Shown: one piece after another, positions 1 to 64,000 of the stretch | Numbering within the stretch: position 1 is the stretch's first letter | Layout: each line of letters begins with the position of its first letter | DNA from: Nanobdellota archaeon | GTDB taxonomy: Archaea > Nanobdellota > Nanobdellia > Pacearchaeales > GW2011-AR1 | Assembly (NCBI GenBank): GCA_027334715.1 | Contig: DAHWUG010000001.1 | Coordinates: 15,324 to 79,323, forward strand | Length of the DNA: 64,000 nt | Reading direction: 5' to 3' | Notes under the pieces: model-generated | Database searches by the model: none | The model's input: only the letters and a program-made list of their open reading frames with translations | Told to the model about the DNA's origin: nothing | Position numbers and translations under genes: made by a program

Positions 1-215
1 TTTATGAAATCAGAGACAGTTTTTCTTTCTATTGCGACCCCCGCAACAATATAATCTGCAACTTTTAACTCTTTAATATCAGAATCAACACCAAGAGATA
101 CGAGCTCGGGAATAATAAGAGAACTTTTTTCCCTATAATCTGCCTGTATTCTTGGCCTTTCAGCTATTTTTTCTTTCTGTGTATTTTTCAGGAAAATGTT
201 GAATATTTCTTTCAT
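1..215 (-). CDS. ERCC4/XPF-type nuclease domain protein (Hef nuclease half), partial; runs off the window start
   Basis: Minus-strand ATG at 215; translation MKEIFNIFLKNTQKEKIAERPRIQADYREKSSLIIPELVSLGVDSDIKELKVADYIVAGVAIERKTVSDF matches the ERCC4 nuclease motif (GDY..ERK..D); sits directly downstream of the Hef helicase ORF. Confidence 0.5.
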   Translation of the reverse strand, partial: MKEIFNIFLKNTQKEKIAERPRIQADYREKSSLIIPELVSLGVDSDIKELKVADYIVAGVAIERKTVSDFI

Positions 216-222
216 TTTTTGT

Positions 223-1782
223 TTATTTCAATGTTTTCTGGAAATTCAACTTATTTTTTTCATTCAGGCCTTTGCGCACAGAGTCTATTGCAGTGTCCAT
301 TTTTTTTTCCTTTGCCCTTGAACTATAAAAATAAGCCTCATCCCTTGTTTTGCTTGTTATAAGCATTATAACTTTTCCTTTCATTAGTCTTGCTGTTCTT
401 CCTGCTCTTTGGATAGCCCTTATTGCAGACGGAACAGGTTCATAAAAAATAACAACATTAACCTCTGGAATGTCAAGACCTTCTTCACCTATGCTTGTTG
501 CACAGATTACATTAATTTTTCTCTCTGAAAAGTCTTCTATTATTTTTTTCTGCTCTTTCTGGGTTAATCCCGATACCCCCTCCTTGCTAATTTTTTTTGC
601 CTGTCCAACAAAAACTTTGGCCTTTACTTCAGAAATACTATTCAATGTTTTGCAAAGTATTTTCGCTGTTTCTCTGAACTGGGAGAAAACAATTATTTTG
701 GCTTTCTCATTTTCCCTGAACTCTTTCTCGACAATTTCCCGAAGAGCATGGATTTTTGGATGCTCCTGGTTTTTAGTCAGGAGCTCTTCAGAATTAATTA
801 AGGCAAAATTAAACTCTGGTTTTGAAACAAGTCTCATTACTCCTTTATTCTCTTTTTTTGCAGCCTGACTGTAAAGTTCTTTCATGTATTTGTTAAATCC
901 ATACATTGTCTGTGTTTCCAAAAGCTCCATAGCATGCTGAAGCTTTACTGCCTGTGCACATGCACTTGAAGCCAAAAGTGTATTGAAATTCTTGTTTCCC
1001 TGGGAAATCATGAACATTAACTTTTTCTGGAGTTTTATCAGCTCTGTTTTTGTAGGAAACCCGAAAAAAACTTTCCTGTTTCTCAGCTCATCAATATATG
1101 AATGGAAAAGCCTGAGAAGAGATGCGTTTATTTCCTGAAATTTTTTAGGCAAATCGAGAATTACCTTTTCAAACTCAAGCTCCTGAAGGTACGGGGCAAC
1201 ATCTTGACTGTGCCTGTTTCTCAGCTCAACTTCTTCTATTGAAAGATTTTTGCAAATGTCCCTTATTTTCTGAGCTTCGCTTCCTGGAGAAGCTGTTAAT
1301 CCAAGGATTCTTGGATTTTTTGCGGTTTCCATATATTTTCTTGCCAGATAATTATAAGAATAATTTTGAACGCATCTGTGCGCTTCATCTTCTATAAGAA
1401 GGCAGACATTTTCCAAATCATAAAGACTTTTGCTTACATCGTTTGCGACACATTGGGGAGTTGAGAAAATGATATCTGCATAACCCCAAATTTTCTGCCT
1501 GTTTTCGGGAGAGATTTCTCCGGTGAACAGCTCAAGAGAACCAAAAAGCTCAGGGAGATTGCTTTTAAAATATAAAAGATGCTGCTCTGCAAGAGGTTTT
1601 GTGGGAGCAAGAAAAACAACTTTTTCCCCCGGAAATTTTTTTATCCTTTCAATTGAAAGCATCAATGCAATAAGTGTTTTTCCAAGACCAGTAGGAAGGA
1701 CAACTAAGCAATTTTTTTTAACGCAAGTCTCAAAAATCTTTTGCTGATACTCCCTCGGTGAGACATTAGATAAAAATTCCAT
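223..1782 (-). CDS. hef: Hef-like superfamily-2 helicase (helicase domains only)
   Basis: 519 aa; Walker A PTGLGKT, DEAH-like IEDEAH, helicase C motifs ATSIGEEGLD, QRAGRTAR. Confidence 0.8.
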   Translation of the reverse strand: MEFLSNVSPREYQQKIFETCVKKNCLVVLPTGLGKTLIALMLSIERIKKFPGEKVVFLAPTKPLAEQHLLYFKSNLPELFGSLELFTGEISPENRQKIWGYADIIFSTPQCVANDVSKSLYDLENVCLLIEDEAHRCVQNYSYNYLARKYMETAKNPRILGLTASPGSEAQKIRDICKNLSIEEVELRNRHSQDVAPYLQELEFEKVILDLPKKFQEINASLLRLFHSYIDELRNRKVFFGFPTKTELIKLQKKLMFMISQGNKNFNTLLASSACAQAVKLQHAMELLETQTMYGFNKYMKELYSQAAKKENKGVMRLVSKPEFNFALINSEELLTKNQEHPKIHALREIVEKEFRENEKAKIIVFSQFRETAKILCKTLNSISEVKAKVFVGQAKKISKEGVSGLTQKEQKKIIEDFSERKINVICATSIGEEGLDIPEVNVVIFYEPVPSAIRAIQRAGRTARLMKGKVIMLITSKTRDEAYFYSSRAKEKKMDTAIDSVRKGLNEKNKLNFQKTLK

Positions 1783-1827
1783 TTTGAGAAAGAGAATTCA
1801 GCCGTTAAATACTTTATTAACCAAAAA

Positions 1828-2496
1828 TTAAGTCAAGAAGAATACATAGCCAATACCAATCAAGACAAGCGTTGCAAGGAAGCTCCACAATACTGTATTT
1901 CCAAAGAAAATCTTGTTTCCATCAAGGTCTGAAAATGGAAGAATGTTGAAGAAAGCATAGAATACGCTTAACCTTGCAAATGTCGAAAATCCAGTTAGAT
2001 AACCAACAACAGCTGCCACAATAGTTATGAAAATGCCAGCTGCAGCAATTAATCCTATATGATATTCTGTCATTTCAGAAAAAGAATACAGTCCATGTCT
2101 TTTTGCTGCCCTTGAAACCTTTGGCTTTACATCAAAGACAGTTATAGCCATCCAAAAGATGTTTCCGAGCGTTATTACTGAAATTACTATTGGAAGAATT
2201 ATTCCCAAAGGTATATTCATGTAAGAAAATTCCCCCTTTCTATATCCTGATTTTTGGAAAGTCCATATTTTTGTCTCTGCCTCAGAATCAAGATAGTAAG
2301 CTGCAATCTTTTTTGCAGCAACATTCAGCAAAATTATGACAAAAACAGCTAGGAGAATCTCAAGAAGTGACTGAAATTTCAAAAAGTTTATTGTAACAGC
2401 AAGAACTACTGTAGCAAGAATGATTGTTCCGATTTCTCTCTTTCCTAACATAGTTATAACACGAAATATTTTCTTATAAAGTTTGTTATTTTGCAT
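1828..2496 (-). CDS. polytopic membrane protein with site-2-protease-like LDG motif but no HExxH
   Basis: 222 aa, multiple TM helices, NILPFSDLDGNKI motif; no metal-binding HExxH seen. Confidence 0.4.
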   Translation of the reverse strand: MQNNKLYKKIFRVITMLGKREIGTIILATVVLAVTINFLKFQSLLEILLAVFVIILLNVAAKKIAAYYLDSEAETKIWTFQKSGYRKGEFSYMNIPLGIILPIVISVITLGNIFWMAITVFDVKPKVSRAAKRHGLYSFSEMTEYHIGLIAAAGIFITIVAAVVGYLTGFSTFARLSVFYAFFNILPFSDLDGNKIFFGNTVLWSFLATLVLIGIGYVFFLT

Positions 2497-2587
2497 TTTT
2501 TTCGGGCTTTTTCCTGTTTTTTGACGAATTTTCTAATATACAGTAAAACGTAGAAAAGTATTTAAATAACTCTTATTAATTTTTTAT

Positions 2588-2881
2588 ATGCGAGTAAGAA
2601 AAATAACAGAGGTTATAGGCCTTAGGGCTTTCACAGATTCTGGTGAATTCTTTGGAGAAGTAGAAGAAGCAAACTTAAAAGATAACAGAATAGATGGTTG
2701 GAGGATAAAAGTTGGAGGAAATGTTGTTTCTTTGGTTGGCGGAGCAAGGGGGGTTATAATCCCGCATCAGTTTGTCAAAGCAATAAGCGACGTTTTCATC
2801 ATAAATAAGACAGCTATGCCTACTTCTGGCGGAATGGAATCTATGACAGAAGTAGAAGAAGTCCCTGAAGACTTGGTATAA
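2588..2881 (+). CDS. PRC-barrel domain protein
   Basis: 97 aa; glycine-rich beta-barrel pattern typical of archaeal PRC proteins. Confidence 0.45.
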   Translation: MRVRKITEVIGLRAFTDSGEFFGEVEEANLKDNRIDGWRIKVGGNVVSLVGGARGVIIPHQFVKAISDVFIINKTAMPTSGGMESMTEVEEVPEDLV

Positions 2882-3085
2882 TTCTTATGGAAAAAAAGAA
2901 TAAGACAAGAACTTAAGGGAAGATATTTTTTAATTAAACATTTCTTTTAATTGAGTAATCTGATTATTAACATGGCTTATTTAATGTTCTAACCACAAAA
3001 TTTTCTGCAAAACCATAAATATTTTTATCATAAAAATATTTAAATAGAGATCTTCACTTTATAACTTATAAGGATTTAATATTAA

Positions 3086-3577
3086 ATGACAACGACAACA
3101 ATACTACAAAGTTCTATTTTTACCGACTTTGCCTTTCCCTTCCTTTTAATATTCTTCATACTTTTCGGAATTCTTGAAAAGACAAAAGTTTTTGGTGACG
3201 ACAAACACACACTTAATGCGATGATTTCCTTTGTTGTCGGCCTGATTTTTGTGGCAGCTGTTTTTCCAAAGGTAATTGTTGGCAACCTGATACTTTTCCT
3301 TACTGTTGCAATTGTTGTTGTCTTCATAGCACTTTTGCTTTGGGGATTTATTTCCGGAGAAGCGCCCAAGGTTCCGGCAAAACTTCAGGCATTAATAGGA
3401 ATTGTGGTTGCAATCGCAGTTGTTATTGCCTTACTTTGGGCAATAGGGATTGCAACAAATATATTTGACTTTTTATTCAATTCAAGCTGGAGCTCAAGCT
3501 TTTGGACAAATTTTGCGTTTATTGCTGTCGTAATTATTGGAATGGCTGTTGCAATCGGTGGAAGCAAGAGTAAGTAA
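3086..3577 (+). CDS. integral membrane protein, paralog 1 of a tandem pair
   Basis: 163 aa; FGILEKTKVFGDDKHTLNAMISFVVGLIF core shared with the next ORF (FGILSRVNIFGENKGLNAVIALVVGLL). Confidence 0.5.
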   Translation: MTTTTILQSSIFTDFAFPFLLIFFILFGILEKTKVFGDDKHTLNAMISFVVGLIFVAAVFPKVIVGNLILFLTVAIVVVFIALLLWGFISGEAPKVPAKLQALIGIVVAIAVVIALLWAIGIATNIFDFLFNSSWSSSFWTNFAFIAVVIIGMAVAIGGSKSK

Positions 3578-3630
3578 TAATACCCTAAACAATTTCTATA
3601 TCACATTCTAGAAAACTATTTAAATAAGAT

Positions 3631-4215
3631 TTGATAAATTGTAATATGTTCGTTCATATTTTGAGCATGCAGTTTGCAGGTTTTTTCGGAGGTGATATCG
3701 GAAATCTTCTTGCTACAGCGGAACAAGCAGGAGTTTTCAGCTATGTACTGCCTTTCTTGTTAATTTTCGCGATTGTTTTTGGGATTTTGTCTAGAGTGAA
3801 TATTTTTGGTGAGAACAAAGGGCTTAATGCAGTCATTGCACTTGTTGTAGGACTTCTTTCATTGCAGTTCCAGCTTGTTCCTTTATTTTTCTCCCAAATA
3901 TTTCCAAATTTAGGAGTTGGTCTTTCCGTAATTTTGATTATGTTAATTTTACTAGGGCTATTTATGCCAGCAGATAAACCAAACTCAATGAATTACATCC
4001 TTCTTAGTGTAGCAGCAATAGTCTTTGTTATAATTGTTGCAAATTCATTTTCTAGCACAGGGTATTATGGATTTTCAGACATTATGTATTTTATTTATGC
4101 ACATTTGTCCGGAATAGTAATAACCCTTATAGTACTAATTGCAATAGGTGCTGTTATAGGTTCAAGCGGACCAAAAGCAAAACCATACACTGCAGTATAC
4201 CAAAAATCCCCATAA
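3631..4215 (+). CDS. integral membrane protein, paralog 2 of a tandem pair
   Basis: 194 aa; same conserved core as 3086..3577. Confidence 0.5.
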   Translation: MINCNMFVHILSMQFAGFFGGDIGNLLATAEQAGVFSYVLPFLLIFAIVFGILSRVNIFGENKGLNAVIALVVGLLSLQFQLVPLFFSQIFPNLGVGLSVILIMLILLGLFMPADKPNSMNYILLSVAAIVFVIIVANSFSSTGYYGFSDIMYFIYAHLSGIVITLIVLIAIGAVIGSSGPKAKPYTAVYQKSP

Positions 4216-4220
4216 ATTAA

Positions 4221-5087
4221 TTATCTTCTGGAAATTTTTCTTATTGTCTTTTTTGATTTTTGGACAAGAACATTGCCCTGGCTGTTTTTATTAGGGACTG
4301 TTTGCTGCGCAGGAATTTTCTGCCTGAATGCAGAAGTTTCTCTTTCCTCTGCCCTATCTGCAAGATTATTAACAACTTTCCCGAATGAATCCTGCATCAT
4401 CCCCATTTCTTTCTTTATTGATTCAAGACCATCACCATAACTTTCAACCTTGTCAAAAATTGATGCCTGAAGACTGTCAATTATACTCTCTATTTTTTTC
4501 AGCCTTTCTGAAATGTAATTAACTTTCGATTCCGTAAGAACTTTAAATTCATTCATTTCATCAATCTTTTTCTGTATTGGCTTATTTTTTTCCGAAAAAA
4601 CCTGTTCTGCAACTTCCATCATTGTGTCTGTATCAGGAGCTGCCATTGGCAGGTACCCGTAACTTTGTTGCGACTGCTCCTGCTGCATTTCAGGATACTG
4701 CTGATACTGCTGTTGCTGGGGGTAATAAACTTCTTGTGATCCATACATTTCTTCTCCGGGAATTTCCTTTGTTATCATTGCTGGCATAGTCATTACTGGT
4801 ATCCCATACCCTGTTCCTGGTTTTGGAGGAATAAGGTCTTCATCATTTATGTTTCCCTCTGTTGGAAGTCTGTCCGGTTCATCTTCATTGTCAAGAATTG
4901 AATGTTCCATTCCCTCTGTAGATTCATTTTGATTATCAATGCTTGAAACAGCACTTTTTATCTGTGCTCTGCTCATAGCGTCTGTAATATCTGCTGGGGA
5001 AGTACCTTGTTCTGTAAGCTTTTGAATTATGTCAGAATCAGAAACGCCCTTATTTTTTAATTCAACCACCTGGTCCAAAACACTCAT
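4221..5087 (-). CDS. hypothetical protein with N-terminal UBA-like helix bundle, Q/Y-rich low-complexity middle and C-terminal coiled coil
   Basis: 288 aa; QQQQYQQYPEMQQEQSQQSYGY low-complexity tract; sits next to the pilus locus. Confidence 0.5.
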   Translation of the reverse strand: MSVLDQVVELKNKGVSDSDIIQKLTEQGTSPADITDAMSRAQIKSAVSSIDNQNESTEGMEHSILDNEDEPDRLPTEGNINDEDLIPPKPGTGYGIPVMTMPAMITKEIPGEEMYGSQEVYYPQQQQYQQYPEMQQEQSQQSYGYLPMAAPDTDTMMEVAEQVFSEKNKPIQKKIDEMNEFKVLTESKVNYISERLKKIESIIDSLQASIFDKVESYGDGLESIKKEMGMMQDSFGKVVNNLADRAEERETSAFRQKIPAQQTVPNKNSQGNVLVQKSKKTIRKISRR

Positions 5088-5139
5088 TTTTGTTTTTATT
5101 CTCCTCTTTTTATTCTTTTTCCTATCTTCTATTATTTAA

Positions 5140-5550
5140 TTAGTCATTTAATTTTTTTAAATCTTTTTTTCTTACAAATTCCAAAGGCTGAAACATTTTT
5201 GCCTGTTTTGTAAGCAATTCAAGATCTTCTTTTCTGGCAAAATTTGAAAATTCGGCAGATGCACTTTCAAGAAATCCTACAAGCCTTTCCATATTTCTTT
5301 TTATTTCCCCTATCTCCTTTTTTATTTCAAGAATGTCCGAAGATGTTTTTTCCTTTGTTTCAATAAGATTCTGGCCTATAAGAAGGATTCTTTCCCTAAG
5401 CATTTTTTGCTTTTCTTCCATATCCCTGAAGCGCATGATTATATCTGCAAAAAAAGAATCATTATTTTGCTGGATTTCTGCCATATTTAGAAGAGCATGA
5501 AGCGGTTTAAATTTGTTGTGTTTACCGATATATTCATCTACAATATACAA
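5140..5550 (-). CDS. coiled-coil hypothetical protein
   Basis: 136 aa, heptad-rich, divergent from the pilus ATPase gene. Confidence 0.45.
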   Translation of the reverse strand: MYIVDEYIGKHNKFKPLHALLNMAEIQQNNDSFFADIIMRFRDMEEKQKMLRERILLIGQNLIETKEKTSSDILEIKKEIGEIKRNMERLVGFLESASAEFSNFARKEDLELLTKQAKMFQPLEFVRKKDLKKLND

Positions 5551-5582
5551 AGAATTTTAAACATCTCAGGCTTTTTTTTGAA

Positions 5583-7865
5583 ATGGCTGAACAAGAGGCG
5601 AAAATAGGCAGTTATGAGTCAAAAAGAGAAGGTGGAGAGGACATTCTTTACATAAATTACCTTGGCGCCCCATTTGTGCCCAATATTGCCGACCTTCCCG
5701 ATGTTATGGCAAAAACAATTGATGCACTTATAGAAAATCCAAATGTTTCAAGAGTTGTTTTTGTCCAGCAGAAGAATTACAATTATAATCTGGAAGAGAC
5801 ATCAATGCTTCTTGAAATTGCGCAGCTTTACAATTACTTTTCAAAGCAAGAAAGACTGCTTTCCAGAGAAAAAATAGGCGGGGTCGAACAATTTTTCCCG
5901 CAAAGATATAATGAGCTTTTTACTTTCATCATGATGCTAAAGCAGGACCCACTTGCAGCTTATTTTGAAATGAAAAAAATCCTGATAAATGCAAGAATAC
6001 TCCTCGATAACATAGGAACAAGGTATAAAATTGACCAGGCAGGATACATAAGCCTTATTGAAAGAATCGTTTCCCTGCTTGAGAACACTGTTTTGATACA
6101 AAAAGCAATGCCCTGGCTTTCTGATTACAGAAAAGGAGACAGGGAAATCTATGGAAGAATTTTCAGCCCTGATGTAATCCCTAATTTTACATTCACAAGA
6201 CTTATTTCTGATCTGCCTGAAGATGCAGAGATTGTTGACCAGTATGAAATTTCCGGAGATGGTTATGATGTTTCATTGGTAACTATTCTGAAGAAAATAG
6301 ATGAGTCAAAATTAATTTATCATGTGATTCCCCCAGAAAATACCTTAAGCGAAGATCATTCCGACTTATTGAACACTGCAAGAAAGGTTCTTATTGAGCA
6401 TCAGCCAAAAGCAGAAGAATTTACAGACACAGAAAGGACAAGGCAGGTTTTTTTCAATATCTCAAAAGATCTGCTTCAGGACTTAAGTCAAAGCAAGAAA
6501 ATAAATGTAAATTATTCTGACTTGAACAAGCTTGCAACAATTCTTGTCAGGCATACAATTGGATTCGGATTGATTGAGGTTTTGCTTCAGGATAAGAAAT
6601 TGCAGGATATCTCATTAAATGCGCCGATTTCAATGACTCCTATTTTTGTAAGGCATCAGGATTATGATGAATGCATTTCAAACATTTTGCCAAGCCAGGA
6701 AGATACTGACTCATGGGCTGCAAAGTTTAGGCTTGTTTCAGGAAGGCCCTTAGACGAGGCAAATCCAATACTTGACACCCAGCTTGAGATAGGGAAGATA
6801 AGGGCAAGAATTGCAATAATACAGAGGCCATTGAGCCCTGATGGACTGGCTTATGCAATAAGACGTCACAGAGAAGAACCATGGACACTTCCTCTTTTTG
6901 TTCAAAACAAGATGATGAACTCTTTTACAGCAGGTCTTATGAGCTTTTTAATTGACGGTTCAAGGACAATGCTTATTGCAGGAACGAGGAGCAGCGGAAA
7001 AACAAGTATACTTGGCAGTTTAATGTTGGAGATAATACCAAAATATAGGATTATTGTAATTGAGGATTCTCTGGAACTTCCTGTTGAATCACTAAAAGAC
7101 TTGAAATATGATATCTTGAGAATGAAAGTAAGAAGCGCATTGTTAAAAACAACAACAGAAGTTTCTGCAGATGATGGAATCAGGACAAGTCTAAGACTTG
7201 GGGACAGCTGTCTGATAATTGGAGAAGTAAGGAGTTTGGAAGCACAAGCACTTTATGAAGCAATGCGTGTAGGTGCTTTGGCAAATGTTGTCGCAGGTAC
7301 AATTCACGGTGCAAGTCCCTATGCTGTTTTTGACAGGGTTGTAAATGACCTTAATGTTCCAACAACTAGCTTTAAGGCAACAGATATAATAGCTGTTGCA
7401 AATCCGATAAAAACTCCTGATGGTTTGCACCAGTTCAAGAGGCTTGTGCAACTTTCTGAAGTAAGAAAAGAATGGAACAAAGACCCTCTTGATGAAAAAG
7501 GATTTGTTGATTTACTTAAATACAATGTAGAAAAAGACGAGCTGGAGCCGACAGAGGACTTGATAAACGGCGACAGCGAAATTGTCAAGGACATTGCCTC
7601 AAATGTTAAAGGATGGGCTGGAAACTGGGATGCTGTTTATGACAATATTCTTTTGAGGGCAAAAATCAAGCAGGAGATAGTTGATGTTGCAGAAAAAACA
7701 AAAAATTATAAAATTTTGGAAGCTGGCTTTAACACAGAAGCAAATCATGCATTTCACAGAATTTCAGATGAAATCAGAGAGGAAATTGGACTGCCTTTGG
7801 GAGAAAGGGTTTTTTCAGATTGGCAGAAATGGCTAAATCAAAAAGTTAAAGGGAAGAAAATCTAA
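5583..7865 (+). CDS. type II/IV secretion ATPase (FlaI/PilB/VirB11 family) of an archaeal type IV pilus system, with a long N-terminal extension
   Basis: 760 aa; Walker A GTRSSGKTS, Walker B IIVIEDS; Asp/His-box-like region GEVRSLEAQALYEAMRVGALANVVAGTIHG. Confidence 0.85.
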   Translation: MAEQEAKIGSYESKREGGEDILYINYLGAPFVPNIADLPDVMAKTIDALIENPNVSRVVFVQQKNYNYNLEETSMLLEIAQLYNYFSKQERLLSREKIGGVEQFFPQRYNELFTFIMMLKQDPLAAYFEMKKILINARILLDNIGTRYKIDQAGYISLIERIVSLLENTVLIQKAMPWLSDYRKGDREIYGRIFSPDVIPNFTFTRLISDLPEDAEIVDQYEISGDGYDVSLVTILKKIDESKLIYHVIPPENTLSEDHSDLLNTARKVLIEHQPKAEEFTDTERTRQVFFNISKDLLQDLSQSKKINVNYSDLNKLATILVRHTIGFGLIEVLLQDKKLQDISLNAPISMTPIFVRHQDYDECISNILPSQEDTDSWAAKFRLVSGRPLDEANPILDTQLEIGKIRARIAIIQRPLSPDGLAYAIRRHREEPWTLPLFVQNKMMNSFTAGLMSFLIDGSRTMLIAGTRSSGKTSILGSLMLEIIPKYRIIVIEDSLELPVESLKDLKYDILRMKVRSALLKTTTEVSADDGIRTSLRLGDSCLIIGEVRSLEAQALYEAMRVGALANVVAGTIHGASPYAVFDRVVNDLNVPTTSFKATDIIAVANPIKTPDGLHQFKRLVQLSEVRKEWNKDPLDEKGFVDLLKYNVEKDELEPTEDLINGDSEIVKDIASNVKGWAGNWDAVYDNILLRAKIKQEIVDVAEKTKNYKILEAGFNTEANHAFHRISDEIREEIGLPLGERVFSDWQKWLNQKVKGKKI

Positions 7866-7866
7866 A

Positions 7867-8571
7867 ATGAAAGGCCAACATTCTGAATTAGTCAAAGAGC
7901 ATTTTGATATTAAATACAAAGGTTATGACAAATTAATAAAAAAGCTCATTCCTAATTATGAAAGAATGCATAGCTTAATACTAAAAAACTTGCGTTTTAA
8001 TAAAGGTATAAAAATTAAAGTTCTTGACTTAGGTATTGGAACCGGAAAAACTTCTTTGGAAATTTTTTTAAAATTTCCAAATGCTAAAATTGATGGTGTG
8101 GATATTTCTAAAAACATGATTAAACAAGGCAAGCAAAGACTTAGAAATTATCTTTCTAGGCTGAGTTTTATAGAACAAGATGTAGCAAAGCTTAGTTTAC
8201 AGGGGAAGTATGATACTGCTGTTTCTGTATTATGCATACATCACCTAAATTCCAAACAAAAACAGATATTATTTTCTAAAGTTTTTGATTTATTAAAGTG
8301 GAATGGAATATTTATTATAGCTGACATCGTAAAATTTGATTCCAAAAAAGAAACAGCAAAAAATGAAAGTAAATGGAAACATTTTTTAATAAAAAATTTA
8401 GGGAAAAAAGAAGGGCAATATTGGTTTGATAATTACCTTGAAGAAGACTTGCCAAGCTCTGTTCGAAACCAATTAACATGGCTAAAAAAAGCTTATTTTA
8501 AAGAAGAGAAAGAAATTTTTGAACATATGAATTATTCAGTATTTTACGGAAAGAAAACTATAAACTTCTAA
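7867..8571 (+). CDS. class I SAM-dependent methyltransferase embedded in the pilus operon
   Basis: 234 aa; motif I VLDLGIGTGKTS; motif II/post-I DGVDIS; its start lies 1 nt after the ATPase stop. Confidence 0.7.
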   Translation: MKGQHSELVKEHFDIKYKGYDKLIKKLIPNYERMHSLILKNLRFNKGIKIKVLDLGIGTGKTSLEIFLKFPNAKIDGVDISKNMIKQGKQRLRNYLSRLSFIEQDVAKLSLQGKYDTAVSVLCIHHLNSKQKQILFSKVFDLLKWNGIFIIADIVKFDSKKETAKNESKWKHFLIKNLGKKEGQYWFDNYLEEDLPSSVRNQLTWLKKAYFKEEKEIFEHMNYSVFYGKKTINF

Positions 8572-8624
8572 AGATTTATTAATTGTTTTTAATTATAGAT
8601 ATCATTGATAAAAAGTGGTGAAAA

Positions 8625-10784
8625 ATGCCCCCTCCAAAAGATATAGATGAAATTATTGAAAAATACAAAGGAAAGATAGAGAGTCAGCTGGACACTTATG
8701 AAGAAAGGGATGTTGATTACACTCAGGAATATGTAAAATTCAAGAAAGAAATGTCTCCCGAGATTTCAAGATATGAGCGCTGGGCAAAAAGCCTTGGAAA
8801 CATAATCAAACTGAAAATTTCCGAAAAAGATTCTGTAGTTGTCAAAAGAAATCTTAACATTGCACATCTTGACATTGAACCTCAGCAGTCAGTCACCCTT
8901 AGTGCTATGGCTTTCCTAAGCGTTCTTTTTCTTGGAGTTTTGATTTCTGTCGCATGGTTTCTCATATCCGGCTCTTTCCCAATTTTATTTTTCTTGCTTG
9001 TTATGATGTTCTGTTTTTTTGTGTTTTATTTTGTAAGCGGATATCCTGCAAGACTTGCAAATTCCTGGAGACTGAAAGCAAGCAGCCAAATGGTTCCTGC
9101 AATACTTTACATAGTTGTTTACATGAGGCATACATCAAACCTTGAAAGAGCTGTTGCATTTGCATCAGATCATCTTGAATATCCTCTTGCCCTTGACTTC
9201 AAGAAAATTTTTTATGATGTTCAAATCGGAAAATTTGCAACAATAAAAGACAGTCTTGACAATTATCTTGAAACATGGAGAGACTACTCAATTGAGTTCA
9301 TAGAATCATTTCATCTTATAGAGAACAGCCTGTTTGAGCCAGATGATGCAATGAGAATTCAGACATTGGAGAAATCATTGAGTGTTGTTCTTGATGGGGT
9401 TTATGAAAAAATGCTTAAATTTACTTATGAGGTAAAAAATCCCTTGACAAATGTTTACATGCTAGGAGTTGTTTTGCCAACTCTTGGTTTAGCTCTTTTG
9501 CCCCTGGCTTCTGCAATGTTAGGTGGAATGCTGACATGGGTTCATGTTTTTATCCTTTTTGATTTGATAATTCCATTTTTAGTTCTTTATCTGACAGATA
9601 AAGTTTTATTTTTAAGGCCGGGCGGAAACGGAGATTCAAGCCTTCTTGAGAAAAATCCATTATATTATAAATACAAAAACAAAAAGCCTTATTTCAAGGC
9701 ATTTTTCATTGCTTTCCCCTTTTTATTAATTGGATTATTGCCCTTCATTTTCCAGTTCACTCCCTTACCTCAGGCATTTGGCATGCCAAAAGATTTTACT
9801 TTTTCGCAGATTGGGCTTGGAATTCTGGGCGGAAATGCTAATTTCTTTGACTTCAGGACAAACGATGCAGGGGGGTTAGTCGGGCCATTTGGCGTAGGAG
9901 CCCTGCTTTTGAGCATATTGATCCCATTGAGCATTGCATTGTTCTTTTCAATTGTATATAAAGAGAAGACAAAAGAGCTTATAGTTGAAAGAAAGAAAAC
10001 AAACCAGCTTGAAGCTGAATTTAATAATTCATTATTCCAGCTTGGAAATACAATAGGAAATGGAACACCTCCCGAAATAGCATTTGGTAAAGTTGCAGAA
10101 GCTTCAAAAGGTCTGATTACAGAGGATTTCTTCAACAGAGTTAATTACAACATAAGGCAAATGGGCATGAGTATTGAAAAAGCACTTTTTGACTCAAAAA
10201 GAGGCGCTGTAATATACTATCCATCTAACTTAATTTCGACAAGCATGAAAATACTTGCTGAATCTTCCAAAAAAGGGCTGCAGATTGCAGCTTTGAGCTT
10301 AATGAGCATTTCAGAATATGTAAAAAACATGAACAAAGTAACTGCAAGGCTTAAAGACCTTTTGGCAGAAGTTATTTCTGACATGAAATCAAACATGTCT
10401 TTCCTTGCTCCCTTGCTTTCAGGAGTTGTTGTTGGACTTGCTGCCATGATAACATCTATTTTAGTCAAGATGGACATAATAAAATCTCTTGGAGGAAGTG
10501 TAGTAGCAAGCTTGGGAACTTTGGCAAATATAGTCAGCATATTTCAGGTCTCTGACATGATTCCCCCATATTTTCTGCAAGTAATCATTGGAATTTATCT
10601 TATTGAGATTGTTTTTATTTTAACCCGCGCTCTTGTTGTGATTGATTCCGGAGAAGACAAGCTTGAAAAAACAAGCAAGACGGGAAAAAATCTTACAAGT
10701 GCTATTCTTCTTTATGCAATAACTGCATTTTTGTCAATAATTGTCTTATTTGTTCTTGTGTCAATAGTTGTTGTCAGTAGTTAG
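8625..10784 (+). CDS. FlaJ/TadC-like polytopic membrane platform protein (T2SS-F domains)
   Basis: 719 aa; many TM segments with two cytoplasmic domains; lies between the ATPase and the pilins. Confidence 0.75.
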   Translation: MPPPKDIDEIIEKYKGKIESQLDTYEERDVDYTQEYVKFKKEMSPEISRYERWAKSLGNIIKLKISEKDSVVVKRNLNIAHLDIEPQQSVTLSAMAFLSVLFLGVLISVAWFLISGSFPILFFLLVMMFCFFVFYFVSGYPARLANSWRLKASSQMVPAILYIVVYMRHTSNLERAVAFASDHLEYPLALDFKKIFYDVQIGKFATIKDSLDNYLETWRDYSIEFIESFHLIENSLFEPDDAMRIQTLEKSLSVVLDGVYEKMLKFTYEVKNPLTNVYMLGVVLPTLGLALLPLASAMLGGMLTWVHVFILFDLIIPFLVLYLTDKVLFLRPGGNGDSSLLEKNPLYYKYKNKKPYFKAFFIAFPFLLIGLLPFIFQFTPLPQAFGMPKDFTFSQIGLGILGGNANFFDFRTNDAGGLVGPFGVGALLLSILIPLSIALFFSIVYKEKTKELIVERKKTNQLEAEFNNSLFQLGNTIGNGTPPEIAFGKVAEASKGLITEDFFNRVNYNIRQMGMSIEKALFDSKRGAVIYYPSNLISTSMKILAESSKKGLQIAALSLMSISEYVKNMNKVTARLKDLLAEVISDMKSNMSFLAPLLSGVVVGLAAMITSILVKMDIIKSLGGSVVASLGTLANIVSIFQVSDMIPPYFLQVIIGIYLIEIVFILTRALVVIDSGEDKLEKTSKTGKNLTSAILLYAITAFLSIIVLFVLVSIVVVSS

Positions 10785-10816
10785 GAACTACTTAAGAAAA
10801 AAACATTTATTAACTA

Positions 10817-10999
10817 TTGTTAATTTTATCGGGTATGCATGAAAAAAGGAGAAAAAAGGAAAAAAAAGGAATTGTTTCTGACTATTTACCTTGGCTACTA
10901 ATAGCCATTGCAATTCTGGTGATTCTTATGATAGCAATATTTGTGCTTAAAAACCAAGGAACATCTCTTATTGATAAATTAAAGGGGCTTTTTGGATAA
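10817..10999 (+). CDS. small pilin-like protein with class III signal
   Basis: KKEKKG then IVSDYLPWLLIAIAILVILMIAIFVL hydrophobic stretch. Confidence 0.4.
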   Translation: MLILSGMHEKRRKKEKKGIVSDYLPWLLIAIAILVILMIAIFVLKNQGTSLIDKLKGLFG

Positions 11000-11168
11000 A
11001 ATGCTAACAGAAGAGCAGCTGATAAAAATTATTCTGGGGGTTTTGGTTTTTGTAGCAGTTATTGTTGGAGTTTATCTTATCTTCAAGAACAATATTCTTG
11101 ATTTTTTTAATAATCTTGGCGGCAACGCAGGACAAACAGGAGGATTAATCTTGTCCTTGCTGAAATAA
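11000..11168 (+). CDS. small pilin-like/TM protein (55 aa, below the ORF-track cutoff)
   Basis: MLTEEQLIKIILGVLVFVAVIVGVYLIFKNNILDFFNNLGGNAGQTGGLILSLLK; ATG overlaps the previous stop (TAAAATG). Confidence 0.35.
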
Positions 11169-11169
11169 A

Positions 11170-11646
11170 ATGGACAAAAATGGATTTCTTCTTGCAGAAG
11201 AAACTCTGAAGATAGTAATTGCCGTGATTGCAATAGGATTCCTGGCCTATTTTCTTGTTTCACTTTATTTTTCTGCGAAGACATCATCACAATCAGAACA
11301 AGCTAAATCAACTTTGCCGTTTATCATGAATGCAATAAACTCCTCAAACCAGAGTGTGGATATTTACAATCCAAAAGGATGGTTAATATCAATATGGCCC
11401 CATTCAGTAACATCAGGAATAGGACCATTTAAATCAACTAACATAGAAATGCCAAACTTATGCAAAAATACAGGGTTGCAAACATGCATTTGCATATGTA
11501 GCTCAGACAGTGCAAGTAGTTGTGACAGTAGCGGAACTTGCATGGACAATCTTGGTTTTGGGGTAAAAGGAACTTTGATCAAAATAAACAATCCTCCTAT
11601 CACAGTTAACATTGACCAAAAAAATAAAATAATAAGCTTACAATAA
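11170..11646 (+). CDS. pilin-like protein, Cys-rich C-terminal domain
   Basis: MDKNG then FLLAEETLKIVIAVIAIGFLAYF (pilin-type N-terminus with Glu at +5/+6); CICICSSDSASSCDSSGTC. Confidence 0.6.
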   Translation: MDKNGFLLAEETLKIVIAVIAIGFLAYFLVSLYFSAKTSSQSEQAKSTLPFIMNAINSSNQSVDIYNPKGWLISIWPHSVTSGIGPFKSTNIEMPNLCKNTGLQTCICICSSDSASSCDSSGTCMDNLGFGVKGTLIKINNPPITVNIDQKNKIISLQ

Positions 11647-11648
11647 AA

Positions 11649-11750
11649 ATGGATCTAGATGAGATGATTAAATATGTAATATGGATTTTTTTTGCGATTA
11701 TCGCACTTTTAGGAATTTATTTTCTCCTGAAAAACATAGGAATAATGTAA
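11649..11750 (+). CDS. very small TM peptide (33 aa), possible minor pilin
   Basis: MDLDEMIKYVIWIFFAIIALLGIYFLLKNIGIM; tightly packed between pilin genes. Confidence 0.3.
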   Translation: MDLDEMIKYVIWIFFAIIALLGIYFLLKNIGIM

Positions 11751-11752
11751 AA

Positions 11753-12487
11753 ATGAAAATGATAAAAAGAAAAGACGGGGAATTAACAACACAGCAAATT
11801 GTCATCCTTATTGTCCTTATTGTAAGTTTTGTCATAATCCTTTTTTTATTGTTCAGGTTGAACCTTGGTGGAACAACAAGCGAGGAGATTTGTCATAATT
11901 CAGTTGTATTGAAAGGACAGTCGAGCATTACTTCAGGGTCATTGAACTGTAAGACAGATTATCTTTGCATTTCCGGAGGTGGAAAATGTCAGAGCTTTTC
12001 CGCATCAAATACAATGAAGGTACAACAAGGAAATAAAACACAAGTAATGAAAATTTTGGCAGATGAAATGTCTGCATGCTGGTATGAGTTTGGGGAAGGT
12101 CAAATTAATTATGCAAGCAGCACAATTACTGGAAATAAAGCATGTGCCTTATGCTCAATTGTGAACTTTGACACAAGCTTAAAGAACACTAATATATCCT
12201 ATGAGAATTTTTACAATTACTTAAGGACCACTAAAAAAACAGATTCACAGACTTACCTTCAATATCTTTATTCTACAAGTAATTTAACAGATTTCAATAA
12301 ATTTTACTTATCAGGATACCTCAATAATAACATAGACCCAAGTAAAGAATACTTTATCCTAACTGGCATATCAAAAAAGCCTGTTTGGGGATTTTTTGGA
12401 AGCACCCAGATTCCTGTAACAATTATGGAAAAAACAACCCAAAATTACAACACAATAGGATGCGATGAATTTTTGACAAAAGCCTAA
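11753..12487 (+). CDS. pilin-like protein (start trimmed relative to the ORF track)
   Basis: MKMIKRKDG then ELTTQQIVILIVLIVSFVIILFLLF; the ORF-track start at 11681 overlaps the upstream peptide in another frame. Confidence 0.5.
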   Translation: MKMIKRKDGELTTQQIVILIVLIVSFVIILFLLFRLNLGGTTSEEICHNSVVLKGQSSITSGSLNCKTDYLCISGGGKCQSFSASNTMKVQQGNKTQVMKILADEMSACWYEFGEGQINYASSTITGNKACALCSIVNFDTSLKNTNISYENFYNYLRTTKKTDSQTYLQYLYSTSNLTDFNKFYLSGYLNNNIDPSKEYFILTGISKKPVWGFFGSTQIPVTIMEKTTQNYNTIGCDEFLTKA

Positions 12488-12488
12488 A

Positions 12489-12941
12489 ATGATAAGAGGA
12501 AAAAGACAAAAAAAGAGGAATTTTTTTAACTATAATTTTCATCCAAAAAATTCTAAAGGGAATATCCTTACTGAAAATGTGATTTTTATTGTCCTTAACA
12601 TTGTTTTTATTTCTATTCTCTTGGTTTTTATTTTTGTAAAATCAGGAAGTGCTGCTGTTCTTGAGGAAAAATACGCAAAGGAAATTGCCCTTCTAATTGA
12701 TGAATCCCAACCAGGAATGACTATACATCTAAACATGCAGGATGCAATAGGCATCGCAAAAGGGAATAATATTGCCACTGCAGCAATAGTAAGAATAAAT
12801 AAAAATGTGGTTACTGTAAAGCTGAGAGGCAATGGTGGTTATAGCTATTCTTTTTTCAATGATGTCCAATTTGGTGATGGAAAATCAAATTATCATCCGG
12901 ATAACACAAACACCGGATTTGTTTTTATAATTGGGGGATAA
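12489..12941 (+). CDS. pilin-like protein
   Basis: basic N-terminus ending NSKG, then NILTENVIFIVLNIVFISILLVFIFV. Confidence 0.55.
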   Translation: MIRGKRQKKRNFFNYNFHPKNSKGNILTENVIFIVLNIVFISILLVFIFVKSGSAAVLEEKYAKEIALLIDESQPGMTIHLNMQDAIGIAKGNNIATAAIVRINKNVVTVKLRGNGGYSYSFFNDVQFGDGKSNYHPDNTNTGFVFIIGG

Positions 12942-13455
12942 AATGAAAAATAAAAAAGGAGCAGACAAAATACTTTCAGTGTACTGGTTTTTTATCCTCT
13001 TTTTAGTTGCAGCAGCCATAGTTTATATGGTAGCTTCTTTTTACGGAAAGCCTTATGATATAAGGGGCATTGAAGCGGGAATACTTGCAGACAGAGCAGC
13101 AGACTGCGTTTCTTATGCAGGTTACTTAAGGGATGGAGTTTTAAATTCTGATTTTCAACAAAACCTGCTTTCAAGATGCAATCTTAATTTTAATACAGAA
13201 GATGCATACAACTGGAATCAGCAAGGCCAATATTTTTTGGACATAAGCATTTACGATTTTAACTCTTATCCTAATTCGAATGCACTGCTTGAAGCTTCTG
13301 CAGGAAATCCCGATCTGAAGGATTTTTGCGGAGCTAAAGGAAATACAAACCCACTTTGCCTGCAACGGGAGTTTTACACTATAGACAAAAGTGGTAAGCA
13401 GTATGTAGTAAGAATAACATCTGTTGTAAGAAAAACCGAAAAAAATGTACAATAA
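12931..13455 (+). CDS. pilin-like protein
   Basis: MKNKKG then ADKILSVYWFFILFLVAAAIVYMVASF; 4 Cys in the globular part. Confidence 0.55.
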   Translation: MGDKMKNKKGADKILSVYWFFILFLVAAAIVYMVASFYGKPYDIRGIEAGILADRAADCVSYAGYLRDGVLNSDFQQNLLSRCNLNFNTEDAYNWNQQGQYFLDISIYDFNSYPNSNALLEASAGNPDLKDFCGAKGNTNPLCLQREFYTIDKSGKQYVVRITSVVRKTEKNVQ

Positions 13456-13981
13456 AATAAGAAAAACTAAGAAAGCGCAAATAGGGGAAACAATGACATG
13501 GGTATTTGCAACAATAATAATTATAGTCATACTTGTTATTTCAATATTTATTGCATCCCACTATTTGGGAAAAATAAAGCTGATTACAATGCCCACTTCT
13601 GGCCAGAGCTATGACCTTCCTATTGCGAAATCTTTTTATTCATATCTTTTAACAAAAAATGAATCAGGACAGACTGTTTATTCCCAGATTGAAAAAGACA
13701 AGAATCTTAATGATTTCGATGGCAATCTTTCCCTTGACTTATTCAATGGTCAAGAAAAAATTAAGACCTATCAGGGGTCAGGTATAAATTCCCCTCTTGT
13801 GTGGCTTGGTGCAATAAAAATATCATCTCAAAATCCAAATGGGATAGGGGTGGAAAACAAGTATTTTGGACCTCAAGATTTTGGCATTACTTCAAATAAT
13901 CTTCAATTTTATGAACTAATAAAAATAAATGAAAATGAGTCAGTCAGTCTTGTAGTTTCATCCTCTTCAAACGTAAAATGA
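13445..13981 (+). CDS. pilin-like protein
   Basis: RKTKKA then QIGETMTWVFATIIIIVILVISIFIA. Confidence 0.5.
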   Translation: MYNKIRKTKKAQIGETMTWVFATIIIIVILVISIFIASHYLGKIKLITMPTSGQSYDLPIAKSFYSYLLTKNESGQTVYSQIEKDKNLNDFDGNLSLDLFNGQEKIKTYQGSGINSPLVWLGAIKISSQNPNGIGVENKYFGPQDFGITSNNLQFYELIKINENESVSLVVSSSSNVK

Positions 13982-14283
13982 CAAAACTGATTAATAATAA
14001 AAAAGGAGATATACCGGTGACAATTCTTGTACTTGGTGTTGTTTTGATATGCATCCTTACTATCGCAAGCTTTTTTTTCGCATCATATCATGTAAATAAG
14101 AATTTTGATATAAGGATAATAAAAGAAATAAGTCTTGCAAAAGAGAAAATAGACTTTTATCAAAATGTAGGTGTTAGCAGAGACCAGGCAGACTCTTTTG
14201 TTGGAGTAAAAACAGACACTCAGGGAAAAAGATATCTTTATTACAATTGGAGCTCTATATCTGTAAGATACAACCTCCCTTGA
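13978..14283 (+). CDS. pilin-like protein
   Basis: NNKKG then DIPVTILVLGVVLICILTIASFFFA. Confidence 0.55.
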   Translation: MTKLINNKKGDIPVTILVLGVVLICILTIASFFFASYHVNKNFDIRIIKEISLAKEKIDFYQNVGVSRDQADSFVGVKTDTQGKRYLYYNWSSISVRYNLP

Positions 14284-14320
14284 CAATAACATTTTTAAAC
14301 AAAATAAACCTAAATTAAAT

Positions 14321-14668
14321 ATGGAAAGCAAAAGGGGCCAGGAGCTTAGCACCAATGCAATTATTATGATTGTCATTGGAATAATTGTGCTTGTTGTTCT
14401 TATTCTTGGCTTTACAATAGGCTGGGACAAGCTTCTTCCATTCTTTTCAACAAACAACGTGCAAAACATACAAACAACATGCAGTTCTGCATGCGCCACA
14501 GGAAATCAGTATGATTACTGCTCTTTACCAAGAACTTTGAAAGCATCTGACCTGCCTGGAAATCCTTCTAATGGCCAAGTTGTAGGAAATTGTACATTCT
14601 TTGCAACTAATCCCAACTATCAGAAGTATGGAATAGGTGTATGTGACACAATAACCTGCAGTTCTTAA
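14321..14668 (+). CDS. pilin with canonical archaeal class III signal (RG/QE), Cys-rich
   Basis: MESKRG then QELSTNAIIMIVIGIIVLVVLILGF; 9 Cys in 115 aa; candidate major pilin. Confidence 0.65.
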   Translation: MESKRGQELSTNAIIMIVIGIIVLVVLILGFTIGWDKLLPFFSTNNVQNIQTTCSSACATGNQYDYCSLPRTLKASDLPGNPSNGQVVGNCTFFATNPNYQKYGIGVCDTITCSS

Positions 14669-14712
14669 TTCTTATCTGAAATATTTTTAAAGAAACTTCC
14701 TCTTAAAGTGTA

Positions 14713-14823
14713 ATGGATTATGGATTTTCTGAAAGAAGGAACAAAAGAAAGAGCAAGAAAAAGGAAAACAGAAAGCATCCTTACAGAAAAGGCGGTGGGC
14801 ATAGGTCAATGGAAAAGAAATAA
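14713..14823 (+). CDS. tiny highly basic ORF (36 aa) inside the pilus locus, speculative
   Basis: MDYGFSERRNKRKSKKKENRKHPYRKGGGHRSMEKK; no homology recognised. Confidence 0.15.
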   Translation: MDYGFSERRNKRKSKKKENRKHPYRKGGGHRSMEKK

Positions 14824-14899
14824 TGAAGAATTTTAATATAAAGCCGAATGAATAAATTTTACTCGTGCATTTTATAAATTAGAATTACAATATCCTCTT

Positions 14900-15745
14900 A
14901 TGATAGAAATAATCTTCCTTTTTATACTGGGTCTTTTTTGGATTATTTTTGCAACTGTTCAGGATGTAAGAACAAAGGAAATAGCAAACTGGCTTAATTT
15001 TTCTCTTATAATCTTTGTTCTTGGATTCAGGTTCTTTTATTCCCTTTTTTCTGCAGGCAATTTCAGCTTTTTTTATCAGGGCCTTATAGGGCTTGTAATC
15101 TTCTCTGTTCTGGGAAATTTGTTTTATTACGGAAGAATGTTTGCAGGAGGAGATGCAAAACTTCTTATTGCCCTTGGTCCCCTAATCCCCCTTTCTGATG
15201 TTTTTTCAGTAAACTTTGGAAATTTTGTCATGTTCCTTCTTGTCTTCCTTTTTGCAGGAGCTCTTTATAGCATAACTGTCAGCGTGAGCCTTGGCATAAA
15301 AAACAGAAAGAAATTTGGAAAAGAGTTTAAGAATCAATTCAAAGAAAATAGAAAAATAATTATTTCTTTTTTAGTTCTTAGCATAATACTTATCATTTTA
15401 AGCTATTTAGACGGATTATTTTTGTACCTGGGAATACTGACTTTTATCCTGCCTTATCTTTACATTTATGCTAAAAGTGTCGACGAAATTTCAATGATAA
15501 AGAATGTTTCAGTTTCTGCGCTTAAAGAGGGGGACTGGCTTTATCATAATATTAAAATTGGCTCCAAAACAATAAAGGCAACATGGGATGGATTGAACAT
15601 GAGAGAAATAAATTTGCTCAGAAAAAAACGCAAGAATGGGAGAGTCAGGATCAGGGCAGGAGTTTTTTTCACGCCTGTTTTCTTCATAAGCTACCTTGTC
15701 TTCTTTTATTTTTGGTATATTGGATTAAGGTATTCTTTTTGGTAG
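14900..15745 (+). CDS. A24-family prepilin/prearchaellin peptidase (PibD/FlaK-like)
   Basis: 281 aa polytopic; TVQDVRTKEI and GGDAKLLIALG catalytic Asp motifs. Confidence 0.75.
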   Translation: MIEIIFLFILGLFWIIFATVQDVRTKEIANWLNFSLIIFVLGFRFFYSLFSAGNFSFFYQGLIGLVIFSVLGNLFYYGRMFAGGDAKLLIALGPLIPLSDVFSVNFGNFVMFLLVFLFAGALYSITVSVSLGIKNRKKFGKEFKNQFKENRKIIISFLVLSIILIILSYLDGLFLYLGILTFILPYLYIYAKSVDEISMIKNVSVSALKEGDWLYHNIKIGSKTIKATWDGLNMREINLLRKKRKNGRVRIRAGVFFTPVFFISYLVFFYFWYIGLRYSFW

Positions 15746-16396
15746 CCAGATTTTTTTCATTTCCCCTACATTTTTTTTATGCAGCTTCTCCCCTTCAGGC
15801 TTTTTATCTACACTTTTTTCTTTTTTCTCTGAAAATGATTTCTTCCTAAGCACTTTTTGCAGCTCTTCAAGTTCTTCTTTTTCTGCAGGCTTCCTTTCAG
15901 TTGACTTTTTCCCATGGTATACAGGGATTACATTTATTATTTCATGGCCGAAGATATTTGAGTAAGAGAGATCAACACTTTCCGGCTTTAATCTTGTTTT
16001 TATCAGAGAAGAAACTTTTTTTGCCAAGTTCATAACTTGTGGAGACAAATTTTTATCAGATGCTATATGCTCTTTTGGAATGATTATCACATGCCCACGT
16101 GAAAAAGGATTTATCTCAAGCACTGCAATTGCCTTAGAATTTTCAGATATTTTATAGGACTCTATATCCCCCAAAACAATTGAACAAAAAACACATTCTG
16201 TCGAGGACGCAGTTTCTTTAATATCACCCCCTCTTTGCTTCAAAAGATTATTTTTTACCAGAAAAGCCTCAAGTTGCTCTGAGTCCATGCCTTGAATCTG
16301 GGATATTGCGAATTCTTTTCTGTCTTCTGGAAAAGAGCGCTCTATCTGCTCAACCAACCTTTGCTTTATTGATTCTACCTGTTCTTCTGTCAGCAT
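15725..16396 (-). CDS. HIT-like domain protein with degenerate histidine triad and extra N- and C-terminal regions
   Basis: FCSIV...RGHVIIIPKEH matches the HIT N-part; the expected HxHxH position reads GHEIINV; Lys/Glu-rich tail. Confidence 0.5.
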   Translation of the reverse strand: MLTEEQVESIKQRLVEQIERSFPEDRKEFAISQIQGMDSEQLEAFLVKNNLLKQRGGDIKETASSTECVFCSIVLGDIESYKISENSKAIAVLEINPFSRGHVIIIPKEHIASDKNLSPQVMNLAKKVSSLIKTRLKPESVDLSYSNIFGHEIINVIPVYHGKKSTERKPAEKEELEELQKVLRKKSFSEKKEKSVDKKPEGEKLHKKNVGEMKKIWLPKRIP

Positions 16397-16434
16397 TAAT
16401 CATTTAATACAGAAATATTTTTAAACTCTCTCTA

Positions 16435-16665
16435 TTGAGCATGCCATCACTTGGAGCCTGGTATTATGTTATGGGGATAGTCGCACTAGCCTATAATATT
16501 CTTGGAGTATTTTATACACATATTGCCTTAGGTCTTTATATTGGCCAGACACCTGCACTAAGCTTATTCGCAGATTTGTGTATGTGGCTTTCTGCTACCC
16601 ACTACTTTTTTAAAGAACACAAAGAAGAGAAAATACTTCGGCAAACAACTGGAATTAGATATTAA
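16435..16665 (+). CDS. small membrane protein
   Basis: 76 aa, two hydrophobic helices. Confidence 0.3.
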   Translation: MSMPSLGAWYYVMGIVALAYNILGVFYTHIALGLYIGQTPALSLFADLCMWLSATHYFFKEHKEEKILRQTTGIRY

Positions 16666-16682
16666 TTTTTATCTTTTAACCT

Positions 16683-16955
16683 TTATCCTATCGCCCTTCT
16701 TATGTCAACAACCTGAACAGAGCTTACATTGGGAATTTTCCTCAATTCCTCTTCCAAGTCATCAAGCTCTTTGTCTTCAGGCCATCCAAACAAAATTATC
16801 CATGCTTTCAATCCGAACGCAATCGGTTGTATTTCAAAATTGGGATTTTGAATGTTTTGCGCCCCCAGAATTTTTTCCACATTTACCTTTATTTCATCAA
16901 TATTTGTGTCTGGAGAGTCAGGCATTACCTTTATTTTAACAGCTATAACACTCAT
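16683..16955 (-). CDS. ef1b: elongation factor 1-beta
   Basis: 90 aa; KVMPDSPD...IAFGLKA...VQVVDIRR pattern of aEF-1beta. Confidence 0.8.
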   Translation of the reverse strand: MSVIAVKIKVMPDSPDTNIDEIKVNVEKILGAQNIQNPNFEIQPIAFGLKAWIILFGWPEDKELDDLEEELRKIPNVSSVQVVDIRRAIG

Positions 16956-17056
16956 GTTTTAGTCTAATTGGATTTGTTTATAAATGTAATTGTAGCCTAT
17001 TTTAACTAACATAAAAATATCATAATACTTAAAAACCTTGGCTATTTTTCGCTGAT

Positions 17057-18010
17057 ATGGTTCAAGGGAATGGAAATTATGAAAGAATTCTTGAAAAAAT
17101 CTCAAGATCTTCAGGCTTGGAAAAAGCAGAAATTGAACGGAGAATTGAGGCAAAAAAAGCAAAACTTTCCGGATTGATAAGCATGGAAGGCGCTGCACAG
17201 GTTGTTGCTGCAGAACTGGGAATTTCTTTTGAAAATGAAAAACTGAAAATTAACGAGCTTCTTCCCGGAATGAGAAAAGTTAATACAATTGGGAAAGTCA
17301 TGAATATTTCTCCTGTAAGAACATTTACAACAAAGAAAGGGGAAGCGAGCAAGGTTGTTAATTTCTGGATTGCAGACGAAACCTCAAACATAAAAGTTGT
17401 TCTTTGGGACACAAATCTTATATTACTTATTGAAACAGGAAAAATCGGAGTTGACACTGTTATTGAGATTACGAATGGGAGCATGCGTGACAATGAAATA
17501 CATCTTGGAAGTTTTTCACAGCTTAAGCCAAGTGCGGAAGTTATTGAAAATGCCAAAACAGAAAAAGTCTTCAGGCATAAAAATATAATTGATTTAAAAC
17601 CAGGTGAAAATACCGATTTGAGAGCTTTTGTTTTGCAGGTTTTTGAGCCAAGGTTTTTCAATGTGTGCCCTGAATGCAGCAAAAAAGTAACACAGGAAGG
17701 AGAGGTCTTTATATGCGAGAAGCATGGAAAAGTCATTCCTGAAAAAAGAGCTGTTTCAAGCATTGTGATAGATGATGGAACAGATTCCGTAAGGGCTGTT
17801 TTATTCAATGAGGCATTATCAAAGCTTGGTTTCTCCCAATTGGATGATACTGACAAATTTTCAGCAGAGAAGGGGAATATTATTGGAAAAGAAATGGTTT
17901 TTACAGGAAATGTACGAAATAACGCCTTTTTCAACAACCATGAGATGATAGTTGATGACATAAAAGAGGTCAATCCAGATGAGCTTATAATGGAGCTTGA
18001 GAAGAACTAA
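17057..18010 (+). CDS. rpa: replication protein A (ssDNA-binding OB fold plus C-terminal zinc ribbon)
   Basis: 317 aa; N-terminal helical domain, OB fold, CPECSKK...CEKHGK zinc finger. Confidence 0.75.
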   Translation: MVQGNGNYERILEKISRSSGLEKAEIERRIEAKKAKLSGLISMEGAAQVVAAELGISFENEKLKINELLPGMRKVNTIGKVMNISPVRTFTTKKGEASKVVNFWIADETSNIKVVLWDTNLILLIETGKIGVDTVIEITNGSMRDNEIHLGSFSQLKPSAEVIENAKTEKVFRHKNIIDLKPGENTDLRAFVLQVFEPRFFNVCPECSKKVTQEGEVFICEKHGKVIPEKRAVSSIVIDDGTDSVRAVLFNEALSKLGFSQLDDTDKFSAEKGNIIGKEMVFTGNVRNNAFFNNHEMIVDDIKEVNPDELIMELEKN

Positions 18011-18054
18011 AATTTTACTGGCTATTGCAAGATATATCTGATATTGAAATAATC

Positions 18055-18062
18055 TTTATAAA
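18055..18062 (+). promoter_or_regulatory. TATA-like box upstream of radA, predicts a leaderless transcript
   Basis: TTTATAAA about 25 nt upstream of the ATG at 18084. Confidence 0.4.
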
Positions 18063-18074
18063 CAACTCATTTCT

Positions 18075-19097
18075 TTGGTGGTTATGGCCACAAAATCAGG
18101 AGAAACTGATATAATAAAAGATGCTGTTTCTGGGGAGAATAAAGAGGCCAAGCTTACGGATTTACCAGGCGTTGGGCCTGCTGTTGCTGCAAAACTTGAA
18201 TCTGCAGGCATTTATGACCTAATGTCAATAGCTGTAATGACTCCTACAGATCTTTCAGAGATTTCCGGAGTAAGCCCCGCTGTTGCCCGTAAAATCATCC
18301 AGGCTGCAAGAAAAATGCTTGACTTAGGATTTGTTGAAGGGACAGAATATGCAAAAAAAAGGGAGAATATAAGCTATATAAGTACAGGAAGCAAAAGCTT
18401 TGATGAACTTTTAGGAGGAAGAGGAATTGAATCAAGAGCAATAACAGAGGCATTTGGTGCTTTTGGCTCAGGAAAGACCCAGGTTGGATCAACTATCAGC
18501 GTCAATGTTCAATTGCCTGTTGAAAATGGAGGAGCAAACGGAAAATGCGTGTTCATAGATACAGAAGGAACATTCAGGCCTTCAAGAATAAAGCAGATTG
18601 CGGAAAAAAGAGGATTGAATCCCGAACAAGTTTTAAAGAACATTTTTGTTGCACGTGCATTTAATTCAGACCATCAGATTCTTTTATTGGACAAAATCTC
18701 AGAAATGATAAAGGCAGGAGAGCCAATAAAACTGCTTATTGTAGACTCTTTGACAGCCCATTTTCGCGCTGAATTTACAGGAAGAGGACAACTAGCAGAC
18801 AGGCAGCAGAAACTTAACAGATACATTCACAATTTGATGAAGCTTGCAGAGACTTACAATCTTGCAGTTTATGTAACAAACCAGGTCATGGCAAATCCCG
18901 CACAAATGTTTGGAGATCCAACAACCGCTATCGGAGGGCATATTGTGGGCCATGCTTCAACTTACCGGGTTTATCTGAGAAGAGGAAAAAAAGATTCAAG
19001 GGTTGCAAAACTTATTGATTCACCAAATCTTCCCGACAATGAATGCATTTTCTTTGTGAGCGATGCAGGTATTGTTGACGGGAAAACAGAAGAATAA
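18075..19097 (+). CDS. radA: RadA recombinase
   Basis: N-terminal HhH ([15 protein letters not shown]), Walker [10 protein letters not shown]; the likely true start is the ATG at 18084 (MATKSG). Confidence 0.9.
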
Positions 19098-19101
19098 AAA
19101 A

Positions 19102-19410
19102 ATGATAGATGATAAATTACCTTTGGAAGAAATAAGTGCCCAACATTTTTTTGAATTCAGAAAGAAATTTTTAGACCTGGAAATTTTAGGTAATGAAGCA
19201 TTAATCCAAATAAAATCCCAGTTTGATTTGGATCCAATAACAACTAAGACAGTTAGAACTAACTGTGATGAGATGCATGCTCACAGTTATTCTTGCCTTG
19301 ACTTTGACAATAGAATTTCTGCTGTTGTATTAAGGTTGATTGATGAAATTGAGATGTATCGAGAAAGATTAGATGAAATAAGGAAGAAAGCTGATTATTC
19401 TAGTTACTAA
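19102..19410 (+). CDS. hypothetical protein (start trimmed to the ATG after the radA stop)
   Basis: MIDDKLPLEEISAQHFFEF...; helical. Confidence 0.35.
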   Translation: MIDDKLPLEEISAQHFFEFRKKFLDLEILGNEALIQIKSQFDLDPITTKTVRTNCDEMHAHSYSCLDFDNRISAVVLRLIDEIEMYRERLDEIRKKADYSSY

Positions 19411-19415
19411 AATAT

Positions 19416-19724
19416 TTATTTTTTACTGACCTTTTCTTCCTTGAAAGCATATTTTGCAATCAGAAAAATTACAAATGCAATTATAATGAAATTAATTATT
19501 GCACCAAGCAATGCTCCCCAGCCGATTACTATTGTTCCGAGCCTTAATGTTGCTGTTTGCCATGTTCCTCCCGGAATAAAGAAAGTTATTATTGGCATGA
19601 CTAAATTAGCTACTAATGAATTGACCAATGCTACAGTAGCCAGTCCCATAACTATCCCAACAGCTATTCCCATAACTTTGTATTCTTCAAGAAATTCCTT
19701 GAATTCCTTAAGTATCTTTATCAT
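19416..19724 (-). CDS. mscL: large-conductance mechanosensitive channel
   Basis: 102 aa; MIKILKEFKEFL...GIAVGIVMGLA...IINFIIIAFVIFLIAK fits the MscL family. Confidence 0.8.
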   Translation of the reverse strand: MIKILKEFKEFLEEYKVMGIAVGIVMGLATVALVNSLVANLVMPIITFFIPGGTWQTATLRLGTIVIGWGALLGAIINFIIIAFVIFLIAKYAFKEEKVSKK

Positions 19725-20145
19725 AACTTATCTAAGAATTTCATCTTTATAAAATTTTATAAACTGGTTTTTTTATGCTACTTTAACAAATACTTTGTAT
19801 AAGAATATCCTTTATTTTGTTACTGGTGATTTGAAAACAACTGCAATTGCGGGGTTTGAAGAATCAGGACTGATCTTGATTTCAAGGATTGCCTTAATTG
19901 CCCCTGCATTTACTGGGTTTGCTTACCTCATTACTGGAAACTCTAAATGAATCGTCCAGGAAATTGCAGACCATGCCAAATTCGTTTTGATTGGAACAAT
20001 TGTATCATGGATGCCTTACATAATTTTTATAACTTATTTTACACCAAAAATAGGTGTAAACAAAGCCATTTTAAATTATTGCCTATTTTTGGTTGTTGCT
20101 GCAGCATTCTCTTACATTTACTTTAAGATATAAAATCAATTGAAA

Positions 20146-20217
20146 CGCCCCCACGAAGATTCGAACTCCGATTGCCTCGACCGCAACGAGGTGTTCTATC
20201 CGTTGAACTATAGGGGC
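20146..20217 (-). tRNA. tRNA-Arg (anticodon GCG)
   Basis: Cloverleaf folds: acceptor GCCCCTA/TGGGGGC, D stem GTTC/GAAC, anticodon loop TTGCGGT, T loop TTCGAAT. Confidence 0.7.
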
Positions 20218-20334
20218 CTTGGAAACTATATTTATTAACTAAAATACCTGATTATAAAATTATTGCTATTTCCAGGGAAATTTTAACCATTGCTTTATAT
20301 AAATTATTAAAAACTCCCAACTGCTTTCCTAAAA

Positions 20335-21558
20335 ATGGAAATAATTGCTGATTTGCAGATTCATTCAAAATATGCAAGAGCTACAAGCAAGGATATTACT
20401 CTAGAAAATCTTGAGAAATATGCACGAATGAAAGGCCTGAACCTGCTTGGTGTCGGGGATTTTCAGCATCCTTTAAGAAGAAAAGAGATTGATGAAAAGC
20501 TTACAGAAGATGACAAGGGAATTTTGAGAACTGCTAGCGGCTTCCCCTTTCTTTGGCAGACAGAAGTTAGTCTTATGTATAAACAAAATGATAAAAGAAG
20601 GGCAATTCATCTGCTTATTTTCGCGCCTAACCGAAAAACTGCAGATGAGATAACTGCATTTTTGGGAAGCAAAGGCCGTTTGGATTATGACGGAAGGCCA
20701 ATATTTGGGATGACTGCAAGGGACCTTGTTTTTGAAATGAAAAAAATAAATGACAAGATTGAAATAATTCCCGCACACTGCATGACTCCTTGGTTCGGAT
20801 TGTTTGGCAGCAAGAGCGGATTTGACAGCCTGAAAGAATGCTTTTTGGACCAGACAGACAAAGTTTACGCAATTGAATCAGGAATGAGTGCTGACCCTGC
20901 TATGCTATGGAGATTTGATGAAGTTTCAAAAGGAATAAATGTTGTAAGTTTTTCCGATGCACATAGTTTCTGGCCATGGAGAATTGGAAGAGAAGCAACC
21001 ATATTTGACATTCCTGAACTGTCATATGACAATATAATGAAAGCAATAAGGACTGGAGAAGGACTAAAAGCAACAATTGAAACGCCCCCTGAATATGGGA
21101 AATATCACTGGGACGGTCACAGGCTCTGCAATTTTTCATGCTCTCCTGAGGAAACCAAGAAACTTAACGGAATTTGTCCTGTGTGCAAAAAGCCGTTGAT
21201 TATTGGAGTTGACAACAGGGTCGAAGAAGTTGCTAAGTTTCCTGCAGGACACAGGGGGAAAAGCTCAAAACCATTTTATAAACTGCTCCCTTTGCATGAG
21301 GTTATTGTCCTTTGGAATGACTCAAGGCTTGAAAGCCCGAAAACGTGGGTTGCTTACAATGAACTTATAAAAAAATTCGGGAATGAGCTTAACATTTTGC
21401 TTAGAGTTTCCAAAGAAAGCCTTCTGGGGAAAAATGTTGATACAAAACTAGTTGAATTAATTTTGCTGAATAGGGAAGCAAAAATAAAAGTTGCTCCAGG
21501 TTATGATGGGGAATACGGAAAGGCTTTGATTGAAGAGAAACAAGAAACTTTAATTTAA
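20335..21558 (+). CDS. PHP-domain nuclease resembling archaeal endonuclease Q
   Basis: MEIIADLQIHSKYARATS (metal-binding DxHxHS), C-terminal zinc ribbon CNFSC...CPVCKKP. Confidence 0.6.
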   Translation: MEIIADLQIHSKYARATSKDITLENLEKYARMKGLNLLGVGDFQHPLRRKEIDEKLTEDDKGILRTASGFPFLWQTEVSLMYKQNDKRRAIHLLIFAPNRKTADEITAFLGSKGRLDYDGRPIFGMTARDLVFEMKKINDKIEIIPAHCMTPWFGLFGSKSGFDSLKECFLDQTDKVYAIESGMSADPAMLWRFDEVSKGINVVSFSDAHSFWPWRIGREATIFDIPELSYDNIMKAIRTGEGLKATIETPPEYGKYHWDGHRLCNFSCSPEETKKLNGICPVCKKPLIIGVDNRVEEVAKFPAGHRGKSSKPFYKLLPLHEVIVLWNDSRLESPKTWVAYNELIKKFGNELNILLRVSKESLLGKNVDTKLVELILLNREAKIKVAPGYDGEYGKALIEEKQETLI

Positions 21559-21586
21559 GAAATATTTTAACGCCCAAAACTCAACA

Positions 21587-22009
21587 TTAACTCTTAAATG
21601 ATTTACGATTTTTTATTTTAAACCCTTCACTGATGAGAAATTTTTCTAAATCGCAAGTTTTTTTAATGGCACTTCTGCCCCCAGATTTTACAATTTTTAC
21701 TACAACAGTATAATCTACTCTCTTTTTCCCATCTTTACTTTCTGACATCGGTCCCCCATTTATTTCAAATTTATACTGGCAATTTTCATCAGAGCCGAGT
21801 CCTATCTTTTCATTGATATCTAAATGAGAATCATATCTAACCATTCTTTCATCTAATGCAAAATTTTCAAAGCATATTTCTCTTAATTGTCTATCTTTTG
21901 TACCCAGAGTTTGGTATGGAACCCAATCAGGACTTCCATGATGAGAATCATCAACATACTCTGTTTTTGATGAAAAATCTCTAAAATATTTTAATTTAAC
22001 TATTCCCAT
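21587..22009 (-). CDS. hypothetical protein
   Basis: 140 aa, no recognisable motif. Confidence 0.4.
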   Translation of the reverse strand: MGIVKLKYFRDFSSKTEYVDDSHHGSPDWVPYQTLGTKDRQLREICFENFALDERMVRYDSHLDINEKIGLGSDENCQYKFEINGGPMSESKDGKKRVDYTVVVKIVKSGGRSAIKKTCDLEKFLISEGFKIKNRKSFKS

Positions 22010-22039
22010 AAAATCATTTGAAAAAAATTGTTTATAATA

Positions 22040-22174
22040 TTAATTATTCCCAAATATATGCTTTTCTTTTACTTTAACAAATTTATAATGCGCATCAAAT
22101 GTCTTGTTTTTGCATTTGTCGCAAACATCTTTTAAAGTGTAAGAATTGCAGGTTTTACACTTTTTAAGTTTCAT
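22040..22174 (-). CDS. nop10: H/ACA ribonucleoprotein Nop10 (44 aa, below the ORF-track cutoff)
   Basis: MKLKKCKTCNSYTLKDVCDKCKNKTFDAHYKFVKVKEKHIFGNN: CxxC..CxxC zinc ribbon plus the AH motif; classic neighbour of aIF2-alpha. Confidence 0.7.
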   Translation of the reverse strand: MKLKKCKTCNSYTLKDVCDKCKNKTFDAHYKFVKVKEKHIFGNN

Positions 22175-22187
22175 TTTAGATGGCTAA

Positions 22188-22619
22188 TCAGGCAGCTATG
22201 TGAATAAGGTACTCCTTAAGTCTTGGATGGAATGATGTAGAGAAAAGATCTTCCAGTTCATTTGCCTTTACCCATTTAAGCTCTTTAATCTTCTCGCCTG
22301 CTTTTGGCTTTCCCTTTATTGCCTCGCATAAAAAGTAGATAGCAAGAAAATTCCTTTTTTCCTCATAGGTCTTTGAAAATACAGCCCCAAGATTTTTGAC
22401 TTCCAAGCCCGTTTGTGCCCGAATCCTGTCCTTTAGAGCTTTGTTTATTTCCCCATCTGCAGTAAGCCTCCCTCCCGGAAAAACCCATTTTAAGCCGGGT
22501 ATATATGGATCATTTTCCCTTTTACCCACAAGTATTTTTCTTTCCTTAGGATCAAATATTATTCCTAGAACAATAACCTGAAAATTATTTATTTCCTTTT
22601 CTTTTTTCATATTCTTCAA
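22188..22619 (-). CDS. NUDIX hydrolase
   Basis: Nudix-box-like GGRLTADGEINKALKDRIRAQTGLEV. Confidence 0.65.
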   Translation of the reverse strand: MKNMKKEKEINNFQVIVLGIIFDPKERKILVGKRENDPYIPGLKWVFPGGRLTADGEINKALKDRIRAQTGLEVKNLGAVFSKTYEEKRNFLAIYFLCEAIKGKPKAGEKIKELKWVKANELEDLFSTSFHPRLKEYLIHIAA

Positions 22620-22697
22620 AAAAAATTTATCTTTTTAAGGTTTGTGGATCATTGTTCAATTGCACACAAGTGTGAAATTAAAATAAATAGTAGTTAT

Positions 22698-23405
22698 TTA
22701 CTTCTTTGTAATACTAAAAAATATATCTTTTGACTTACTCTTTTTTTCAATTGTTTCAAGAATTTCCCTTAGTTTTTGGTCAGCTTCCTTTATGTCGTGG
22801 TCTTCTCTTTTTAAGGAATACTTTCCAGCAGAAAGGTACTTTATTTCCGTGCCTTCTATTTTTCCCAAAATTTCTTTTATGATTTCAACACCTTTAGGCG
22901 CCGTGCTTCTAAGAATTATCTCTTTTTTTACAACACCCTTTTTCTGCTTTTGCTGGGAGTTTATTATTTCAAGTATTTTTCTTGCATCTTCAGAACCAAC
23001 CAATTTCTCAAGCTCTTTTGGATTTGTTTTTGCTTCCTGAAGAAAATCAAAAACTTTTTCCTTTTTTGTTATTTCATCCAGAACATTATCTGCCCTGTTT
23101 CCTATCGCACTTCTTATTATGCTTTCATAACTTTTTTCAAGCTTGTCTTTTTCCCTTAATTCTTTTTGCTCTTTCTGCGAAACACGCCTCAATGAAAGGT
23201 CAATTCTGTCGCCAGAAATCCTGAGAATCTTACATACAATCTTTTTTTTAGGAACAACATAATCTCTTATGTTTCTTATTCTTCCAGGAGCAATCTCGCT
23301 GAAAACTATAGAACCTTCACCGTTGTCTTCTATTGTGACAAAAACAGTAGTGCCGACTATCCTGTCTACTGTGCAAAGTACAGTATCTCCAACTTCCAAT
23401 GCCAT
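22698..23405 (-). CDS. eif2a: translation initiation factor 2 alpha subunit
   Basis: N-terminal S1 domain (GDTVLCTVDRIVGTTVFV), helical domain and C-terminal domain. Confidence 0.8.
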   Translation of the reverse strand: MALEVGDTVLCTVDRIVGTTVFVTIEDNGEGSIVFSEIAPGRIRNIRDYVVPKKKIVCKILRISGDRIDLSLRRVSQKEQKELREKDKLEKSYESIIRSAIGNRADNVLDEITKKEKVFDFLQEAKTNPKELEKLVGSEDARKILEIINSQQKQKKGVVKKEIILRSTAPKGVEIIKEILGKIEGTEIKYLSAGKYSLKREDHDIKEADQKLREILETIEKKSKSKDIFFSITKK

Positions 23406-23446
23406 GATTTATGTAAAAATAAGGGAGTTTTAAAGGTTATGTAAAA

Positions 23447-24016
23447 TTATAATCTTCTTAACTTTTTCATTACTTTTCTTACTTCATCTAAATTTGAACC
23501 ATCATACCTTATGACCTGAGGGTGAGTAAAGTTAGCATTAGACTTGTTTGCTGGCATTATTACCCTTGCTCTGCCCCTCCAGGTAAGCCATCTTTCAATG
23601 TATTTTGGGAAATCATCAACTAAAACTCTTCCATATACTAATCCTTTATCTCTGGTAATTGTCAAATCAACGTTCTGTCCAAGATTTTTGTCAATCCATT
23701 TCTTCTTGCCTGACCAAGCATATGGATTGCTTCTAGGACCCTGTGTTAATATCATAATTTTATAACCTAACTCTCTTGCAATTTCAAGTACATCCCATCC
23801 CAACTGGAATTTAGGTAAGCTTTCCCACCATTCTTCAGATCTTCTTATCATATCTGCCCTTTTTCTTATATATCCTGGTGCATCATCTGTTACAGGCATA
23901 TCCCAAACAGGTTCACCCGTAGATCTTAGTTCTTCTAATTTTCTTAATAATGCTTCATCATAACCGCATAAAGTTCCATCCATATCAAAAAGTGCGATAT
24001 CTTCTACTCTTGGCAT
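23447..24016 (-). CDS. HAD-superfamily 5'(3')-deoxyribonucleotidase-like protein
   Basis: DMDGTL motif I at the N-terminus; about 190 aa NT5C-like. Confidence 0.6.
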   Translation of the reverse strand: MPRVEDIALFDMDGTLCGYDEALLRKLEELRSTGEPVWDMPVTDDAPGYIRKRADMIRRSEEWWESLPKFQLGWDVLEIARELGYKIMILTQGPRSNPYAWSGKKKWIDKNLGQNVDLTITRDKGLVYGRVLVDDFPKYIERWLTWRGRARVIMPANKSNANFTHPQVIRYDGSNLDEVRKVMKKLRRL

Positions 24017-24066
24017 AAAAGAAGCATAAAATTATATTTTTTAATTATAATGGTGTTGCAGAACAA

Positions 24067-25440
24067 TTAAATCTTAACCAATTCTATCTCGCAACTTTCC
24101 TTTAAGGCGTTTATGAATTCTGATTCTTTGCTTTGGCTTACAATGCAACCAGCTGCAAACTCATGCCCTCCGACTTCACCACCAGTTTTCTTAATGATTG
24201 TATCAAGAATTTCCCGGACATTTCTTCCCTTTCTCCCAACACCACGCGCAGAGACCTTTATCTTGTCCTCGTAATAAGCCATTGTTACAATCACTGTTCC
24301 CTCTTCATACAGGGAGGAATTGGAAAGTATACTTGCTATTGTCCCAATGATTGTGTCTTTTACACTGTCTCTTGCATTTATTATCAAAAATCCCTTTCCC
24401 TGTATTTTCTCAACTTTACCAGAGGGATTCTTAACAAAATCAAGCCCAGCGATTAAGTGTTGCTTGTATTTTGCATGTATTGCTTCTGCTTTTTTTCTTG
24501 CTCCTGGAACTTCCATGCAAAACTGGAGAGCAATTTCTGGCTCGTCAAGCCTTGAGCATGCATTTATCATTGCACTTAATTCTCTTGCGTCTTCTAGCTT
24601 GTTGAAAAATTTTAACAGAAAAATATCTCCCACAAGCTCTTTGTTTTTTGTATTTGGATTTCTTAGCATTATTGAAGTAACAAGCTTTTTCATTTCATCC
24701 TCATTTAAATCAATGAGACTTTTATATTTCCCATTAACGGGCTCGATTCCAGAATGGCGAAGCAATTCCTTTATGCCGTCAGGATTTCCTGTAATTCCAG
24801 GAATATATGGGTCTGAATTATATTCAAGAACCTTATTTACAGGGCGAGTGTAAGGATAAATTAGTAATCCGCGCCTCCTTTTTATTTCACCATCTTCAAG
24901 AATTCCGTTGTTGAGCTTGTCAATGTTTGCTTCCATCAAGTCGCCAATCATTCCAAGGACAGCGAGTTTTGCAAGCTCCCTGTTCTCATTGCCGATTTTT
25001 TTGCAAAAAAGATAAACAAGGCCGGATGAGCTTATATTCTCCTTTCCATAAAGAATAGGATTCACCATTGTTACATTTTCAGGAATTTCCTGCACAATTT
25101 CATGATGGTCTATGATGAAAACTTCCTTAATTCCAGCTTCTTTTATGTAATTGAGCATTCCCGATGCAAGGTCAAGAAAAATAACCGGCTTGTTTTTTTC
25201 CAAACCAAATACAAACTCCTTTTCAAGTCTTTTTAAAATTCTGACTGAAAATTTTCTGTCCATCCTTTTCATTGCCTGGACCATTATTGCTGCAGAAGAA
25301 ATACCATCCGTATCAAAGTGGCTTACAACAAGAACTTCCCTGTTTTTTGGAATTGCAAGAAGTTTTTCAACAGCATTATTCATGCTTTCATCAAATTCAT
25401 TATTACCCCTTTTTTCCATTTTAAAAATAAAATTTGCCAC
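24067..25440 (-). CDS. DHH-family phosphoesterase, archaeal RecJ/Cdc45-like (GAN-type)
   Basis: HFDTDG and IIDHHE motifs; 457 aa with a DHHA1-like C-terminus. Confidence 0.7.
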   Translation of the reverse strand: MANFIFKMEKRGNNEFDESMNNAVEKLLAIPKNREVLVVSHFDTDGISSAAIMVQAMKRMDRKFSVRILKRLEKEFVFGLEKNKPVIFLDLASGMLNYIKEAGIKEVFIIDHHEIVQEIPENVTMVNPILYGKENISSSGLVYLFCKKIGNENRELAKLAVLGMIGDLMEANIDKLNNGILEDGEIKRRRGLLIYPYTRPVNKVLEYNSDPYIPGITGNPDGIKELLRHSGIEPVNGKYKSLIDLNEDEMKKLVTSIMLRNPNTKNKELVGDIFLLKFFNKLEDARELSAMINACSRLDEPEIALQFCMEVPGARKKAEAIHAKYKQHLIAGLDFVKNPSGKVEKIQGKGFLIINARDSVKDTIIGTIASILSNSSLYEEGTVIVTMAYYEDKIKVSARGVGRKGRNVREILDTIIKKTGGEVGGHEFAAGCIVSQSKESEFINALKESCEIELVKI

Positions 25441-25443
25441 TAT

Positions 25444-25836
25444 TTAAGCAAAATTGTGATAATGTTCCTGCTTTCTAAGAAGGGAGAATATTCTTTCCCT
25501 TTCCCTCATTGCTCTTTTGTCTTGAGCATTCCTTTCCCTGTGTTTTGTAATCCTTTCCAGCTTTTCCCTTATATTCTTCACATCCGGCTGCTGGTAAATC
25601 TCCTTTTCCTTGAGAATTCTTGATATTTTTCCGTGCTCTTTAGGATGAATCCCTTCATGCCTTAAAGCCTCGCCTATTTTTTCAGCTGTCAGGCCTTTTT
25701 TCGCAAGTTCAACAATTTTTTCCCCATATTCTTTCTCTGTTAATTCCTTTTTTTCTTCCTTTCCTGTTTCAGGAGACTCATTTTTGACAGATTCAGATTC
25801 TTTTTTCTCAGATTTCTCTGCTTTTTCTTTTGGCAT
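25444..25836 (-). CDS. rps15: ribosomal protein S15 (S13e)
   Basis: GLTAEKIGEALR...KHRERNAQDKRAMRERERIFSLLRK matches the S15P family; Lys/Glu-rich N-terminal extension. Confidence 0.65.
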   Translation of the reverse strand: MPKEKAEKSEKKESESVKNESPETGKEEKKELTEKEYGEKIVELAKKGLTAEKIGEALRHEGIHPKEHGKISRILKEKEIYQQPDVKNIREKLERITKHRERNAQDKRAMRERERIFSLLRKQEHYHNFA

Positions 25837-25940
25837 CTGATTAGATGAAGAAGTTCGTTTTTAAAGTTTTTTGTATATTCAAAAGTAAAAATTGTGCATG
25901 AATGTAAAAGATATTTAAATACAAAAAACTTATCTGCCTT

Positions 25941-26735
25941 ATGGGTAAAACCATAGGCATTGTAAGCCTTAAAGGAGGTGTTGGCAAGACAACAATGGTT
26001 ACAGCACTTGCTGGGGCATTTTTCAGACTTGGAAAAAAAGTTCTTATCGTAGATGGTAATCTTTCAATGCCCAATTTGGGGCTTCACCTTAATATAATTG
26101 ATCCAAAAACGACAGTTCATGATGTTCTAAATAAGGAAGCAGGAGTAAAGGAAGCAATACACCCTTATCCTGGTTTTGACATCCTTCCCGCATCTTTGTT
26201 TACAAATGCAAAAGTAAACCCCTTTTTGCTAAAAAACAACTTAAGAGAGATAAAAAGAAAATATGATGTTATTGTTATTGACTCTTCGCCAGCTTTAAAT
26301 GATGAAACCCTTGCAGTGATGCTTGCATCTGATGAGATCTTTGTTGTTTCAACACCAGATCATCCGACCATGAGCACAAGTCTTAAAGCTGCAAAGATTG
26401 CAAAACAGAGGGGAACTCCTATTTCTGGAATAATACTTAACAAGGTTCATAAAAAAAAATTTGAGCTTCCATTAAAAACAATCGAAAATACTTTAGAAAT
26501 GCCCATACTTGCAGTCGTACCTTATGATACTAATGTGCTAAAATCTCTTTCTTTTATGGAACCATTCACAATTCATAATCCTTTTTCAGAGGGGAGCGAA
26601 GAAGTAATGAAATTTGCCGCAATGCTTGTAGGAGAGAAATATTCTGGAAGAAGTTTTATGAATTTTTTTAGGACAATTGTTCCTGCAAAACAAGATATAA
26701 ACAGGGAAATATTTTATGAAGGATTCTTTAAATAA
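25941..26735 (+). CDS. MinD/ParA-family P-loop ATPase
   Basis: deviant Walker A KGGVGKTT, Walker B VIVIDSSPA. Confidence 0.8.
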   Translation: MGKTIGIVSLKGGVGKTTMVTALAGAFFRLGKKVLIVDGNLSMPNLGLHLNIIDPKTTVHDVLNKEAGVKEAIHPYPGFDILPASLFTNAKVNPFLLKNNLREIKRKYDVIVIDSSPALNDETLAVMLASDEIFVVSTPDHPTMSTSLKAAKIAKQRGTPISGIILNKVHKKKFELPLKTIENTLEMPILAVVPYDTNVLKSLSFMEPFTIHNPFSEGSEEVMKFAAMLVGEKYSGRSFMNFFRTIVPAKQDINREIFYEGFFK

Positions 26736-26738
26736 AAA

Positions 26739-26811
26739 TAGCCCTGCCAGGATTCGAACCTGGGTCTAAGGCGCCAAAGGCCTTCATACTTGACCGCTAT
26801 ACTACAGGGCT
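26739..26811 (-). tRNA. tRNA-Gln (anticodon UUG)
   Basis: acceptor AGCCCTG/CAGGGCT, anticodon loop CTTTGGC, T loop TTCGAAT. Confidence 0.8.
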
Positions 26812-26946
26812 TTTTTTCCGAAAAAGGTTCAATCAGAGATTGAACAAAGATTTACTTTGTAAATCTTTCCACAAAGCTGTTAAAACTTGACCAGCTTATG
26901 GCTATAGCCAGAAAACAAAGCATTAATTTATAAGGGTTTTGATTAA

Positions 26947-27564
26947 TCAGTAAGAATCCTTGTAACGACCACGAGACTCAACTTTCTTAAGCTGTTGCAG
27001 AACTAATTTTGAGCTTTTTGATTCAGAGTATCCATGCAAAACAGAATCAAATAGTTCTTTCCAATACATGAAATGCCTTGCTTCCAGTGCTTGTTTTAGA
27101 AGATGAATGTCGACCGCCTTGTCTTCTGTTTTGTGGCTGTGGAATCCAAGGCCAAAATCAATAAAAAAAACTTCATTGTCTTTCAAAATCATGTTACTTG
27201 TTGTCAAATCCCCGTGAATTATATCTGCATCATGAAACTTTGCAATGTTTTCTCCAATCTTTTTGCAGATTTCTTTTTGTTTTCCAAGAAGAAAACTATC
27301 AAGGTTGTCTGAAAGTTTTTTTCCATTGATAAATTCCATTGTTATTTCTTTTGTTTTTTCATCAACTTTCTTAATTTTTGGTATGCTTGCAACTTTTCCT
27401 GCTTTTTCAATTAATTTTGCTTCAGATCTTGTTCTTAATTTTCTTATTTCCTCATCAATTTCAGGAAGCCTGTAAGATTTTTTTATTCTCTTTTTTATCA
27501 CCTCATTGTTATTAAGTAAAATAAGCGCTTCTGCACCCTGCTGAATAATTTTTTCATTTGCCAT
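26947..27564 (-). CDS. bud32: KEOPS Bud32-type atypical kinase (RIO-like)
   Basis: 205 aa; catalytic loop HGDLTTSNMIL, DFGLG. Confidence 0.75.
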   Translation of the reverse strand: MANEKIIQQGAEALILLNNNEVIKKRIKKSYRLPEIDEEIRKLRTRSEAKLIEKAGKVASIPKIKKVDEKTKEITMEFINGKKLSDNLDSFLLGKQKEICKKIGENIAKFHDADIIHGDLTTSNMILKDNEVFFIDFGLGFHSHKTEDKAVDIHLLKQALEARHFMYWKELFDSVLHGYSESKSSKLVLQQLKKVESRGRYKDSY

Positions 27565-27580
27565 TTTGTTTAGTTTTTAT

Positions 27581-27973
27581 CTAATGGTCCCATAAATAAA
27601 TTAGAAAAACAAGCGCAATAAGAAGCCCGAAATCTATCAGTAAGCAAAATTCACAGAGAGCTTTTATTACAAAAGCCTGAAGAATCAGAAAATACAAGGA
27701 GATTATGGAACCTACTATGACTGCTAAATGTATGATATTTCTAGTGTGCTTGCTTGGATTATTTATGTGAAACAAAGTCAGCAGAATCATAAAAGAGAAA
27801 ATAAAAACACCATACACTGAATTTTTTACACCAAATAATGAGCCATAAGCAGAGCCATTGATTATTGAACAGCCCTGACCTGGCTTGCATATTCCTGTAA
27901 GATTATCTGTTGTAAGAATTAATGAGCTTATTAGTCCGATAACAAAAATCAAGAGGAATATCTTGTATTTCAT
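27581..27973 (-). CDS. vitamin K epoxide reductase (VKOR)-family membrane thiol oxidoreductase
   Basis: loop Cys pair CKPGQGC and TM active site CEFC; 4-5 TM helices. Confidence 0.6.
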   Translation of the reverse strand: MKYKIFLLIFVIGLISSLILTTDNLTGICKPGQGCSIINGSAYGSLFGVKNSVYGVFIFSFMILLTLFHINNPSKHTRNIIHLAVIVGSIISLYFLILQAFVIKALCEFCLLIDFGLLIALVFLIYLWDH

Positions 27974-28526
27974 TTTATGAATTTTAAGATTTCAGGAAGT
28001 TCAGTTACTCCTGTATCTTCTGAGAAATGTCCTTTATCCTTTAAAATTATTACTCTTGCTCCTAAACTATTCTCAAAAATGCTTTTATTAGAGTTTACAA
28101 ATCCGTAAGGCTCATTACTTGATAAAAAAACAGTAAGGCTGTAAATTTTTTGCCTGATCTTACCGAAATCAATTGGTGTATTTATCCAAGGTTTTGCAAT
28201 ATCTTTTTCATCTTCTTCCAAATTATCAAGCTTAAACCACCCGGCTATAAAAATGCAGCTTACCTTTCCATTAAAATCTTCTTTTTCTAAATATCTCATT
28301 ATTGTCTGACAACCAATGCTGTGACCAATAAGTAAAGTCTTATTATCCAGTTTTCCAATGCTTTTTTCCAGGAAAGAAATCCAAGATTCTATTTTTGGTT
28401 CTTCAGGATTTGCCATTTTTGGCTGAATTACTTTATACCCTTTTTTTCCAATTTTTTTCTTAACCATTGATGCATAGGTTCATCTGGAGAACCACCCCAA
28501 CCATGAATAAGAATTGCTCTTTTCAT
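27970..28526 (-). CDS. alpha/beta hydrolase (RBBP9/YdeN-like serine hydrolase) with +1 frameshift in an A-run
   Basis: GHSIG nucleophile elbow; MKRAILIHGWGGSPDEPMHQW is encoded in another frame from the ATG at 28526 and shifts into the ORF-track frame within AAAAAAA near 28440-28456. Confidence 0.5.
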
Positions 28527-29908
28527 TAAAACCTTATTTTTTTTATTTTGCCAAATTTTTTTGCCAGTTTCTGCATCTGCCTCTGGTCAAGACCTTTTGA
28601 CATATCCATTCCGCTGCCCGACTTTACCATTTCATTAAGGAGCCTATACTGTTTTAACAAAGAACGCACATCGCTTCCATGAACGCCCGCTCCCTGCGCA
28701 ACTCTTGAAATTCTGGATGTCTGTTTTTCAAGAAGTTCCGGATTTTCCTTTTCTTCCCTTGTCATTGATTTAAGAATGTGCTCCCATTTTGCCAGTTTTG
28801 CTTCCTGGCTTTCAAGGACATTGTCCGGAATTTTTGCTGAACCAAATCCGGGAATCATTGATTTTATTTTTTCAAATCCACCCAGTGAATTCATTGAACG
28901 AACCTGCTCTATGACATCTTCAAGGCTGAGTTTTCCTTCTGCAATCTGTTGTTGCATTTTTTCCTGCTTTTTTTCATCTGTTACAGAACGAATTTTTTCC
29001 ATAAGAGCTTCCAAATCTCCCATTCCAAGAAGCCTTGAAAGGAAAGAAGATGGATTGAATTCTTCAATGTCATTTATTTTCTCGCCTGTTGTTATAAAAT
29101 AAACAGGAGCCTTTGTCTCTGCGCATGCAGTTAGAGCTCCGCCGCCCTTTGCAGTTGAATCCATTCTTGTTATTATAACTCCCGAAATCTTCAAAGCTTG
29201 AAGAAACTCCTGAGCCTGCTTTTTAGCTGCCTGGCCGATATCTGCAGGCATTACAAGTATTGTTTCTGTCGGTCTGATTTCCCTATCGAGCGCTTTTATT
29301 TCTTCAATAAGCTCTTTGTCCAGAGTGTGTCTTCCAGCTGTATCAATAACAACAACATTGTAATCTTTCAATTGTTTTTCACAACTTTTCCAGAGATTTA
29401 CTGCATTTTTTTCTTTCATGTCAACAAAACAGTTAAGATGATTTCTTTCTGCAAGCTGCTTTAATTGTTCTGGTGCTGCAGGGCGATAAACATCAAGGCC
29501 CACAAGAGCTGCCTTGTTCCCCCTTTTTGCATAATAATTTCCAAGTTTTGCAATTGTTGTCGTCTTTCCTGCTCCATACAAACCAAGAAGCATAATTCTG
29601 TTTTGGGTTTTTTTAAGTTCAAGAGGTTTGTATTCCCCCAAAATCCTTGCAAGTTCATCATGAAGCAACTTGATTATGTGCTCTTTTTTTTCAATGCCTT
29701 TTATTCTTTCATCCATGGCAGTTTTTCTTATCTTTTCGCTGAGCTCTTTTACAAGAAGAACATTGACATCTGCTTCAATCAATGCCCTTTGCAGGTCTTT
29801 TATTATGGAATCAACCATATCTTTGTCAAGAAATATAGCATTTGCGATTTTGTTTGTTGTTCTTCTTAACAAGTCTCCAAGTTTTTCAAGCATTGAAAAA
29901 GAAGCCAA
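28526..29908 (-). CDS. srp54: signal recognition particle protein SRP54
   Basis: NG domain GLYGAGKTTT, DTAGR; Met-rich M domain. Confidence 0.9.
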   Translation of the reverse strand: MASFSMLEKLGDLLRRTTNKIANAIFLDKDMVDSIIKDLQRALIEADVNVLLVKELSEKIRKTAMDERIKGIEKKEHIIKLLHDELARILGEYKPLELKKTQNRIMLLGLYGAGKTTTIAKLGNYYAKRGNKAALVGLDVYRPAAPEQLKQLAERNHLNCFVDMKEKNAVNLWKSCEKQLKDYNVVVIDTAGRHTLDKELIEEIKALDREIRPTETILVMPADIGQAAKKQAQEFLQALKISGVIITRMDSTAKGGGALTACAETKAPVYFITTGEKINDIEEFNPSSFLSRLLGMGDLEALMEKIRSVTDEKKQEKMQQQIAEGKLSLEDVIEQVRSMNSLGGFEKIKSMIPGFGSAKIPDNVLESQEAKLAKWEHILKSMTREEKENPELLEKQTSRISRVAQGAGVHGSDVRSLLKQYRLLNEMVKSGSGMDMSKGLDQRQMQKLAKKFGKIKKIRF

Positions 29909-29930
29909 TTTAGAGTTAATAAATTTGTGG

Positions 29931-31001
29931 TTACAACCCTAATTTTTCAGTAAACTTTCTCTTGTCAAAAAGCTCCAGGTCCCTGTATTCCTGGCCAGTT
30001 CCAAGGAAAAGAACAGGTCTTCTTGTTGCATAGCTTACAGAAACAGCTGTTCCGCCCTTTTCATCCACATCTGCCTTTGTTAAAATTATTCCGTCAATTC
30101 CAACTGCCTCATTAAAGCTTTCTGCCTGTTCTACAGAATCATTTCCAGTTATGCTTTCTCCTATGAAAAGTTTTAAATCAGGTTTACAGACATTTGAAAT
30201 TTTCTCAATTTCTTTCATGAGATTTTTTGCAGTGTGCATTCTTCCTGCCGTGTCAATCAATACTACAGGTATATGATTTTTCTTTGCATAGCTTATTGCA
30301 TCAAAGCCAACCGCTGCAGGATCTGAACCATACTGCTGGCTTATTATTTTGACATTCAGCTTTTCTCCGTGCTTTTTCAGCTGCTCTATTGATGCTGCAC
30401 GGAAAGTATCTGCAGCTGCAATAACACTTGAGAGTCTTTTGTCTTTCAAATATTCTGCAACTTTTGCAATTGTTGTTGTTTTTCCTGTTCCATTTATTCC
30501 AACAAAAAGAATTATATACGGCTCTTTTGAATTTGCCTGCTTTTCTGCAATTTTAAAGGAAATGTCAAAAGGGTTCATTATTATTTCTTCAATTGTATCC
30601 CTCAAACTGGCTTTTATTTCAGATTCTATTTCATCTTTTAGAAATTCCCTGCCTAAAACACGCCTTTTCAACTCCCAGATTATTTTCTCAACAGCAGTGT
30701 ACGCAACATTATTCTCAAGAAGAAGATTTTGCAAATCATCGCTGTACCTGTTGAAATCTTCCTCTGATATTTCCGTTTTTGAGATTTTTGTCTTTATTTT
30801 TTCAAAAAAACCTTCCTTTTTCTCGCTTACTTCTATTTTTCTCGGCTTTTTCCCTGCTTTTTCCCTGGTTTCTGCCTTTATTTCCTGCTTTTTTGCTTCT
30901 TCTTTTGAGAGTTTTTTAGCCCAGCCGCTTATTTTTTCCCTTAAAAACTTAAACATACTTTTTCCATGTTTTGCACGTTTATAACTTTTTTTAGTGAACA
31001 T
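29931..31001 (-). CDS. ftsY: SRP receptor FtsY
   Basis: GINGTGKTTTIAK, DTAGR; charged N-terminal A-domain. Confidence 0.85.
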   Translation of the reverse strand: MFTKKSYKRAKHGKSMFKFLREKISGWAKKLSKEEAKKQEIKAETREKAGKKPRKIEVSEKKEGFFEKIKTKISKTEISEEDFNRYSDDLQNLLLENNVAYTAVEKIIWELKRRVLGREFLKDEIESEIKASLRDTIEEIIMNPFDISFKIAEKQANSKEPYIILFVGINGTGKTTTIAKVAEYLKDKRLSSVIAAADTFRAASIEQLKKHGEKLNVKIISQQYGSDPAAVGFDAISYAKKNHIPVVLIDTAGRMHTAKNLMKEIEKISNVCKPDLKLFIGESITGNDSVEQAESFNEAVGIDGIILTKADVDEKGGTAVSVSYATRRPVLFLGTGQEYRDLELFDKRKFTEKLGL

Positions 31002-31029
31002 AAATTTTTATAAATAAAGAAAAGCTTTT

Positions 31030-32343
31030 TTGGGCATGAAGGGCATTCTAGTAATCCTTGATGGCCTTGGAGACCTGGATTCTAAGCAACTAGACGGCAA
31101 AACACCGCTTGAAGCAGCTGAAATGCCCAACTTGGACTTCTTGGCAAACAGGGGTCATATGGGTTTCATGTATCCAGTAAGGCCAGGCTTTGTGCCTGAA
31201 TCAGATGAGGCTGTTGTTTCTATTTTTGGGAATGACTTAATGGATAGCTCAAGGGGGCAGCTTGAAGCACGCGGTGCCGGATTGAACTTAACAAGAGGAG
31301 ACCTTGCATTAAGAGTTAATTTTGCAACAATAGATAATATTGAATCAGGAAATATCATCGACAGAAGAGCCGGAAGGACACTTACGACCAATGAAGCTGA
31401 AATTCTTGCCAAGGCATTGAACAAAATAAGACTTCCCTGCGAGTTTGAATTTAAATCCACAATACAACATCGTGCTGTCCTGGTGCTTAAAGGCGGCTTT
31501 TCAGATAGCATCTCTGGAAATGATTATACATACACCGGAGGGCAAGCAATAGCTGCTGAAAAAATAGGTGTTTTCAAACCTCTTGATGAGGAAGATAATT
31601 CAACATATACCACAAATGTCTTAAAAGAATTTATAGAAAAGGCATACGAAGTTCTGGATAAACATCCAGTAAATGAAGAAAGAAGAAGAAGAGGATTGCT
31701 TCCCGCTAACTTCTTGCTAATGAGGGGGGCAGGTATTGAGCCCCAAAAATTAAAATACTACAAAAAATGGATGTCTGTTGCTTACATGCCTTTGGAAAAG
31801 GGTTTTGCAAAAATATGCGGAATGACTAATTTTTCATTCGACTATCCCAAACTGAAAAATCTGGATGCTTATTCAAATCTTTGGCAGGGGCTTAAGGAAG
31901 CATGCGAATTTTCTGAGAAAGCAATAAAAAAGAATTTCAAAAATTTTGATTATGCTTATGTACATATAAAGGAGACAGATTTACCCGGACATGATAACAA
32001 ACCATTTGAGAAAAAGCATATGCTTGAATACATTGACAAGACTTTCTTCAAATTTCTTGTTTCTTTTGCACCACCAAACAAAATAAAGGTGATTGTTACG
32101 GGGGACCATTCAACACCATGCAGATTGAAAGCTCATAGTGCAGATCCTGTTCCTATAATGTTTTACAATCAGTCTCTGCCTAAAATGAGAAGCTTTGGAC
32201 TTGGAAGATTTTTCAGCAAACAAAGTGCTATTGAAGGAGAGAAAGAGAAAAAAAGGGTCAAATTCTCTGAAAGAGAGGCAAGAAAAGGTACTCTTGGGAG
32301 AATTCTTGGAAAGGACATTTTGGAAAGGCTTGGATTTATTTGA
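31030..32343 (+). CDS. apgM: archaeal-type 2,3-bisphosphoglycerate-independent phosphoglycerate mutase
   Basis: MKGILVILDGLGD N-terminus, TGDHSTP metal-binding motif. Confidence 0.8.
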   Translation: MGMKGILVILDGLGDLDSKQLDGKTPLEAAEMPNLDFLANRGHMGFMYPVRPGFVPESDEAVVSIFGNDLMDSSRGQLEARGAGLNLTRGDLALRVNFATIDNIESGNIIDRRAGRTLTTNEAEILAKALNKIRLPCEFEFKSTIQHRAVLVLKGGFSDSISGNDYTYTGGQAIAAEKIGVFKPLDEEDNSTYTTNVLKEFIEKAYEVLDKHPVNEERRRRGLLPANFLLMRGAGIEPQKLKYYKKWMSVAYMPLEKGFAKICGMTNFSFDYPKLKNLDAYSNLWQGLKEACEFSEKAIKKNFKNFDYAYVHIKETDLPGHDNKPFEKKHMLEYIDKTFFKFLVSFAPPNKIKVIVTGDHSTPCRLKAHSADPVPIMFYNQSLPKMRSFGLGRFFSKQSAIEGEKEKKRVKFSEREARKGTLGRILGKDILERLGFI

Positions 32344-32415
32344 ATGCTTCTTAATTATGACTTTTCATTATAGCAATCATTAAAAATGCCATGTGTTTTT
32401 CAGAGTTTAGGCAAG

Positions 32416-32970
32416 ATGATAACCTACAATGATATTTATGAAGCTGCAAGAAAAGAGAGATATTCTGAGCAGCTGCAGCAGATTCCCAAGAATTTTGTTG
32501 AGGAAGTCGCAGGGTATTTAAGAGACAAGAAAGAAATGGCTTCAAAGGAAGATGATGTTTTCTCAGAGGCAATTGCAAAGACAAAAAAACAACTTGAGAA
32601 TGCAATAACCCTTTTCAAGGAGCTTTTGCTTAGAAGAAGAAAAAAAATACTGGCCCTTGTTCTAATTGCCACTGAAACAGGCATTTCAAAACAGGATTTT
32701 GAGAATATGCTTGGGTTTGAAAAAGAGCTTTTTGAAGCGCTGATGAAGAACATTGACCTGACAGACAAAAGCATTCAGGAAATACTTAATGGGAAAAAAC
32801 AGGAAGAAACAAATAATGAGCTGATAATCTTCAAGACGAATGTTGATGAATTTATGGACCTGGAAGGCGGAAAACTTGGGCCCTTTGAAAAAGGTCAGAT
32901 GGCAAATATCCCTAAAAACATTGCTAAAATACTGATTGATGACGGAAAAGCAGAGATTGTGCAAAGATAA
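32416..32970 (+). CDS. GINS complex subunit (Gins51/15-like)
   Basis: MITYNDIYEAARKERYSEQLQQIPKNFVEEVAGYL matches the GINS A-domain; C-terminal B-domain LEGGKLGPFEKGQMANIP. Confidence 0.5.
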   Translation: MITYNDIYEAARKERYSEQLQQIPKNFVEEVAGYLRDKKEMASKEDDVFSEAIAKTKKQLENAITLFKELLLRRRKKILALVLIATETGISKQDFENMLGFEKELFEALMKNIDLTDKSIQEILNGKKQEETNNELIIFKTNVDEFMDLEGGKLGPFEKGQMANIPKNIAKILIDDGKAEIVQR

Positions 32971-33012
32971 AATAATTTTATAAACAAGATTCCTAATTAA
33001 ATATCCGACAAA

Positions 33013-33495
33013 ATGACTTTAAATGCAGAAAGAAACCTTGAAAGCGTTGCCTTTGAAGCAAATGACCAGAATGTAAAGCAGCTAAAAGGAATTAAGAGGA
33101 TATTGTACACCCCCTATGCTATTTACTGGAAAGGGGGTCAGATGAGGTCTTATCAGGAAGAAGCTGCAGAAAAAGCCGGAATAAAGGCAGAAAATCTTAC
33201 AATTCTGAATGCAGTCATTTTTGGTTTTGGTGGCGCATTGTTATACCACCATCTAGGACAGGACTCAAATTATTTTTTTGGTGAGCATTTTGTGCATAGA
33301 ATGTCTGGATTTTTAGGCACAACCACAGAATATTCTCTTTACGGGTTGTCTGCATTTATGGCTGTGCAATCTTCATTAAGAGCTTTTTATTCCATTAAAA
33401 ATAAGAAAGCTGTTGCTGCTATAGGCATAGAGGCATTTATTGGCGATGCACTAACCTTTCTTTATAAAAAATCTAGAACAAAGCATGTGAAATAA
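33013..33495 (+). CDS. hypothetical protein
   Basis: 160 aa; partly hydrophobic. Confidence 0.35.
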   Translation: MTLNAERNLESVAFEANDQNVKQLKGIKRILYTPYAIYWKGGQMRSYQEEAAEKAGIKAENLTILNAVIFGFGGALLYHHLGQDSNYFFGEHFVHRMSGFLGTTTEYSLYGLSAFMAVQSSLRAFYSIKNKKAVAAIGIEAFIGDALTFLYKKSRTKHVK

Positions 33496-33544
33496 AACTT
33501 ATTCCTGAATTTGGAATTTTTTCTGCAACAGTCTTTTTTAAAAA

Positions 33545-33644
33545 AGCCTGTGGAGGGAGTTGAACCCTCGACCCCCGGTTAATTCGGAACTTTGTTTTTC
33601 AAAATTCATACAAAACCGATGCTCTGCCACTGAGCTACACAGGC
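33545..33644 (-). tRNA. tRNA-Thr (anticodon UGU) with an intron of about 28 nt
   Basis: acceptor GCCTGTG/CACAGGC, D arm GCTC-AGTGGCA-GAGC, loop TTTGTA then intron then A-ACCGG, T loop TTCAACT. Confidence 0.6.
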
Positions 33645-33677
33645 ATGATTTTACAAAGAAACCATGGATTTAAAAGA

Positions 33678-34172
33678 TTATTGATTAAATCTCTTCCATT
33701 CTGTTTTTATTCCTTTAATCTTATTTTCTGTCATGACCAGCTCATCCAAAATGCCGTCAATAAGGGGATATTTCTTTGCCTCTTCCAGTGAAATCCATGC
33801 ATACTGGTCATTTTCCTCTTCCTGCAGTTTTATTTCCCCTGAATCATAATCTGCAATCAAGGAAATAATAATAGAATCTGGAGCAGTTTCCCCATATTGT
33901 GCAATTATGCTTGTAAGATAATCAATATTTTTTATTTCAATTCCGACTTCTTCTCTTACTTCGCGTCTTGCGACTTTCTCAAAGAGATTATACCATGCAT
34001 TTACAGTGTCTTTTGGAAGAGAAAGATAGTCATGAGTTTCAAGCTTCCCACCAGGAACTGTCCACATGCCCGGCCATTTTTTCTTGCTTGCAGAGCGCCT
34101 TGTTATGAGATATTTTCTGTCTTTAATAACAATCACAGTTATTGCAATTTTATATGCGGGTTGCTCCTCCAT
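33678..34172 (-). CDS. NUDIX hydrolase
   Basis: Nudix box GGKLETHDYLSLPKDTVNAWYNLFEKVARREVREEVGIEI. Confidence 0.75.
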   Translation of the reverse strand: MEEQPAYKIAITVIVIKDRKYLITRRSASKKKWPGMWTVPGGKLETHDYLSLPKDTVNAWYNLFEKVARREVREEVGIEIKNIDYLTSIIAQYGETAPDSIIISLIADYDSGEIKLQEEENDQYAWISLEEAKKYPLIDGILDELVMTENKIKGIKTEWKRFNQ

Positions 34173-34213
34173 TTTATAATAAATTATTAGAAATATATAA
34201 AATTAATTATTAT

Positions 34214-34750
34214 TTACAGCTTTTTTTCAATTCTGAAAATTCTTATTTCACAGAGTGCGAGAGGATAAATTTTCTTTAACTTTAGGCTCAATGACCTTTG
34301 CATTCTGTTCTGTATCAATTCTTCAAACAATGAATCTACTGTCTTGTCCTTTACATAATTTATTATTTCCTCTCTTGCCCTTTCCCTTAGGGCTTTTCTG
34401 ATTTCTCTCGAAACTTTTTTTCTTGTTATCAAAAAAGGTTTTATTTCAACTTTAGCATCCTTTGTTTCTGCCGAGAATGAGTCTTCAACGTAATTTGCCC
34501 CCTTTCTTATCATCTTCCTTATGAAATAAGGAAGGATCACAAATTCCTTCGGGTATGCCTTTGCCTTGTTGTCCTCTATCCTGACATCCATCGTAAGAAG
34601 AACGCTTTTACCTCTTAGCATTCTTGTCAAATCATATTTTATTGTCCTGCCATTAAGCTCTGAAATTTCATAAGCATAAAGCTGGGTATCCCTGTTCAAA
34701 ATAGGAATATCAACATCAAAAAATTTCTGTTTTCTTTTTGCCTGTGCCAT
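34214..34750 (-). CDS. rps3ae: ribosomal protein S3Ae (S1e)
   Basis: 178 aa; KRKQKFFDVDIP...LGRT N-terminal pattern. Confidence 0.8.
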   Translation of the reverse strand: MAQAKRKQKFFDVDIPILNRDTQLYAYEISELNGRTIKYDLTRMLRGKSVLLTMDVRIEDNKAKAYPKEFVILPYFIRKMIRKGANYVEDSFSAETKDAKVEIKPFLITRKKVSREIRKALRERAREEIINYVKDKTVDSLFEELIQNRMQRSLSLKLKKIYPLALCEIRIFRIEKKL

Positions 34751-34770
34751 TTTATCTGTTAATTTTTATT

Positions 34771-35085
34771 TTACTCCTGTTGTATTTTTCCTGCTCTTTT
34801 ATTTCTTCTGCCCTGCCTGTATTTTGCCTTTCCGCATTTTTCGCAGATGTACATAATGTTTGTCTTTTTTGTTGTCTTGGATTTTCTTTTGAATTTTGAA
34901 ACAGCCGGCTTTGAATATTTTCCTTTATTTCCAATACCCCTATTTTGCCCCCTTAATCTTGCTCTATCTTTTGAACCTCTTGTTAAAGCTCCTCTCTTTC
35001 CTCCTGTACCCACTAATTTTATTTTCTGCTTTGTCTTTTCATTGCAGTAAGGACAATACCTGTTCACTGTTTTTGGTATCTTCAT
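34771..35085 (-). CDS. rpl44e: ribosomal protein L44e
   Basis: CPYCNEKT...IGNKGKYSK...CEKCGKA C4 zinc ribbon. Confidence 0.85.
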   Translation of the reverse strand: MKIPKTVNRYCPYCNEKTKQKIKLVGTGGKRGALTRGSKDRARLRGQNRGIGNKGKYSKPAVSKFKRKSKTTKKTNIMYICEKCGKAKYRQGRRNKRAGKIQQE

Positions 35086-35154
35086 GATTTGAAAAGAAAA
35101 AATGTCTTTTTAAAGGTTATTAAGAAGCAAGATTAAATCGCCCTGCCAAGAACA

Positions 35155-35225
35155 TGGGCGTACCAAGGATTGAACTTGGGAATCATCCACGTCAAGGATG
35201 CAGTTTGCCACTAGCTTATACGCCC
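35155..35225 (-). tRNA. tRNA-Val (anticodon GAC), atypical D arm
   Basis: acceptor GGGCGTA/TACGCCC, anticodon arm CATCC-TTGACGT-GGATG, T arm CCAAG-TTCAATC-CTTGG; a 4-bp D stem could not be drawn. Confidence 0.55.
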
Positions 35226-35352
35226 TTTAAAATGAAGGGTAAATTTAAGGTTTTATATTTTTCCACTTCGAAATAACCACACAATTAGACTACAAGACTA
35301 TTAAAAAACAGCCTCCAGAAATATTTAAATATAACTCTAAACAAATTAACTT

Positions 35353-35577
35353 ATGAGGGGTTATCCAGGAACTTATCCAAGAAGAGGCGGCTCGGGATTC
35401 TTTGTTGTAATATTCGTACTCTTTGGCCTGTATTTAATCAATTATGCAATTCAGTTTATTGTTATACCTGCAGCTTTCAAATCCTTTGAGCAGTGGATAA
35501 TTCTTGCTGGGGGCGTTCTTCTTCTTATAGGTGCAATAAATCAATTGCGATTGAATAGGTATATGAGAGGATATTAA
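35353..35577 (+). CDS. small membrane protein
   Basis: 74 aa, two TM helices. Confidence 0.35.
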   Translation: MRGYPGTYPRRGGSGFFVVIFVLFGLYLINYAIQFIVIPAAFKSFEQWIILAGGVLLLIGAINQLRLNRYMRGY

Positions 35578-35668
35578 ATTTATTAGCCTGATTTGAGTTT
35601 TTTATTTTTATTTGATGTTTTCCTCCTATTCTAACAAAATTTATATACGTAATTTGCATGTTTTTTAT

Positions 35669-37516
35669 ATGAGGTTTAGAAGGGGTGAAAATAGTAAAAA
35701 AGGTCAAGTTACTGTTTTCATAATCATTGCAGTTATGATTGTTTCGCTGGCTCTAGGATATCTTTTTTTAAGAAATTCTGTTGCAACACAAAGCATTCCT
35801 GTTGACATACGGCCTGTTTATGATAGCTTTGTTTCCTGCTTGCAGGATAATACCCGGACAGGAATTAGTGTTTTGGAAAGTCAGGGCGGGTACATAAATC
35901 TCCCTGCCTTTGATCCTGGAAACACATACATGCCTTTTTCTTCTCAGCTTAATTTCGCAGGAACGCAGATCCCTTATTGGTATTATATATCAGGAAACAA
36001 CATCCCAAAAACACAGATTCCTTCTGTCAGCGATATGCAGACTTCATTAGGTAATTTTATCTCCCAAAAAATAAGAAGCTGTGACTTAAGAGATTATTAC
36101 TCCCAGGGATTTGTTGTTACAATGGGAGATCCAAGCAGCTCTGTCAATATAAAATCAAATGAAGTTGATGTTAGCTTATCAATGCCTTTAACTATACAAA
36201 AAGGAAATGAAACAGCTGTTGTGAACACACATAAAATTGCAGTAACCTCCCCTCTTGGAGAATTGTACAATTCTGCGCAGACTGTTTATAATGATGAACA
36301 AAAAAACATGTTTTTGGAAAATTATACCATGGATGAATTAATGACTTATGCTCCTGTCGATGGAGTTAAGATTACATGCGGACCTTTGATTTGGAATGCA
36401 AATGATATTTTTGACACACTGCAAAATGCAATAACTGCAAACACTCTTGAGCTAAAATCAAAAGGGGCAACAAACGACTATTTTGCACTACATCTGCCTG
36501 TGAATGATAATGTAAGATTTTTGACCTCCCAGAATTGGTCAAACAGTTTTGAAGTCTCTCCAGCAGACGGGCCGATATTAACAGCTACGCCTGTAGGAAA
36601 TCAGCAGGGTCTCGGAGCTCTTGGATTCTGCTATGTTCCTTATCATTTTGTGTACAACATAAAATATCCTGTTCTTATCCAGATTTACAATCAGAATGAA
36701 ATTTTCCAATTCCCATTTGCAGTTGTCATACAGGGAAACAATCCAAGACAGCCTCTTTCAGGAACAGCTGTTTCTGAAGTTAACTCTCCTTTATGCCAGT
36801 ACAAAAATACACCGGTGCAGATAACTGCTGTTGACAGAAACTTAAATCCAATTGCAAACGCAACCATTTCCTATGAATGCGTTCAGCAAGAATGTTCAAT
36901 AGGTATGACAGACAATTCAGGGGCACTCACTGCAAATTTCCCACAATGCGTAAATGGCTATGTAATTGCACGAGCTCCCGGCTTTAAAGATACAAAATAT
37001 CTTTTTTCAACAGTATCTCAAGGTTCTCTTGAAATGATAATGGACAAACTTTATCCAACAAATGTTCAGCTTCTTGTTGATGGAAAACCATACAGCGGGA
37101 CGGCAATGATAACATTTGATTCAGATTATTCAACACAGACACTTGTCTGGCCTAACCAGAAAACAGTTAATCTTGGAGAGGGCAATGAAAACATAACTGT
37201 TCAGGTTTACATGAATACATCAATAACAATACCTGCAACAACAACACAGCAGTGCGTAACTGTTCCCAATGGAATTCTTGGAATTGTCGGATTGACACGG
37301 CAAAACTGTTTTGAAGTAAATGTTTCCCAGCAGATTATTTCAAATGCTCTTGCAGGAGGAGGAAATACAGAGAATTATTTCCTTGAATCAGACTTATCAC
37401 AAGGCAAAACAGTTCAGATAAATGCACCCAGCTTACCTACTCCAAAGACAATTGGTGACATCCAGAATAATTACAATCTATTTGACCAGAATCAGATAGC
37501 AGTCAACTTAGTATAA
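35669..37516 (+). CDS. large secreted protein with pilin-type class III signal peptide (KKG/Q)
   Basis: MRFRRGENSKKG then QVTVFIIIAVMIVSLALGYLFL; about 600-aa Cys-containing extracellular part; its stop abuts the giant gene. Confidence 0.6.
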   Translation: MRFRRGENSKKGQVTVFIIIAVMIVSLALGYLFLRNSVATQSIPVDIRPVYDSFVSCLQDNTRTGISVLESQGGYINLPAFDPGNTYMPFSSQLNFAGTQIPYWYYISGNNIPKTQIPSVSDMQTSLGNFISQKIRSCDLRDYYSQGFVVTMGDPSSSVNIKSNEVDVSLSMPLTIQKGNETAVVNTHKIAVTSPLGELYNSAQTVYNDEQKNMFLENYTMDELMTYAPVDGVKITCGPLIWNANDIFDTLQNAITANTLELKSKGATNDYFALHLPVNDNVRFLTSQNWSNSFEVSPADGPILTATPVGNQQGLGALGFCYVPYHFVYNIKYPVLIQIYNQNEIFQFPFAVVIQGNNPRQPLSGTAVSEVNSPLCQYKNTPVQITAVDRNLNPIANATISYECVQQECSIGMTDNSGALTANFPQCVNGYVIARAPGFKDTKYLFSTVSQGSLEMIMDKLYPTNVQLLVDGKPYSGTAMITFDSDYSTQTLVWPNQKTVNLGEGNENITVQVYMNTSITIPATTTQQCVTVPNGILGIVGLTRQNCFEVNVSQQIISNALAGGGNTENYFLESDLSQGKTVQINAPSLPTPKTIGDIQNNYNLFDQNQIAVNLV

Positions 37517-37517
37517 A

Positions 37518-40500
37518 ATGAAAAAAGAGAAAATGCAGAAAAAAGGGATTTTAACTAGTAAGAAATTTAACACTGCTACAATAATAGGATTATCTTTATT
37601 TTTAACATTGTTTTTTATATCAATAATCTCTGCACAGGGTTCTTATATAAGATCTGCCCCTGCATATACATACGGCTACCAGGCAGGTTCATTTTTTGGA
37701 TTGCAGAATTATCCACAGGTTGATTCAAACATGTGCAACAACAGACAGGATTTTATCCTGCAGGTTGACCCTCTTGGCTGCACGCCAAGCGTTGTAACAA
37801 GTGACCTTCTTGAGCAGCAGAATGTCGCTGTTTTCTGTCCTATTGTTGCAACGCAATTAAATCCGTTGATAAGCGTCAGCGCAATAAACAACATGGTTTT
37901 GGCGAACCCGCCAGGCAGCAGTTTTTCAAATAATATTGCAGGAGTGAATTATTTCCCATCACAAGCAGCACTTGGGCAGTACAATCCATCAATAAGCTCG
38001 CCTTATCTTGGAAATATAGGCTATGCAACAATTATCTTAAGGCAGCAGCCAAATGAGTCGGCAATGCCTGAATTTGTCCAGGGAAATTTGACAGCGCAGA
38101 TAAGTTATAATATAAAGAATGCATGGGGAGTTGGAAGTGCAAGCTATTTCCTTCCCCAACTTTCCGATACTGATTTCAACAAAAATATAAATGCTTACAG
38201 TTTCTGGAATGGAAAAGGATTCATAAGATTGGACAGCGCAGATAACACAAAAGCTGTCATTTCTGTTTATTCAGGAGTTAGCGGAGCTGCAGGTTCAAGC
38301 ACTGCAAAGACAAAAGTTGCAACATTTAATCTTAAAACAGGAGAAACATCTTCTGACATTTACCTTCCGGGATTTGCTTTGTGCATGGGTGGCTTAAAAG
38401 TTCATCTCCAGGATTTGGAAAACCCAGATACAACTGCAAAGCTGATTGTTGATTCAAGCGTAACTGACTTAAGAAAAGGGGATACTTTCCTTGATGGTAG
38501 GTGCACGGTTAAATCAATATCAAAACAGGGAATAAACCAAAATGTCCAGATTTTATGCAATGAAGACCAGCAGGAAAGCAATTTTCTGCTTGGAATAAAT
38601 CCCAAGGTAAACTTAAGTATTAACGGAACAACAAAAACTTACAGCGTTGGCGATTATTTGTTTGATTATCTAAATCCAAAAGACCAGCAGCATTATTCTG
38701 TTTATCTTGGTTTCATAGGAAATAATGGAAAAGCAAATCTTGATTCAGACATTTACATAAGAACTCTTTTAATACCAACAAAAAACGGCGGAACAGAAAC
38801 AAAATTGACCAATGACGAAATTTCATATGTTGCAGGATATGATGAAGCCGTTAAAGGCTCTGATTTAAAGCAAGGAATTTCCGGCCAAATAGTTGATGGT
38901 GGCAAAGCAGTGTTTGCAACAATCAGCCAGATATTAAGGGGGGGTCTTAGTGGAAAATATCTAAGTTATCTTCAATATGGTTCTTCTGATACAAATTTTC
39001 CAACTGATGGGCAAACGAAACTCAGGATAGTGGGTTATGCAGGAGTTTATGACACAGATCTTTCGCAACTTCCAAAACCAACTCAAGATTCTTATAATAG
39101 TGCAATGAGTGATTACCAGACAATAATAAACAATTACGCTGGTGAAACCTATCCATCAGGAAGCTCTGTAACAGAAGGACAACAGGCACTTCAGCAGGCA
39201 ATAGATCTTGCAAATCAATTTGGGCAGAAAAGAACAGTTCTTCAGCTATGCCAACAATATTCACAAAGTTACGGAGCAGATTCAGGCATTCCGCCTATAT
39301 GCAGTGATAATGCACTTCTGTCAAGCACATCTGTTTCAGAGCAAAGCGTCATTATCAACGGGCAATCACACGTAATTTCTTTTTACGGAATAACACAGCC
39401 AACCTTTGACCAATACGGTGTTATTATTTCTGTACAAAATCCTGACGGAACTTATCGCGATCCTGCTGACTTACAAAAAGGAGATGTTCTTTATCTTACA
39501 CAGGAAACAGATTATGCTTATACGACTGGCTCTATTTTTAATGGCAACCGCATTACAGTTTATTACAGATATGATAATACAGCTGGCTGGCAATGGTCTG
39601 TTGATAAATCAGTATGGATGCCTGTAAGAACAGTAATAATTTCAGGAGGAAAAAATCCTGGAGAACTAACATCTTCTGAGCAAATAAGTATGATCAATCA
39701 GCTTAATAAAAATGGTCAAGGAAGTAAAACATTTGATGATGGAAAACAATTGCTGACAGATAGCGGTGCTTCACCACAGACAAATGAGCAATACATTCAG
39801 CTTGCTCACCTTACAGCAGACACGGCAACTTTCAATACTTATCTTGGAACAGGAACATTCACAAGTGCTTTGCCACAGCAAAAAATTAAGCTTGGAGCTG
39901 TGGATACATTTGGAAGCCAGTATACCTTTGCACTGCAAAAAATAAATCTGCAGCAGGTTGCAAAAGTTTCCATAGAGCCTGACATAAATTATGCCCATTC
40001 AAATGCATCATTCAGTTTTAAAATAGGAATTGAGAAAAGAAATATTCAGCTTACTCCAAATGAAACAAAGCAAAGAATAAAGGATTTGAATAATACAATA
40101 AACAAATGGCAAAGCTTGCAGAATTCACTTAATAGTGTAGTCAAAGTAGGAAAAGCTGCATGCATTATTACAGAAGGAACATTGCTTGTTAAGAATTTCA
40201 TTGCAAATTTAGGAGGTGCAGGAGCTGCAAGGCAATTGGCAATGAGAAGTCCGGGGGGATGGGATGACCAATGTCAGAAAGCAGTAACAAGCAATTCCCA
40301 GATTAATGGAAAAGGGCCATTTACAACTGTTGAAAACTGTCTTCAGGCAAATTCACCTGCTGTTGATGCTTCTGTAAATGCATATGACGCAGCTCTTAAA
40401 GCTCAAAATGATAATATACAGACACTAAGCCAAGGATTACCAACTACGACTGTTGCAGGAGAGAAAGTTACTGATAATGCCCAGCTTTTCGATAAAATAT

Positions 40501-43500
40501 CTCCTTCTGTAATAGGAAGCTTGTCAAGCAGTTTGAATGGAGTTTTTCCAGATGGAATACCTACTGGAAACGGAAATCAAAAAATTAACATTAATGATAT
40601 AACAAAACAAATAAATTCAAACACTGCAACGCTTTCACAAATGGAGCAGCTGCAGCTAAATATAGGATTGCTGAATTCAAATGACCAAACTGTTGCATCA
40701 ATTGCAAAGAATCAGGTACAGACAATACTTACCCAGATTAACAGCAACTATCAGGCAACTGCACAGCAGACAGCTGCTAATCAAGCATCACAAAATGATA
40801 TTGATAATGCACATGCAATTGTTTTGGCAGGACCAAATGCCAAAGAGCTGATATACTATGGTTCTACAGCCAAAGATGGAAATAAATTTGGAATTGCAGC
40901 AGGCACACCTGTTGCAGTAATTGTATTTCAAAACCAGCAATATACTCTTGAATTAACTCCTGTAGCAGGAAGCGGGAATACCTATGCAATAAAAAATGTT
41001 TATGATGACAGCACAGGAAATAATTTAGACCATGAAAATGCAATTTATGCAGAAATAATAAAAACAATTTCTGACTTTAAAGCTTACACTACAGACTCTT
41101 ACAAAAATCAGTATCTTAACCCAACTCTTCAATATTATGAAACAGGGCAGTATGCAGGATTGCCTGCAATTGTTCCATTTGATCTGCAAAATGGCTGGTA
41201 TGCTGTTATAAAATCAAATCTTCCAATTTTAGGAGGGCTGACTTCTTATGATGCATCTGGAAGAGTTTCTGCCTTTTATGTGTGCAATGTTGGCCCAAAT
41301 GGGAGGGAAGAAGACATGGGAGGGGATGACATATGCGGACAATTTGTTCCAGGAACAAATCAGCCACCTGTCTTTACAGGGCTTGATTCTTCACAATCAT
41401 TAGAATTAATGAATAAAGCTACAGATGCAATTAAGCAAGCATCTTCTATTAAACAAAAAACAGGAATTGTACTTATTAATGGGCAAAAAATCCCTATTGG
41501 GCAACCATCAACAGGCACGCCTGTAATACAATGCGAGGATTTCATGTCTCCCAGCGATTGCAATATCTTATTCAATGTATGTGATCCTTTTGTATGCCCT
41601 TCAAGCAGATGCAATCTCGGGGGAGCTTACCCTGTTCAGGATGTTATCCAGTCCGGAATTATAGGAAGCCTTGCACTTTGTTATCCAAATTTTCCGCAGG
41701 TAAAAATACCAATATGCATTTCAGGGGTAAATGCAGGATTGCAGGGTTATATCAGCGTTCTTAAATCATACCAGCAGTGTCTGCAAACAAGCCTTAATAC
41801 AGGGCAGCAGGTTGGTATTTGTAGTGAAGTAAATAGCATTTACCAATGCCAGTTTTTCTGGAAGCAGGGAATACCTATAATAAATTATGCCCTTCCAAAA
41901 ATAGCTGGAAGCGTTTTAGGACAGAATTCTGGAACAGGCGGAGGGGAGTATTTAGCAGGCACAGATGCTGTTACAAATGCACAAAAATCAATTGATTATT
42001 TTAGCCAGTTTTATGCTGCAAATTCGTACAAAGCATTCCAGGAAAGGTCAACAGAGGGTGTAGGAGATGCTGTCTGCAAAAACTTTATCTCATTGACAAC
42101 GCCAAATGGAGGAGACTTATTTAATACATTAATAACTCCCGATTCACCTGTGCAATTTTACGGGCAGTTTGATGAAGCTCCTTACACAACTGCAACAAAT
42201 CCCCCAACGTCTCAGTATAATGTATTTTACCACATTTATGCGGGAACAGATTTCCCAGCTTATTATCAAGTTTATCTGAAAGGCTCTCAGAGCTCATTTT
42301 ACCAGGATACATCTGTAAGCAGGGTTGTTGCAACAGGTGTTGTTCCTATAGGACAGTTTACAACAAACACGAGTGTTTTCACAGCCCCATCTGGATATCA
42401 GCAATTATGCATTGTTGTCAACGGACAGGAGCAATGCGGATTCAAACAGGTAACAACTGAATTTGGAGTAAATTACCTGCAGCAGCAGTATTTATCTTCA
42501 CAGGCAAAACAGACAAACATAACTTCTGAGGCAAATTGTGTTTCTGGAACTCCAAGCGTTTACAATTTATTGAATCCAAATGTGCAAGCAGGTGTTACAA
42601 ATACAATAAATCCTGCAATTTACAATCAGGGAATAATAAGAATATGCTCTACAAATAGCCCAGGTCAGGGAACAGATGCAAACTGGAATACTCAAAATGC
42701 ACGATGGCAAAAAGTTGGCTATTGTGATACACCAAATATTGGGTGTTGGCTTGATACACAAAGCGTCACTAATGTTATAAAAGACACAAACATTGCAAAT
42801 TCAACTTTGCGGGCAACAAGCTCACAATTTGTCCAGCAATTGCAATCACAAAATGGATTCTTTGATGACCCCGGGTTTGCTTCATACATATCTTCCTTAA
42901 ATACATTGAAAGATCAAAAACAAAATCTTCAGATAATAAGCTCAATAACACAAAATCTCTCAAAAGCTTCTCTAAGCAATCAGAAAGCAGAGCTTTATTT
43001 AATAAGAGGAAATGCATATACTTCTGTTGCAATCCAGGGATTTGATGCTGCTTCAGCTGGTTCAAAATCCTTGTGTGTTACATGTCTTCAGGCAGGAAAT
43101 GATTGGTGCGGAAGTTCTTCATCAGCACAATGTGTTCCTTCTGGAACATGCAAAATAAGTGATACAATAAAAGCTGCTTATGGTTATTCTGGAATAAGCC
43201 TTTCTAATGCAACAGACAGATGCTCTGTTTTCACCAATGGAATAAAAACATCATCAGGCACTGCAGCAAACGGAGGTTCATGCACTGTAAACTCTGATTG
43301 CCAGTCAAACTATTGCGATACTGCTAATGGTATTTGCACTGATTCTTCAACAATCATTGGTTCTACAGGAAATAAAAATCCAACTGGTGTAATAAATACA
43401 CAAACGCAACAAATTTTTGGAGCTAGTTATCCTATTTTTGAGTTTCACACTGCCAGAATTTATGATATTATAACTTCTTCAGATTTATTATATACATTCT

Positions 43501-44675
43501 ACCAAAATAATTGGTATTGGTGCATAATGTCTAGTGGTTGTCCAATTACTTCTGGAACACCTATACCGGACAACACTTACTGGAAACTTGCCGGAAATCC
43601 AGGAACTTCTGTATCATTAAGTGATAATAATCTTAATTTCTTAACATCTCTTGGAACTGTTCATACTTATTCAGGCGGATTAGCATTATTAATACAAAGA
43701 ACAATTACAAATCAGGAAGGAGGTGGACTTAAACCATTTGGGTTTACAATATTAAGCTCTGATGATAAATTGTCCACAAGTAATGTTGACTATACCCCTG
43801 ATGGAATTTTTACAATTCATACTCCTAATAAATATGATTTTTATCTTATTCATGCTCAAAGCACATGGCAGTGGAATACTTATTCTGGGCAGCCACTTGA
43901 TTCTTGGCCTTATGTTACATCTACTTCATCTAATGGACAAAATCCAACTACTGCTGATTTAAGTTTAATACAAAGTTTAGTGGGGCTAAATGGACTTAGT
44001 GGAGCTCAAATAATCTTTGGGGGCAGTGCAATTTCATCTTCAAATTCAGGAACAGGAAATGCAATAGGCACATGTTCCAGCCAGACAAGCTGCCAGCAAT
44101 TATTGGGAAATGAAATAATAAGATTGGCACAGCAAGTGAAACAGGAGAATAAAAATATTGTTGATTCAAATATTCAAGCACAGACAGGAGCAAAATCATT
44201 TGAATGCCTTGCATTACAAATTGCCATGGTTGAAAGCACTATCCAACAATGTAACCCTCTCCAGCAGAATAACAATCCGTTATATTGTGAAGGAACTCCT
44301 GATGAAGTATATGCTAACACAAATAATGGGGAAAGTAGTTTTGGAATTATGCAAATAAATACAGCTGGTCAGTATAGTCATTGTGGAGACTCATGGAAAG
44401 ATGGGACCTCATTGTCTTCTGATTTAACCCAGTGCAAAATTCAGCTTTCAAATCTTGATACAGATATAAAAGAAGGATTAAACATTTTAGTTAGTGGGTC
44501 TAATGGCGGTCCAAAAACATTTAGCTGTCAAGGAGCACAAGATCAAACATACAGCGGGTGGACATATGCAATAAGAAATTACAATGGCTGGGGATGTCAG
44601 AATCCAGGTTATGTAGACAAAGTTATTAATGACAAACAATTAGTTGCTAACCTTTTCCCCTCTGTTTGCGGTTGA
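37518..44675 (+). CDS. giant secreted protein (2385 aa) with C-terminal family-1 lytic transglycosylase (SLT) domain
   Basis: N-terminal signal/TM; S/T/N/Q-rich repetitive beta regions; C-terminus carries AMVES (catalytic Glu-Ser), GIMQI and AIRNYNGWG motifs of the SLT fold plus many Cys. Confidence 0.8.
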   Translation: MKKEKMQKKGILTSKKFNTATIIGLSLFLTLFFISIISAQGSYIRSAPAYTYGYQAGSFFGLQNYPQVDSNMCNNRQDFILQVDPLGCTPSVVTSDLLEQQNVAVFCPIVATQLNPLISVSAINNMVLANPPGSSFSNNIAGVNYFPSQAALGQYNPSISSPYLGNIGYATIILRQQPNESAMPEFVQGNLTAQISYNIKNAWGVGSASYFLPQLSDTDFNKNINAYSFWNGKGFIRLDSADNTKAVISVYSGVSGAAGSSTAKTKVATFNLKTGETSSDIYLPGFALCMGGLKVHLQDLENPDTTAKLIVDSSVTDLRKGDTFLDGRCTVKSISKQGINQNVQILCNEDQQESNFLLGINPKVNLSINGTTKTYSVGDYLFDYLNPKDQQHYSVYLGFIGNNGKANLDSDIYIRTLLIPTKNGGTETKLTNDEISYVAGYDEAVKGSDLKQGISGQIVDGGKAVFATISQILRGGLSGKYLSYLQYGSSDTNFPTDGQTKLRIVGYAGVYDTDLSQLPKPTQDSYNSAMSDYQTIINNYAGETYPSGSSVTEGQQALQQAIDLANQFGQKRTVLQLCQQYSQSYGADSGIPPICSDNALLSSTSVSEQSVIINGQSHVISFYGITQPTFDQYGVIISVQNPDGTYRDPADLQKGDVLYLTQETDYAYTTGSIFNGNRITVYYRYDNTAGWQWSVDKSVWMPVRTVIISGGKNPGELTSSEQISMINQLNKNGQGSKTFDDGKQLLTDSGASPQTNEQYIQLAHLTADTATFNTYLGTGTFTSALPQQKIKLGAVDTFGSQYTFALQKINLQQVAKVSIEPDINYAHSNASFSFKIGIEKRNIQLTPNETKQRIKDLNNTINKWQSLQNSLNSVVKVGKAACIITEGTLLVKNFIANLGGAGAARQLAMRSPGGWDDQCQKAVTSNSQINGKGPFTTVENCLQANSPAVDASVNAYDAALKAQNDNIQTLSQGLPTTTVAGEKVTDNAQLFDKISPSVIGSLSSSLNGVFPDGIPTGNGNQKININDITKQINSNTATLSQMEQLQLNIGLLNSNDQTVASIAKNQVQTILTQINSNYQATAQQTAANQASQNDIDNAHAIVLAGPNAKELIYYGSTAKDGNKFGIAAGTPVAVIVFQNQQYTLELTPVAGSGNTYAIKNVYDDSTGNNLDHENAIYAEIIKTISDFKAYTTDSYKNQYLNPTLQYYETGQYAGLPAIVPFDLQNGWYAVIKSNLPILGGLTSYDASGRVSAFYVCNVGPNGREEDMGGDDICGQFVPGTNQPPVFTGLDSSQSLELMNKATDAIKQASSIKQKTGIVLINGQKIPIGQPSTGTPVIQCEDFMSPSDCNILFNVCDPFVCPSSRCNLGGAYPVQDVIQSGIIGSLALCYPNFPQVKIPICISGVNAGLQGYISVLKSYQQCLQTSLNTGQQVGICSEVNSIYQCQFFWKQGIPIINYALPKIAGSVLGQNSGTGGGEYLAGTDAVTNAQKSIDYFSQFYAANSYKAFQERSTEGVGDAVCKNFISLTTPNGGDLFNTLITPDSPVQFYGQFDEAPYTTATNPPTSQYNVFYHIYAGTDFPAYYQVYLKGSQSSFYQDTSVSRVVATGVVPIGQFTTNTSVFTAPSGYQQLCIVVNGQEQCGFKQVTTEFGVNYLQQQYLSSQAKQTNITSEANCVSGTPSVYNLLNPNVQAGVTNTINPAIYNQGIIRICSTNSPGQGTDANWNTQNARWQKVGYCDTPNIGCWLDTQSVTNVIKDTNIANSTLRATSSQFVQQLQSQNGFFDDPGFASYISSLNTLKDQKQNLQIISSITQNLSKASLSNQKAELYLIRGNAYTSVAIQGFDAASAGSKSLCVTCLQAGNDWCGSSSSAQCVPSGTCKISDTIKAAYGYSGISLSNATDRCSVFTNGIKTSSGTAANGGSCTVNSDCQSNYCDTANGICTDSSTIIGSTGNKNPTGVINTQTQQIFGASYPIFEFHTARIYDIITSSDLLYTFYQNNWYWCIMSSGCPITSGTPIPDNTYWKLAGNPGTSVSLSDNNLNFLTSLGTVHTYSGGLALLIQRTITNQEGGGLKPFGFTILSSDDKLSTSNVDYTPDGIFTIHTPNKYDFYLIHAQSTWQWNTYSGQPLDSWPYVTSTSSNGQNPTTADLSLIQSLVGLNGLSGAQIIFGGSAISSSNSGTGNAIGTCSSQTSCQQLLGNEIIRLAQQVKQENKNIVDSNIQAQTGAKSFECLALQIAMVESTIQQCNPLQQNNNPLYCEGTPDEVYANTNNGESSFGIMQINTAGQYSHCGDSWKDGTSLSSDLTQCKIQLSNLDTDIKEGLNILVSGSNGGPKTFSCQGAQDQTYSGWTYAIRNYNGWGCQNPGYVDKVINDKQLVANLFPSVCG

Positions 44676-44711
44676 TTGATTATGATTCTAAAGCTTTTTA
44701 TAGAGATAAAA

Positions 44712-44795
44712 TGCGGGAGATAGGATTCGAACCTATGCAAGCACTAAGCTAATGGGTCCTAGGCCCACTCCGTTTGACCACTCCGGCACTCCCGC
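44712..44795 (-). tRNA. tRNA-Leu (type II, anticodon UAG), unusual C33
   Basis: acceptor GCGGGAG/CTCCCGC, long variable arm, anticodon loop CCTAGGA, T loop TTCGAAT. Confidence 0.65.
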
Positions 44796-45449
44796 ATTAA
44801 ATAAGTTTGCATATTGTGGTTTAAAAGTTATTCCATAATACTCTTTTCTATACTTTTTATGAACCCATTTATCTTTTAAAATAGGAACTTTAAGGCTATT
44901 AAAAATTGAATCTAAATCCTTCCACATTTGTTTGCTTGCAGTTGATAACCCATAACCCCTCCTTCTTTTTCCCCCCTCTGTCGCTAATAATCCCTTAAGG
45001 AAGGCTATTTTAATCTCTTTGTTTGAGTTTAAAATACATTTTGGAATTTTTACTACATCACTCTTCTTCCCTGAAGGAATCCCAAAAACATTTTTTAATA
45101 AATTATAAATTGCTTTACTATCAATGCACATGTGATATGTTTGCTGTTTACCTTCTCTTAATTTTACTTTTGTGACATTAAATTTTCTGTTAAATAGACT
45201 AACACATAATTTTGATATATGCTTTATCAGATTCCAATTTGTTAATTCTATTGTTGTTTGAGTCTTACTTTTTTTTAGATGACCATCCCCTATAATACAC
45301 CCGACAAAAAATGCTAACTCATCATTGATATACAAAGGAATTTTTGTTAGTTTTGAAGGACCGTATTTTGCTTTAACAAAGATTTTTTTATTATTTCTTG
45401 AAATTACATTTAATCCATTTTGAGAATTAATTACATCTTTTTTGTACAT
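44733..45449 (-). CDS. LAGLIDADG homing endonuclease, free-standing; ORF tail reads into tRNA-Leu
   Basis: Two LAGLIDADG motifs LAFFVGCIIGDGHL and IAFLKGLLATEGG; the last ~21 codons overlap the tRNA 5' half. Confidence 0.65.
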   Translation of the reverse strand: MYKKDVINSQNGLNVISRNNKKIFVKAKYGPSKLTKIPLYINDELAFFVGCIIGDGHLKKSKTQTTIELTNWNLIKHISKLCVSLFNRKFNVTKVKLREGKQQTYHMCIDSKAIYNLLKNVFGIPSGKKSDVVKIPKCILNSNKEIKIAFLKGLLATEGGKRRRGYGLSTASKQMWKDLDSIFNSLKVPILKDKWVHKKYRKEYYGITFKPQYANLFNAGVPEWSNGVGLGPISLVLA

Positions 45450-45537
45450 CGGAGTTTAAGGAGACTAAACTTAATAAATGTTTCGTTGCCTGTCCTATTT
45501 ATTAGATAAAAATTAAGGAAATAAAAAAATCCAAGAA

Positions 45538-46473
45538 TTACTTTGCCTTTACCCTTATTTCATTCTCTTTCTGCTTTATCTTTTCCTCCAGGTCAAGTTT
45601 TTCTATGAGTTCCTTGTAACGGTTTCTTATTGTGACCTCTGTTATTCCTGCAATGTCTGCAACTTCCCTCTGTGTCTTTTTTTCATCATTGATTAATGCA
45701 GCAACGTAAAGAGCTGCTGCTGCAATTCCTGCAGGGCCCCTTCCTGATGTCAATTCAACATCTTCTGCACGTTTTAAGACCTTGAGCGCGTCATTCTGCG
45801 TTTTTGGAGAAAGTTTTAGAACAGAAGAGAAACGGGAAATGTAATCTTTTGGAGAGCTCTGGTTTACCTTTATTCCAAGCTTTCTTATAATAAATCTGTA
45901 TGTTCTTCCTATTTCCTTTCTTTCCACATCAGAAGCTGTTGCCATTTCATCCAGGGTTCTTGGAATATTGTAGCTTCTACATGCTGCATAAAGGCAGGCT
46001 GCAATCACAGATTCCATGCTTCTTCCACGTACAAGACCTCTCTGAAGAACATAATTGTAAATTCTTGCTGCATCATCTCTTATTACATTTGGCAGATTCA
46101 AATATGAAGAAATAACCCTTAATTCAGCCATTGCAAGCCTTAGATTTCTTTCAATGCTTGTTGAAACGCGCTCCTGCCATTTTTTTAGCCTTAAGAATTT
46201 TCTTGTCTGCTTTGGCTCAAGCCTGTATATGTCTGATATTTCTCCAACATTTGTCGTAAGTCCTCTGTCAAATTTCTGGATGCTTGTTGGAGCTCCGCCA
46301 CGGCCTTTTTTCTCGCTTTTGTCAAACTTTCCCTGCAAATCAATGCCAGTATCAACCATTTTTTCCTCGACGACAAGACCACAGTCATTGCAGATAACTT
46401 CACCCAAATGAGAATCATATGTAAGGTTAATACTTCCGCATTCAGGGCATTTTCTTATAGAAGATGATGGCAT
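45538..46473 (-). CDS. tfb: transcription initiation factor IIB
   Basis: N-terminal zinc ribbon CPECGS...CNDCG, B-finger, two cyclin repeats. Confidence 0.9.
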   Translation of the reverse strand: MPSSSIRKCPECGSINLTYDSHLGEVICNDCGLVVEEKMVDTGIDLQGKFDKSEKKGRGGAPTSIQKFDRGLTTNVGEISDIYRLEPKQTRKFLRLKKWQERVSTSIERNLRLAMAELRVISSYLNLPNVIRDDAARIYNYVLQRGLVRGRSMESVIAACLYAACRSYNIPRTLDEMATASDVERKEIGRTYRFIIRKLGIKVNQSSPKDYISRFSSVLKLSPKTQNDALKVLKRAEDVELTSGRGPAGIAAAALYVAALINDEKKTQREVADIAGITEVTIRNRYKELIEKLDLEEKIKQKENEIRVKAK

Positions 46474-46605
46474 TTTGGTTGATTTTGGTTGATTTTAGTT
46501 TAATAGAACATGCTACTATTATGACAAATATTTTTAAATGTTTCGGTTATATAAACCTTTCGGTTTCCTCCGACGACACTTTCTTATTTTTTTAAGAATT
46601 ATTGC

Positions 46606-46965
46606 TTATGAAATCAAAATACCGTTAACCATTCCTTCCTGTGAAGGGCGATTGGTTATCCTGACTTTTCCCTTGTCTGTCTGGACTACGTTTCCCTTGC
46701 TTAATATATTCTGCCTTGCCAAGAACCTGTTTGAAGGAGTTTCGAGAACATTTTTTATCTCAAGCTTTTCTGTCTTTTTACCAATTTTTACATTAATCAT
46801 GTTTCCTTTCAGCAGGAATGTTTTTACATTTCCGCCAAGGACTTTTTGAGTCTTTCTTTTTTCTGTTCCAAGCTTGACATCCCTTTTTTGGCCTTTCAGC
46901 TCATAAAGCTTTTTCTTTCTGCTTTTCTTGTATTTTCCGCCAGATATTTTTCTTCCGTGCTTCAT
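46606..46965 (-). CDS. rps8e: ribosomal protein S8e
   Basis: MKHGRKISGGKYKKSRKKKLYELKGQ fits the S8e N-terminus. Confidence 0.8.
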   Translation of the reverse strand: MKHGRKISGGKYKKSRKKKLYELKGQKRDVKLGTEKRKTQKVLGGNVKTFLLKGNMINVKIGKKTEKLEIKNVLETPSNRFLARQNILSKGNVVQTDKGKVRITNRPSQEGMVNGILIS

Positions 46966-47086
46966 ATGAGAAAATCAGATTTTTCGTTTAAATATGTTTC
47001 TGTCACCTAATTATTTCGTCGATTAAGCTTCAGCATGAAAAAGATTTCAACGAAATATTTATAAACAATTTTTAAGAAGATAATCT

Positions 47087-47338
47087 ATGGTTAACGGAAT
47101 TGAAAGACCTTTGGATTTGCTTAATAACTCCAAGGGGAAAGAAGTGTTAGTCCATTTGAAAGGAGATAAACAGTTTGTTGGGACATTGTTAGCTTTTGAT
47201 ATACACATCAATTTAGTCCTTGACAACATAAAAGAAATGGAGAACAATGAGATAAAAAGGAATCTCGGTTTGACATTTCTTAGGGGAGATACGATAATCT
47301 TCATTTCTCCTGCTTCTACTGCTTTAAAAAAAGAATAG
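47087..47338 (+). CDS. Sm-like (LSm) archaeal protein
   Basis: PLDLLNNSKGKEVLVHLKGDKQFVGTLLAFDIHINLVL...RGDTIIFISP Sm1/Sm2 motifs. Confidence 0.8.
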   Translation: MVNGIERPLDLLNNSKGKEVLVHLKGDKQFVGTLLAFDIHINLVLDNIKEMENNEIKRNLGLTFLRGDTIIFISPASTALKKE

Positions 47339-47444
47339 GCGTTTTTGATTTAATTTTCGCAAATTACATTGCGGATTAAACTTAGCCACTGCCCTATGAA
47401 TTATTTTTAGTTACTTTTATTAATTGTACTTGCCTACCAAGAGA

Positions 47445-48341
47445 ATGACTGAGAAAATAAAAATCACCTTTTTGGGAACGAGCGATGCAATTCCCACAGC
47501 AGAAAGAAATCATACTTCCATATGGCTGAATTTCGCCGGAGAAAACATTCTGATTGACTGTGGAGAAGGCACTCAAAGGCAGATAAGGAAAGCAGGACTA
47601 AATCCGTGCAAGCTCACAAGAATTTTGATAACACACTGGCATGCAGACCACATACTTGGCTTACCCGGCTTGCTTAAAACAATGGCTATGAGTGGTTATA
47701 ACAATACTCTTTATATTTACGGACCAACCGGCACAAAATTTCTTATGAATTCCTTAATGAAGCTGTTCGCAGTTCGTGATGAATTTAAGATAGAAATTAG
47801 GGAAGTTTCTGGAAAATTTCTTGAGACAGGGGCATTTTATCTGGCTGCTGAAAAAATGATTCACGGAGTTGCATGCAATGCTTACAGTTTTGTAAAAAAG
47901 GAGCAGGTAAGAATTGACAAATCAAAATTAAAAAAATTTGGAATAAGAGAAGGTCCTCACTTGAAAGATCTGAAGAAAGGCAAGAATATGAAGTACAACG
48001 GAAAAATGTACAAAGCAAGGAATTTGACTTATGAAGAAGAGGGGAAGAAGATAACATTTGTTTTTGACACAAAAATTAATGATAAAATTGTTCCATTTGC
48101 AAGAAATTCGGACCTTTTTGTCTGCGAAGCTTCTTCTGTTGATAAGGAAGGGGCAAAGAAATACCAGCATATGATGGCAGAGCAAGCTGCTGAAACAGCA
48201 AAAAAGGCAAAAGTGAAAAAACTTGTTCTTTCCCATATAAGCCAAAGAACTGAAAGAGACCTTAATGGAAATTTGTCAAGAGCCAAGAAAAAATTCGGCA
48301 ATATCATCATTGCAAAAGACCTTTATTCTGTTGAAATTTGA
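47445..48341 (+). CDS. rnz: ribonuclease Z (tRNA 3' processing, MBL fold)
   Basis: ITFLGTSDAIP, HWHADH metal motif; the ORF track starts at 47424, the likely start is MTEKIK at 47445. Confidence 0.8.
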   Translation: MTEKIKITFLGTSDAIPTAERNHTSIWLNFAGENILIDCGEGTQRQIRKAGLNPCKLTRILITHWHADHILGLPGLLKTMAMSGYNNTLYIYGPTGTKFLMNSLMKLFAVRDEFKIEIREVSGKFLETGAFYLAAEKMIHGVACNAYSFVKKEQVRIDKSKLKKFGIREGPHLKDLKKGKNMKYNGKMYKARNLTYEEEGKKITFVFDTKINDKIVPFARNSDLFVCEASSVDKEGAKKYQHMMAEQAAETAKKAKVKKLVLSHISQRTERDLNGNLSRAKKKFGNIIIAKDLYSVEI

Positions 48342-48356
48342 TTTTGAATAGAAAGC

Positions 48357-48365
48357 TTTTAAATA
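48357..48365 (+). promoter_or_regulatory. TATA box for the tRNA-Arg/tRNA-Cys transcript
   Basis: TTTTAAATA centred about 30 nt upstream of the tRNA-Arg 5' end. Confidence 0.4.
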
Positions 48366-48390
48366 GATTTCTCACATTAAAATTATATGA

Positions 48391-48513
48391 GCCCCTGTAG
48401 CTCAGCCTGGATAGAGCGCCTGCCTTCTAAGCGAAGGAAGGAATTCTTCCCATTTCTCTTTTAGAGGAAAAGAAGAAAGCAGGAGGTCGCAAGTTCAAAT
48501 CTTGTCGGGGGCG
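48391..48513 (+). tRNA. tRNA-Arg (anticodon UCU) with an intron of about 48 nt
   Basis: acceptor GCCCCTG/CGGGGGC, D arm GCTC/GAGC, anticodon stem CCTGC, loop CTTCTA then intron then GCAGG, T loop TTCAAAT. Confidence 0.7.
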
Positions 48514-48521
48514 TTAAACAT

Positions 48522-48594
48522 GCGGAGATGGCACAGTGGCTACTGCATTCGGCTGCAGCCCGAATTTTCGTGGGTTCGATTCCCACTCTCCGCT
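48522..48594 (+). tRNA. tRNA-Cys (anticodon GCA)
   Basis: acceptor GCGGAGA/TCTCCGC, anticodon loop CTGCAGC, T arm GTGGG-TTCGATT-CCCAC. Confidence 0.8.
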
Positions 48595-48601
48595 CTTTTT
48601 A
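48595..48601 (+). terminator. oligo-T terminator after tRNA-Cys
   Basis: CTCTTTTT immediately 3' of the tRNA. Confidence 0.35.
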
Positions 48602-48781
48602 ATAGCCATATCCCTGTAGATGTGACAGCCAGATTCCACACAGAGAAACTGGCACATATTAATAATAAGATTTTAGTAAAAATTAATTTTAATCCTGCAT
48701 AACACTTAACCAGTAATTATTTGAAAAATAGCTTAATTAACAGATGTTTTTTTCTTAATACTTTAATATGGATTATTTGCA

Positions 48782-49216
48782 TTACTTTGTTAAATCAAGA
48801 TAACCATCTTGCATTCTGATTTTATTCTTCGGATAAGGAATGTCTCTTGGTTTTTCCTCGTGACCCTCTTTTCTTAAATCTGATCTTGTTTTTTCCCTAA
48901 AATTCTTGAATTTCTGTACTGTATGTGCTTTTATTATTGCCTGATGGAAATTAAAAACCACCAAGAAAAAAGTTATTGATATGATAAGTGTGATTATATC
49001 CAAAGAGTAAGGGATTGGGTTAAGAATTGCAGAGGTAATAAAGATTTGCTGTAGTCTTCTTATAATCAGCAAAAAGAGAGTTATAATAAAAAAAGTAAAT
49101 GCAGTTCTTGCTTTTCCATCAAGTCTTTTTCTTGTGCTTAGCATTAAAAGAGATGATAACATATACAAGATCAGTATAACAAAGCTTATTGTGACAACAA
49201 TGTAATCTAATGCCAT
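48782..49216 (-). CDS. membrane protein, 4 TM
   Basis: 144 aa, hydrophobic helices. Confidence 0.45.
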   Translation of the reverse strand: MALDYIVVTISFVILILYMLSSLLMLSTRKRLDGKARTAFTFFIITLFLLIIRRLQQIFITSAILNPIPYSLDIITLIISITFFLVVFNFHQAIIKAHTVQKFKNFREKTRSDLRKEGHEEKPRDIPYPKNKIRMQDGYLDLTK

Positions 49217-49217
49217 T

Positions 49218-50909
49218 TTACTTTTTTAATAAATCTTTCAAATCCACCTTTTCCTCTATTTTTTTGCCCGTCTTTTTTTTGTGCCTCTCTCTTCTCGTTA
49301 TTGCATAATAAATAGCTGCACTTAGGGCAATGCTTAAGATAATTATAACTATTATATATATTTTTTCTTGCTGAGAAACAGCAGATGCCGCAACATTAAA
49401 TAACACACTTGAGCTAGCGATTTTTCCACTATAACTTACGCGGACATAAAGCACATACTGCCCATCAGGAGTTCCCCGCGGTATCTTAATTACTTGAGTA
49501 AAGCTTGCTTGTGTTTCAACTGCAACAGTACTACTGGAATTAGTTATTACCTTTCCATTGCTATCCTCTATTATGCAATTCATATTTGCATCAATTCTTC
49601 CTGTCTCTCCAAGGTTATACAAGGCAATATCTGCAATTATGTCATTTCCAGGACTTATTGTTTTATAACCATTTGGAATTGTTGCTTGCACATCGAAGAG
49701 ACTTTGCTTTGATTCAATATCTACTGCAACAATAACTTCCTTGCTGATTACTCCGGCAGTTATGATAATATTCCCTAAATAGATATTTGGAACAGTACTC
49801 TCTGTTGCTAAGAAATCAAAGCTTATGTTTTTTGATTCTCCCGGATTTAATGAAAATGAAGAATTGTCAATCTTTATGAAATCTACAAGTTTATCTTGTC
49901 CTAAATTAATTGTTAGGGGAGATGTCCCTGTATTTTTTATAACCAAACTTGCTTCTTTTATTTCTCCTTGATTAAGCTTTATACTAAGATGATCTGAAGA
50001 TAATGTAAATGATAAAGGAGCATATCCCCCTCCGCCTCCTCCGCCTGATGAAGTAATTGTTGGTGTTCCTCCAGAAGGAGTTTCTTCTGCGCTGTAAGTG
50101 CTGAATCCAGTGACATTAAAAATTAAAGTTCCGTCTAAGTAGCTTTGCTTTGTGCAAATTGTTGCAGGGCAGATAGAACCATCTCTTAATATTACAGGAT
50201 TTGAAAATGTTAAATTGTAAAGATAAAGGGTTGCAGAAGTATTAAAATTAGGAAGTGCAGTAGAATTTACACTTATACTATCAGAAGATATTGATGTATA
50301 GTTATCCAAACTTACGGCATTATCACTTAAATTTATACCTCTTGTAATATTAATTGTCTGATTGAATGCTATTTTTCCATAGTTTGTATTTTCCAGAACA
50401 ACATTGCTTAAATTCTGAAGATCCTTATAAGATAACTTGTTGAAATTTGTTGAACTCCCTCTTTCTGACCCCGAATAATTGCTGTAATAGACTATGAATT
50501 TACTTGAATTAACAGTGAAAGTCACACTGACTATGGAATTTCCGTTGGTGTTATTTGCATATAAATAGAGAGTGTGGATTCCTTGTGTCACGTTAAAAGT
50601 CGTATTGCTGTTTATTGTTGTGTTTGTTCCATTATCAATTCTGTACAAAACATAATCAGCGCTTAATGCTGTAAAATTTAAAGGAAGATCATTACCCGCA
50701 AAATAAGTGCTGTTTTCAGGATATGTTAATAGCAAAGTTGGTGGGCCTGTTACAATTATTGATAAAGAAGCTGTTGCACTTGTTGCATTTCCTGTTATAA
50801 TACTGCCTGTAACTGTTTGCCCTGTTATAGGGCCGGAATTTACTGTTCCTATGAAAAAAATAAGGAATGCTGCCGAGACTAATAATAAAAATCCTTCCTC
50901 TTTTTTCAT
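49218..50909 (-). CDS. N-glycosylated cell-surface protein with signal peptide and C-terminal TM anchor
   Basis: 563 aa; dense NxT/S sequons, GGGGGG linker, C-terminal TM followed by an RRERHKKK tail. Confidence 0.6.
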   Translation of the reverse strand: MKKEEGFLLLVSAAFLIFFIGTVNSGPITGQTVTGSIITGNATSATASLSIIVTGPPTLLLTYPENSTYFAGNDLPLNFTALSADYVLYRIDNGTNTTINSNTTFNVTQGIHTLYLYANNTNGNSIVSVTFTVNSSKFIVYYSNYSGSERGSSTNFNKLSYKDLQNLSNVVLENTNYGKIAFNQTINITRGINLSDNAVSLDNYTSISSDSISVNSTALPNFNTSATLYLYNLTFSNPVILRDGSICPATICTKQSYLDGTLIFNVTGFSTYSAEETPSGGTPTITSSGGGGGGGYAPLSFTLSSDHLSIKLNQGEIKEASLVIKNTGTSPLTINLGQDKLVDFIKIDNSSFSLNPGESKNISFDFLATESTVPNIYLGNIIITAGVISKEVIVAVDIESKQSLFDVQATIPNGYKTISPGNDIIADIALYNLGETGRIDANMNCIIEDSNGKVITNSSSTVAVETQASFTQVIKIPRGTPDGQYVLYVRVSYSGKIASSSVLFNVAASAVSQQEKIYIIVIIILSIALSAAIYYAITRRERHKKKTGKKIEEKVDLKDLLKK

Positions 50910-50942
50910 GCATTAGTATAGAAAGATTATTATTTAAAGTTT

Positions 50943-51491
50943 TTATCTTTTTTTCTTTCTTCTTGCAATCAAAAGCAAAATACCTACTACAATGATAAGC
51001 CCGATAATCACATACAAGAGCGTGCTATTTGTGTTTGACGACTTATATAGCAAACTCTCTGAATTATTGACAACTTCAACAGGAATTGTTGTTGAAAATG
51101 CGCTTGCTACATGAAGCATGCCACCCTGTCCTGATGAGATTTCATTGAACAAAACATTTATATCATATGTTTTTCCAATTTGTGCATTTTTTGGGAGCTG
51201 TATGTAAATATTAACTGGGACATTATCACTTCCCAAGGGCACGAAATACTGGGAGCTGTTTTCTGTAATTGTTGCTATATTGCCTTCGCTTGAAATTGAG
51301 GCGTTGACAGTTATGTTTTCTCCTCCAACCATATTCTGCAAAGCTAGTGCTATTGTTGTTGATTCACCTGGAGCCAGCTTTAAAGGATTCTGGGGCCAGT
51401 AAGGTGATGCAACCCCCGATGCAGAAATAAATGAAATTACAACTGCTAAAATTCCCAAGGATATGAGGGTTGTGATTTCTTTTTTTTCCAT
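50943..51491 (-). CDS. small cell-surface protein with signal peptide and C-terminal TM anchor
   Basis: 182 aa; C-terminal IIGLIIVVGILLLIARRKKKR. Confidence 0.55.
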   Translation of the reverse strand: MEKKEITTLISLGILAVVISFISASGVASPYWPQNPLKLAPGESTTIALALQNMVGGENITVNASISSEGNIATITENSSQYFVPLGSDNVPVNIYIQLPKNAQIGKTYDINVLFNEISSGQGGMLHVASAFSTTIPVEVVNNSESLLYKSSNTNSTLLYVIIGLIIVVGILLLIARRKKKR

Positions 51492-51529
51492 ATAATCTTT
51501 GTTATATCAATGTTTATCTATTTTTATAA

Positions 51530-52441
51530 TTATATCATCATGACTGTCCATGAACCATATGCCGCTGATGAATATGATTGTGAGCTTATACTTTGTGGGA
51601 CTCCTTTAAGGCAGAAGTACAAGGGCTCCTGTCCAGATGTTCCGTTATTGTAATTTAAGGTATTGTTTCCGGAGTAAATCCAAGCAGTTGTAACGTTAAT
51701 GGATGTTGCATTTAACATTGATGTTCCACTGCATCCTGCTGTAACATTGTCCACACTTAAGTTATTTGCGTAGATATACTGTGTTTGCGTTGTTTCCCCG
51801 CGAAGATCATATGCTGTTATATTAATGTTTGATATCTGCTTGTTTCCTGTATTATTTATAATAATAGGATTATTGCTTGAGCCAATATTTGAACTTGCCA
51901 GTGTTATTGCTGACCATGTTAATGATGTTGGCGACATTGTCATAGATGTTAATGTATTATATGTGAATGTTGTAGTTGAATTCTCAACATAATTTCCTAG
52001 CGTATCCTGTATTGACACATTTATTGTCCATGAACCTGGCTTGTCAAAATACCACATATATATTGTACAGGTGTAGTTCTTGTTATTTCCAACTGCCGCA
52101 TAAGGAAGACAGCTCGTATTGCTTCTTGTTGCCTGTCCTGCCATCTGGAAGCTTGCTTTTGCTGTTGTATCATTCAGATAGCTGGGTCCATTTCCATCGC
52201 TAGCTGTGAAATTGAATTGTATTGCCTTTGTTCCAGATTCTGTAGGATTTGCTGCAGAAATTGCATCAACATACGGAATTGTTGGTGGATTGCTTTGCAC
52301 TGTGATATTCAGAGCTGTTGTCCCGCTTGTTGCTTTACCAGTTACCTTACCCCATAAATCAGAAAAAATATTTGCTGATGCAAATGATATAATAAACACT
52401 GCAAAAATTGTCAAAATAAAAAATAAATACCCTCTCTTCAT
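51530..52441 (-). CDS. cell-surface protein consisting of one copy of a ~260-aa module duplicated in the next gene
   Basis: PPTIPYVDAISAANPTESGTKAIQFNFTA...CSGTSMLNATS block about 75-80 percent identical to residues ~935-1215 of the 1411-aa neighbour. Confidence 0.6.
   Translation of the reverse strand: MKRGYLFFILTIFAVFIISFASANIFSDLWGKVTGKATSGTTALNITVQSNPPTIPYVDAISAANPTESGTKAIQFNFTASDGNGPSYLNDTTAKASFQMAGQATRSNTSCLPYAAVGNNKNYTCTIYMWYFDKPGSWTINVSIQDTLGNYVENSTTTFTYNTLTSMTMSPTSLTWSAITLASSNIGSSNNPIIINNTGNKQISNINITAYDLRGETTQTQYIYANNLSVDNVTAGCSGTSMLNATSINVTTAWIYSGNNTLNYNNGTSGQEPLYFCLKGVPQSISSQSYSSAAYGSWTVMMI
52027..52150. repeat. near-identical (122 of 124 nt) segment shared with 53561..53684
   Basis: direct comparison of the two paralogous surface-protein genes; further identical blocks at 51705-51757 versus 53240-53292 and about 52200-52288 versus 53740-53822. 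Confidence 0.8.
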
Positions 52442-52481
52442 ATTACTATAAATACCACACTTAGCTTTTTAAACATTATTC

Positions 52482-55400
52482 TTATTCATTGATTTTGTTT
52501 ATTTTATTTTTTGCCCTTGAATAAACCGTCCATATATTCCTTTGGTCCCTTTCCAGCATCTGGGCTATCTCGCTGAATTTGAAACCCCTATTTTTTAAGT
52601 ATAATATTAATGATTCAAGGATTGTGCTTTCTCTTTTTGCAAAAACAGATAATGGCACTGACAATTTAGTTTTTGCATCAAACCTTTCTTCTTTTTTCCC
52701 TTTTGCCTTTTTATAAGATGTCCAGACTGTTCTTTCATCCCTTAAAATTGCCTTTGCAATTTCACTATAACTCATTTTCAAATTTTCTTTCATGTACTTT
52801 ACAATAGATTCCAGTGCTCCAAGCTCTTTTGAGAAAATAGAGACTGGGATACTTATGCTTTCACCAATCATTTCTGATATCTCTTTTTTGCTTATCCCAT
52901 AATTGTCTGCCACCCTTTCAATAACTTTTTCAACAACTTCATTACTTTTTAGGTCGGAATCTTCCTTTATTCTTTCTATTATGAGGTCAAGCGCCCCGAG
53001 GAGCTTGTCTTCTCCCTTCTTTTTCTGTTTCTTTTTTCTTCTAGTTGCGGGGATTACTGCAACAAGGAGAACCTTTACAATCCATGAGCCATAGGCAGAG
53101 GATGAATATGACTGTGTAATAAGATTTTGCGGAACTCCACGAAGGCATATATACAGCTCTTCCTGTCCAGATGTTGCATTGTTATAATTCATGGTGTTGT
53201 TTCCCCTCTGAAGAACCGCATTTGTCACATTTACTGACGTTGCATTTAACATTGATGTTCCACTGCATCCTGCTGTAACATTGTCCACACTGAAATTGTC
53301 TGCATAAATGAAATAATTCCCGTTTTGCTCACCTACTAGGTTATATGCTGTTACATTAAGGCTTAATGCTTCTGCATTACCTGTATTGTTTACAACAAGG
53401 GGATTATTTGTTGCACCCACATTTGCGCTTGTAAGATTTAATACTCCCCAGCTTAATGAAGAAGGAGAAACAACCATCGAAGTCAGCTGATTGTAAGTGA
53501 ATGTTGTTGAACTGTTTTCTCCATACGCTTGTGAATTGTCAAGGATAGTTGCATTTATCGTCCATGAACCTGGCTTGTCAAAATACCACATATATATTGT
53601 ACAGGTGTAGTTCTTGTTGTTTCCAACTGCCGCATAAGGAAGACAGCTCGTATTGCTTCTTGTTGTCTGTCCTGCCATCTGGAAGTATGCTGCAGCTGAC
53701 GAATCATTAAGATTTGACGCACCATTCAAATCCTGAGCTGTGAAATTGAATTGTATTGCCTTTGTTCCAGATTCTGTAGGATTTGCTGCAGAAATTGCAT
53801 CAACATACGGAATTGTTGGTGGTGAATTTGCAGAAGTTGTTTGGTATGTGAAGATGTCTGTTGCATTCAAATTGCCTGCTGTGTCATTAGTATAAAATCT
53901 CCATCTTATTGTTGAGCCGGAAGTGAAGTTTACACTTTTTGTAACATTACTCCAATTTGAGACTCCTGTCATTCCTATAAAACTATCGTTGACAAATGTC
54001 CCCGTGCCATTGTCAAAACTAAAAATATACCCACTTAATTCATTATTATCTGACCATAACAAGCTGTGTTGTACAGCTTCTCCTGCTTTTGTTGAGTTTG
54101 TCTGATTATTGCTCCATGTTGGCGCTGTTGAATCCATACCAACTACATAACTGTTGTTTAGTCCTGTATTTCCCAGTGTATCATTTGCATATGCATTTAT
54201 TGTCTGGTTTCCATCTGTAATTCCTGTCAAAGCATATGTTCCATTGCACCATCCAGAAGAAATAGCAACTGTCTGGTTTGCATTTCCTGCAACATTTACA
54301 GAACAGTCGTCAGGACCGACACCTGAATCTGTCACTGATACATTAAATATGAGGCTTTGTGTACTCCTATAGAATGTAGCATTTGTATAAACTGGCAATG
54401 TTATTACGGGTGAGGTTGTATCTATTGTGAGAGTCCTATTTGCTGCTGCAAAAGCGCAGTTTCCAGATGGATCACATGACTGATAATTCCATACATATAC
54501 TCCATCAGATATACTTGAAATAGTAAAATTAGTCTGGCTGTTATTTATTGGAGAAGAATTTGTTTGGGTTGCTGCCCATGTTCCGGATGTGTTTGTATAA
54601 ATTGAAACATTTGAAACCTCAAAATTATCATTTGCTATTCCGCTGAAGGTTATAGAAGATGAGGATGAATTCTGGCTGTTTACAGGGGAACTTAATGTGA
54701 CTATAGGAAAAATTGTGTCAACTAAAAATGTGTTGTTTAAACTAGAGAAATTGCAGGCACCATTTGAATCACATGACCTGTAATTCCATCTATAAACTCC
54801 ATTTGGAATTCCGGTTATTGTAAAAACCGTTGGTGTATTATTTATAGGCGAAGAGTTAGTCTGGTTTGCCGTCCAGCTTCCTGAAATATTCGTGAATACA
54901 GAAACATTTGACAGAGGGTATTGATAAGAAACTGCAGTTCCATTGAAAGTTATGTTAGAAGAGCTTGAGTTATATGAATTAACAGGTAAATTTAGTAATA
55001 TTTTGATGTTTGAAGGGGGAGCTGAAACAATATACTGTACTGCGCCGCTTATCCTTGCTGAGCTGCCATCTGCAGATTCTGCTGGTTCGTAGCACCTTAC
55101 ATTATACGTCCCTGTTTGCGTGAAAACAAGATTATGTGCTGGCTGGGAGGTATTTGTAGGAGCATTTACACTCGACAAAGATCCTGTGTCTGGATTAGAG
55201 CCATTTACTGTTATTGCTGTGCTCGAAGACATATTTGCCCATCCAGAAGATGACGTGTTGAACTGCAGGTATGTATTCACACTTCCGCTTCCTGTTGCTC
55301 CTGAGCCAGCCTGCTCAAAGATACAATAGGCAGTAACTGCATCATTTGTATTTAGCGCTCCTGTTGCGTTTGGTGCATAATAAACATTGTCCACAACAAA

Positions 55401-56717
55401 TATTCCGGGCTTTCCATCATGTATGAAATCATAAGAAACAGAATTGCCCACAGATTTCAAGTCAAAAACATCTTGACTTCCTTTTAAATCAGGAAGCGAG
55501 ATGTAATAGACCCCATAAGTCACATTATCAATTCTGCCAACAAGAGTATTTGAACTTTCTTCATAAACTAATATGGACGCGCTTTCATTATCCCTCACAA
55601 AGATGTCAATGACATTCTTATTTGTAAGATTCGCTGCAAAAAATGCCCTTACATAATCATTTTTTGGTATGGTAAAAGTTATATTGTCTGTTTGATTTAC
55701 ATAACTATAAATACTTCTTATGAAACTTCTATTTGCGCTGAGCCATTGAGCATCTGTTATTATGATTACATAAGTCTGGTTGCTCAAGTGGGGCGCAATC
55801 CATGAGACATAATCATAAATACCATCGTAATTTGTGTCTTTCACAGAAAGAGGTGTTATATAACTGCCATTTTCTTGCCAATAAATCTTTACCTGCGAGG
55901 GATTTGTTATATGCAAAGACTCTGAAAGGTTTGTGAAAACAAGGACATTTGTATAATGGACAATGTCTGGTCCAGAAATCCTGACGATTTTCCCAGACTG
56001 GGTATTTTGTTCTGTTGCTGTTGGTGCAGGAGTCTCGTAACTAATTTCATAATCTGTTGAATTTGTTTTATTAATGTCCATCTGAATCTGTTGAATTGGC
56101 TGCTGAACCACGAAGCCAGTTATTCTTCCAATACTACTGAGAAAACTGCCAGAAGCTGATGTTTTTGAAACAGAAAAAGCATTTCCTGAACTTATGTTTT
56201 CTGCTTCAGAAGGCAAAATCAATTTTATGCTAGAAGGCCTTTCCAATGAAACTTTTTTTATCCACTTGACTGGCTGGTTAAGAACTGCCTGCTGCTGTAT
56301 TGTTGTGACTATTGCGTTTACTCCAGGCTCTGTCGCGATTTCCTGTCCATTCTGGACGGCAAAACCTGTTGTCTGGAGATTTATCTGATTTAAGAAAAAT
56401 GCTGCAAGAATGATTGCAATGAAGACAGCAGAAATGACAGGCGCACGGATTTTATTTATACTCTTTTTATGTTTTTCAATCAGCTGTTTGCACTCTTTTA
56501 TGTAATTGTCATAGTACTCTATCCACTGTTGAATATTTCTTCCATCCCTGCTTAAGTGGAGCGTCTCGATATAAAATTTGAATGATATTTTTCCAGATAT
56601 ATAAGCATGATAAAGTCTTTTAAGATAGCTTTCAAAATACCTTTTTCTTTCTTCAGCAGCCCCTATATTTTTTCTTAACTCTCCTATGAAGGCTTTTGCT
56701 GATTTGACCTTCCCCAT
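52482..56717 (-). CDS. giant (1411 aa) two-TM surface protein with a cytoplasmic C-terminal tail carrying two HTH-like repeats
   Basis: cytoplasmic N-terminus, TM, about 1100-aa glycosylated ectodomain, second TM (IVKVLLVAVIP), then tail with SYSEIAKAILRDERTVWTSYKKAK and KFSEIAQMLERDQRNIWTVYSRAK repeats. Confidence 0.7.
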   Translation of the reverse strand: MGKVKSAKAFIGELRKNIGAAEERKRYFESYLKRLYHAYISGKISFKFYIETLHLSRDGRNIQQWIEYYDNYIKECKQLIEKHKKSINKIRAPVISAVFIAIILAAFFLNQINLQTTGFAVQNGQEIATEPGVNAIVTTIQQQAVLNQPVKWIKKVSLERPSSIKLILPSEAENISSGNAFSVSKTSASGSFLSSIGRITGFVVQQPIQQIQMDINKTNSTDYEISYETPAPTATEQNTQSGKIVRISGPDIVHYTNVLVFTNLSESLHITNPSQVKIYWQENGSYITPLSVKDTNYDGIYDYVSWIAPHLSNQTYVIIITDAQWLSANRSFIRSIYSYVNQTDNITFTIPKNDYVRAFFAANLTNKNVIDIFVRDNESASILVYEESSNTLVGRIDNVTYGVYYISLPDLKGSQDVFDLKSVGNSVSYDFIHDGKPGIFVVDNVYYAPNATGALNTNDAVTAYCIFEQAGSGATGSGSVNTYLQFNTSSSGWANMSSSTAITVNGSNPDTGSLSSVNAPTNTSQPAHNLVFTQTGTYNVRCYEPAESADGSSARISGAVQYIVSAPPSNIKILLNLPVNSYNSSSSNITFNGTAVSYQYPLSNVSVFTNISGSWTANQTNSSPINNTPTVFTITGIPNGVYRWNYRSCDSNGACNFSSLNNTFLVDTIFPIVTLSSPVNSQNSSSSSITFSGIANDNFEVSNVSIYTNTSGTWAATQTNSSPINNSQTNFTISSISDGVYVWNYQSCDPSGNCAFAAANRTLTIDTTSPVITLPVYTNATFYRSTQSLIFNVSVTDSGVGPDDCSVNVAGNANQTVAISSGWCNGTYALTGITDGNQTINAYANDTLGNTGLNNSYVVGMDSTAPTWSNNQTNSTKAGEAVQHSLLWSDNNELSGYIFSFDNGTGTFVNDSFIGMTGVSNWSNVTKSVNFTSGSTIRWRFYTNDTAGNLNATDIFTYQTTSANSPPTIPYVDAISAANPTESGTKAIQFNFTAQDLNGASNLNDSSAAAYFQMAGQTTRSNTSCLPYAAVGNNKNYTCTIYMWYFDKPGSWTINATILDNSQAYGENSSTTFTYNQLTSMVVSPSSLSWGVLNLTSANVGATNNPLVVNNTGNAEALSLNVTAYNLVGEQNGNYFIYADNFSVDNVTAGCSGTSMLNATSVNVTNAVLQRGNNTMNYNNATSGQEELYICLRGVPQNLITQSYSSSAYGSWIVKVLLVAVIPATRRKKKQKKKGEDKLLGALDLIIERIKEDSDLKSNEVVEKVIERVADNYGISKKEISEMIGESISIPVSIFSKELGALESIVKYMKENLKMSYSEIAKAILRDERTVWTSYKKAKGKKEERFDAKTKLSVPLSVFAKRESTILESLILYLKNRGFKFSEIAQMLERDQRNIWTVYSRAKNKINKINE

Positions 56718-56878
56718 TACTTACTATTTATGTATATATCCTTATAAATTTATGTAATATAATAAAAATACTTATTATTTATGTACTAAGAAAATAATCT
56801 TTTACTTCGAATTCATGATCTCCGTAATATATCTTTAATTTCAAAAAAGTTTTTAAAAGAAATATTCCTTAATGATCA

Positions 56879-58546
56879 ATGAAAAGAGAGGTTAGCATTT
56901 CAATATTTGCGGTTATTCTCCTTATTGTGTCTGTTTTCATGATTTCTTATCTTGGAGTTAAGCCGACAGGCTTTGCAATTTTTCAACAGCAGACCCAAAC
57001 TGACTTCAATTCTGGAAACTATACAAATACAATCTACAACGGCAGCGCTGTTGTTCTGGCTGCAAACCAGACAACAGGAGTATATACATCCGGGATTTTT
57101 AATGCAGTAAACATTTCAACATTGAACAATCTAACTTGGCAAGGCAGCGGAAATTTGACATTTGAAGTAAAGAACTGCTCTGCTCCAGACTGTTCTGGCG
57201 GGAGTTTCACATCTGTTAATTTGAGTAATATAAACATAACAGGACAATATTTCCAGTATCAAGTTTTTCTCACGGCAAATTCAAGCAGCCAAAGCTTGAG
57301 TAGTGTTGCATTAGATTATACTCAAATATCTAATTTGACAAATCAAACCAACCAAACAAATCAAACCAACCAAACAAATCAAATTATTCCGACATCTGCA
57401 GTTGTTTATAATCCTGCAGGAATCTTCACCTCAAATTCAGTACCTATAAATTTCACAGCAAATGGAACTGCAGATATTACCTGCTGGTATAATGTCATGA
57501 ATTCAACAGGAATGAGTATTATTACAGGGAATACAACACTTTCATCATGCGTAAATACAACACTAAGTGGCTTATCCAATGGGAATTATTTATTCAATTT
57601 ATACTTAAATGGCTCTTCTGGATTTTATTCAACATCTTCTACATTTACAATTTCTTTACCATCCCAGAATAATAATCAAAGCACAACAAATCAGACACTA
57701 ATACCACCACAACAAAACCAGACAGTAAACTCAACGCCAACGCAACCAACTATACAGCAGACCGTCGGCGTTTCAATATCAGATATTCCGCAACAGAACT
57801 TAAATGAGGATGGAACAGGAAAAGTTGCAGTTTCTGTGCAGAACACAGGTACAACTGATTTAACAGGATGTGTATTGGGTAGTGATAGTCCTGATTGGGC
57901 AAGCGTTTCAACAGGGAGCCAAGGAATAAAAGGAGGAGCAACTGCTTCTTATGATGTTTCCATAAATGTTCCTTTAAGGTCAGATGTTGGCGCACATAAT
58001 ATAGGATTGACTTTGACATGCTCTGAAGCAACAGCAACAAAGACGCTTACAATAAATGTCATCAAAACACAACTAGGGTTTAATTTAACAAGCATAAGCA
58101 GAACAAGCCCTAGGACAGTAAAACTGATATATTCACTCGCTGAACTTGCAAATCAGACACAGAATGTTACAATAAATTTTGACTTGCTTGACTCGAGCAA
58201 TACAATAGTTTCAAACTTGTCCCAGAGCATAAACTTAAGCGCTGGAACAATAAAATATTTCACAGCAAACCTTCCGATAAACAGCACATCTCCATTGTTC
58301 AAGAACATGTCGCAAAATGTTTCATTGACCTTGAAGACAGACTATAACTCACCAATTTACTCTGGAGAACTTTTAAAGACAATTGTGCTTGGTGCACCCA
58401 TATCAGGAGGATTCTTGAGTGGATTTGCAATACTCGGTGAAGGCTCTGGCAGTATTATCATAGCAGTAATTGTAGTTTTAGTAATTGTTATTGTGTTCTT
58501 TGTTGCCAGAAAAGTCATAAAACCACGAAAGTCACGAAAGAAATAA
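56879..58546 (+). CDS. N-glycosylated cell-surface protein with NQT repeat linker and C-terminal TM anchor
   Basis: 555 aa; signal peptide, TNQTNQTNQTNQTNQ tract, C-terminal TM followed by RKVIKPRKSRKK. Confidence 0.6.
   Translation: MKREVSISIFAVILLIVSVFMISYLGVKPTGFAIFQQQTQTDFNSGNYTNTIYNGSAVVLAANQTTGVYTSGIFNAVNISTLNNLTWQGSGNLTFEVKNCSAPDCSGGSFTSVNLSNINITGQYFQYQVFLTANSSSQSLSSVALDYTQISNLTNQTNQTNQTNQTNQIIPTSAVVYNPAGIFTSNSVPINFTANGTADITCWYNVMNSTGMSIITGNTTLSSCVNTTLSGLSNGNYLFNLYLNGSSGFYSTSSTFTISLPSQNNNQSTTNQTLIPPQQNQTVNSTPTQPTIQQTVGVSISDIPQQNLNEDGTGKVAVSVQNTGTTDLTGCVLGSDSPDWASVSTGSQGIKGGATASYDVSINVPLRSDVGAHNIGLTLTCSEATATKTLTINVIKTQLGFNLTSISRTSPRTVKLIYSLAELANQTQNVTINFDLLDSSNTIVSNLSQSINLSAGTIKYFTANLPINSTSPLFKNMSQNVSLTLKTDYNSPIYSGELLKTIVLGAPISGGFLSGFAILGEGSGSIIIAVIVVLVIVIVFFVARKVIKPRKSRKK
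57341..57385 (+). repeat. 18-nt tandem repeat (AATCAAACCAACCAAACA, about 2.5 copies) encoding (NQT)n
   Basis: read directly in the sequence. Confidence 0.7.
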
Positions 58547-58597
58547 TCCATAATTTTAAATATCTATTTGTAGTGCCTAATACACCTTACAATTAAT

Positions 58598-60286
58598 ATG
58601 GCATTTATAGTCAAGAAAAAGATTCATGAAAAAGAGTATTATTATCTTAATGAAAACAAGAGGGTTCCTAAAACAGGCAAGGTAAAGACAAGGACTATTG
58701 CATATCTTGGGAAAAACAGGAAAAATGCAGAGAAAAAAGCAAAAGAGATTTTAGATAAAAAAATATTTTCTGAAAATATCAAGGAAGAGATCAAAGAAGA
58801 AAAAAATATAGCTGTTGCAGAAAATAAAGACACTGGAACAACAAAAATTTCAATAGAAGATCTTGCAGCTTTCTGCAAGAGGAAAGGCTTTGTCTACCCA
58901 TCAGGAGAAATCTATGGGGGGCTTGCAGGATTCTGGGATTTTGGCTCGCTCGGAACAGAACTGAAGAATAATATAAAAAAACAGTGGTGGAAATTCCATG
59001 TTTCACAACGCGAGGATATCGTTGGCATTGACGGCTCAATAATAACAAATCCAAAAGTTTGGGAAGCATCAGGTCATACAGAAAGCTTTATCGACGTTGC
59101 AGTTGTTAATAAAAAAACAAAGGAAAAATTCAAAGTTGATAAATTTGAATTGGAGAAATACAAAAACAATCCTTTGTTTGAAATTAAAGGTGAATTTAAT
59201 CCAATGTTTACAACAACTGTCGGACCTGTTGTTTCTGAATCAATAAAAACATATTTAAGGCCAGAGACAGCCCAGCTTATCTTCGCAGATTTCAAGACAG
59301 TTTACGAAAATTCCAGGCTGAAACTTCCATGTGGAATAGCGCAGATTGGAAAAACATTTAGGAATGAGATTGCACCGAGGGATTTTCTTTTCAGAAGCAG
59401 GGAATTTGAGCAGATGGAGATTGAGTATTTCATAAAAAAAGACATGAAATGCCCATACAAAATCCCTGATGAAGAAGTCCTCGTTTTTTCAGCAGAATTA
59501 CAGAATAAGAATGCAGAACCGATAAAAATGAAGATTGAAGACGCACTTAAAAAAGGAATAATAAAAAAAGAATGGCATGCTTACTGGCTTGCTACAGAAA
59601 TAAAATGGTTTAAGGAACTGGGAGCAAATCCTAAAAATTTCAGGATAAGGCAGCATATGAAAGAGGAATTATCCCATTATTCAACAGACACATGGGATCT
59701 GGAATATAACTTCCCTTTCGGATGGAGAGAGCTTGAAGGAATTGCTGACAGGGGAAATTTTGATTTAAGCCAGCATGAAAAAAACTCAGGAAAAGACTTA
59801 AAAATTTTTGATGAAGAAAGCAAAGAAAGAATTCTTCCAGAGGTTATTTGTGAGCCAAGCCTGGGGGTAGAGAGGGCATTTCTTGTTTTCATGCTTGATT
59901 CCTATTTTTTTGATAATGAAAGGCAGAACATTTTATTGAAACTTCATCCTAAACTTTCACCGATAAAAGCAGCTGTTTTTCCCATAGTAAAAGGGGAAAA
60001 GTTCGAGAAAATTTCTGAAGAAGTTGTTGAACAGCTAAGAAAAGAATGGAATATTCTTTATGACAAGTCTGGAAGTATTGGAAGAAGATATGCAAGAAAT
60101 GATGAAATCGGGACTCCTTTCTGCATTACGATTGACGGAGAATCTTTGAAGGAAAAAGATGTTACAATAAGAGATAGGGACACAAAAAAACAGATAAGGG
60201 TGAAAATTTCAGAGCTTAATGGGATTTTGTCAAAATTAATCGAAAGAGAGATAAAATTCGAAAAAGCCGGCAAACTTTTTCCGTGA
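58598..60286 (+). CDS. glyS: glycyl-tRNA synthetase (archaeal/eukaryal class II) with a Lys-rich N-terminal extension of about 85 aa
   Basis: motif 2 FRNEIAPRDFLFRSREFEQMEIEYF; anticodon-binding domain at the C-terminus. Confidence 0.85.
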   Translation: MAFIVKKKIHEKEYYYLNENKRVPKTGKVKTRTIAYLGKNRKNAEKKAKEILDKKIFSENIKEEIKEEKNIAVAENKDTGTTKISIEDLAAFCKRKGFVYPSGEIYGGLAGFWDFGSLGTELKNNIKKQWWKFHVSQREDIVGIDGSIITNPKVWEASGHTESFIDVAVVNKKTKEKFKVDKFELEKYKNNPLFEIKGEFNPMFTTTVGPVVSESIKTYLRPETAQLIFADFKTVYENSRLKLPCGIAQIGKTFRNEIAPRDFLFRSREFEQMEIEYFIKKDMKCPYKIPDEEVLVFSAELQNKNAEPIKMKIEDALKKGIIKKEWHAYWLATEIKWFKELGANPKNFRIRQHMKEELSHYSTDTWDLEYNFPFGWRELEGIADRGNFDLSQHEKNSGKDLKIFDEESKERILPEVICEPSLGVERAFLVFMLDSYFFDNERQNILLKLHPKLSPIKAAVFPIVKGEKFEKISEEVVEQLRKEWNILYDKSGSIGRRYARNDEIGTPFCITIDGESLKEKDVTIRDRDTKKQIRVKISELNGILSKLIEREIKFEKAGKLFP

Positions 60287-60589
60287 TTTTTGTTTCCCGT
60301 CGGTGAACTTTAAAAAAATTCTACAAGTTTTCCCAAAAAACAGAAAAAAATGAAAAGTTTTTTAAATAAATAATTCCTAATACTAATAATTAAAAAGAGG
60401 TTTTGATCTGTAAAAAGAAAAAATGGCAAAAAAGAAAGCAAAGAAAAAGAAAAAAAGATAAGAACTTTAATATTTTATTTTTTATCTTTTTTTAATTTAT
60501 ACCCAATACAATTTATTGATTTTTGACCCTTACCCGATATTTTTGAAATGAAAAGATTATTAAGTTATCCTAATGATAATTTTAAAATA

Positions 60590-60732
60590 TGGCTCTGAGG
60601 AGAATTTAACTCCCGACCTCGGCCTTTCTCAATTTCCTACTTGCTCATATGCTAAAAACAGGAAGTTTTCGTGAGTGTATTTGAACAAGCTCAAATCCAT
60701 GAGAGCCGCGCTCTAACACTGAGCTACAGAGC
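60590..60732 (-). tRNA. tRNA with CAU anticodon (Met, or possibly Ile2) carrying an intron of about 70 nt
   Basis: acceptor GGCTCTG/CAGAGCC, D arm GCTC/GAGC, anticodon stem CGGCT, CTCAT then intron then GGCCG, T arm GGGAG-TTAAATT-CTCCT; exact splice site uncertain. Confidence 0.65.
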
Positions 60733-60797
60733 CGAGAATAAAAAAGATAATTGATTTAAAAGGTTTGAGGTCAAACAGGTTAAATAAATAGAAATCT

Positions 60798-60995
60798 TTA
60801 CTGCAGCGCTTTTTTTGCAGCTTCCCTTCTTTTCAATCTGGATAAATATCCTGCAACCTGGTTCCTAATCTTTTTGCTGGGCATTGTATTACCAAGGGCT
60901 TTTTTGTTTGCCTCAAAATCAGGATTAAACTCTATTCCACGCTTCACTAGCTCTTCTGCAGAACGTTTAATCATTTTTGACTTTATTTTTCCCAT
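60798..60995 (-). CDS. rps17e: ribosomal protein S17e
   Basis: MGKIKSKMIKRSAEELV...PSKKIRNQVAGYLSRL. Confidence 0.8.
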   Translation of the reverse strand: MGKIKSKMIKRSAEELVKRGIEFNPDFEANKKALGNTMPSKKIRNQVAGYLSRLKRREAAKKALQ

Positions 60996-61046
60996 TTTTC
61001 CTGTTTTTCTTATTAATCTCTCTTTTTTGCAAGTTTTTAAAGATTT

Positions 61047-62057
61047 TTATTTGAGTTTTTCTATGGAAGAAAGATTTTTGATTGCTTCTATAAGATTATC
61101 TAGTTTTTTCAGTGTTCCCCCTTGTCCTAGAATTATATATGGCATTCCCACATCAGAGGATTTTTTTGCTGCATTTATTATTTCATTTTCAGTAATTTTG
61201 CTCTTGTTATACGCAATCAGCAGCTTGTTTTCCCCCTTGTCCTTGATTTTAAGAATAATTTCTTTTTTGCCGAAACTTTCAATGTCTATAAGATCTATTG
61301 AATTTTTTGAGAGAAATTCCTTTATACTTGCAAAAAACTTGTCATCTTTTTTGGCTGGCTTTTTCTTTTTTAGGGAAAGTGTTTTTAATTTTACTTTTTC
61401 TTTTCTTGCTGGTCTTTCATGTTTTTCTTCGGCACTTTTTTCTTCACTTATCTCATTTGTTATGGGAGTCATTATTACGGACTTTTCTTCTTTAACTTCA
61501 ATAAAAGGCTCTTTTTCTTTTATTGGTTGAATTAAAATTGGTCTTTCTTCCTTTAATGTTTCAGGTTTTGTAAATTTGAACTCTGAAATTTTGAATTCTG
61601 ACTCAGGCACAAGATAATATCTCCATACGACTTCATCACCAACACTGAAAGGAAGTGCGAAATCTCTTATTTCCCTAAGGGCAACTCTTATTGCCGGGCT
61701 TTGCTCTCTATCTCTCAGGAACTTTTTTTCCCGAAGCAATAAAAATGCATCTTTTTCCCTGCTTTTAAGAAATTGAGAAAACTTTTCCAGGGATGTTTCC
61801 TGGCCCGGAAGGTAATATACTGGTGAGCTTCCCACCCTCATATAACTTATTTTGACTATTTTTTCAGATGCCAGCTCAGACAGAAAAGCAGATGCGAAAA
61901 GAATTGTCAATCCGATTTCTTTTGAGATATTAACAGGAATGCTTGGTCCCCTTCTCATCAGTATGGAAACAATCCTATTTTTTATCTGGGCAGCGTCTTC
62001 AGGCATAATTGTCAGAGAAACATTGAAGTTATAAATTTTCTTGTGATTTAAAAACAA
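61047..62057 (-). CDS. tandem winged-helix DNA-binding protein (TrmB/TFIIE-alpha/Rpc34-like) with Lys-rich linker and a C-terminal domain of unknown function
   Basis: two wHTH units (IVSILMRRGPSIPVNISKEIGLT..., AFLLLREKKFLRDREQSPAIRVALREI); the start may be MPEDAAQ at 62006. Confidence 0.45.
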   Translation of the reverse strand: MFLNHKKIYNFNVSLTIMPEDAAQIKNRIVSILMRRGPSIPVNISKEIGLTILFASAFLSELASEKIVKISYMRVGSSPVYYLPGQETSLEKFSQFLKSREKDAFLLLREKKFLRDREQSPAIRVALREIRDFALPFSVGDEVVWRYYLVPESEFKISEFKFTKPETLKEERPILIQPIKEKEPFIEVKEEKSVIMTPITNEISEEKSAEEKHERPARKEKVKLKTLSLKKKKPAKKDDKFFASIKEFLSKNSIDLIDIESFGKKEIILKIKDKGENKLLIAYNKSKITENEIINAAKKSSDVGMPYIILGQGGTLKKLDNLIEAIKNLSSIEKLK

Positions 62058-62576
62058 TCAGGGTTTTAACCATCTAACTTCATAATAACTGACATCGCCT
62101 TCTTCATCAAGAATTGCCAGAAGAAGGTTTTTCTTTGTTGAATGTGCCACCCTGTTTTTAGCAGAGAATTCATGCCATGTGAACTTTCCTGATTCATGGT
62201 CTGCGAAGACAATCCATTTTGCATGTTCTTCTCCTGGTTGGAAACCCCTGTCATAAACCCTGAAATCAGCCCCAAATTTCAACGCTGTTTTGACAGTATA
62301 GCCCTTTTCCCTAAGATCTTTGAAAATAGGATATTTAATGCTCATTCTTTTGTCAGAAGAATTAGCCTTTTTCATAAGCTCACGGAAATTTAGCTCTTTT
62401 GTTTTGAAAAATACCTTCATTCTGCCTTTTTCAGCCAAGAACAGAGATTCAGTCATTGAATATTGTACTTTTTCTCCAACAGGCTGTCCAAAGCCGCTTT
62501 TTCTGTAAAGAGAGAAAGCATCCTGTGAATTGCTTGAAACAGAATTGCCTACTAGATATGCATGAATCTTTTCCAT
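62058..62576 (-). CDS. endA: tRNA-splicing endonuclease
   Basis: 172 aa; KDLREKGYTVKTALKFGADFRVYDRG and HAKWIV catalytic region. Confidence 0.8.
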   Translation of the reverse strand: MEKIHAYLVGNSVSSNSQDAFSLYRKSGFGQPVGEKVQYSMTESLFLAEKGRMKVFFKTKELNFRELMKKANSSDKRMSIKYPIFKDLREKGYTVKTALKFGADFRVYDRGFQPGEEHAKWIVFADHESGKFTWHEFSAKNRVAHSTKKNLLLAILDEEGDVSYYEVRWLKP

Positions 62577-62649
62577 TGTTAAACAAACATACCTGATTTT
62601 TTAAAGTTATTCAGTAAACAATATAAACTTTATTTTTTATGGTAATAAT

Positions 62650-64000
62650 ATGACAAAAGAAAATTATGACTTTATGAGAATAGAGAAAAAATGGCAGAAA
62701 AAATGGGAAGAGAAAGGGATTTTCCATGCTAAAGAAGGAAAGAAAAAAAAGTTTTACTCGCTTGACATGTTTCCTTATCCTTCTGGAGAAGGTCTTCATA
62801 TGGGCCATGCCTTTGTTTTTTCATTAGGAGATATTTTTGCCAGATTCAAGAGACTTCAGGGATACAATGTCCTTTACCCTGTTGGCTATGATTCGCTTGG
62901 ATTGCCTGCTGAGAATGCGGCGATAAAAGTAGGAATCCACCCGGAGGAGTACACAAAAAAATCCATTGCCAATTTCATGAAGCAGGAGAAAGCAATGGGC
63001 TGGAGCTATGACTGGTCAAGGATGCTTAAAACATCTGACCCTAATTACTATAAGTGGGACCAATGGATATTTCTGAAATTGTTTGAAAAAGGTCTTGCCT
63101 ACAGGAAAAAATCACCTGTAAACTGGTGCCCAAAATGCCAGACAGTTCTTGCAAACGAACAGGTTGTTTCAGGAAAATGCTGGAGACATGAAGATACAAG
63201 GGTTGAGTTAAGGCATCTTGAGCAGTGGTTTCTTAAAATTACAGATTATGCAGAAGAGCTCCTTTCTGGACTTGATAAAATTGACTGGCCGCAGAGAGCA
63301 AAATTAATACAAAGAAACTGGATAGGACGAAGCGAAGGAACAGAGATTTTATTCGAAATAAACAAAGAAAAATGGCCAATATTCACAACAAGACCTGATA
63401 CTATATTTGGCGTGACTTTTATGGTTGTCTCTGCACAGCACCCAAAGCTTATTGAACTTGTTACAGACAAGCAGAAAAAAGAAGTTGAGAAATTTCTGAA
63501 TAAAATAAAATCTGTAAGCGAGAAAGAAATGGAAGAGATGGAGAAAGAAGGAGTTTTTACTGGAAGCTATGCAATAAATCCTATGAACAATGAGCAAATT
63601 CCAATTTATGCAGGAAATTTTGTTGTTGCTGACTATGGAAGCGGAATGGTAATGTCTGTTCCTGCCCATGACCAAAGAGATTTTGAATTTGCAAAAAAAT
63701 ACAAACTTCCTATAAAACAGGTCATTTCAGGAGGAGATGTAAAGAAAGAAGCTTATACAGAAGCAGGAATTTTAAAAAATTCAGGAGAATTCAACGGGCT
63801 CTCAAGCGAAGAGGCAAGAGAGCACATAACAAAAGTCCTTGAATTCAGAAAAATCGGAAAGAAAAAAATCCAGTACAAGCTAAGGGATTGGCTTATTTCA
63901 AGGCAGAGATACTGGGGAGCACCTATACCAATAATTTACTGTAATAAATGCGGAGTTGTTCCTGTGTCAGAAAAAAATCTTCCTATAAAGCTACCTGAAA
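62650..64000 (+). CDS. leuS: leucyl-tRNA synthetase, bacterial-type, partial (continues past the window end)
   Basis: FPYPSGEGLHMGH (HIGH), CP1 editing motifs NWIGRSEG and TTRPDTIFG. Confidence 0.85.
   Translation, partial: MTKENYDFMRIEKKWQKKWEEKGIFHAKEGKKKKFYSLDMFPYPSGEGLHMGHAFVFSLGDIFARFKRLQGYNVLYPVGYDSLGLPAENAAIKVGIHPEEYTKKSIANFMKQEKAMGWSYDWSRMLKTSDPNYYKWDQWIFLKLFEKGLAYRKKSPVNWCPKCQTVLANEQVVSGKCWRHEDTRVELRHLEQWFLKITDYAEELLSGLDKIDWPQRAKLIQRNWIGRSEGTEILFEINKEKWPIFTTRPDTIFGVTFMVVSAQHPKLIELVTDKQKKEVEKFLNKIKSVSEKEMEEMEKEGVFTGSYAINPMNNEQIPIYAGNFVVADYGSGMVMSVPAHDQRDFEFAKKYKLPIKQVISGGDVKKEAYTEAGILKNSGEFNGLSSEEAREHITKVLEFRKIGKKKIQYKLRDWLISRQRYWGAPIPIIYCNKCGVVPVSEKNLPIKLPE

Follow-up and report, generated by a model that had tools for sequence, protein, structure and literature searches.

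A giant surface protein of 1411 residues is encoded on the minus strand at positions 52482..56717 of the window, the 64-kb stretch of DNA that was analysed. The reading frame that an earlier note on this DNA had described is present in the ORF list, two independent contigs encode an identical copy of the product, and the orthologous architecture recurs in more than 60 DPANN genomes. The gene is the first of a conserved four-gene surface operon on this strand. It is followed in 45 of 50 loci by a gene for a 303-aa protein with an N-terminal signal/anchor (51530..52441), then by one for a surface protein of 182 aa whose C-terminal TM segment is followed by RRKKKR (50943..51491; conserved in 44/50 loci), and by one for a surface protein of 563 aa with a signal peptide, a C-terminal TM segment and a basic tail (49218..50909; conserved in 45/50 loci). 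The 303-aa product is a paralog of the membrane-proximal ectodomain of the giant (residues 966-1217; 53067..53822, minus strand), with 71% identity over 252 aa, and ends at ..YGSWTVMMI, lacking the second membrane segment and the tail of the larger protein. Identity between proximal domain and paralog has a median of 63.5% within genomes versus about 36% between genomes (n = 41). The only structured RNAs found with Rfam are two tRNAs at 48391-48594.

The giant is a predicted two-pass membrane protein. Its N-terminal, putatively cytoplasmic domain (residues 1-91; 56445..56717, minus strand) is a conserved helical hairpin with the motif ..DG+.I..WI.YYD.YI..C.. and a single conserved Cys, and is modelled by AF2 with a pLDDT of about 95 as helices 2-40, 46-54 and 62-122, the last of which runs into the first membrane segment. 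The model, a two-helix hairpin, matches generic coiled-coil hairpins (AcrA/MacA/HlyD, F1 gamma; E at least 0.19), Pfam and PDB-sequence searches returned no family match and only coiled-coil noise, and searches for homologs of the domain yielded zero proteins in one case and two in another. An anti-sigma identity found no support, with neither sequence nor fold similarity to the ASD four-helix or ZAS HxxxCxxC types. The signal-anchor TM1 follows (residues 92-110, APVISAVFIAIILAAFFLN; 56388..56444, minus strand; KD19 2.44), flanked on its N-terminal side by basic residues (KHKKSINKIR). The ectodomain (residues 111-1211; 53085..56387, minus strand) is rich in N, S and T, contains Ig-like repeats with a weak Pfam match to Big_3_3, and carries 65 N-x-S/T sequons, with zero in the N-terminal domain and zero in the tail. 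It is the variable part of these proteins, and its length in orthologs runs from 1000 aa to over 5000 aa, while the N- and C-terminal cytoplasmic ends are both conserved.

The second membrane segment, TM2, is an apolar stretch from W1212 to T1225 (WIVKVLLVAVIPAT; 53043..53084, minus strand), which is conserved as a stretch and variable in sequence; the polybasic cluster RRKKKQKKK directly behind it (residues 1226-1234; 53016..53042, minus strand) has counterparts with 6-10 K/R per 12 residues in nearly all fused orthologs. The earlier note had read IVKVLLVAVIP and RRKKKQKKK (together residues 1213-1234) as a TM helix and its flank; that sequence is there, and its status as a TM helix is marginal by length, the Trp and the polybasic cluster being only about 13 residues apart. 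The same junction, a Trp followed by 12-14 apolar residues and then 6-10 K/R, is found in 58 of 65 fused proteins, with a median Trp-to-polybasic distance of 13 aa and an R or K at W+3 in 46 of the 58. That the 303-aa paralog stops at W+5 points to SWT[IV][RK]I being a beta-strand, with no more than 8-10 apolar residues remaining; AF2 models TM2 as a helix with low pLDDT. The polybasic cluster has its counterpart, by alignment, in the basic N-termini of the free-standing homologs discussed below.

What lies beyond this junction is a basic tail of 186 aa (R1226-E1411), close to the earlier estimate of about 185, and it is likely to be cytoplasmic, as had been supposed. The polybasic cluster forms a positive-inside, stop-transfer pattern, and the composition of the tail is unlike that of the N/S/T-rich, sequon-enriched ectodomain. 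Sequon density is 0.60 per 100 aa in tails versus 5.12 in extracellular parts, though the absence of sequons from the tail is weak topological evidence because its composition predicts about as few. Free-standing homologs have neither a signal peptide nor a TM segment and must act in the cytoplasm. Transmembrane transcription regulators are operationally defined as polypeptides that combine a recognised DNA-binding domain with one or more TM segments, as the giant does.

Within the tail, a helical linker (residues 1235-1287; 52857..53015, minus strand) with a degenerate HTH-like element (..NYGISKKEISEMIG..) leads into repeat A (residues 1288-1342; 52692..52856) and repeat B (residues 1352-1411; 52485..52664), both likewise on the minus strand. 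The linker, also present in free-standing homologs, is modelled as helices at pLDDT 60-85 and gives weak HTH_24 and Xre-like matches. That the tail holds two repeats of about 55 aa was borne out far beyond chance, with 25/55 identities (45%), 71% positives and an E-value of 6e-16 between them, and each repeat is a helix-turn-helix of the sigma-70-region-4/LuxR type by profile, repeat alignment, AF2 and Foldseek. The resemblance to HTH proteins claimed from the letters was thus substantiated: Pfam Sigma70_r4_2 (PF08281) matches the tail alone in two stretches at 28.4 bits, above the gathering cutoff of 25.7 (27.8 bits on a 212-aa segment, 21.3 on the whole 1411-aa protein), and it matches 54 of 65 family members with a best E of 7e-14. 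AF2 gives a strand and three helices for each repeat at pLDDT 94-98. Single repeats match EnfR, RcsB, SdiA, VqmA and region 4 of sigF in Foldseek with probability 1.0 and an rmsd of 0.6-1.0 Å over 42-50 residues; identity is 40% for EnfR (8hno/8hnp, 0.6-1.0 Å) and 32% for the RcsB DNA-binding domain (0.7 Å). Matches are restricted to single repeats, E-values for the whole model being weak (0.019 or above), and the best E of a sequence-profile search against the PDB is 0.035. Conservation in the family is highest at the recognition-helix positions (R-D-x-R-T/N-I-W-T-x-Y-x-R-A-K-K), and the recognition helix of repeat B, RDQRNIWTVYSRAK, is nearly invariant.

NCBIfam Tfx, EnfR and SigX models match below threshold and only in their HTH part; for Tfx (TIGR00721, 20.5 versus a cutoff of 60.25) and EnfR (NF053597, 22.6 versus 260) only profile positions 11-52 are involved, and membership of the Tfx family was rejected. 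NCBIfam sigma models score far below cutoff, with only their C-terminal 30-40 residues matching, and a bacterial sigma factor was rejected as well: there is no Sigma70_r2 in the tail or in 65 homologs, and the genome is archaeal, with TFB encoded at 45538-46473. To our knowledge, archaea lack sigma factors. The GerE model is not among the listed profile matches for the tail or the 65 homologs. The idea that the HTH and its associated DNA repeats belong to a site-specific recombinase or a transposase was discarded, there being no catalytic domain and the repeats being direct and fixed relative to TATA and ATG.

The tail is also a complete protein in its own right, a feature absent from the earlier note. 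It can be aligned over its full length with free-standing proteins of about 170 aa (160-190 aa; pI 9.2-10) in Woese-, Pace- and Nanoarchaeota, and this "module" is matched by 2268 protein clusters (50% identity) at E<=1e-3 and by 305 loci in GTDB species representatives. JGI auto-annotation names two of the homologs "CsgD family", and literature searches found no description of the module family or its architecture. Homologous tails do occur on other surface proteins: among 92 module copies examined, 66 are the C-terminal tails of giant ORFs, 1194-3401 aa long where complete and intact, with many others reaching a contig end (up to 3545 aa). The free-standing module gene lies directly upstream of a membrane surface-protein gene, mostly overlapping its start by 4-40 nt; at most of the loci examined this partner is a giant, and at some it is a membrane protein of 194-318 aa. 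Nearly all tail-bearing giants keep the N-terminal domain, as do partners of free-standing modules; some of the partners have a short basic N-terminus and a lipobox-like signal instead. Fusion by simple loss of a stop codon between neighbours was rejected, since in unfused lineages the module gene is upstream of its partner, not downstream.

Operons that carry the module have direct repeats of an 18-bp box, consensus ATACATAcATAATAAGTA, that flank and overlap the TATA box. Three copies precede the giant on the minus strand. The distal box R1, GTACATAAATAATAAGTA (56769..56786; PWM 23.4), lies about -69..-52 from the ATG and keeps its position in about 30 species; the 3' half of the middle box R2, TTACATAAATTTATAAGG (56740..56757), is the TATA-like TTTATAAG at -31..-24 from the ATG, with "TACATAnATTTATAAG" conserved at R2 in aligned promoters; and the proximal box R3, ATACATAAATAGTAAGTA (56718..56735; PWM 24.9), abuts the start codon and shows the strongest cross-species conservation of any promoter element. 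The location of the TATA-like element implies a leaderless or near-leaderless mRNA, and R3 would lie between TATA and the transcription start, placed here by the usual archaeal TATA-to-TSS distance. The same three-repeat architecture occurs in about 30 species. The sequence TACATAAAT occurs 6 times in the window versus 1.3 expected, with 3 occurrences within 70 nt before the ATG of the giant, and at a PWM score of at least 17 bits only R1 and R3 are found on either strand of the 64 kb. Module and box are both absent from a second giant gene of the window (37518-44675). A scan with bacterial sigma-70 promoter and terminator models, uninformative for an archaeon, gave 32 sites versus 31.7 expected.

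The association of box and module holds at larger scale. Scanning 2.52 Mb with the PWM gave 97 box matches versus 1-2 in shuffled sequence. Tail-bearing giants follow within 90 nt of 64 of them; 7 precede giant ORFs that had not been counted as tail-bearing (alternative start codon or stop-split tail), 7 precede free-standing module genes, most others are extra distal copies, and 2 are elsewhere. Lineages with free-standing modules have variant direct repeats (TACTTA-type) at their own promoters. A DNA-first test, in which metagenomes were searched for the double-box pattern, returned 12 loci; in 11 of these an ORF for a giant with the N-terminal domain follows, and the sole complete giant ends in a tandem-HTH tail. 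The box does resemble a BRE/TATA unit (TACATAnA + TAATAAG), and part of its conservation may accordingly reflect core-promoter function.

Taken with the linkage of the module to surface-protein genes, the near restriction of boxes to module operons lends strong circumstantial support to the idea of a regulator; the earlier proposals of contact sensing and proteolytic release found none in this analysis, the ectodomain being variable and the cytoplasmic ends conserved, and a nearby protease gene was not found. The module is probably an autoregulatory transcription factor carried by the first product of the surface operon, and the reading that we favour, with reasonable though far from full confidence, is that the membrane-tethered tandem-HTH tail of this glycosylated giant binds the 18-bp direct repeats of its own operon. 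The short stop-transfer segment would hold the tail at the cytoplasmic face of the membrane, where it would most probably bind the direct repeats around its own TATA box with one HTH per half-box, and the amount of membrane-inserted giant would set the amount of operator-binding domain. With R3 between TATA and the presumed leaderless start, and R2 over BRE/TATA, negative autoregulation is the default expectation. In a cell a few hundred nm across, a domain tethered by a linker of about 60 residues could reach the nucleoid without being released. The soluble module of about 170 aa that overlaps its partner gene in sister lineages suggests that the fusion hard-wired a pre-existing pair of regulator and membrane partner. 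The boxes could be occupied by another factor, and the 1:1 fusion of a transcription factor with an abundant structural protein is stoichiometrically odd.

A more ambitious and rather doubtful version would make the giant a sensor of host contact or surface state in an episymbiotic DPANN archaeon, in which a signal alters the oligomeric state or tethering of the tandem HTH and switches the promoter; the trigger might be engagement of the ectodomain, or pairing of its proximal domain with the co-evolving 303-aa mimic. If true, this would be a one-protein surface-to-promoter pathway derived from a sigma4-like regulator/membrane-partner pair, and would give DPANN surface giants their first defined cis/trans regulatory circuit. 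It is unlikely that the tethered tail is inactive until a surface event such as host contact triggers intramembrane or juxtamembrane proteolysis and frees it to bind the boxes, as in the processing of SREBP/ATF6, RsgI-SigI and CadC/TcpP. With its long ectodomain, short TM2 and flexible linker (about 60 aa, pLDDT 50-85), the architecture would permit release, and the freed tail would equal the naturally free-standing protein; in one genome (L041) giant and module are separated precisely at their boundary by an in-frame stop in the linker, and one stand-alone locus (L005) has a signal-peptide-peptidase gene a few kb downstream. However, no protease gene was recognised among the ten neighbouring products, nor is one conserved in or beside the cassette, a cleavage motif was not identified, and the small size of the cell makes release unnecessary for the tail to reach DNA.

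The conserved cytoplasmic ends on either side of a variable ectodomain could also reflect a tandem HTH that docks not on DNA but on the N-terminal hairpin of the giant, or on another cytoplasmic partner, and so closes the two ends on each other or organises a surface assembly; the boxes would then belong to another factor or be core-promoter repeats, as their BRE/TATA-like sequence allows. Free-standing modules are translationally coupled to partners with the N-terminal domain and a TM segment, some of only 194-224 aa, in a gene order resembling that of ECF sigma/anti-sigma pairs, and the confidently modelled helical hairpin is a typical docking surface. Such an interaction role is nonetheless improbable, given that the recognition helix is the most conserved part of a strongly basic family (pI 9.2-10), that certain partners lack the N-terminal domain, and that this domain has no detectable anti-sigma similarity. 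Sigma4 domains bind DNA and anti-sigma factors alike, and the two roles are not exclusive. Very improbable is an external tail, beyond a hydrophobic stretch that does not span the membrane, serving as a ComEA-like receptor for environmental or host DNA in a nucleotide-auxotrophic symbiont. DPANN archaea are generally believed to rely on nucleotides from outside, and TM2 is below canonical helix length; yet the free-standing homologs lack signal peptide and TM, the 6-10 K/R behind the apolar stretch are a classical stop-transfer signal, the tail does not share the sequon-enriched composition of the outside, and sequence-specific boxes at its own promoter would be left unexplained. An assembly, frameshift or gene-calling error joining a surface gene to a small regulator gene might be suspected from database homologs that are mostly small proteins, and from a relative (L001) represented by a scaffold with Ns beside a repeated domain. 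This is refuted by the identical ORF on both contigs and by the uninterrupted fusion, with its conserved junction, which independent studies have yielded in more than 60 species-level genomes, one of them closed; nor could a read-through error yield a C-terminal fusion when the free gene is upstream of its partner.

Demey et al. 2023 (PMC10269533) surveyed bacteria and archaea for transmembrane transcription regulators such as ToxR, TcpP, CadC and ChiS/TfoS, in a text that mentions neither DPANN nor Sigma70_r4. The giant shares with them a DNA-binding domain, an anchor and an extracytoplasmic portion in one chain, and promoter binding from the membrane would be expected (PMC10269533, PMC11856585). 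It is unlike ToxR and CadC, which have an N-terminal OmpR-type winged helix, a single pass and a small periplasmic sensor, in having a C-terminal tandem sigma4/LuxR-type HTH, two passes and a structural ectodomain of 1100-5000 aa. A ToxR/CadC-like assignment was rejected on the C-terminal DNA-binding domain, the two TM segments and the absence of Trans_reg_C, which gave no match in the Pfam profile search of the tail or protein. The best structural match to a single repeat is in the Tfx family (EnfR/TON_1525, PDB 8HNO; Tfx MTH0916), archaeal proteins that bind promoter DNA by a sigma-r4-like HTH and of which EnfR is a repressor (PMC10570040); Tfx proteins have one HTH and an acidic alpha+beta C-terminal domain and form an X-shaped dimer, whereas the tail has two tandem HTHs without that domain.

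Resemblance to ECF sigma/anti-sigma systems lies in a sigma-r4-type gene that overlaps a downstream gene whose product, a single-pass membrane protein, combines a cytoplasmic helical domain at its N-terminus with an external domain, and in an own promoter that holds the presumed recognition element, which implies autoregulation. The module differs in having no sigma2 domain and a partner N-terminal domain without anti-sigma similarity, and in the window the partners are fused via the second TM segment. LuxR/FixJ/GerE proteins (RcsB, SdiA, QscR, VqmA) share the small HTH fold and the pattern L(S/T)xxExxhhxh...S..EIAxxLxhSxxTVxxHxxxhxxKL, but the tail lacks a receiver or ligand domain and is a tandem in one chain rather than a dimer of single domains. 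In AraC/XylS proteins, two HTH motifs of one chain contact adjacent major grooves of a direct-repeat site; targets of about 17-18 bp in direct repeat would fit one box per module. The HTH family is a different one, and the single weak whole-model Foldseek match, to Rns, is not significant (E 0.059, TM 0.27).

Most DPANN archaea have not been cultured, and attachment to the host is the assumed role of their giant surface proteins. The present analysis defines a large, previously unannotated family of tandem sigma4-type HTH proteins, its invariable genetic partner (membrane surface-protein genes, by overlap or by fusion behind a second membrane segment) and a highly conserved, operon-specific cis element. 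The proposed pairing of tail and box can be tested in vitro without cultivation, and box, N-terminal domain and tail together provide a signature for locating such operons in metagenomes. The catalogue of membrane-bound regulators would gain an archaeal, C-terminally tethered, two-pass architecture. A natural comparison of split and fused forms is also available for learning what tethering contributes; in AR20, both the fused and the free-standing arrangement are present at one locus (L085).

The giant surface protein (1411 aa) is encoded by ORF 52482-56717 (-) in low-GC, archaeal sequence (33-38% GC in the window), and two contigs on record carry the identical protein. A basic, helical N-terminal region (residues 1-91) and TM1 (residues 92-110; KD19 2.44) are followed by an N/S/T-rich ectodomain of about 1100 aa with 65 N-x-S/T sequons. 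A hydrophobic stretch, WIVKVLLVAVIPAT (residues 1212-1225), then leads into a polybasic cluster, RRKKKQKKK (residues 1226-1234), that opens the 186-aa tail (residues 1226-1411; pI 9.7). An earlier note had claimed two HTH-like repeats in this tail, and that reading holds up. The repeats share 45% identity over 55 residues (E 6e-16), and the tail alone scores above the gathering threshold of Pfam Sigma70_r4_2 (28.4 vs 25.7 bits), with one matching stretch per repeat. The same profile matches 54 of 65 family members (best E 7e-14); in NCBIfam, only the HTH portions of SigX/SigJ, Tfx and EnfR match, all below threshold. An AF2 model of the tail built with 65 homologs has pLDDT of 94-98 across both repeats, each comprised of a short strand (IPV) and then three helices. 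Foldseek with the whole tail model found no significant match in the PDB. A single repeat superposes with probability 1.0 on EnfR (8HNO/8HNP; 40% identity, rmsd 0.6-1.0 Å) and the DNA-binding domain of RcsB (32% identity, 0.7 Å), and at the same probability on VqmA, SdiA, QscR and sigma region 4. EnfR belongs to the Tfx family and is an archaeal repressor; its own HTH has been described as sigma-70-r4-like (PMC10570040). With profile, AF2, Foldseek and family-member matches behind it, the HTH assignment is sound, and the repeats almost certainly have this fold. The tail protein is not a sigma factor, since it has no region 2, nor does it belong to Tfx, as it has no C-domain and scores far under the cutoff.

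Used as a query, the tail finds 141 proteins, nearly all of 120-270 aa, from Woesearchaeota/Nanoarchaeota MAGs. These free-standing proteins (pI 9.2-10) lack TM segments and signal peptides (maximum KD19 0.65-1.48) and match the tail along its full length, polybasic start and helical linker with a degenerate 'YxLSxxEI' element included. An exhaustive profile search returned 2268 clusters at E<=1e-3, of which 1452 reach <=1e-30; family members range from about 150 to 5919 aa, some have two modules, and automated annotation offers at most 'CsgD family' or 'hypothetical'. Two complete tandem modules (four HTHs) are seen in some giants and in some free proteins of about 320-370 aa (loci L043, L045, L060, L069 and L079; proteins P0121-P0130). 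Among GTDB species representatives the module is encoded at 305 loci, and the best 80 of these are nearly all labelled DPANN MAGs, four having bacterial or Methanosarcinales labels. The oddly labelled contigs (L015, L076, L080, L081), which carry a typical DPANN cassette in bins named Bacillota, 'bacterium' or Methanosarcinales, are probably mis-binned. Another class of free-standing modules, some 170 aa in length, has a diverged repeat-A recognition helix (..NPIALAVTY..), as at L074 (12587-13099), L077 (14763-15281), L078 (13110-13619) and L087 (16699-17211). Their promoters bear TACTTA-type box variants, and these modules precede giants that lack the N-terminal domain and have a short basic N-terminus with a lipobox-like ..I[ST][SA]C.

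Homologous tails do occur on other surface proteins. When ORFs were re-derived around every examined module copy (n=92), 66 copies proved to be C-terminal tails of long ORFs; those complete and intact are 1194-3401 aa, and many others run off the contig end (the longest at 3545 aa). Most free-standing copies lie directly upstream of a membrane-protein gene, with an overlap of 4-40 nt at its start. The partner is usually a giant, and in some cases a small membrane protein (194-318 aa). A particularly clear case is L007, where the module gene lies upstream of, and overlaps, the gene for a 1329-aa giant. This giant is an ortholog of the window's, matching it in N-terminal domain, ectodomain landmarks and final domain, and it ends at ..GLWTVSIQ with neither TM2 nor tail. 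In the closed genome AR20 the fused and free-standing arrangements occur at one locus (L085). Fusion by read-through is ruled out because the free module gene lies upstream of its membrane partner. That the fusion is real and conserved is beyond reasonable doubt, and it is ancient and widespread. The genes downstream are conserved too: among 50 loci with enough sequence, about 45 have the giant followed by products of about 305, 185 and 555 aa, and L001 shows this order as well. In one genome (L041, about 8000-8030) the linker is interrupted in frame by one TAA codon (..YSLNNK*TTEV..), which lies right at the domain boundary and leaves a giant of 1400 aa and a separate module ORF of 150 aa; a nonsense mutation, a read-through site and a sequencing error are all candidate explanations.

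Most fused proteins (58 of 65) share a junction of the form ..YST..G[SA]W[TE]I[RK], followed by 8-10 apolar residues and then by 6-10 K/R within 12 residues. The apolar stretch varies freely in sequence and is always apolar, which together with the polybasic cluster is the pattern of a stop-transfer anchor. It is short, with a median of 13 residues separating Trp from the first basic residue, and as the gene-2 paralogs terminate around W+5, part of it may be the last beta-strand of the proximal domain. The tail is probably cytoplasmic, on three indirect grounds: the positive-inside cluster at the junction, free-standing homologs that must be cytoplasmic, and the composition contrast with the ectodomain. 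Summed over all loci, sequons per 100 aa number 5.12 in ectodomains, 0.54 in N-terminal domains and 0.60 in tails; the tail value is near its composition-based prediction, so this contrast is a weak argument for topology.

The cytoplasmic N-terminal domain of the giant (56445-56717 (-), about 90 aa, before TM1) carries the motif WIxYYDxYI; such domains also occur among loci L007-L099. It is kept among tail-bearing giants and many partners of free modules, including membrane proteins of 194-224 aa encoded right after the module. AF2 predicts, with confidence, a helical hairpin running into TM1; no family match was found for it, and structure matches are to generic coiled-coil hairpins only. ECF sigma/anti-sigma operons similarly have a sigma4-like gene, an overlapping gene for a membrane partner with an N-terminal cytoplasmic helical domain, and an autoregulatory-looking promoter, a resemblance that is one of analogy, not homology. 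At the other end of the ectodomain, the domain just outside TM2 (53067-53822 (-)) is 71% identical to the gene-2 product (51530-52441 (-)). Within-genome identity of this pair (median 63.5%, range 37-87%, 41 genomes) exceeds the roughly 36% between orthologs of different genomes, which indicates concerted evolution or gene conversion between giant and gene 2 and suggests, tentatively, homotypic contact at the tail's base.

The sequence TACATAAAT occurs three times in the 70 nt before the giant's ATG (six copies in the window vs 1.3 expected by chance). One promoter architecture is common to tail-bearing giants of about 30 species, even though the proteins share only about 50% identity. It consists of a distal box, ATACATAnATAATAAGTA, near -70; a middle TACATAnA fused to a TATA-like TTTATAAG (-31..-24 in the window, implying a leaderless mRNA); and a proximal box that stops 1-2 nt short of the ATG and is spaced 52 nt (five helical turns) from the distal box. 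Scanning 2.52 Mb with a PWM built from proximal boxes gave 97 matches scoring >=17 bits, where locally shuffled sequence gave 1-2; all except two of the 97 are on the strand of the locus's module gene. Within 90 nt upstream of tail-bearing giants there are 64; seven precede giant ORFs that, read from that start, did not count as carrying a tail (owing to an alternative start codon or to a stop splitting off the tail), seven precede free-standing module genes outside the training set, 17 have no ORF in range (mostly extra distal copies of the same promoters) and two lie elsewhere. The 64-kb window has only two such matches, both at the giant's promoter. Free-standing lineages without canonical boxes have 2-5 direct repeats of variant boxes (TACTTA-type; TACTTACATAnACAG x4 in L003; TAC[T/C]TA..T.AAATAG x3 in L007). 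The box 5' half, TAC[A/T]TA, and the repeat-B recognition helix are nearly invariant, and the box 3' half and the repeat-A helix vary, a suggestive, purely qualitative co-variation. In a DNA-first test, metagenome contigs searched for the double-box pattern alone gave 12 loci, 11 with the characteristic N-terminal-domain ORF downstream, its start 1-2 nt from the box end in nine; the sole complete ORF (L092, 2274 aa) ends in a tandem-HTH tail.

On the simplest reading, the factor that recognizes these boxes is the tail's tandem HTH. The two HTHs of one chain would suit the 18-bp box, with its related hexamers about 11 bp apart (TACATA ... TAAGTA). Repression, possibly cooperative, is favored by the placing of boxes between TATA and TSS and over BRE/TATA, with one upstream; activation from the distal box is also conceivable. 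Fusion of the module to the first gene product would make operator-binding capacity proportional to inserted giant. DPANN cells are tiny, and in cells so small a tethered tail would be expected to reach DNA. The earlier note's regulator thus has strong circumstantial support in module linkage and operon-specific boxes, and we lean toward a tail that binds the boxes and autoregulates its operon; the contact sensing and proteolytic release of the tail that the note also suggested are speculation, and a signal-responsive contact sensor appears unlikely. A signal-peptide-peptidase (PF06550) gene lies at L005 (15068-16000), a few kb downstream of a stand-alone module and giant pair; the conserved cassette of other loci showed none.

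Among known systems, transmembrane transcription regulators come closest; they were catalogued for bacteria and archaea in a survey that mentions neither this DPANN lineage nor this domain type (PMC10269533). Classical members are single-pass proteins with an N-terminal winged helix, whereas the tailed giant is two-pass, with a tandem module fused at the C-terminus. Membrane tethering as a concept and the HTH fold were both known before. What is new is the family of tandem modules, the obligate pairing of these modules with membrane surface proteins of DPANN archaea, the fusion at the C-terminus of a two-pass protein, and the conserved boxes that resemble operators; no description of the family, its linkage or its boxes was found in the searchable literature.

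Several other features of the window deserve mention. Genes for an Sm-like protein and RNase Z adjoin the giant's locus, and a second giant ORF (37518-44675 (+), 2385 aa) has neither HTH module nor promoter box. The gene string closes with a 144-aa multi-TM ORF (48782-49216 (-)) that is not a conserved member of the cassette in other genomes (1 of 50 loci). TFB is encoded at 45538-46473, adjoined by an ORF (44733-45449 (-)) with LAGLIDADG/homing-endonuclease-like matches. Directly downstream of the cassette are two neighboring tRNA genes (48391-48513 (+) and 48522-48594 (+)), the first of which, at 123 nt for a 71-position model, probably contains an intron.
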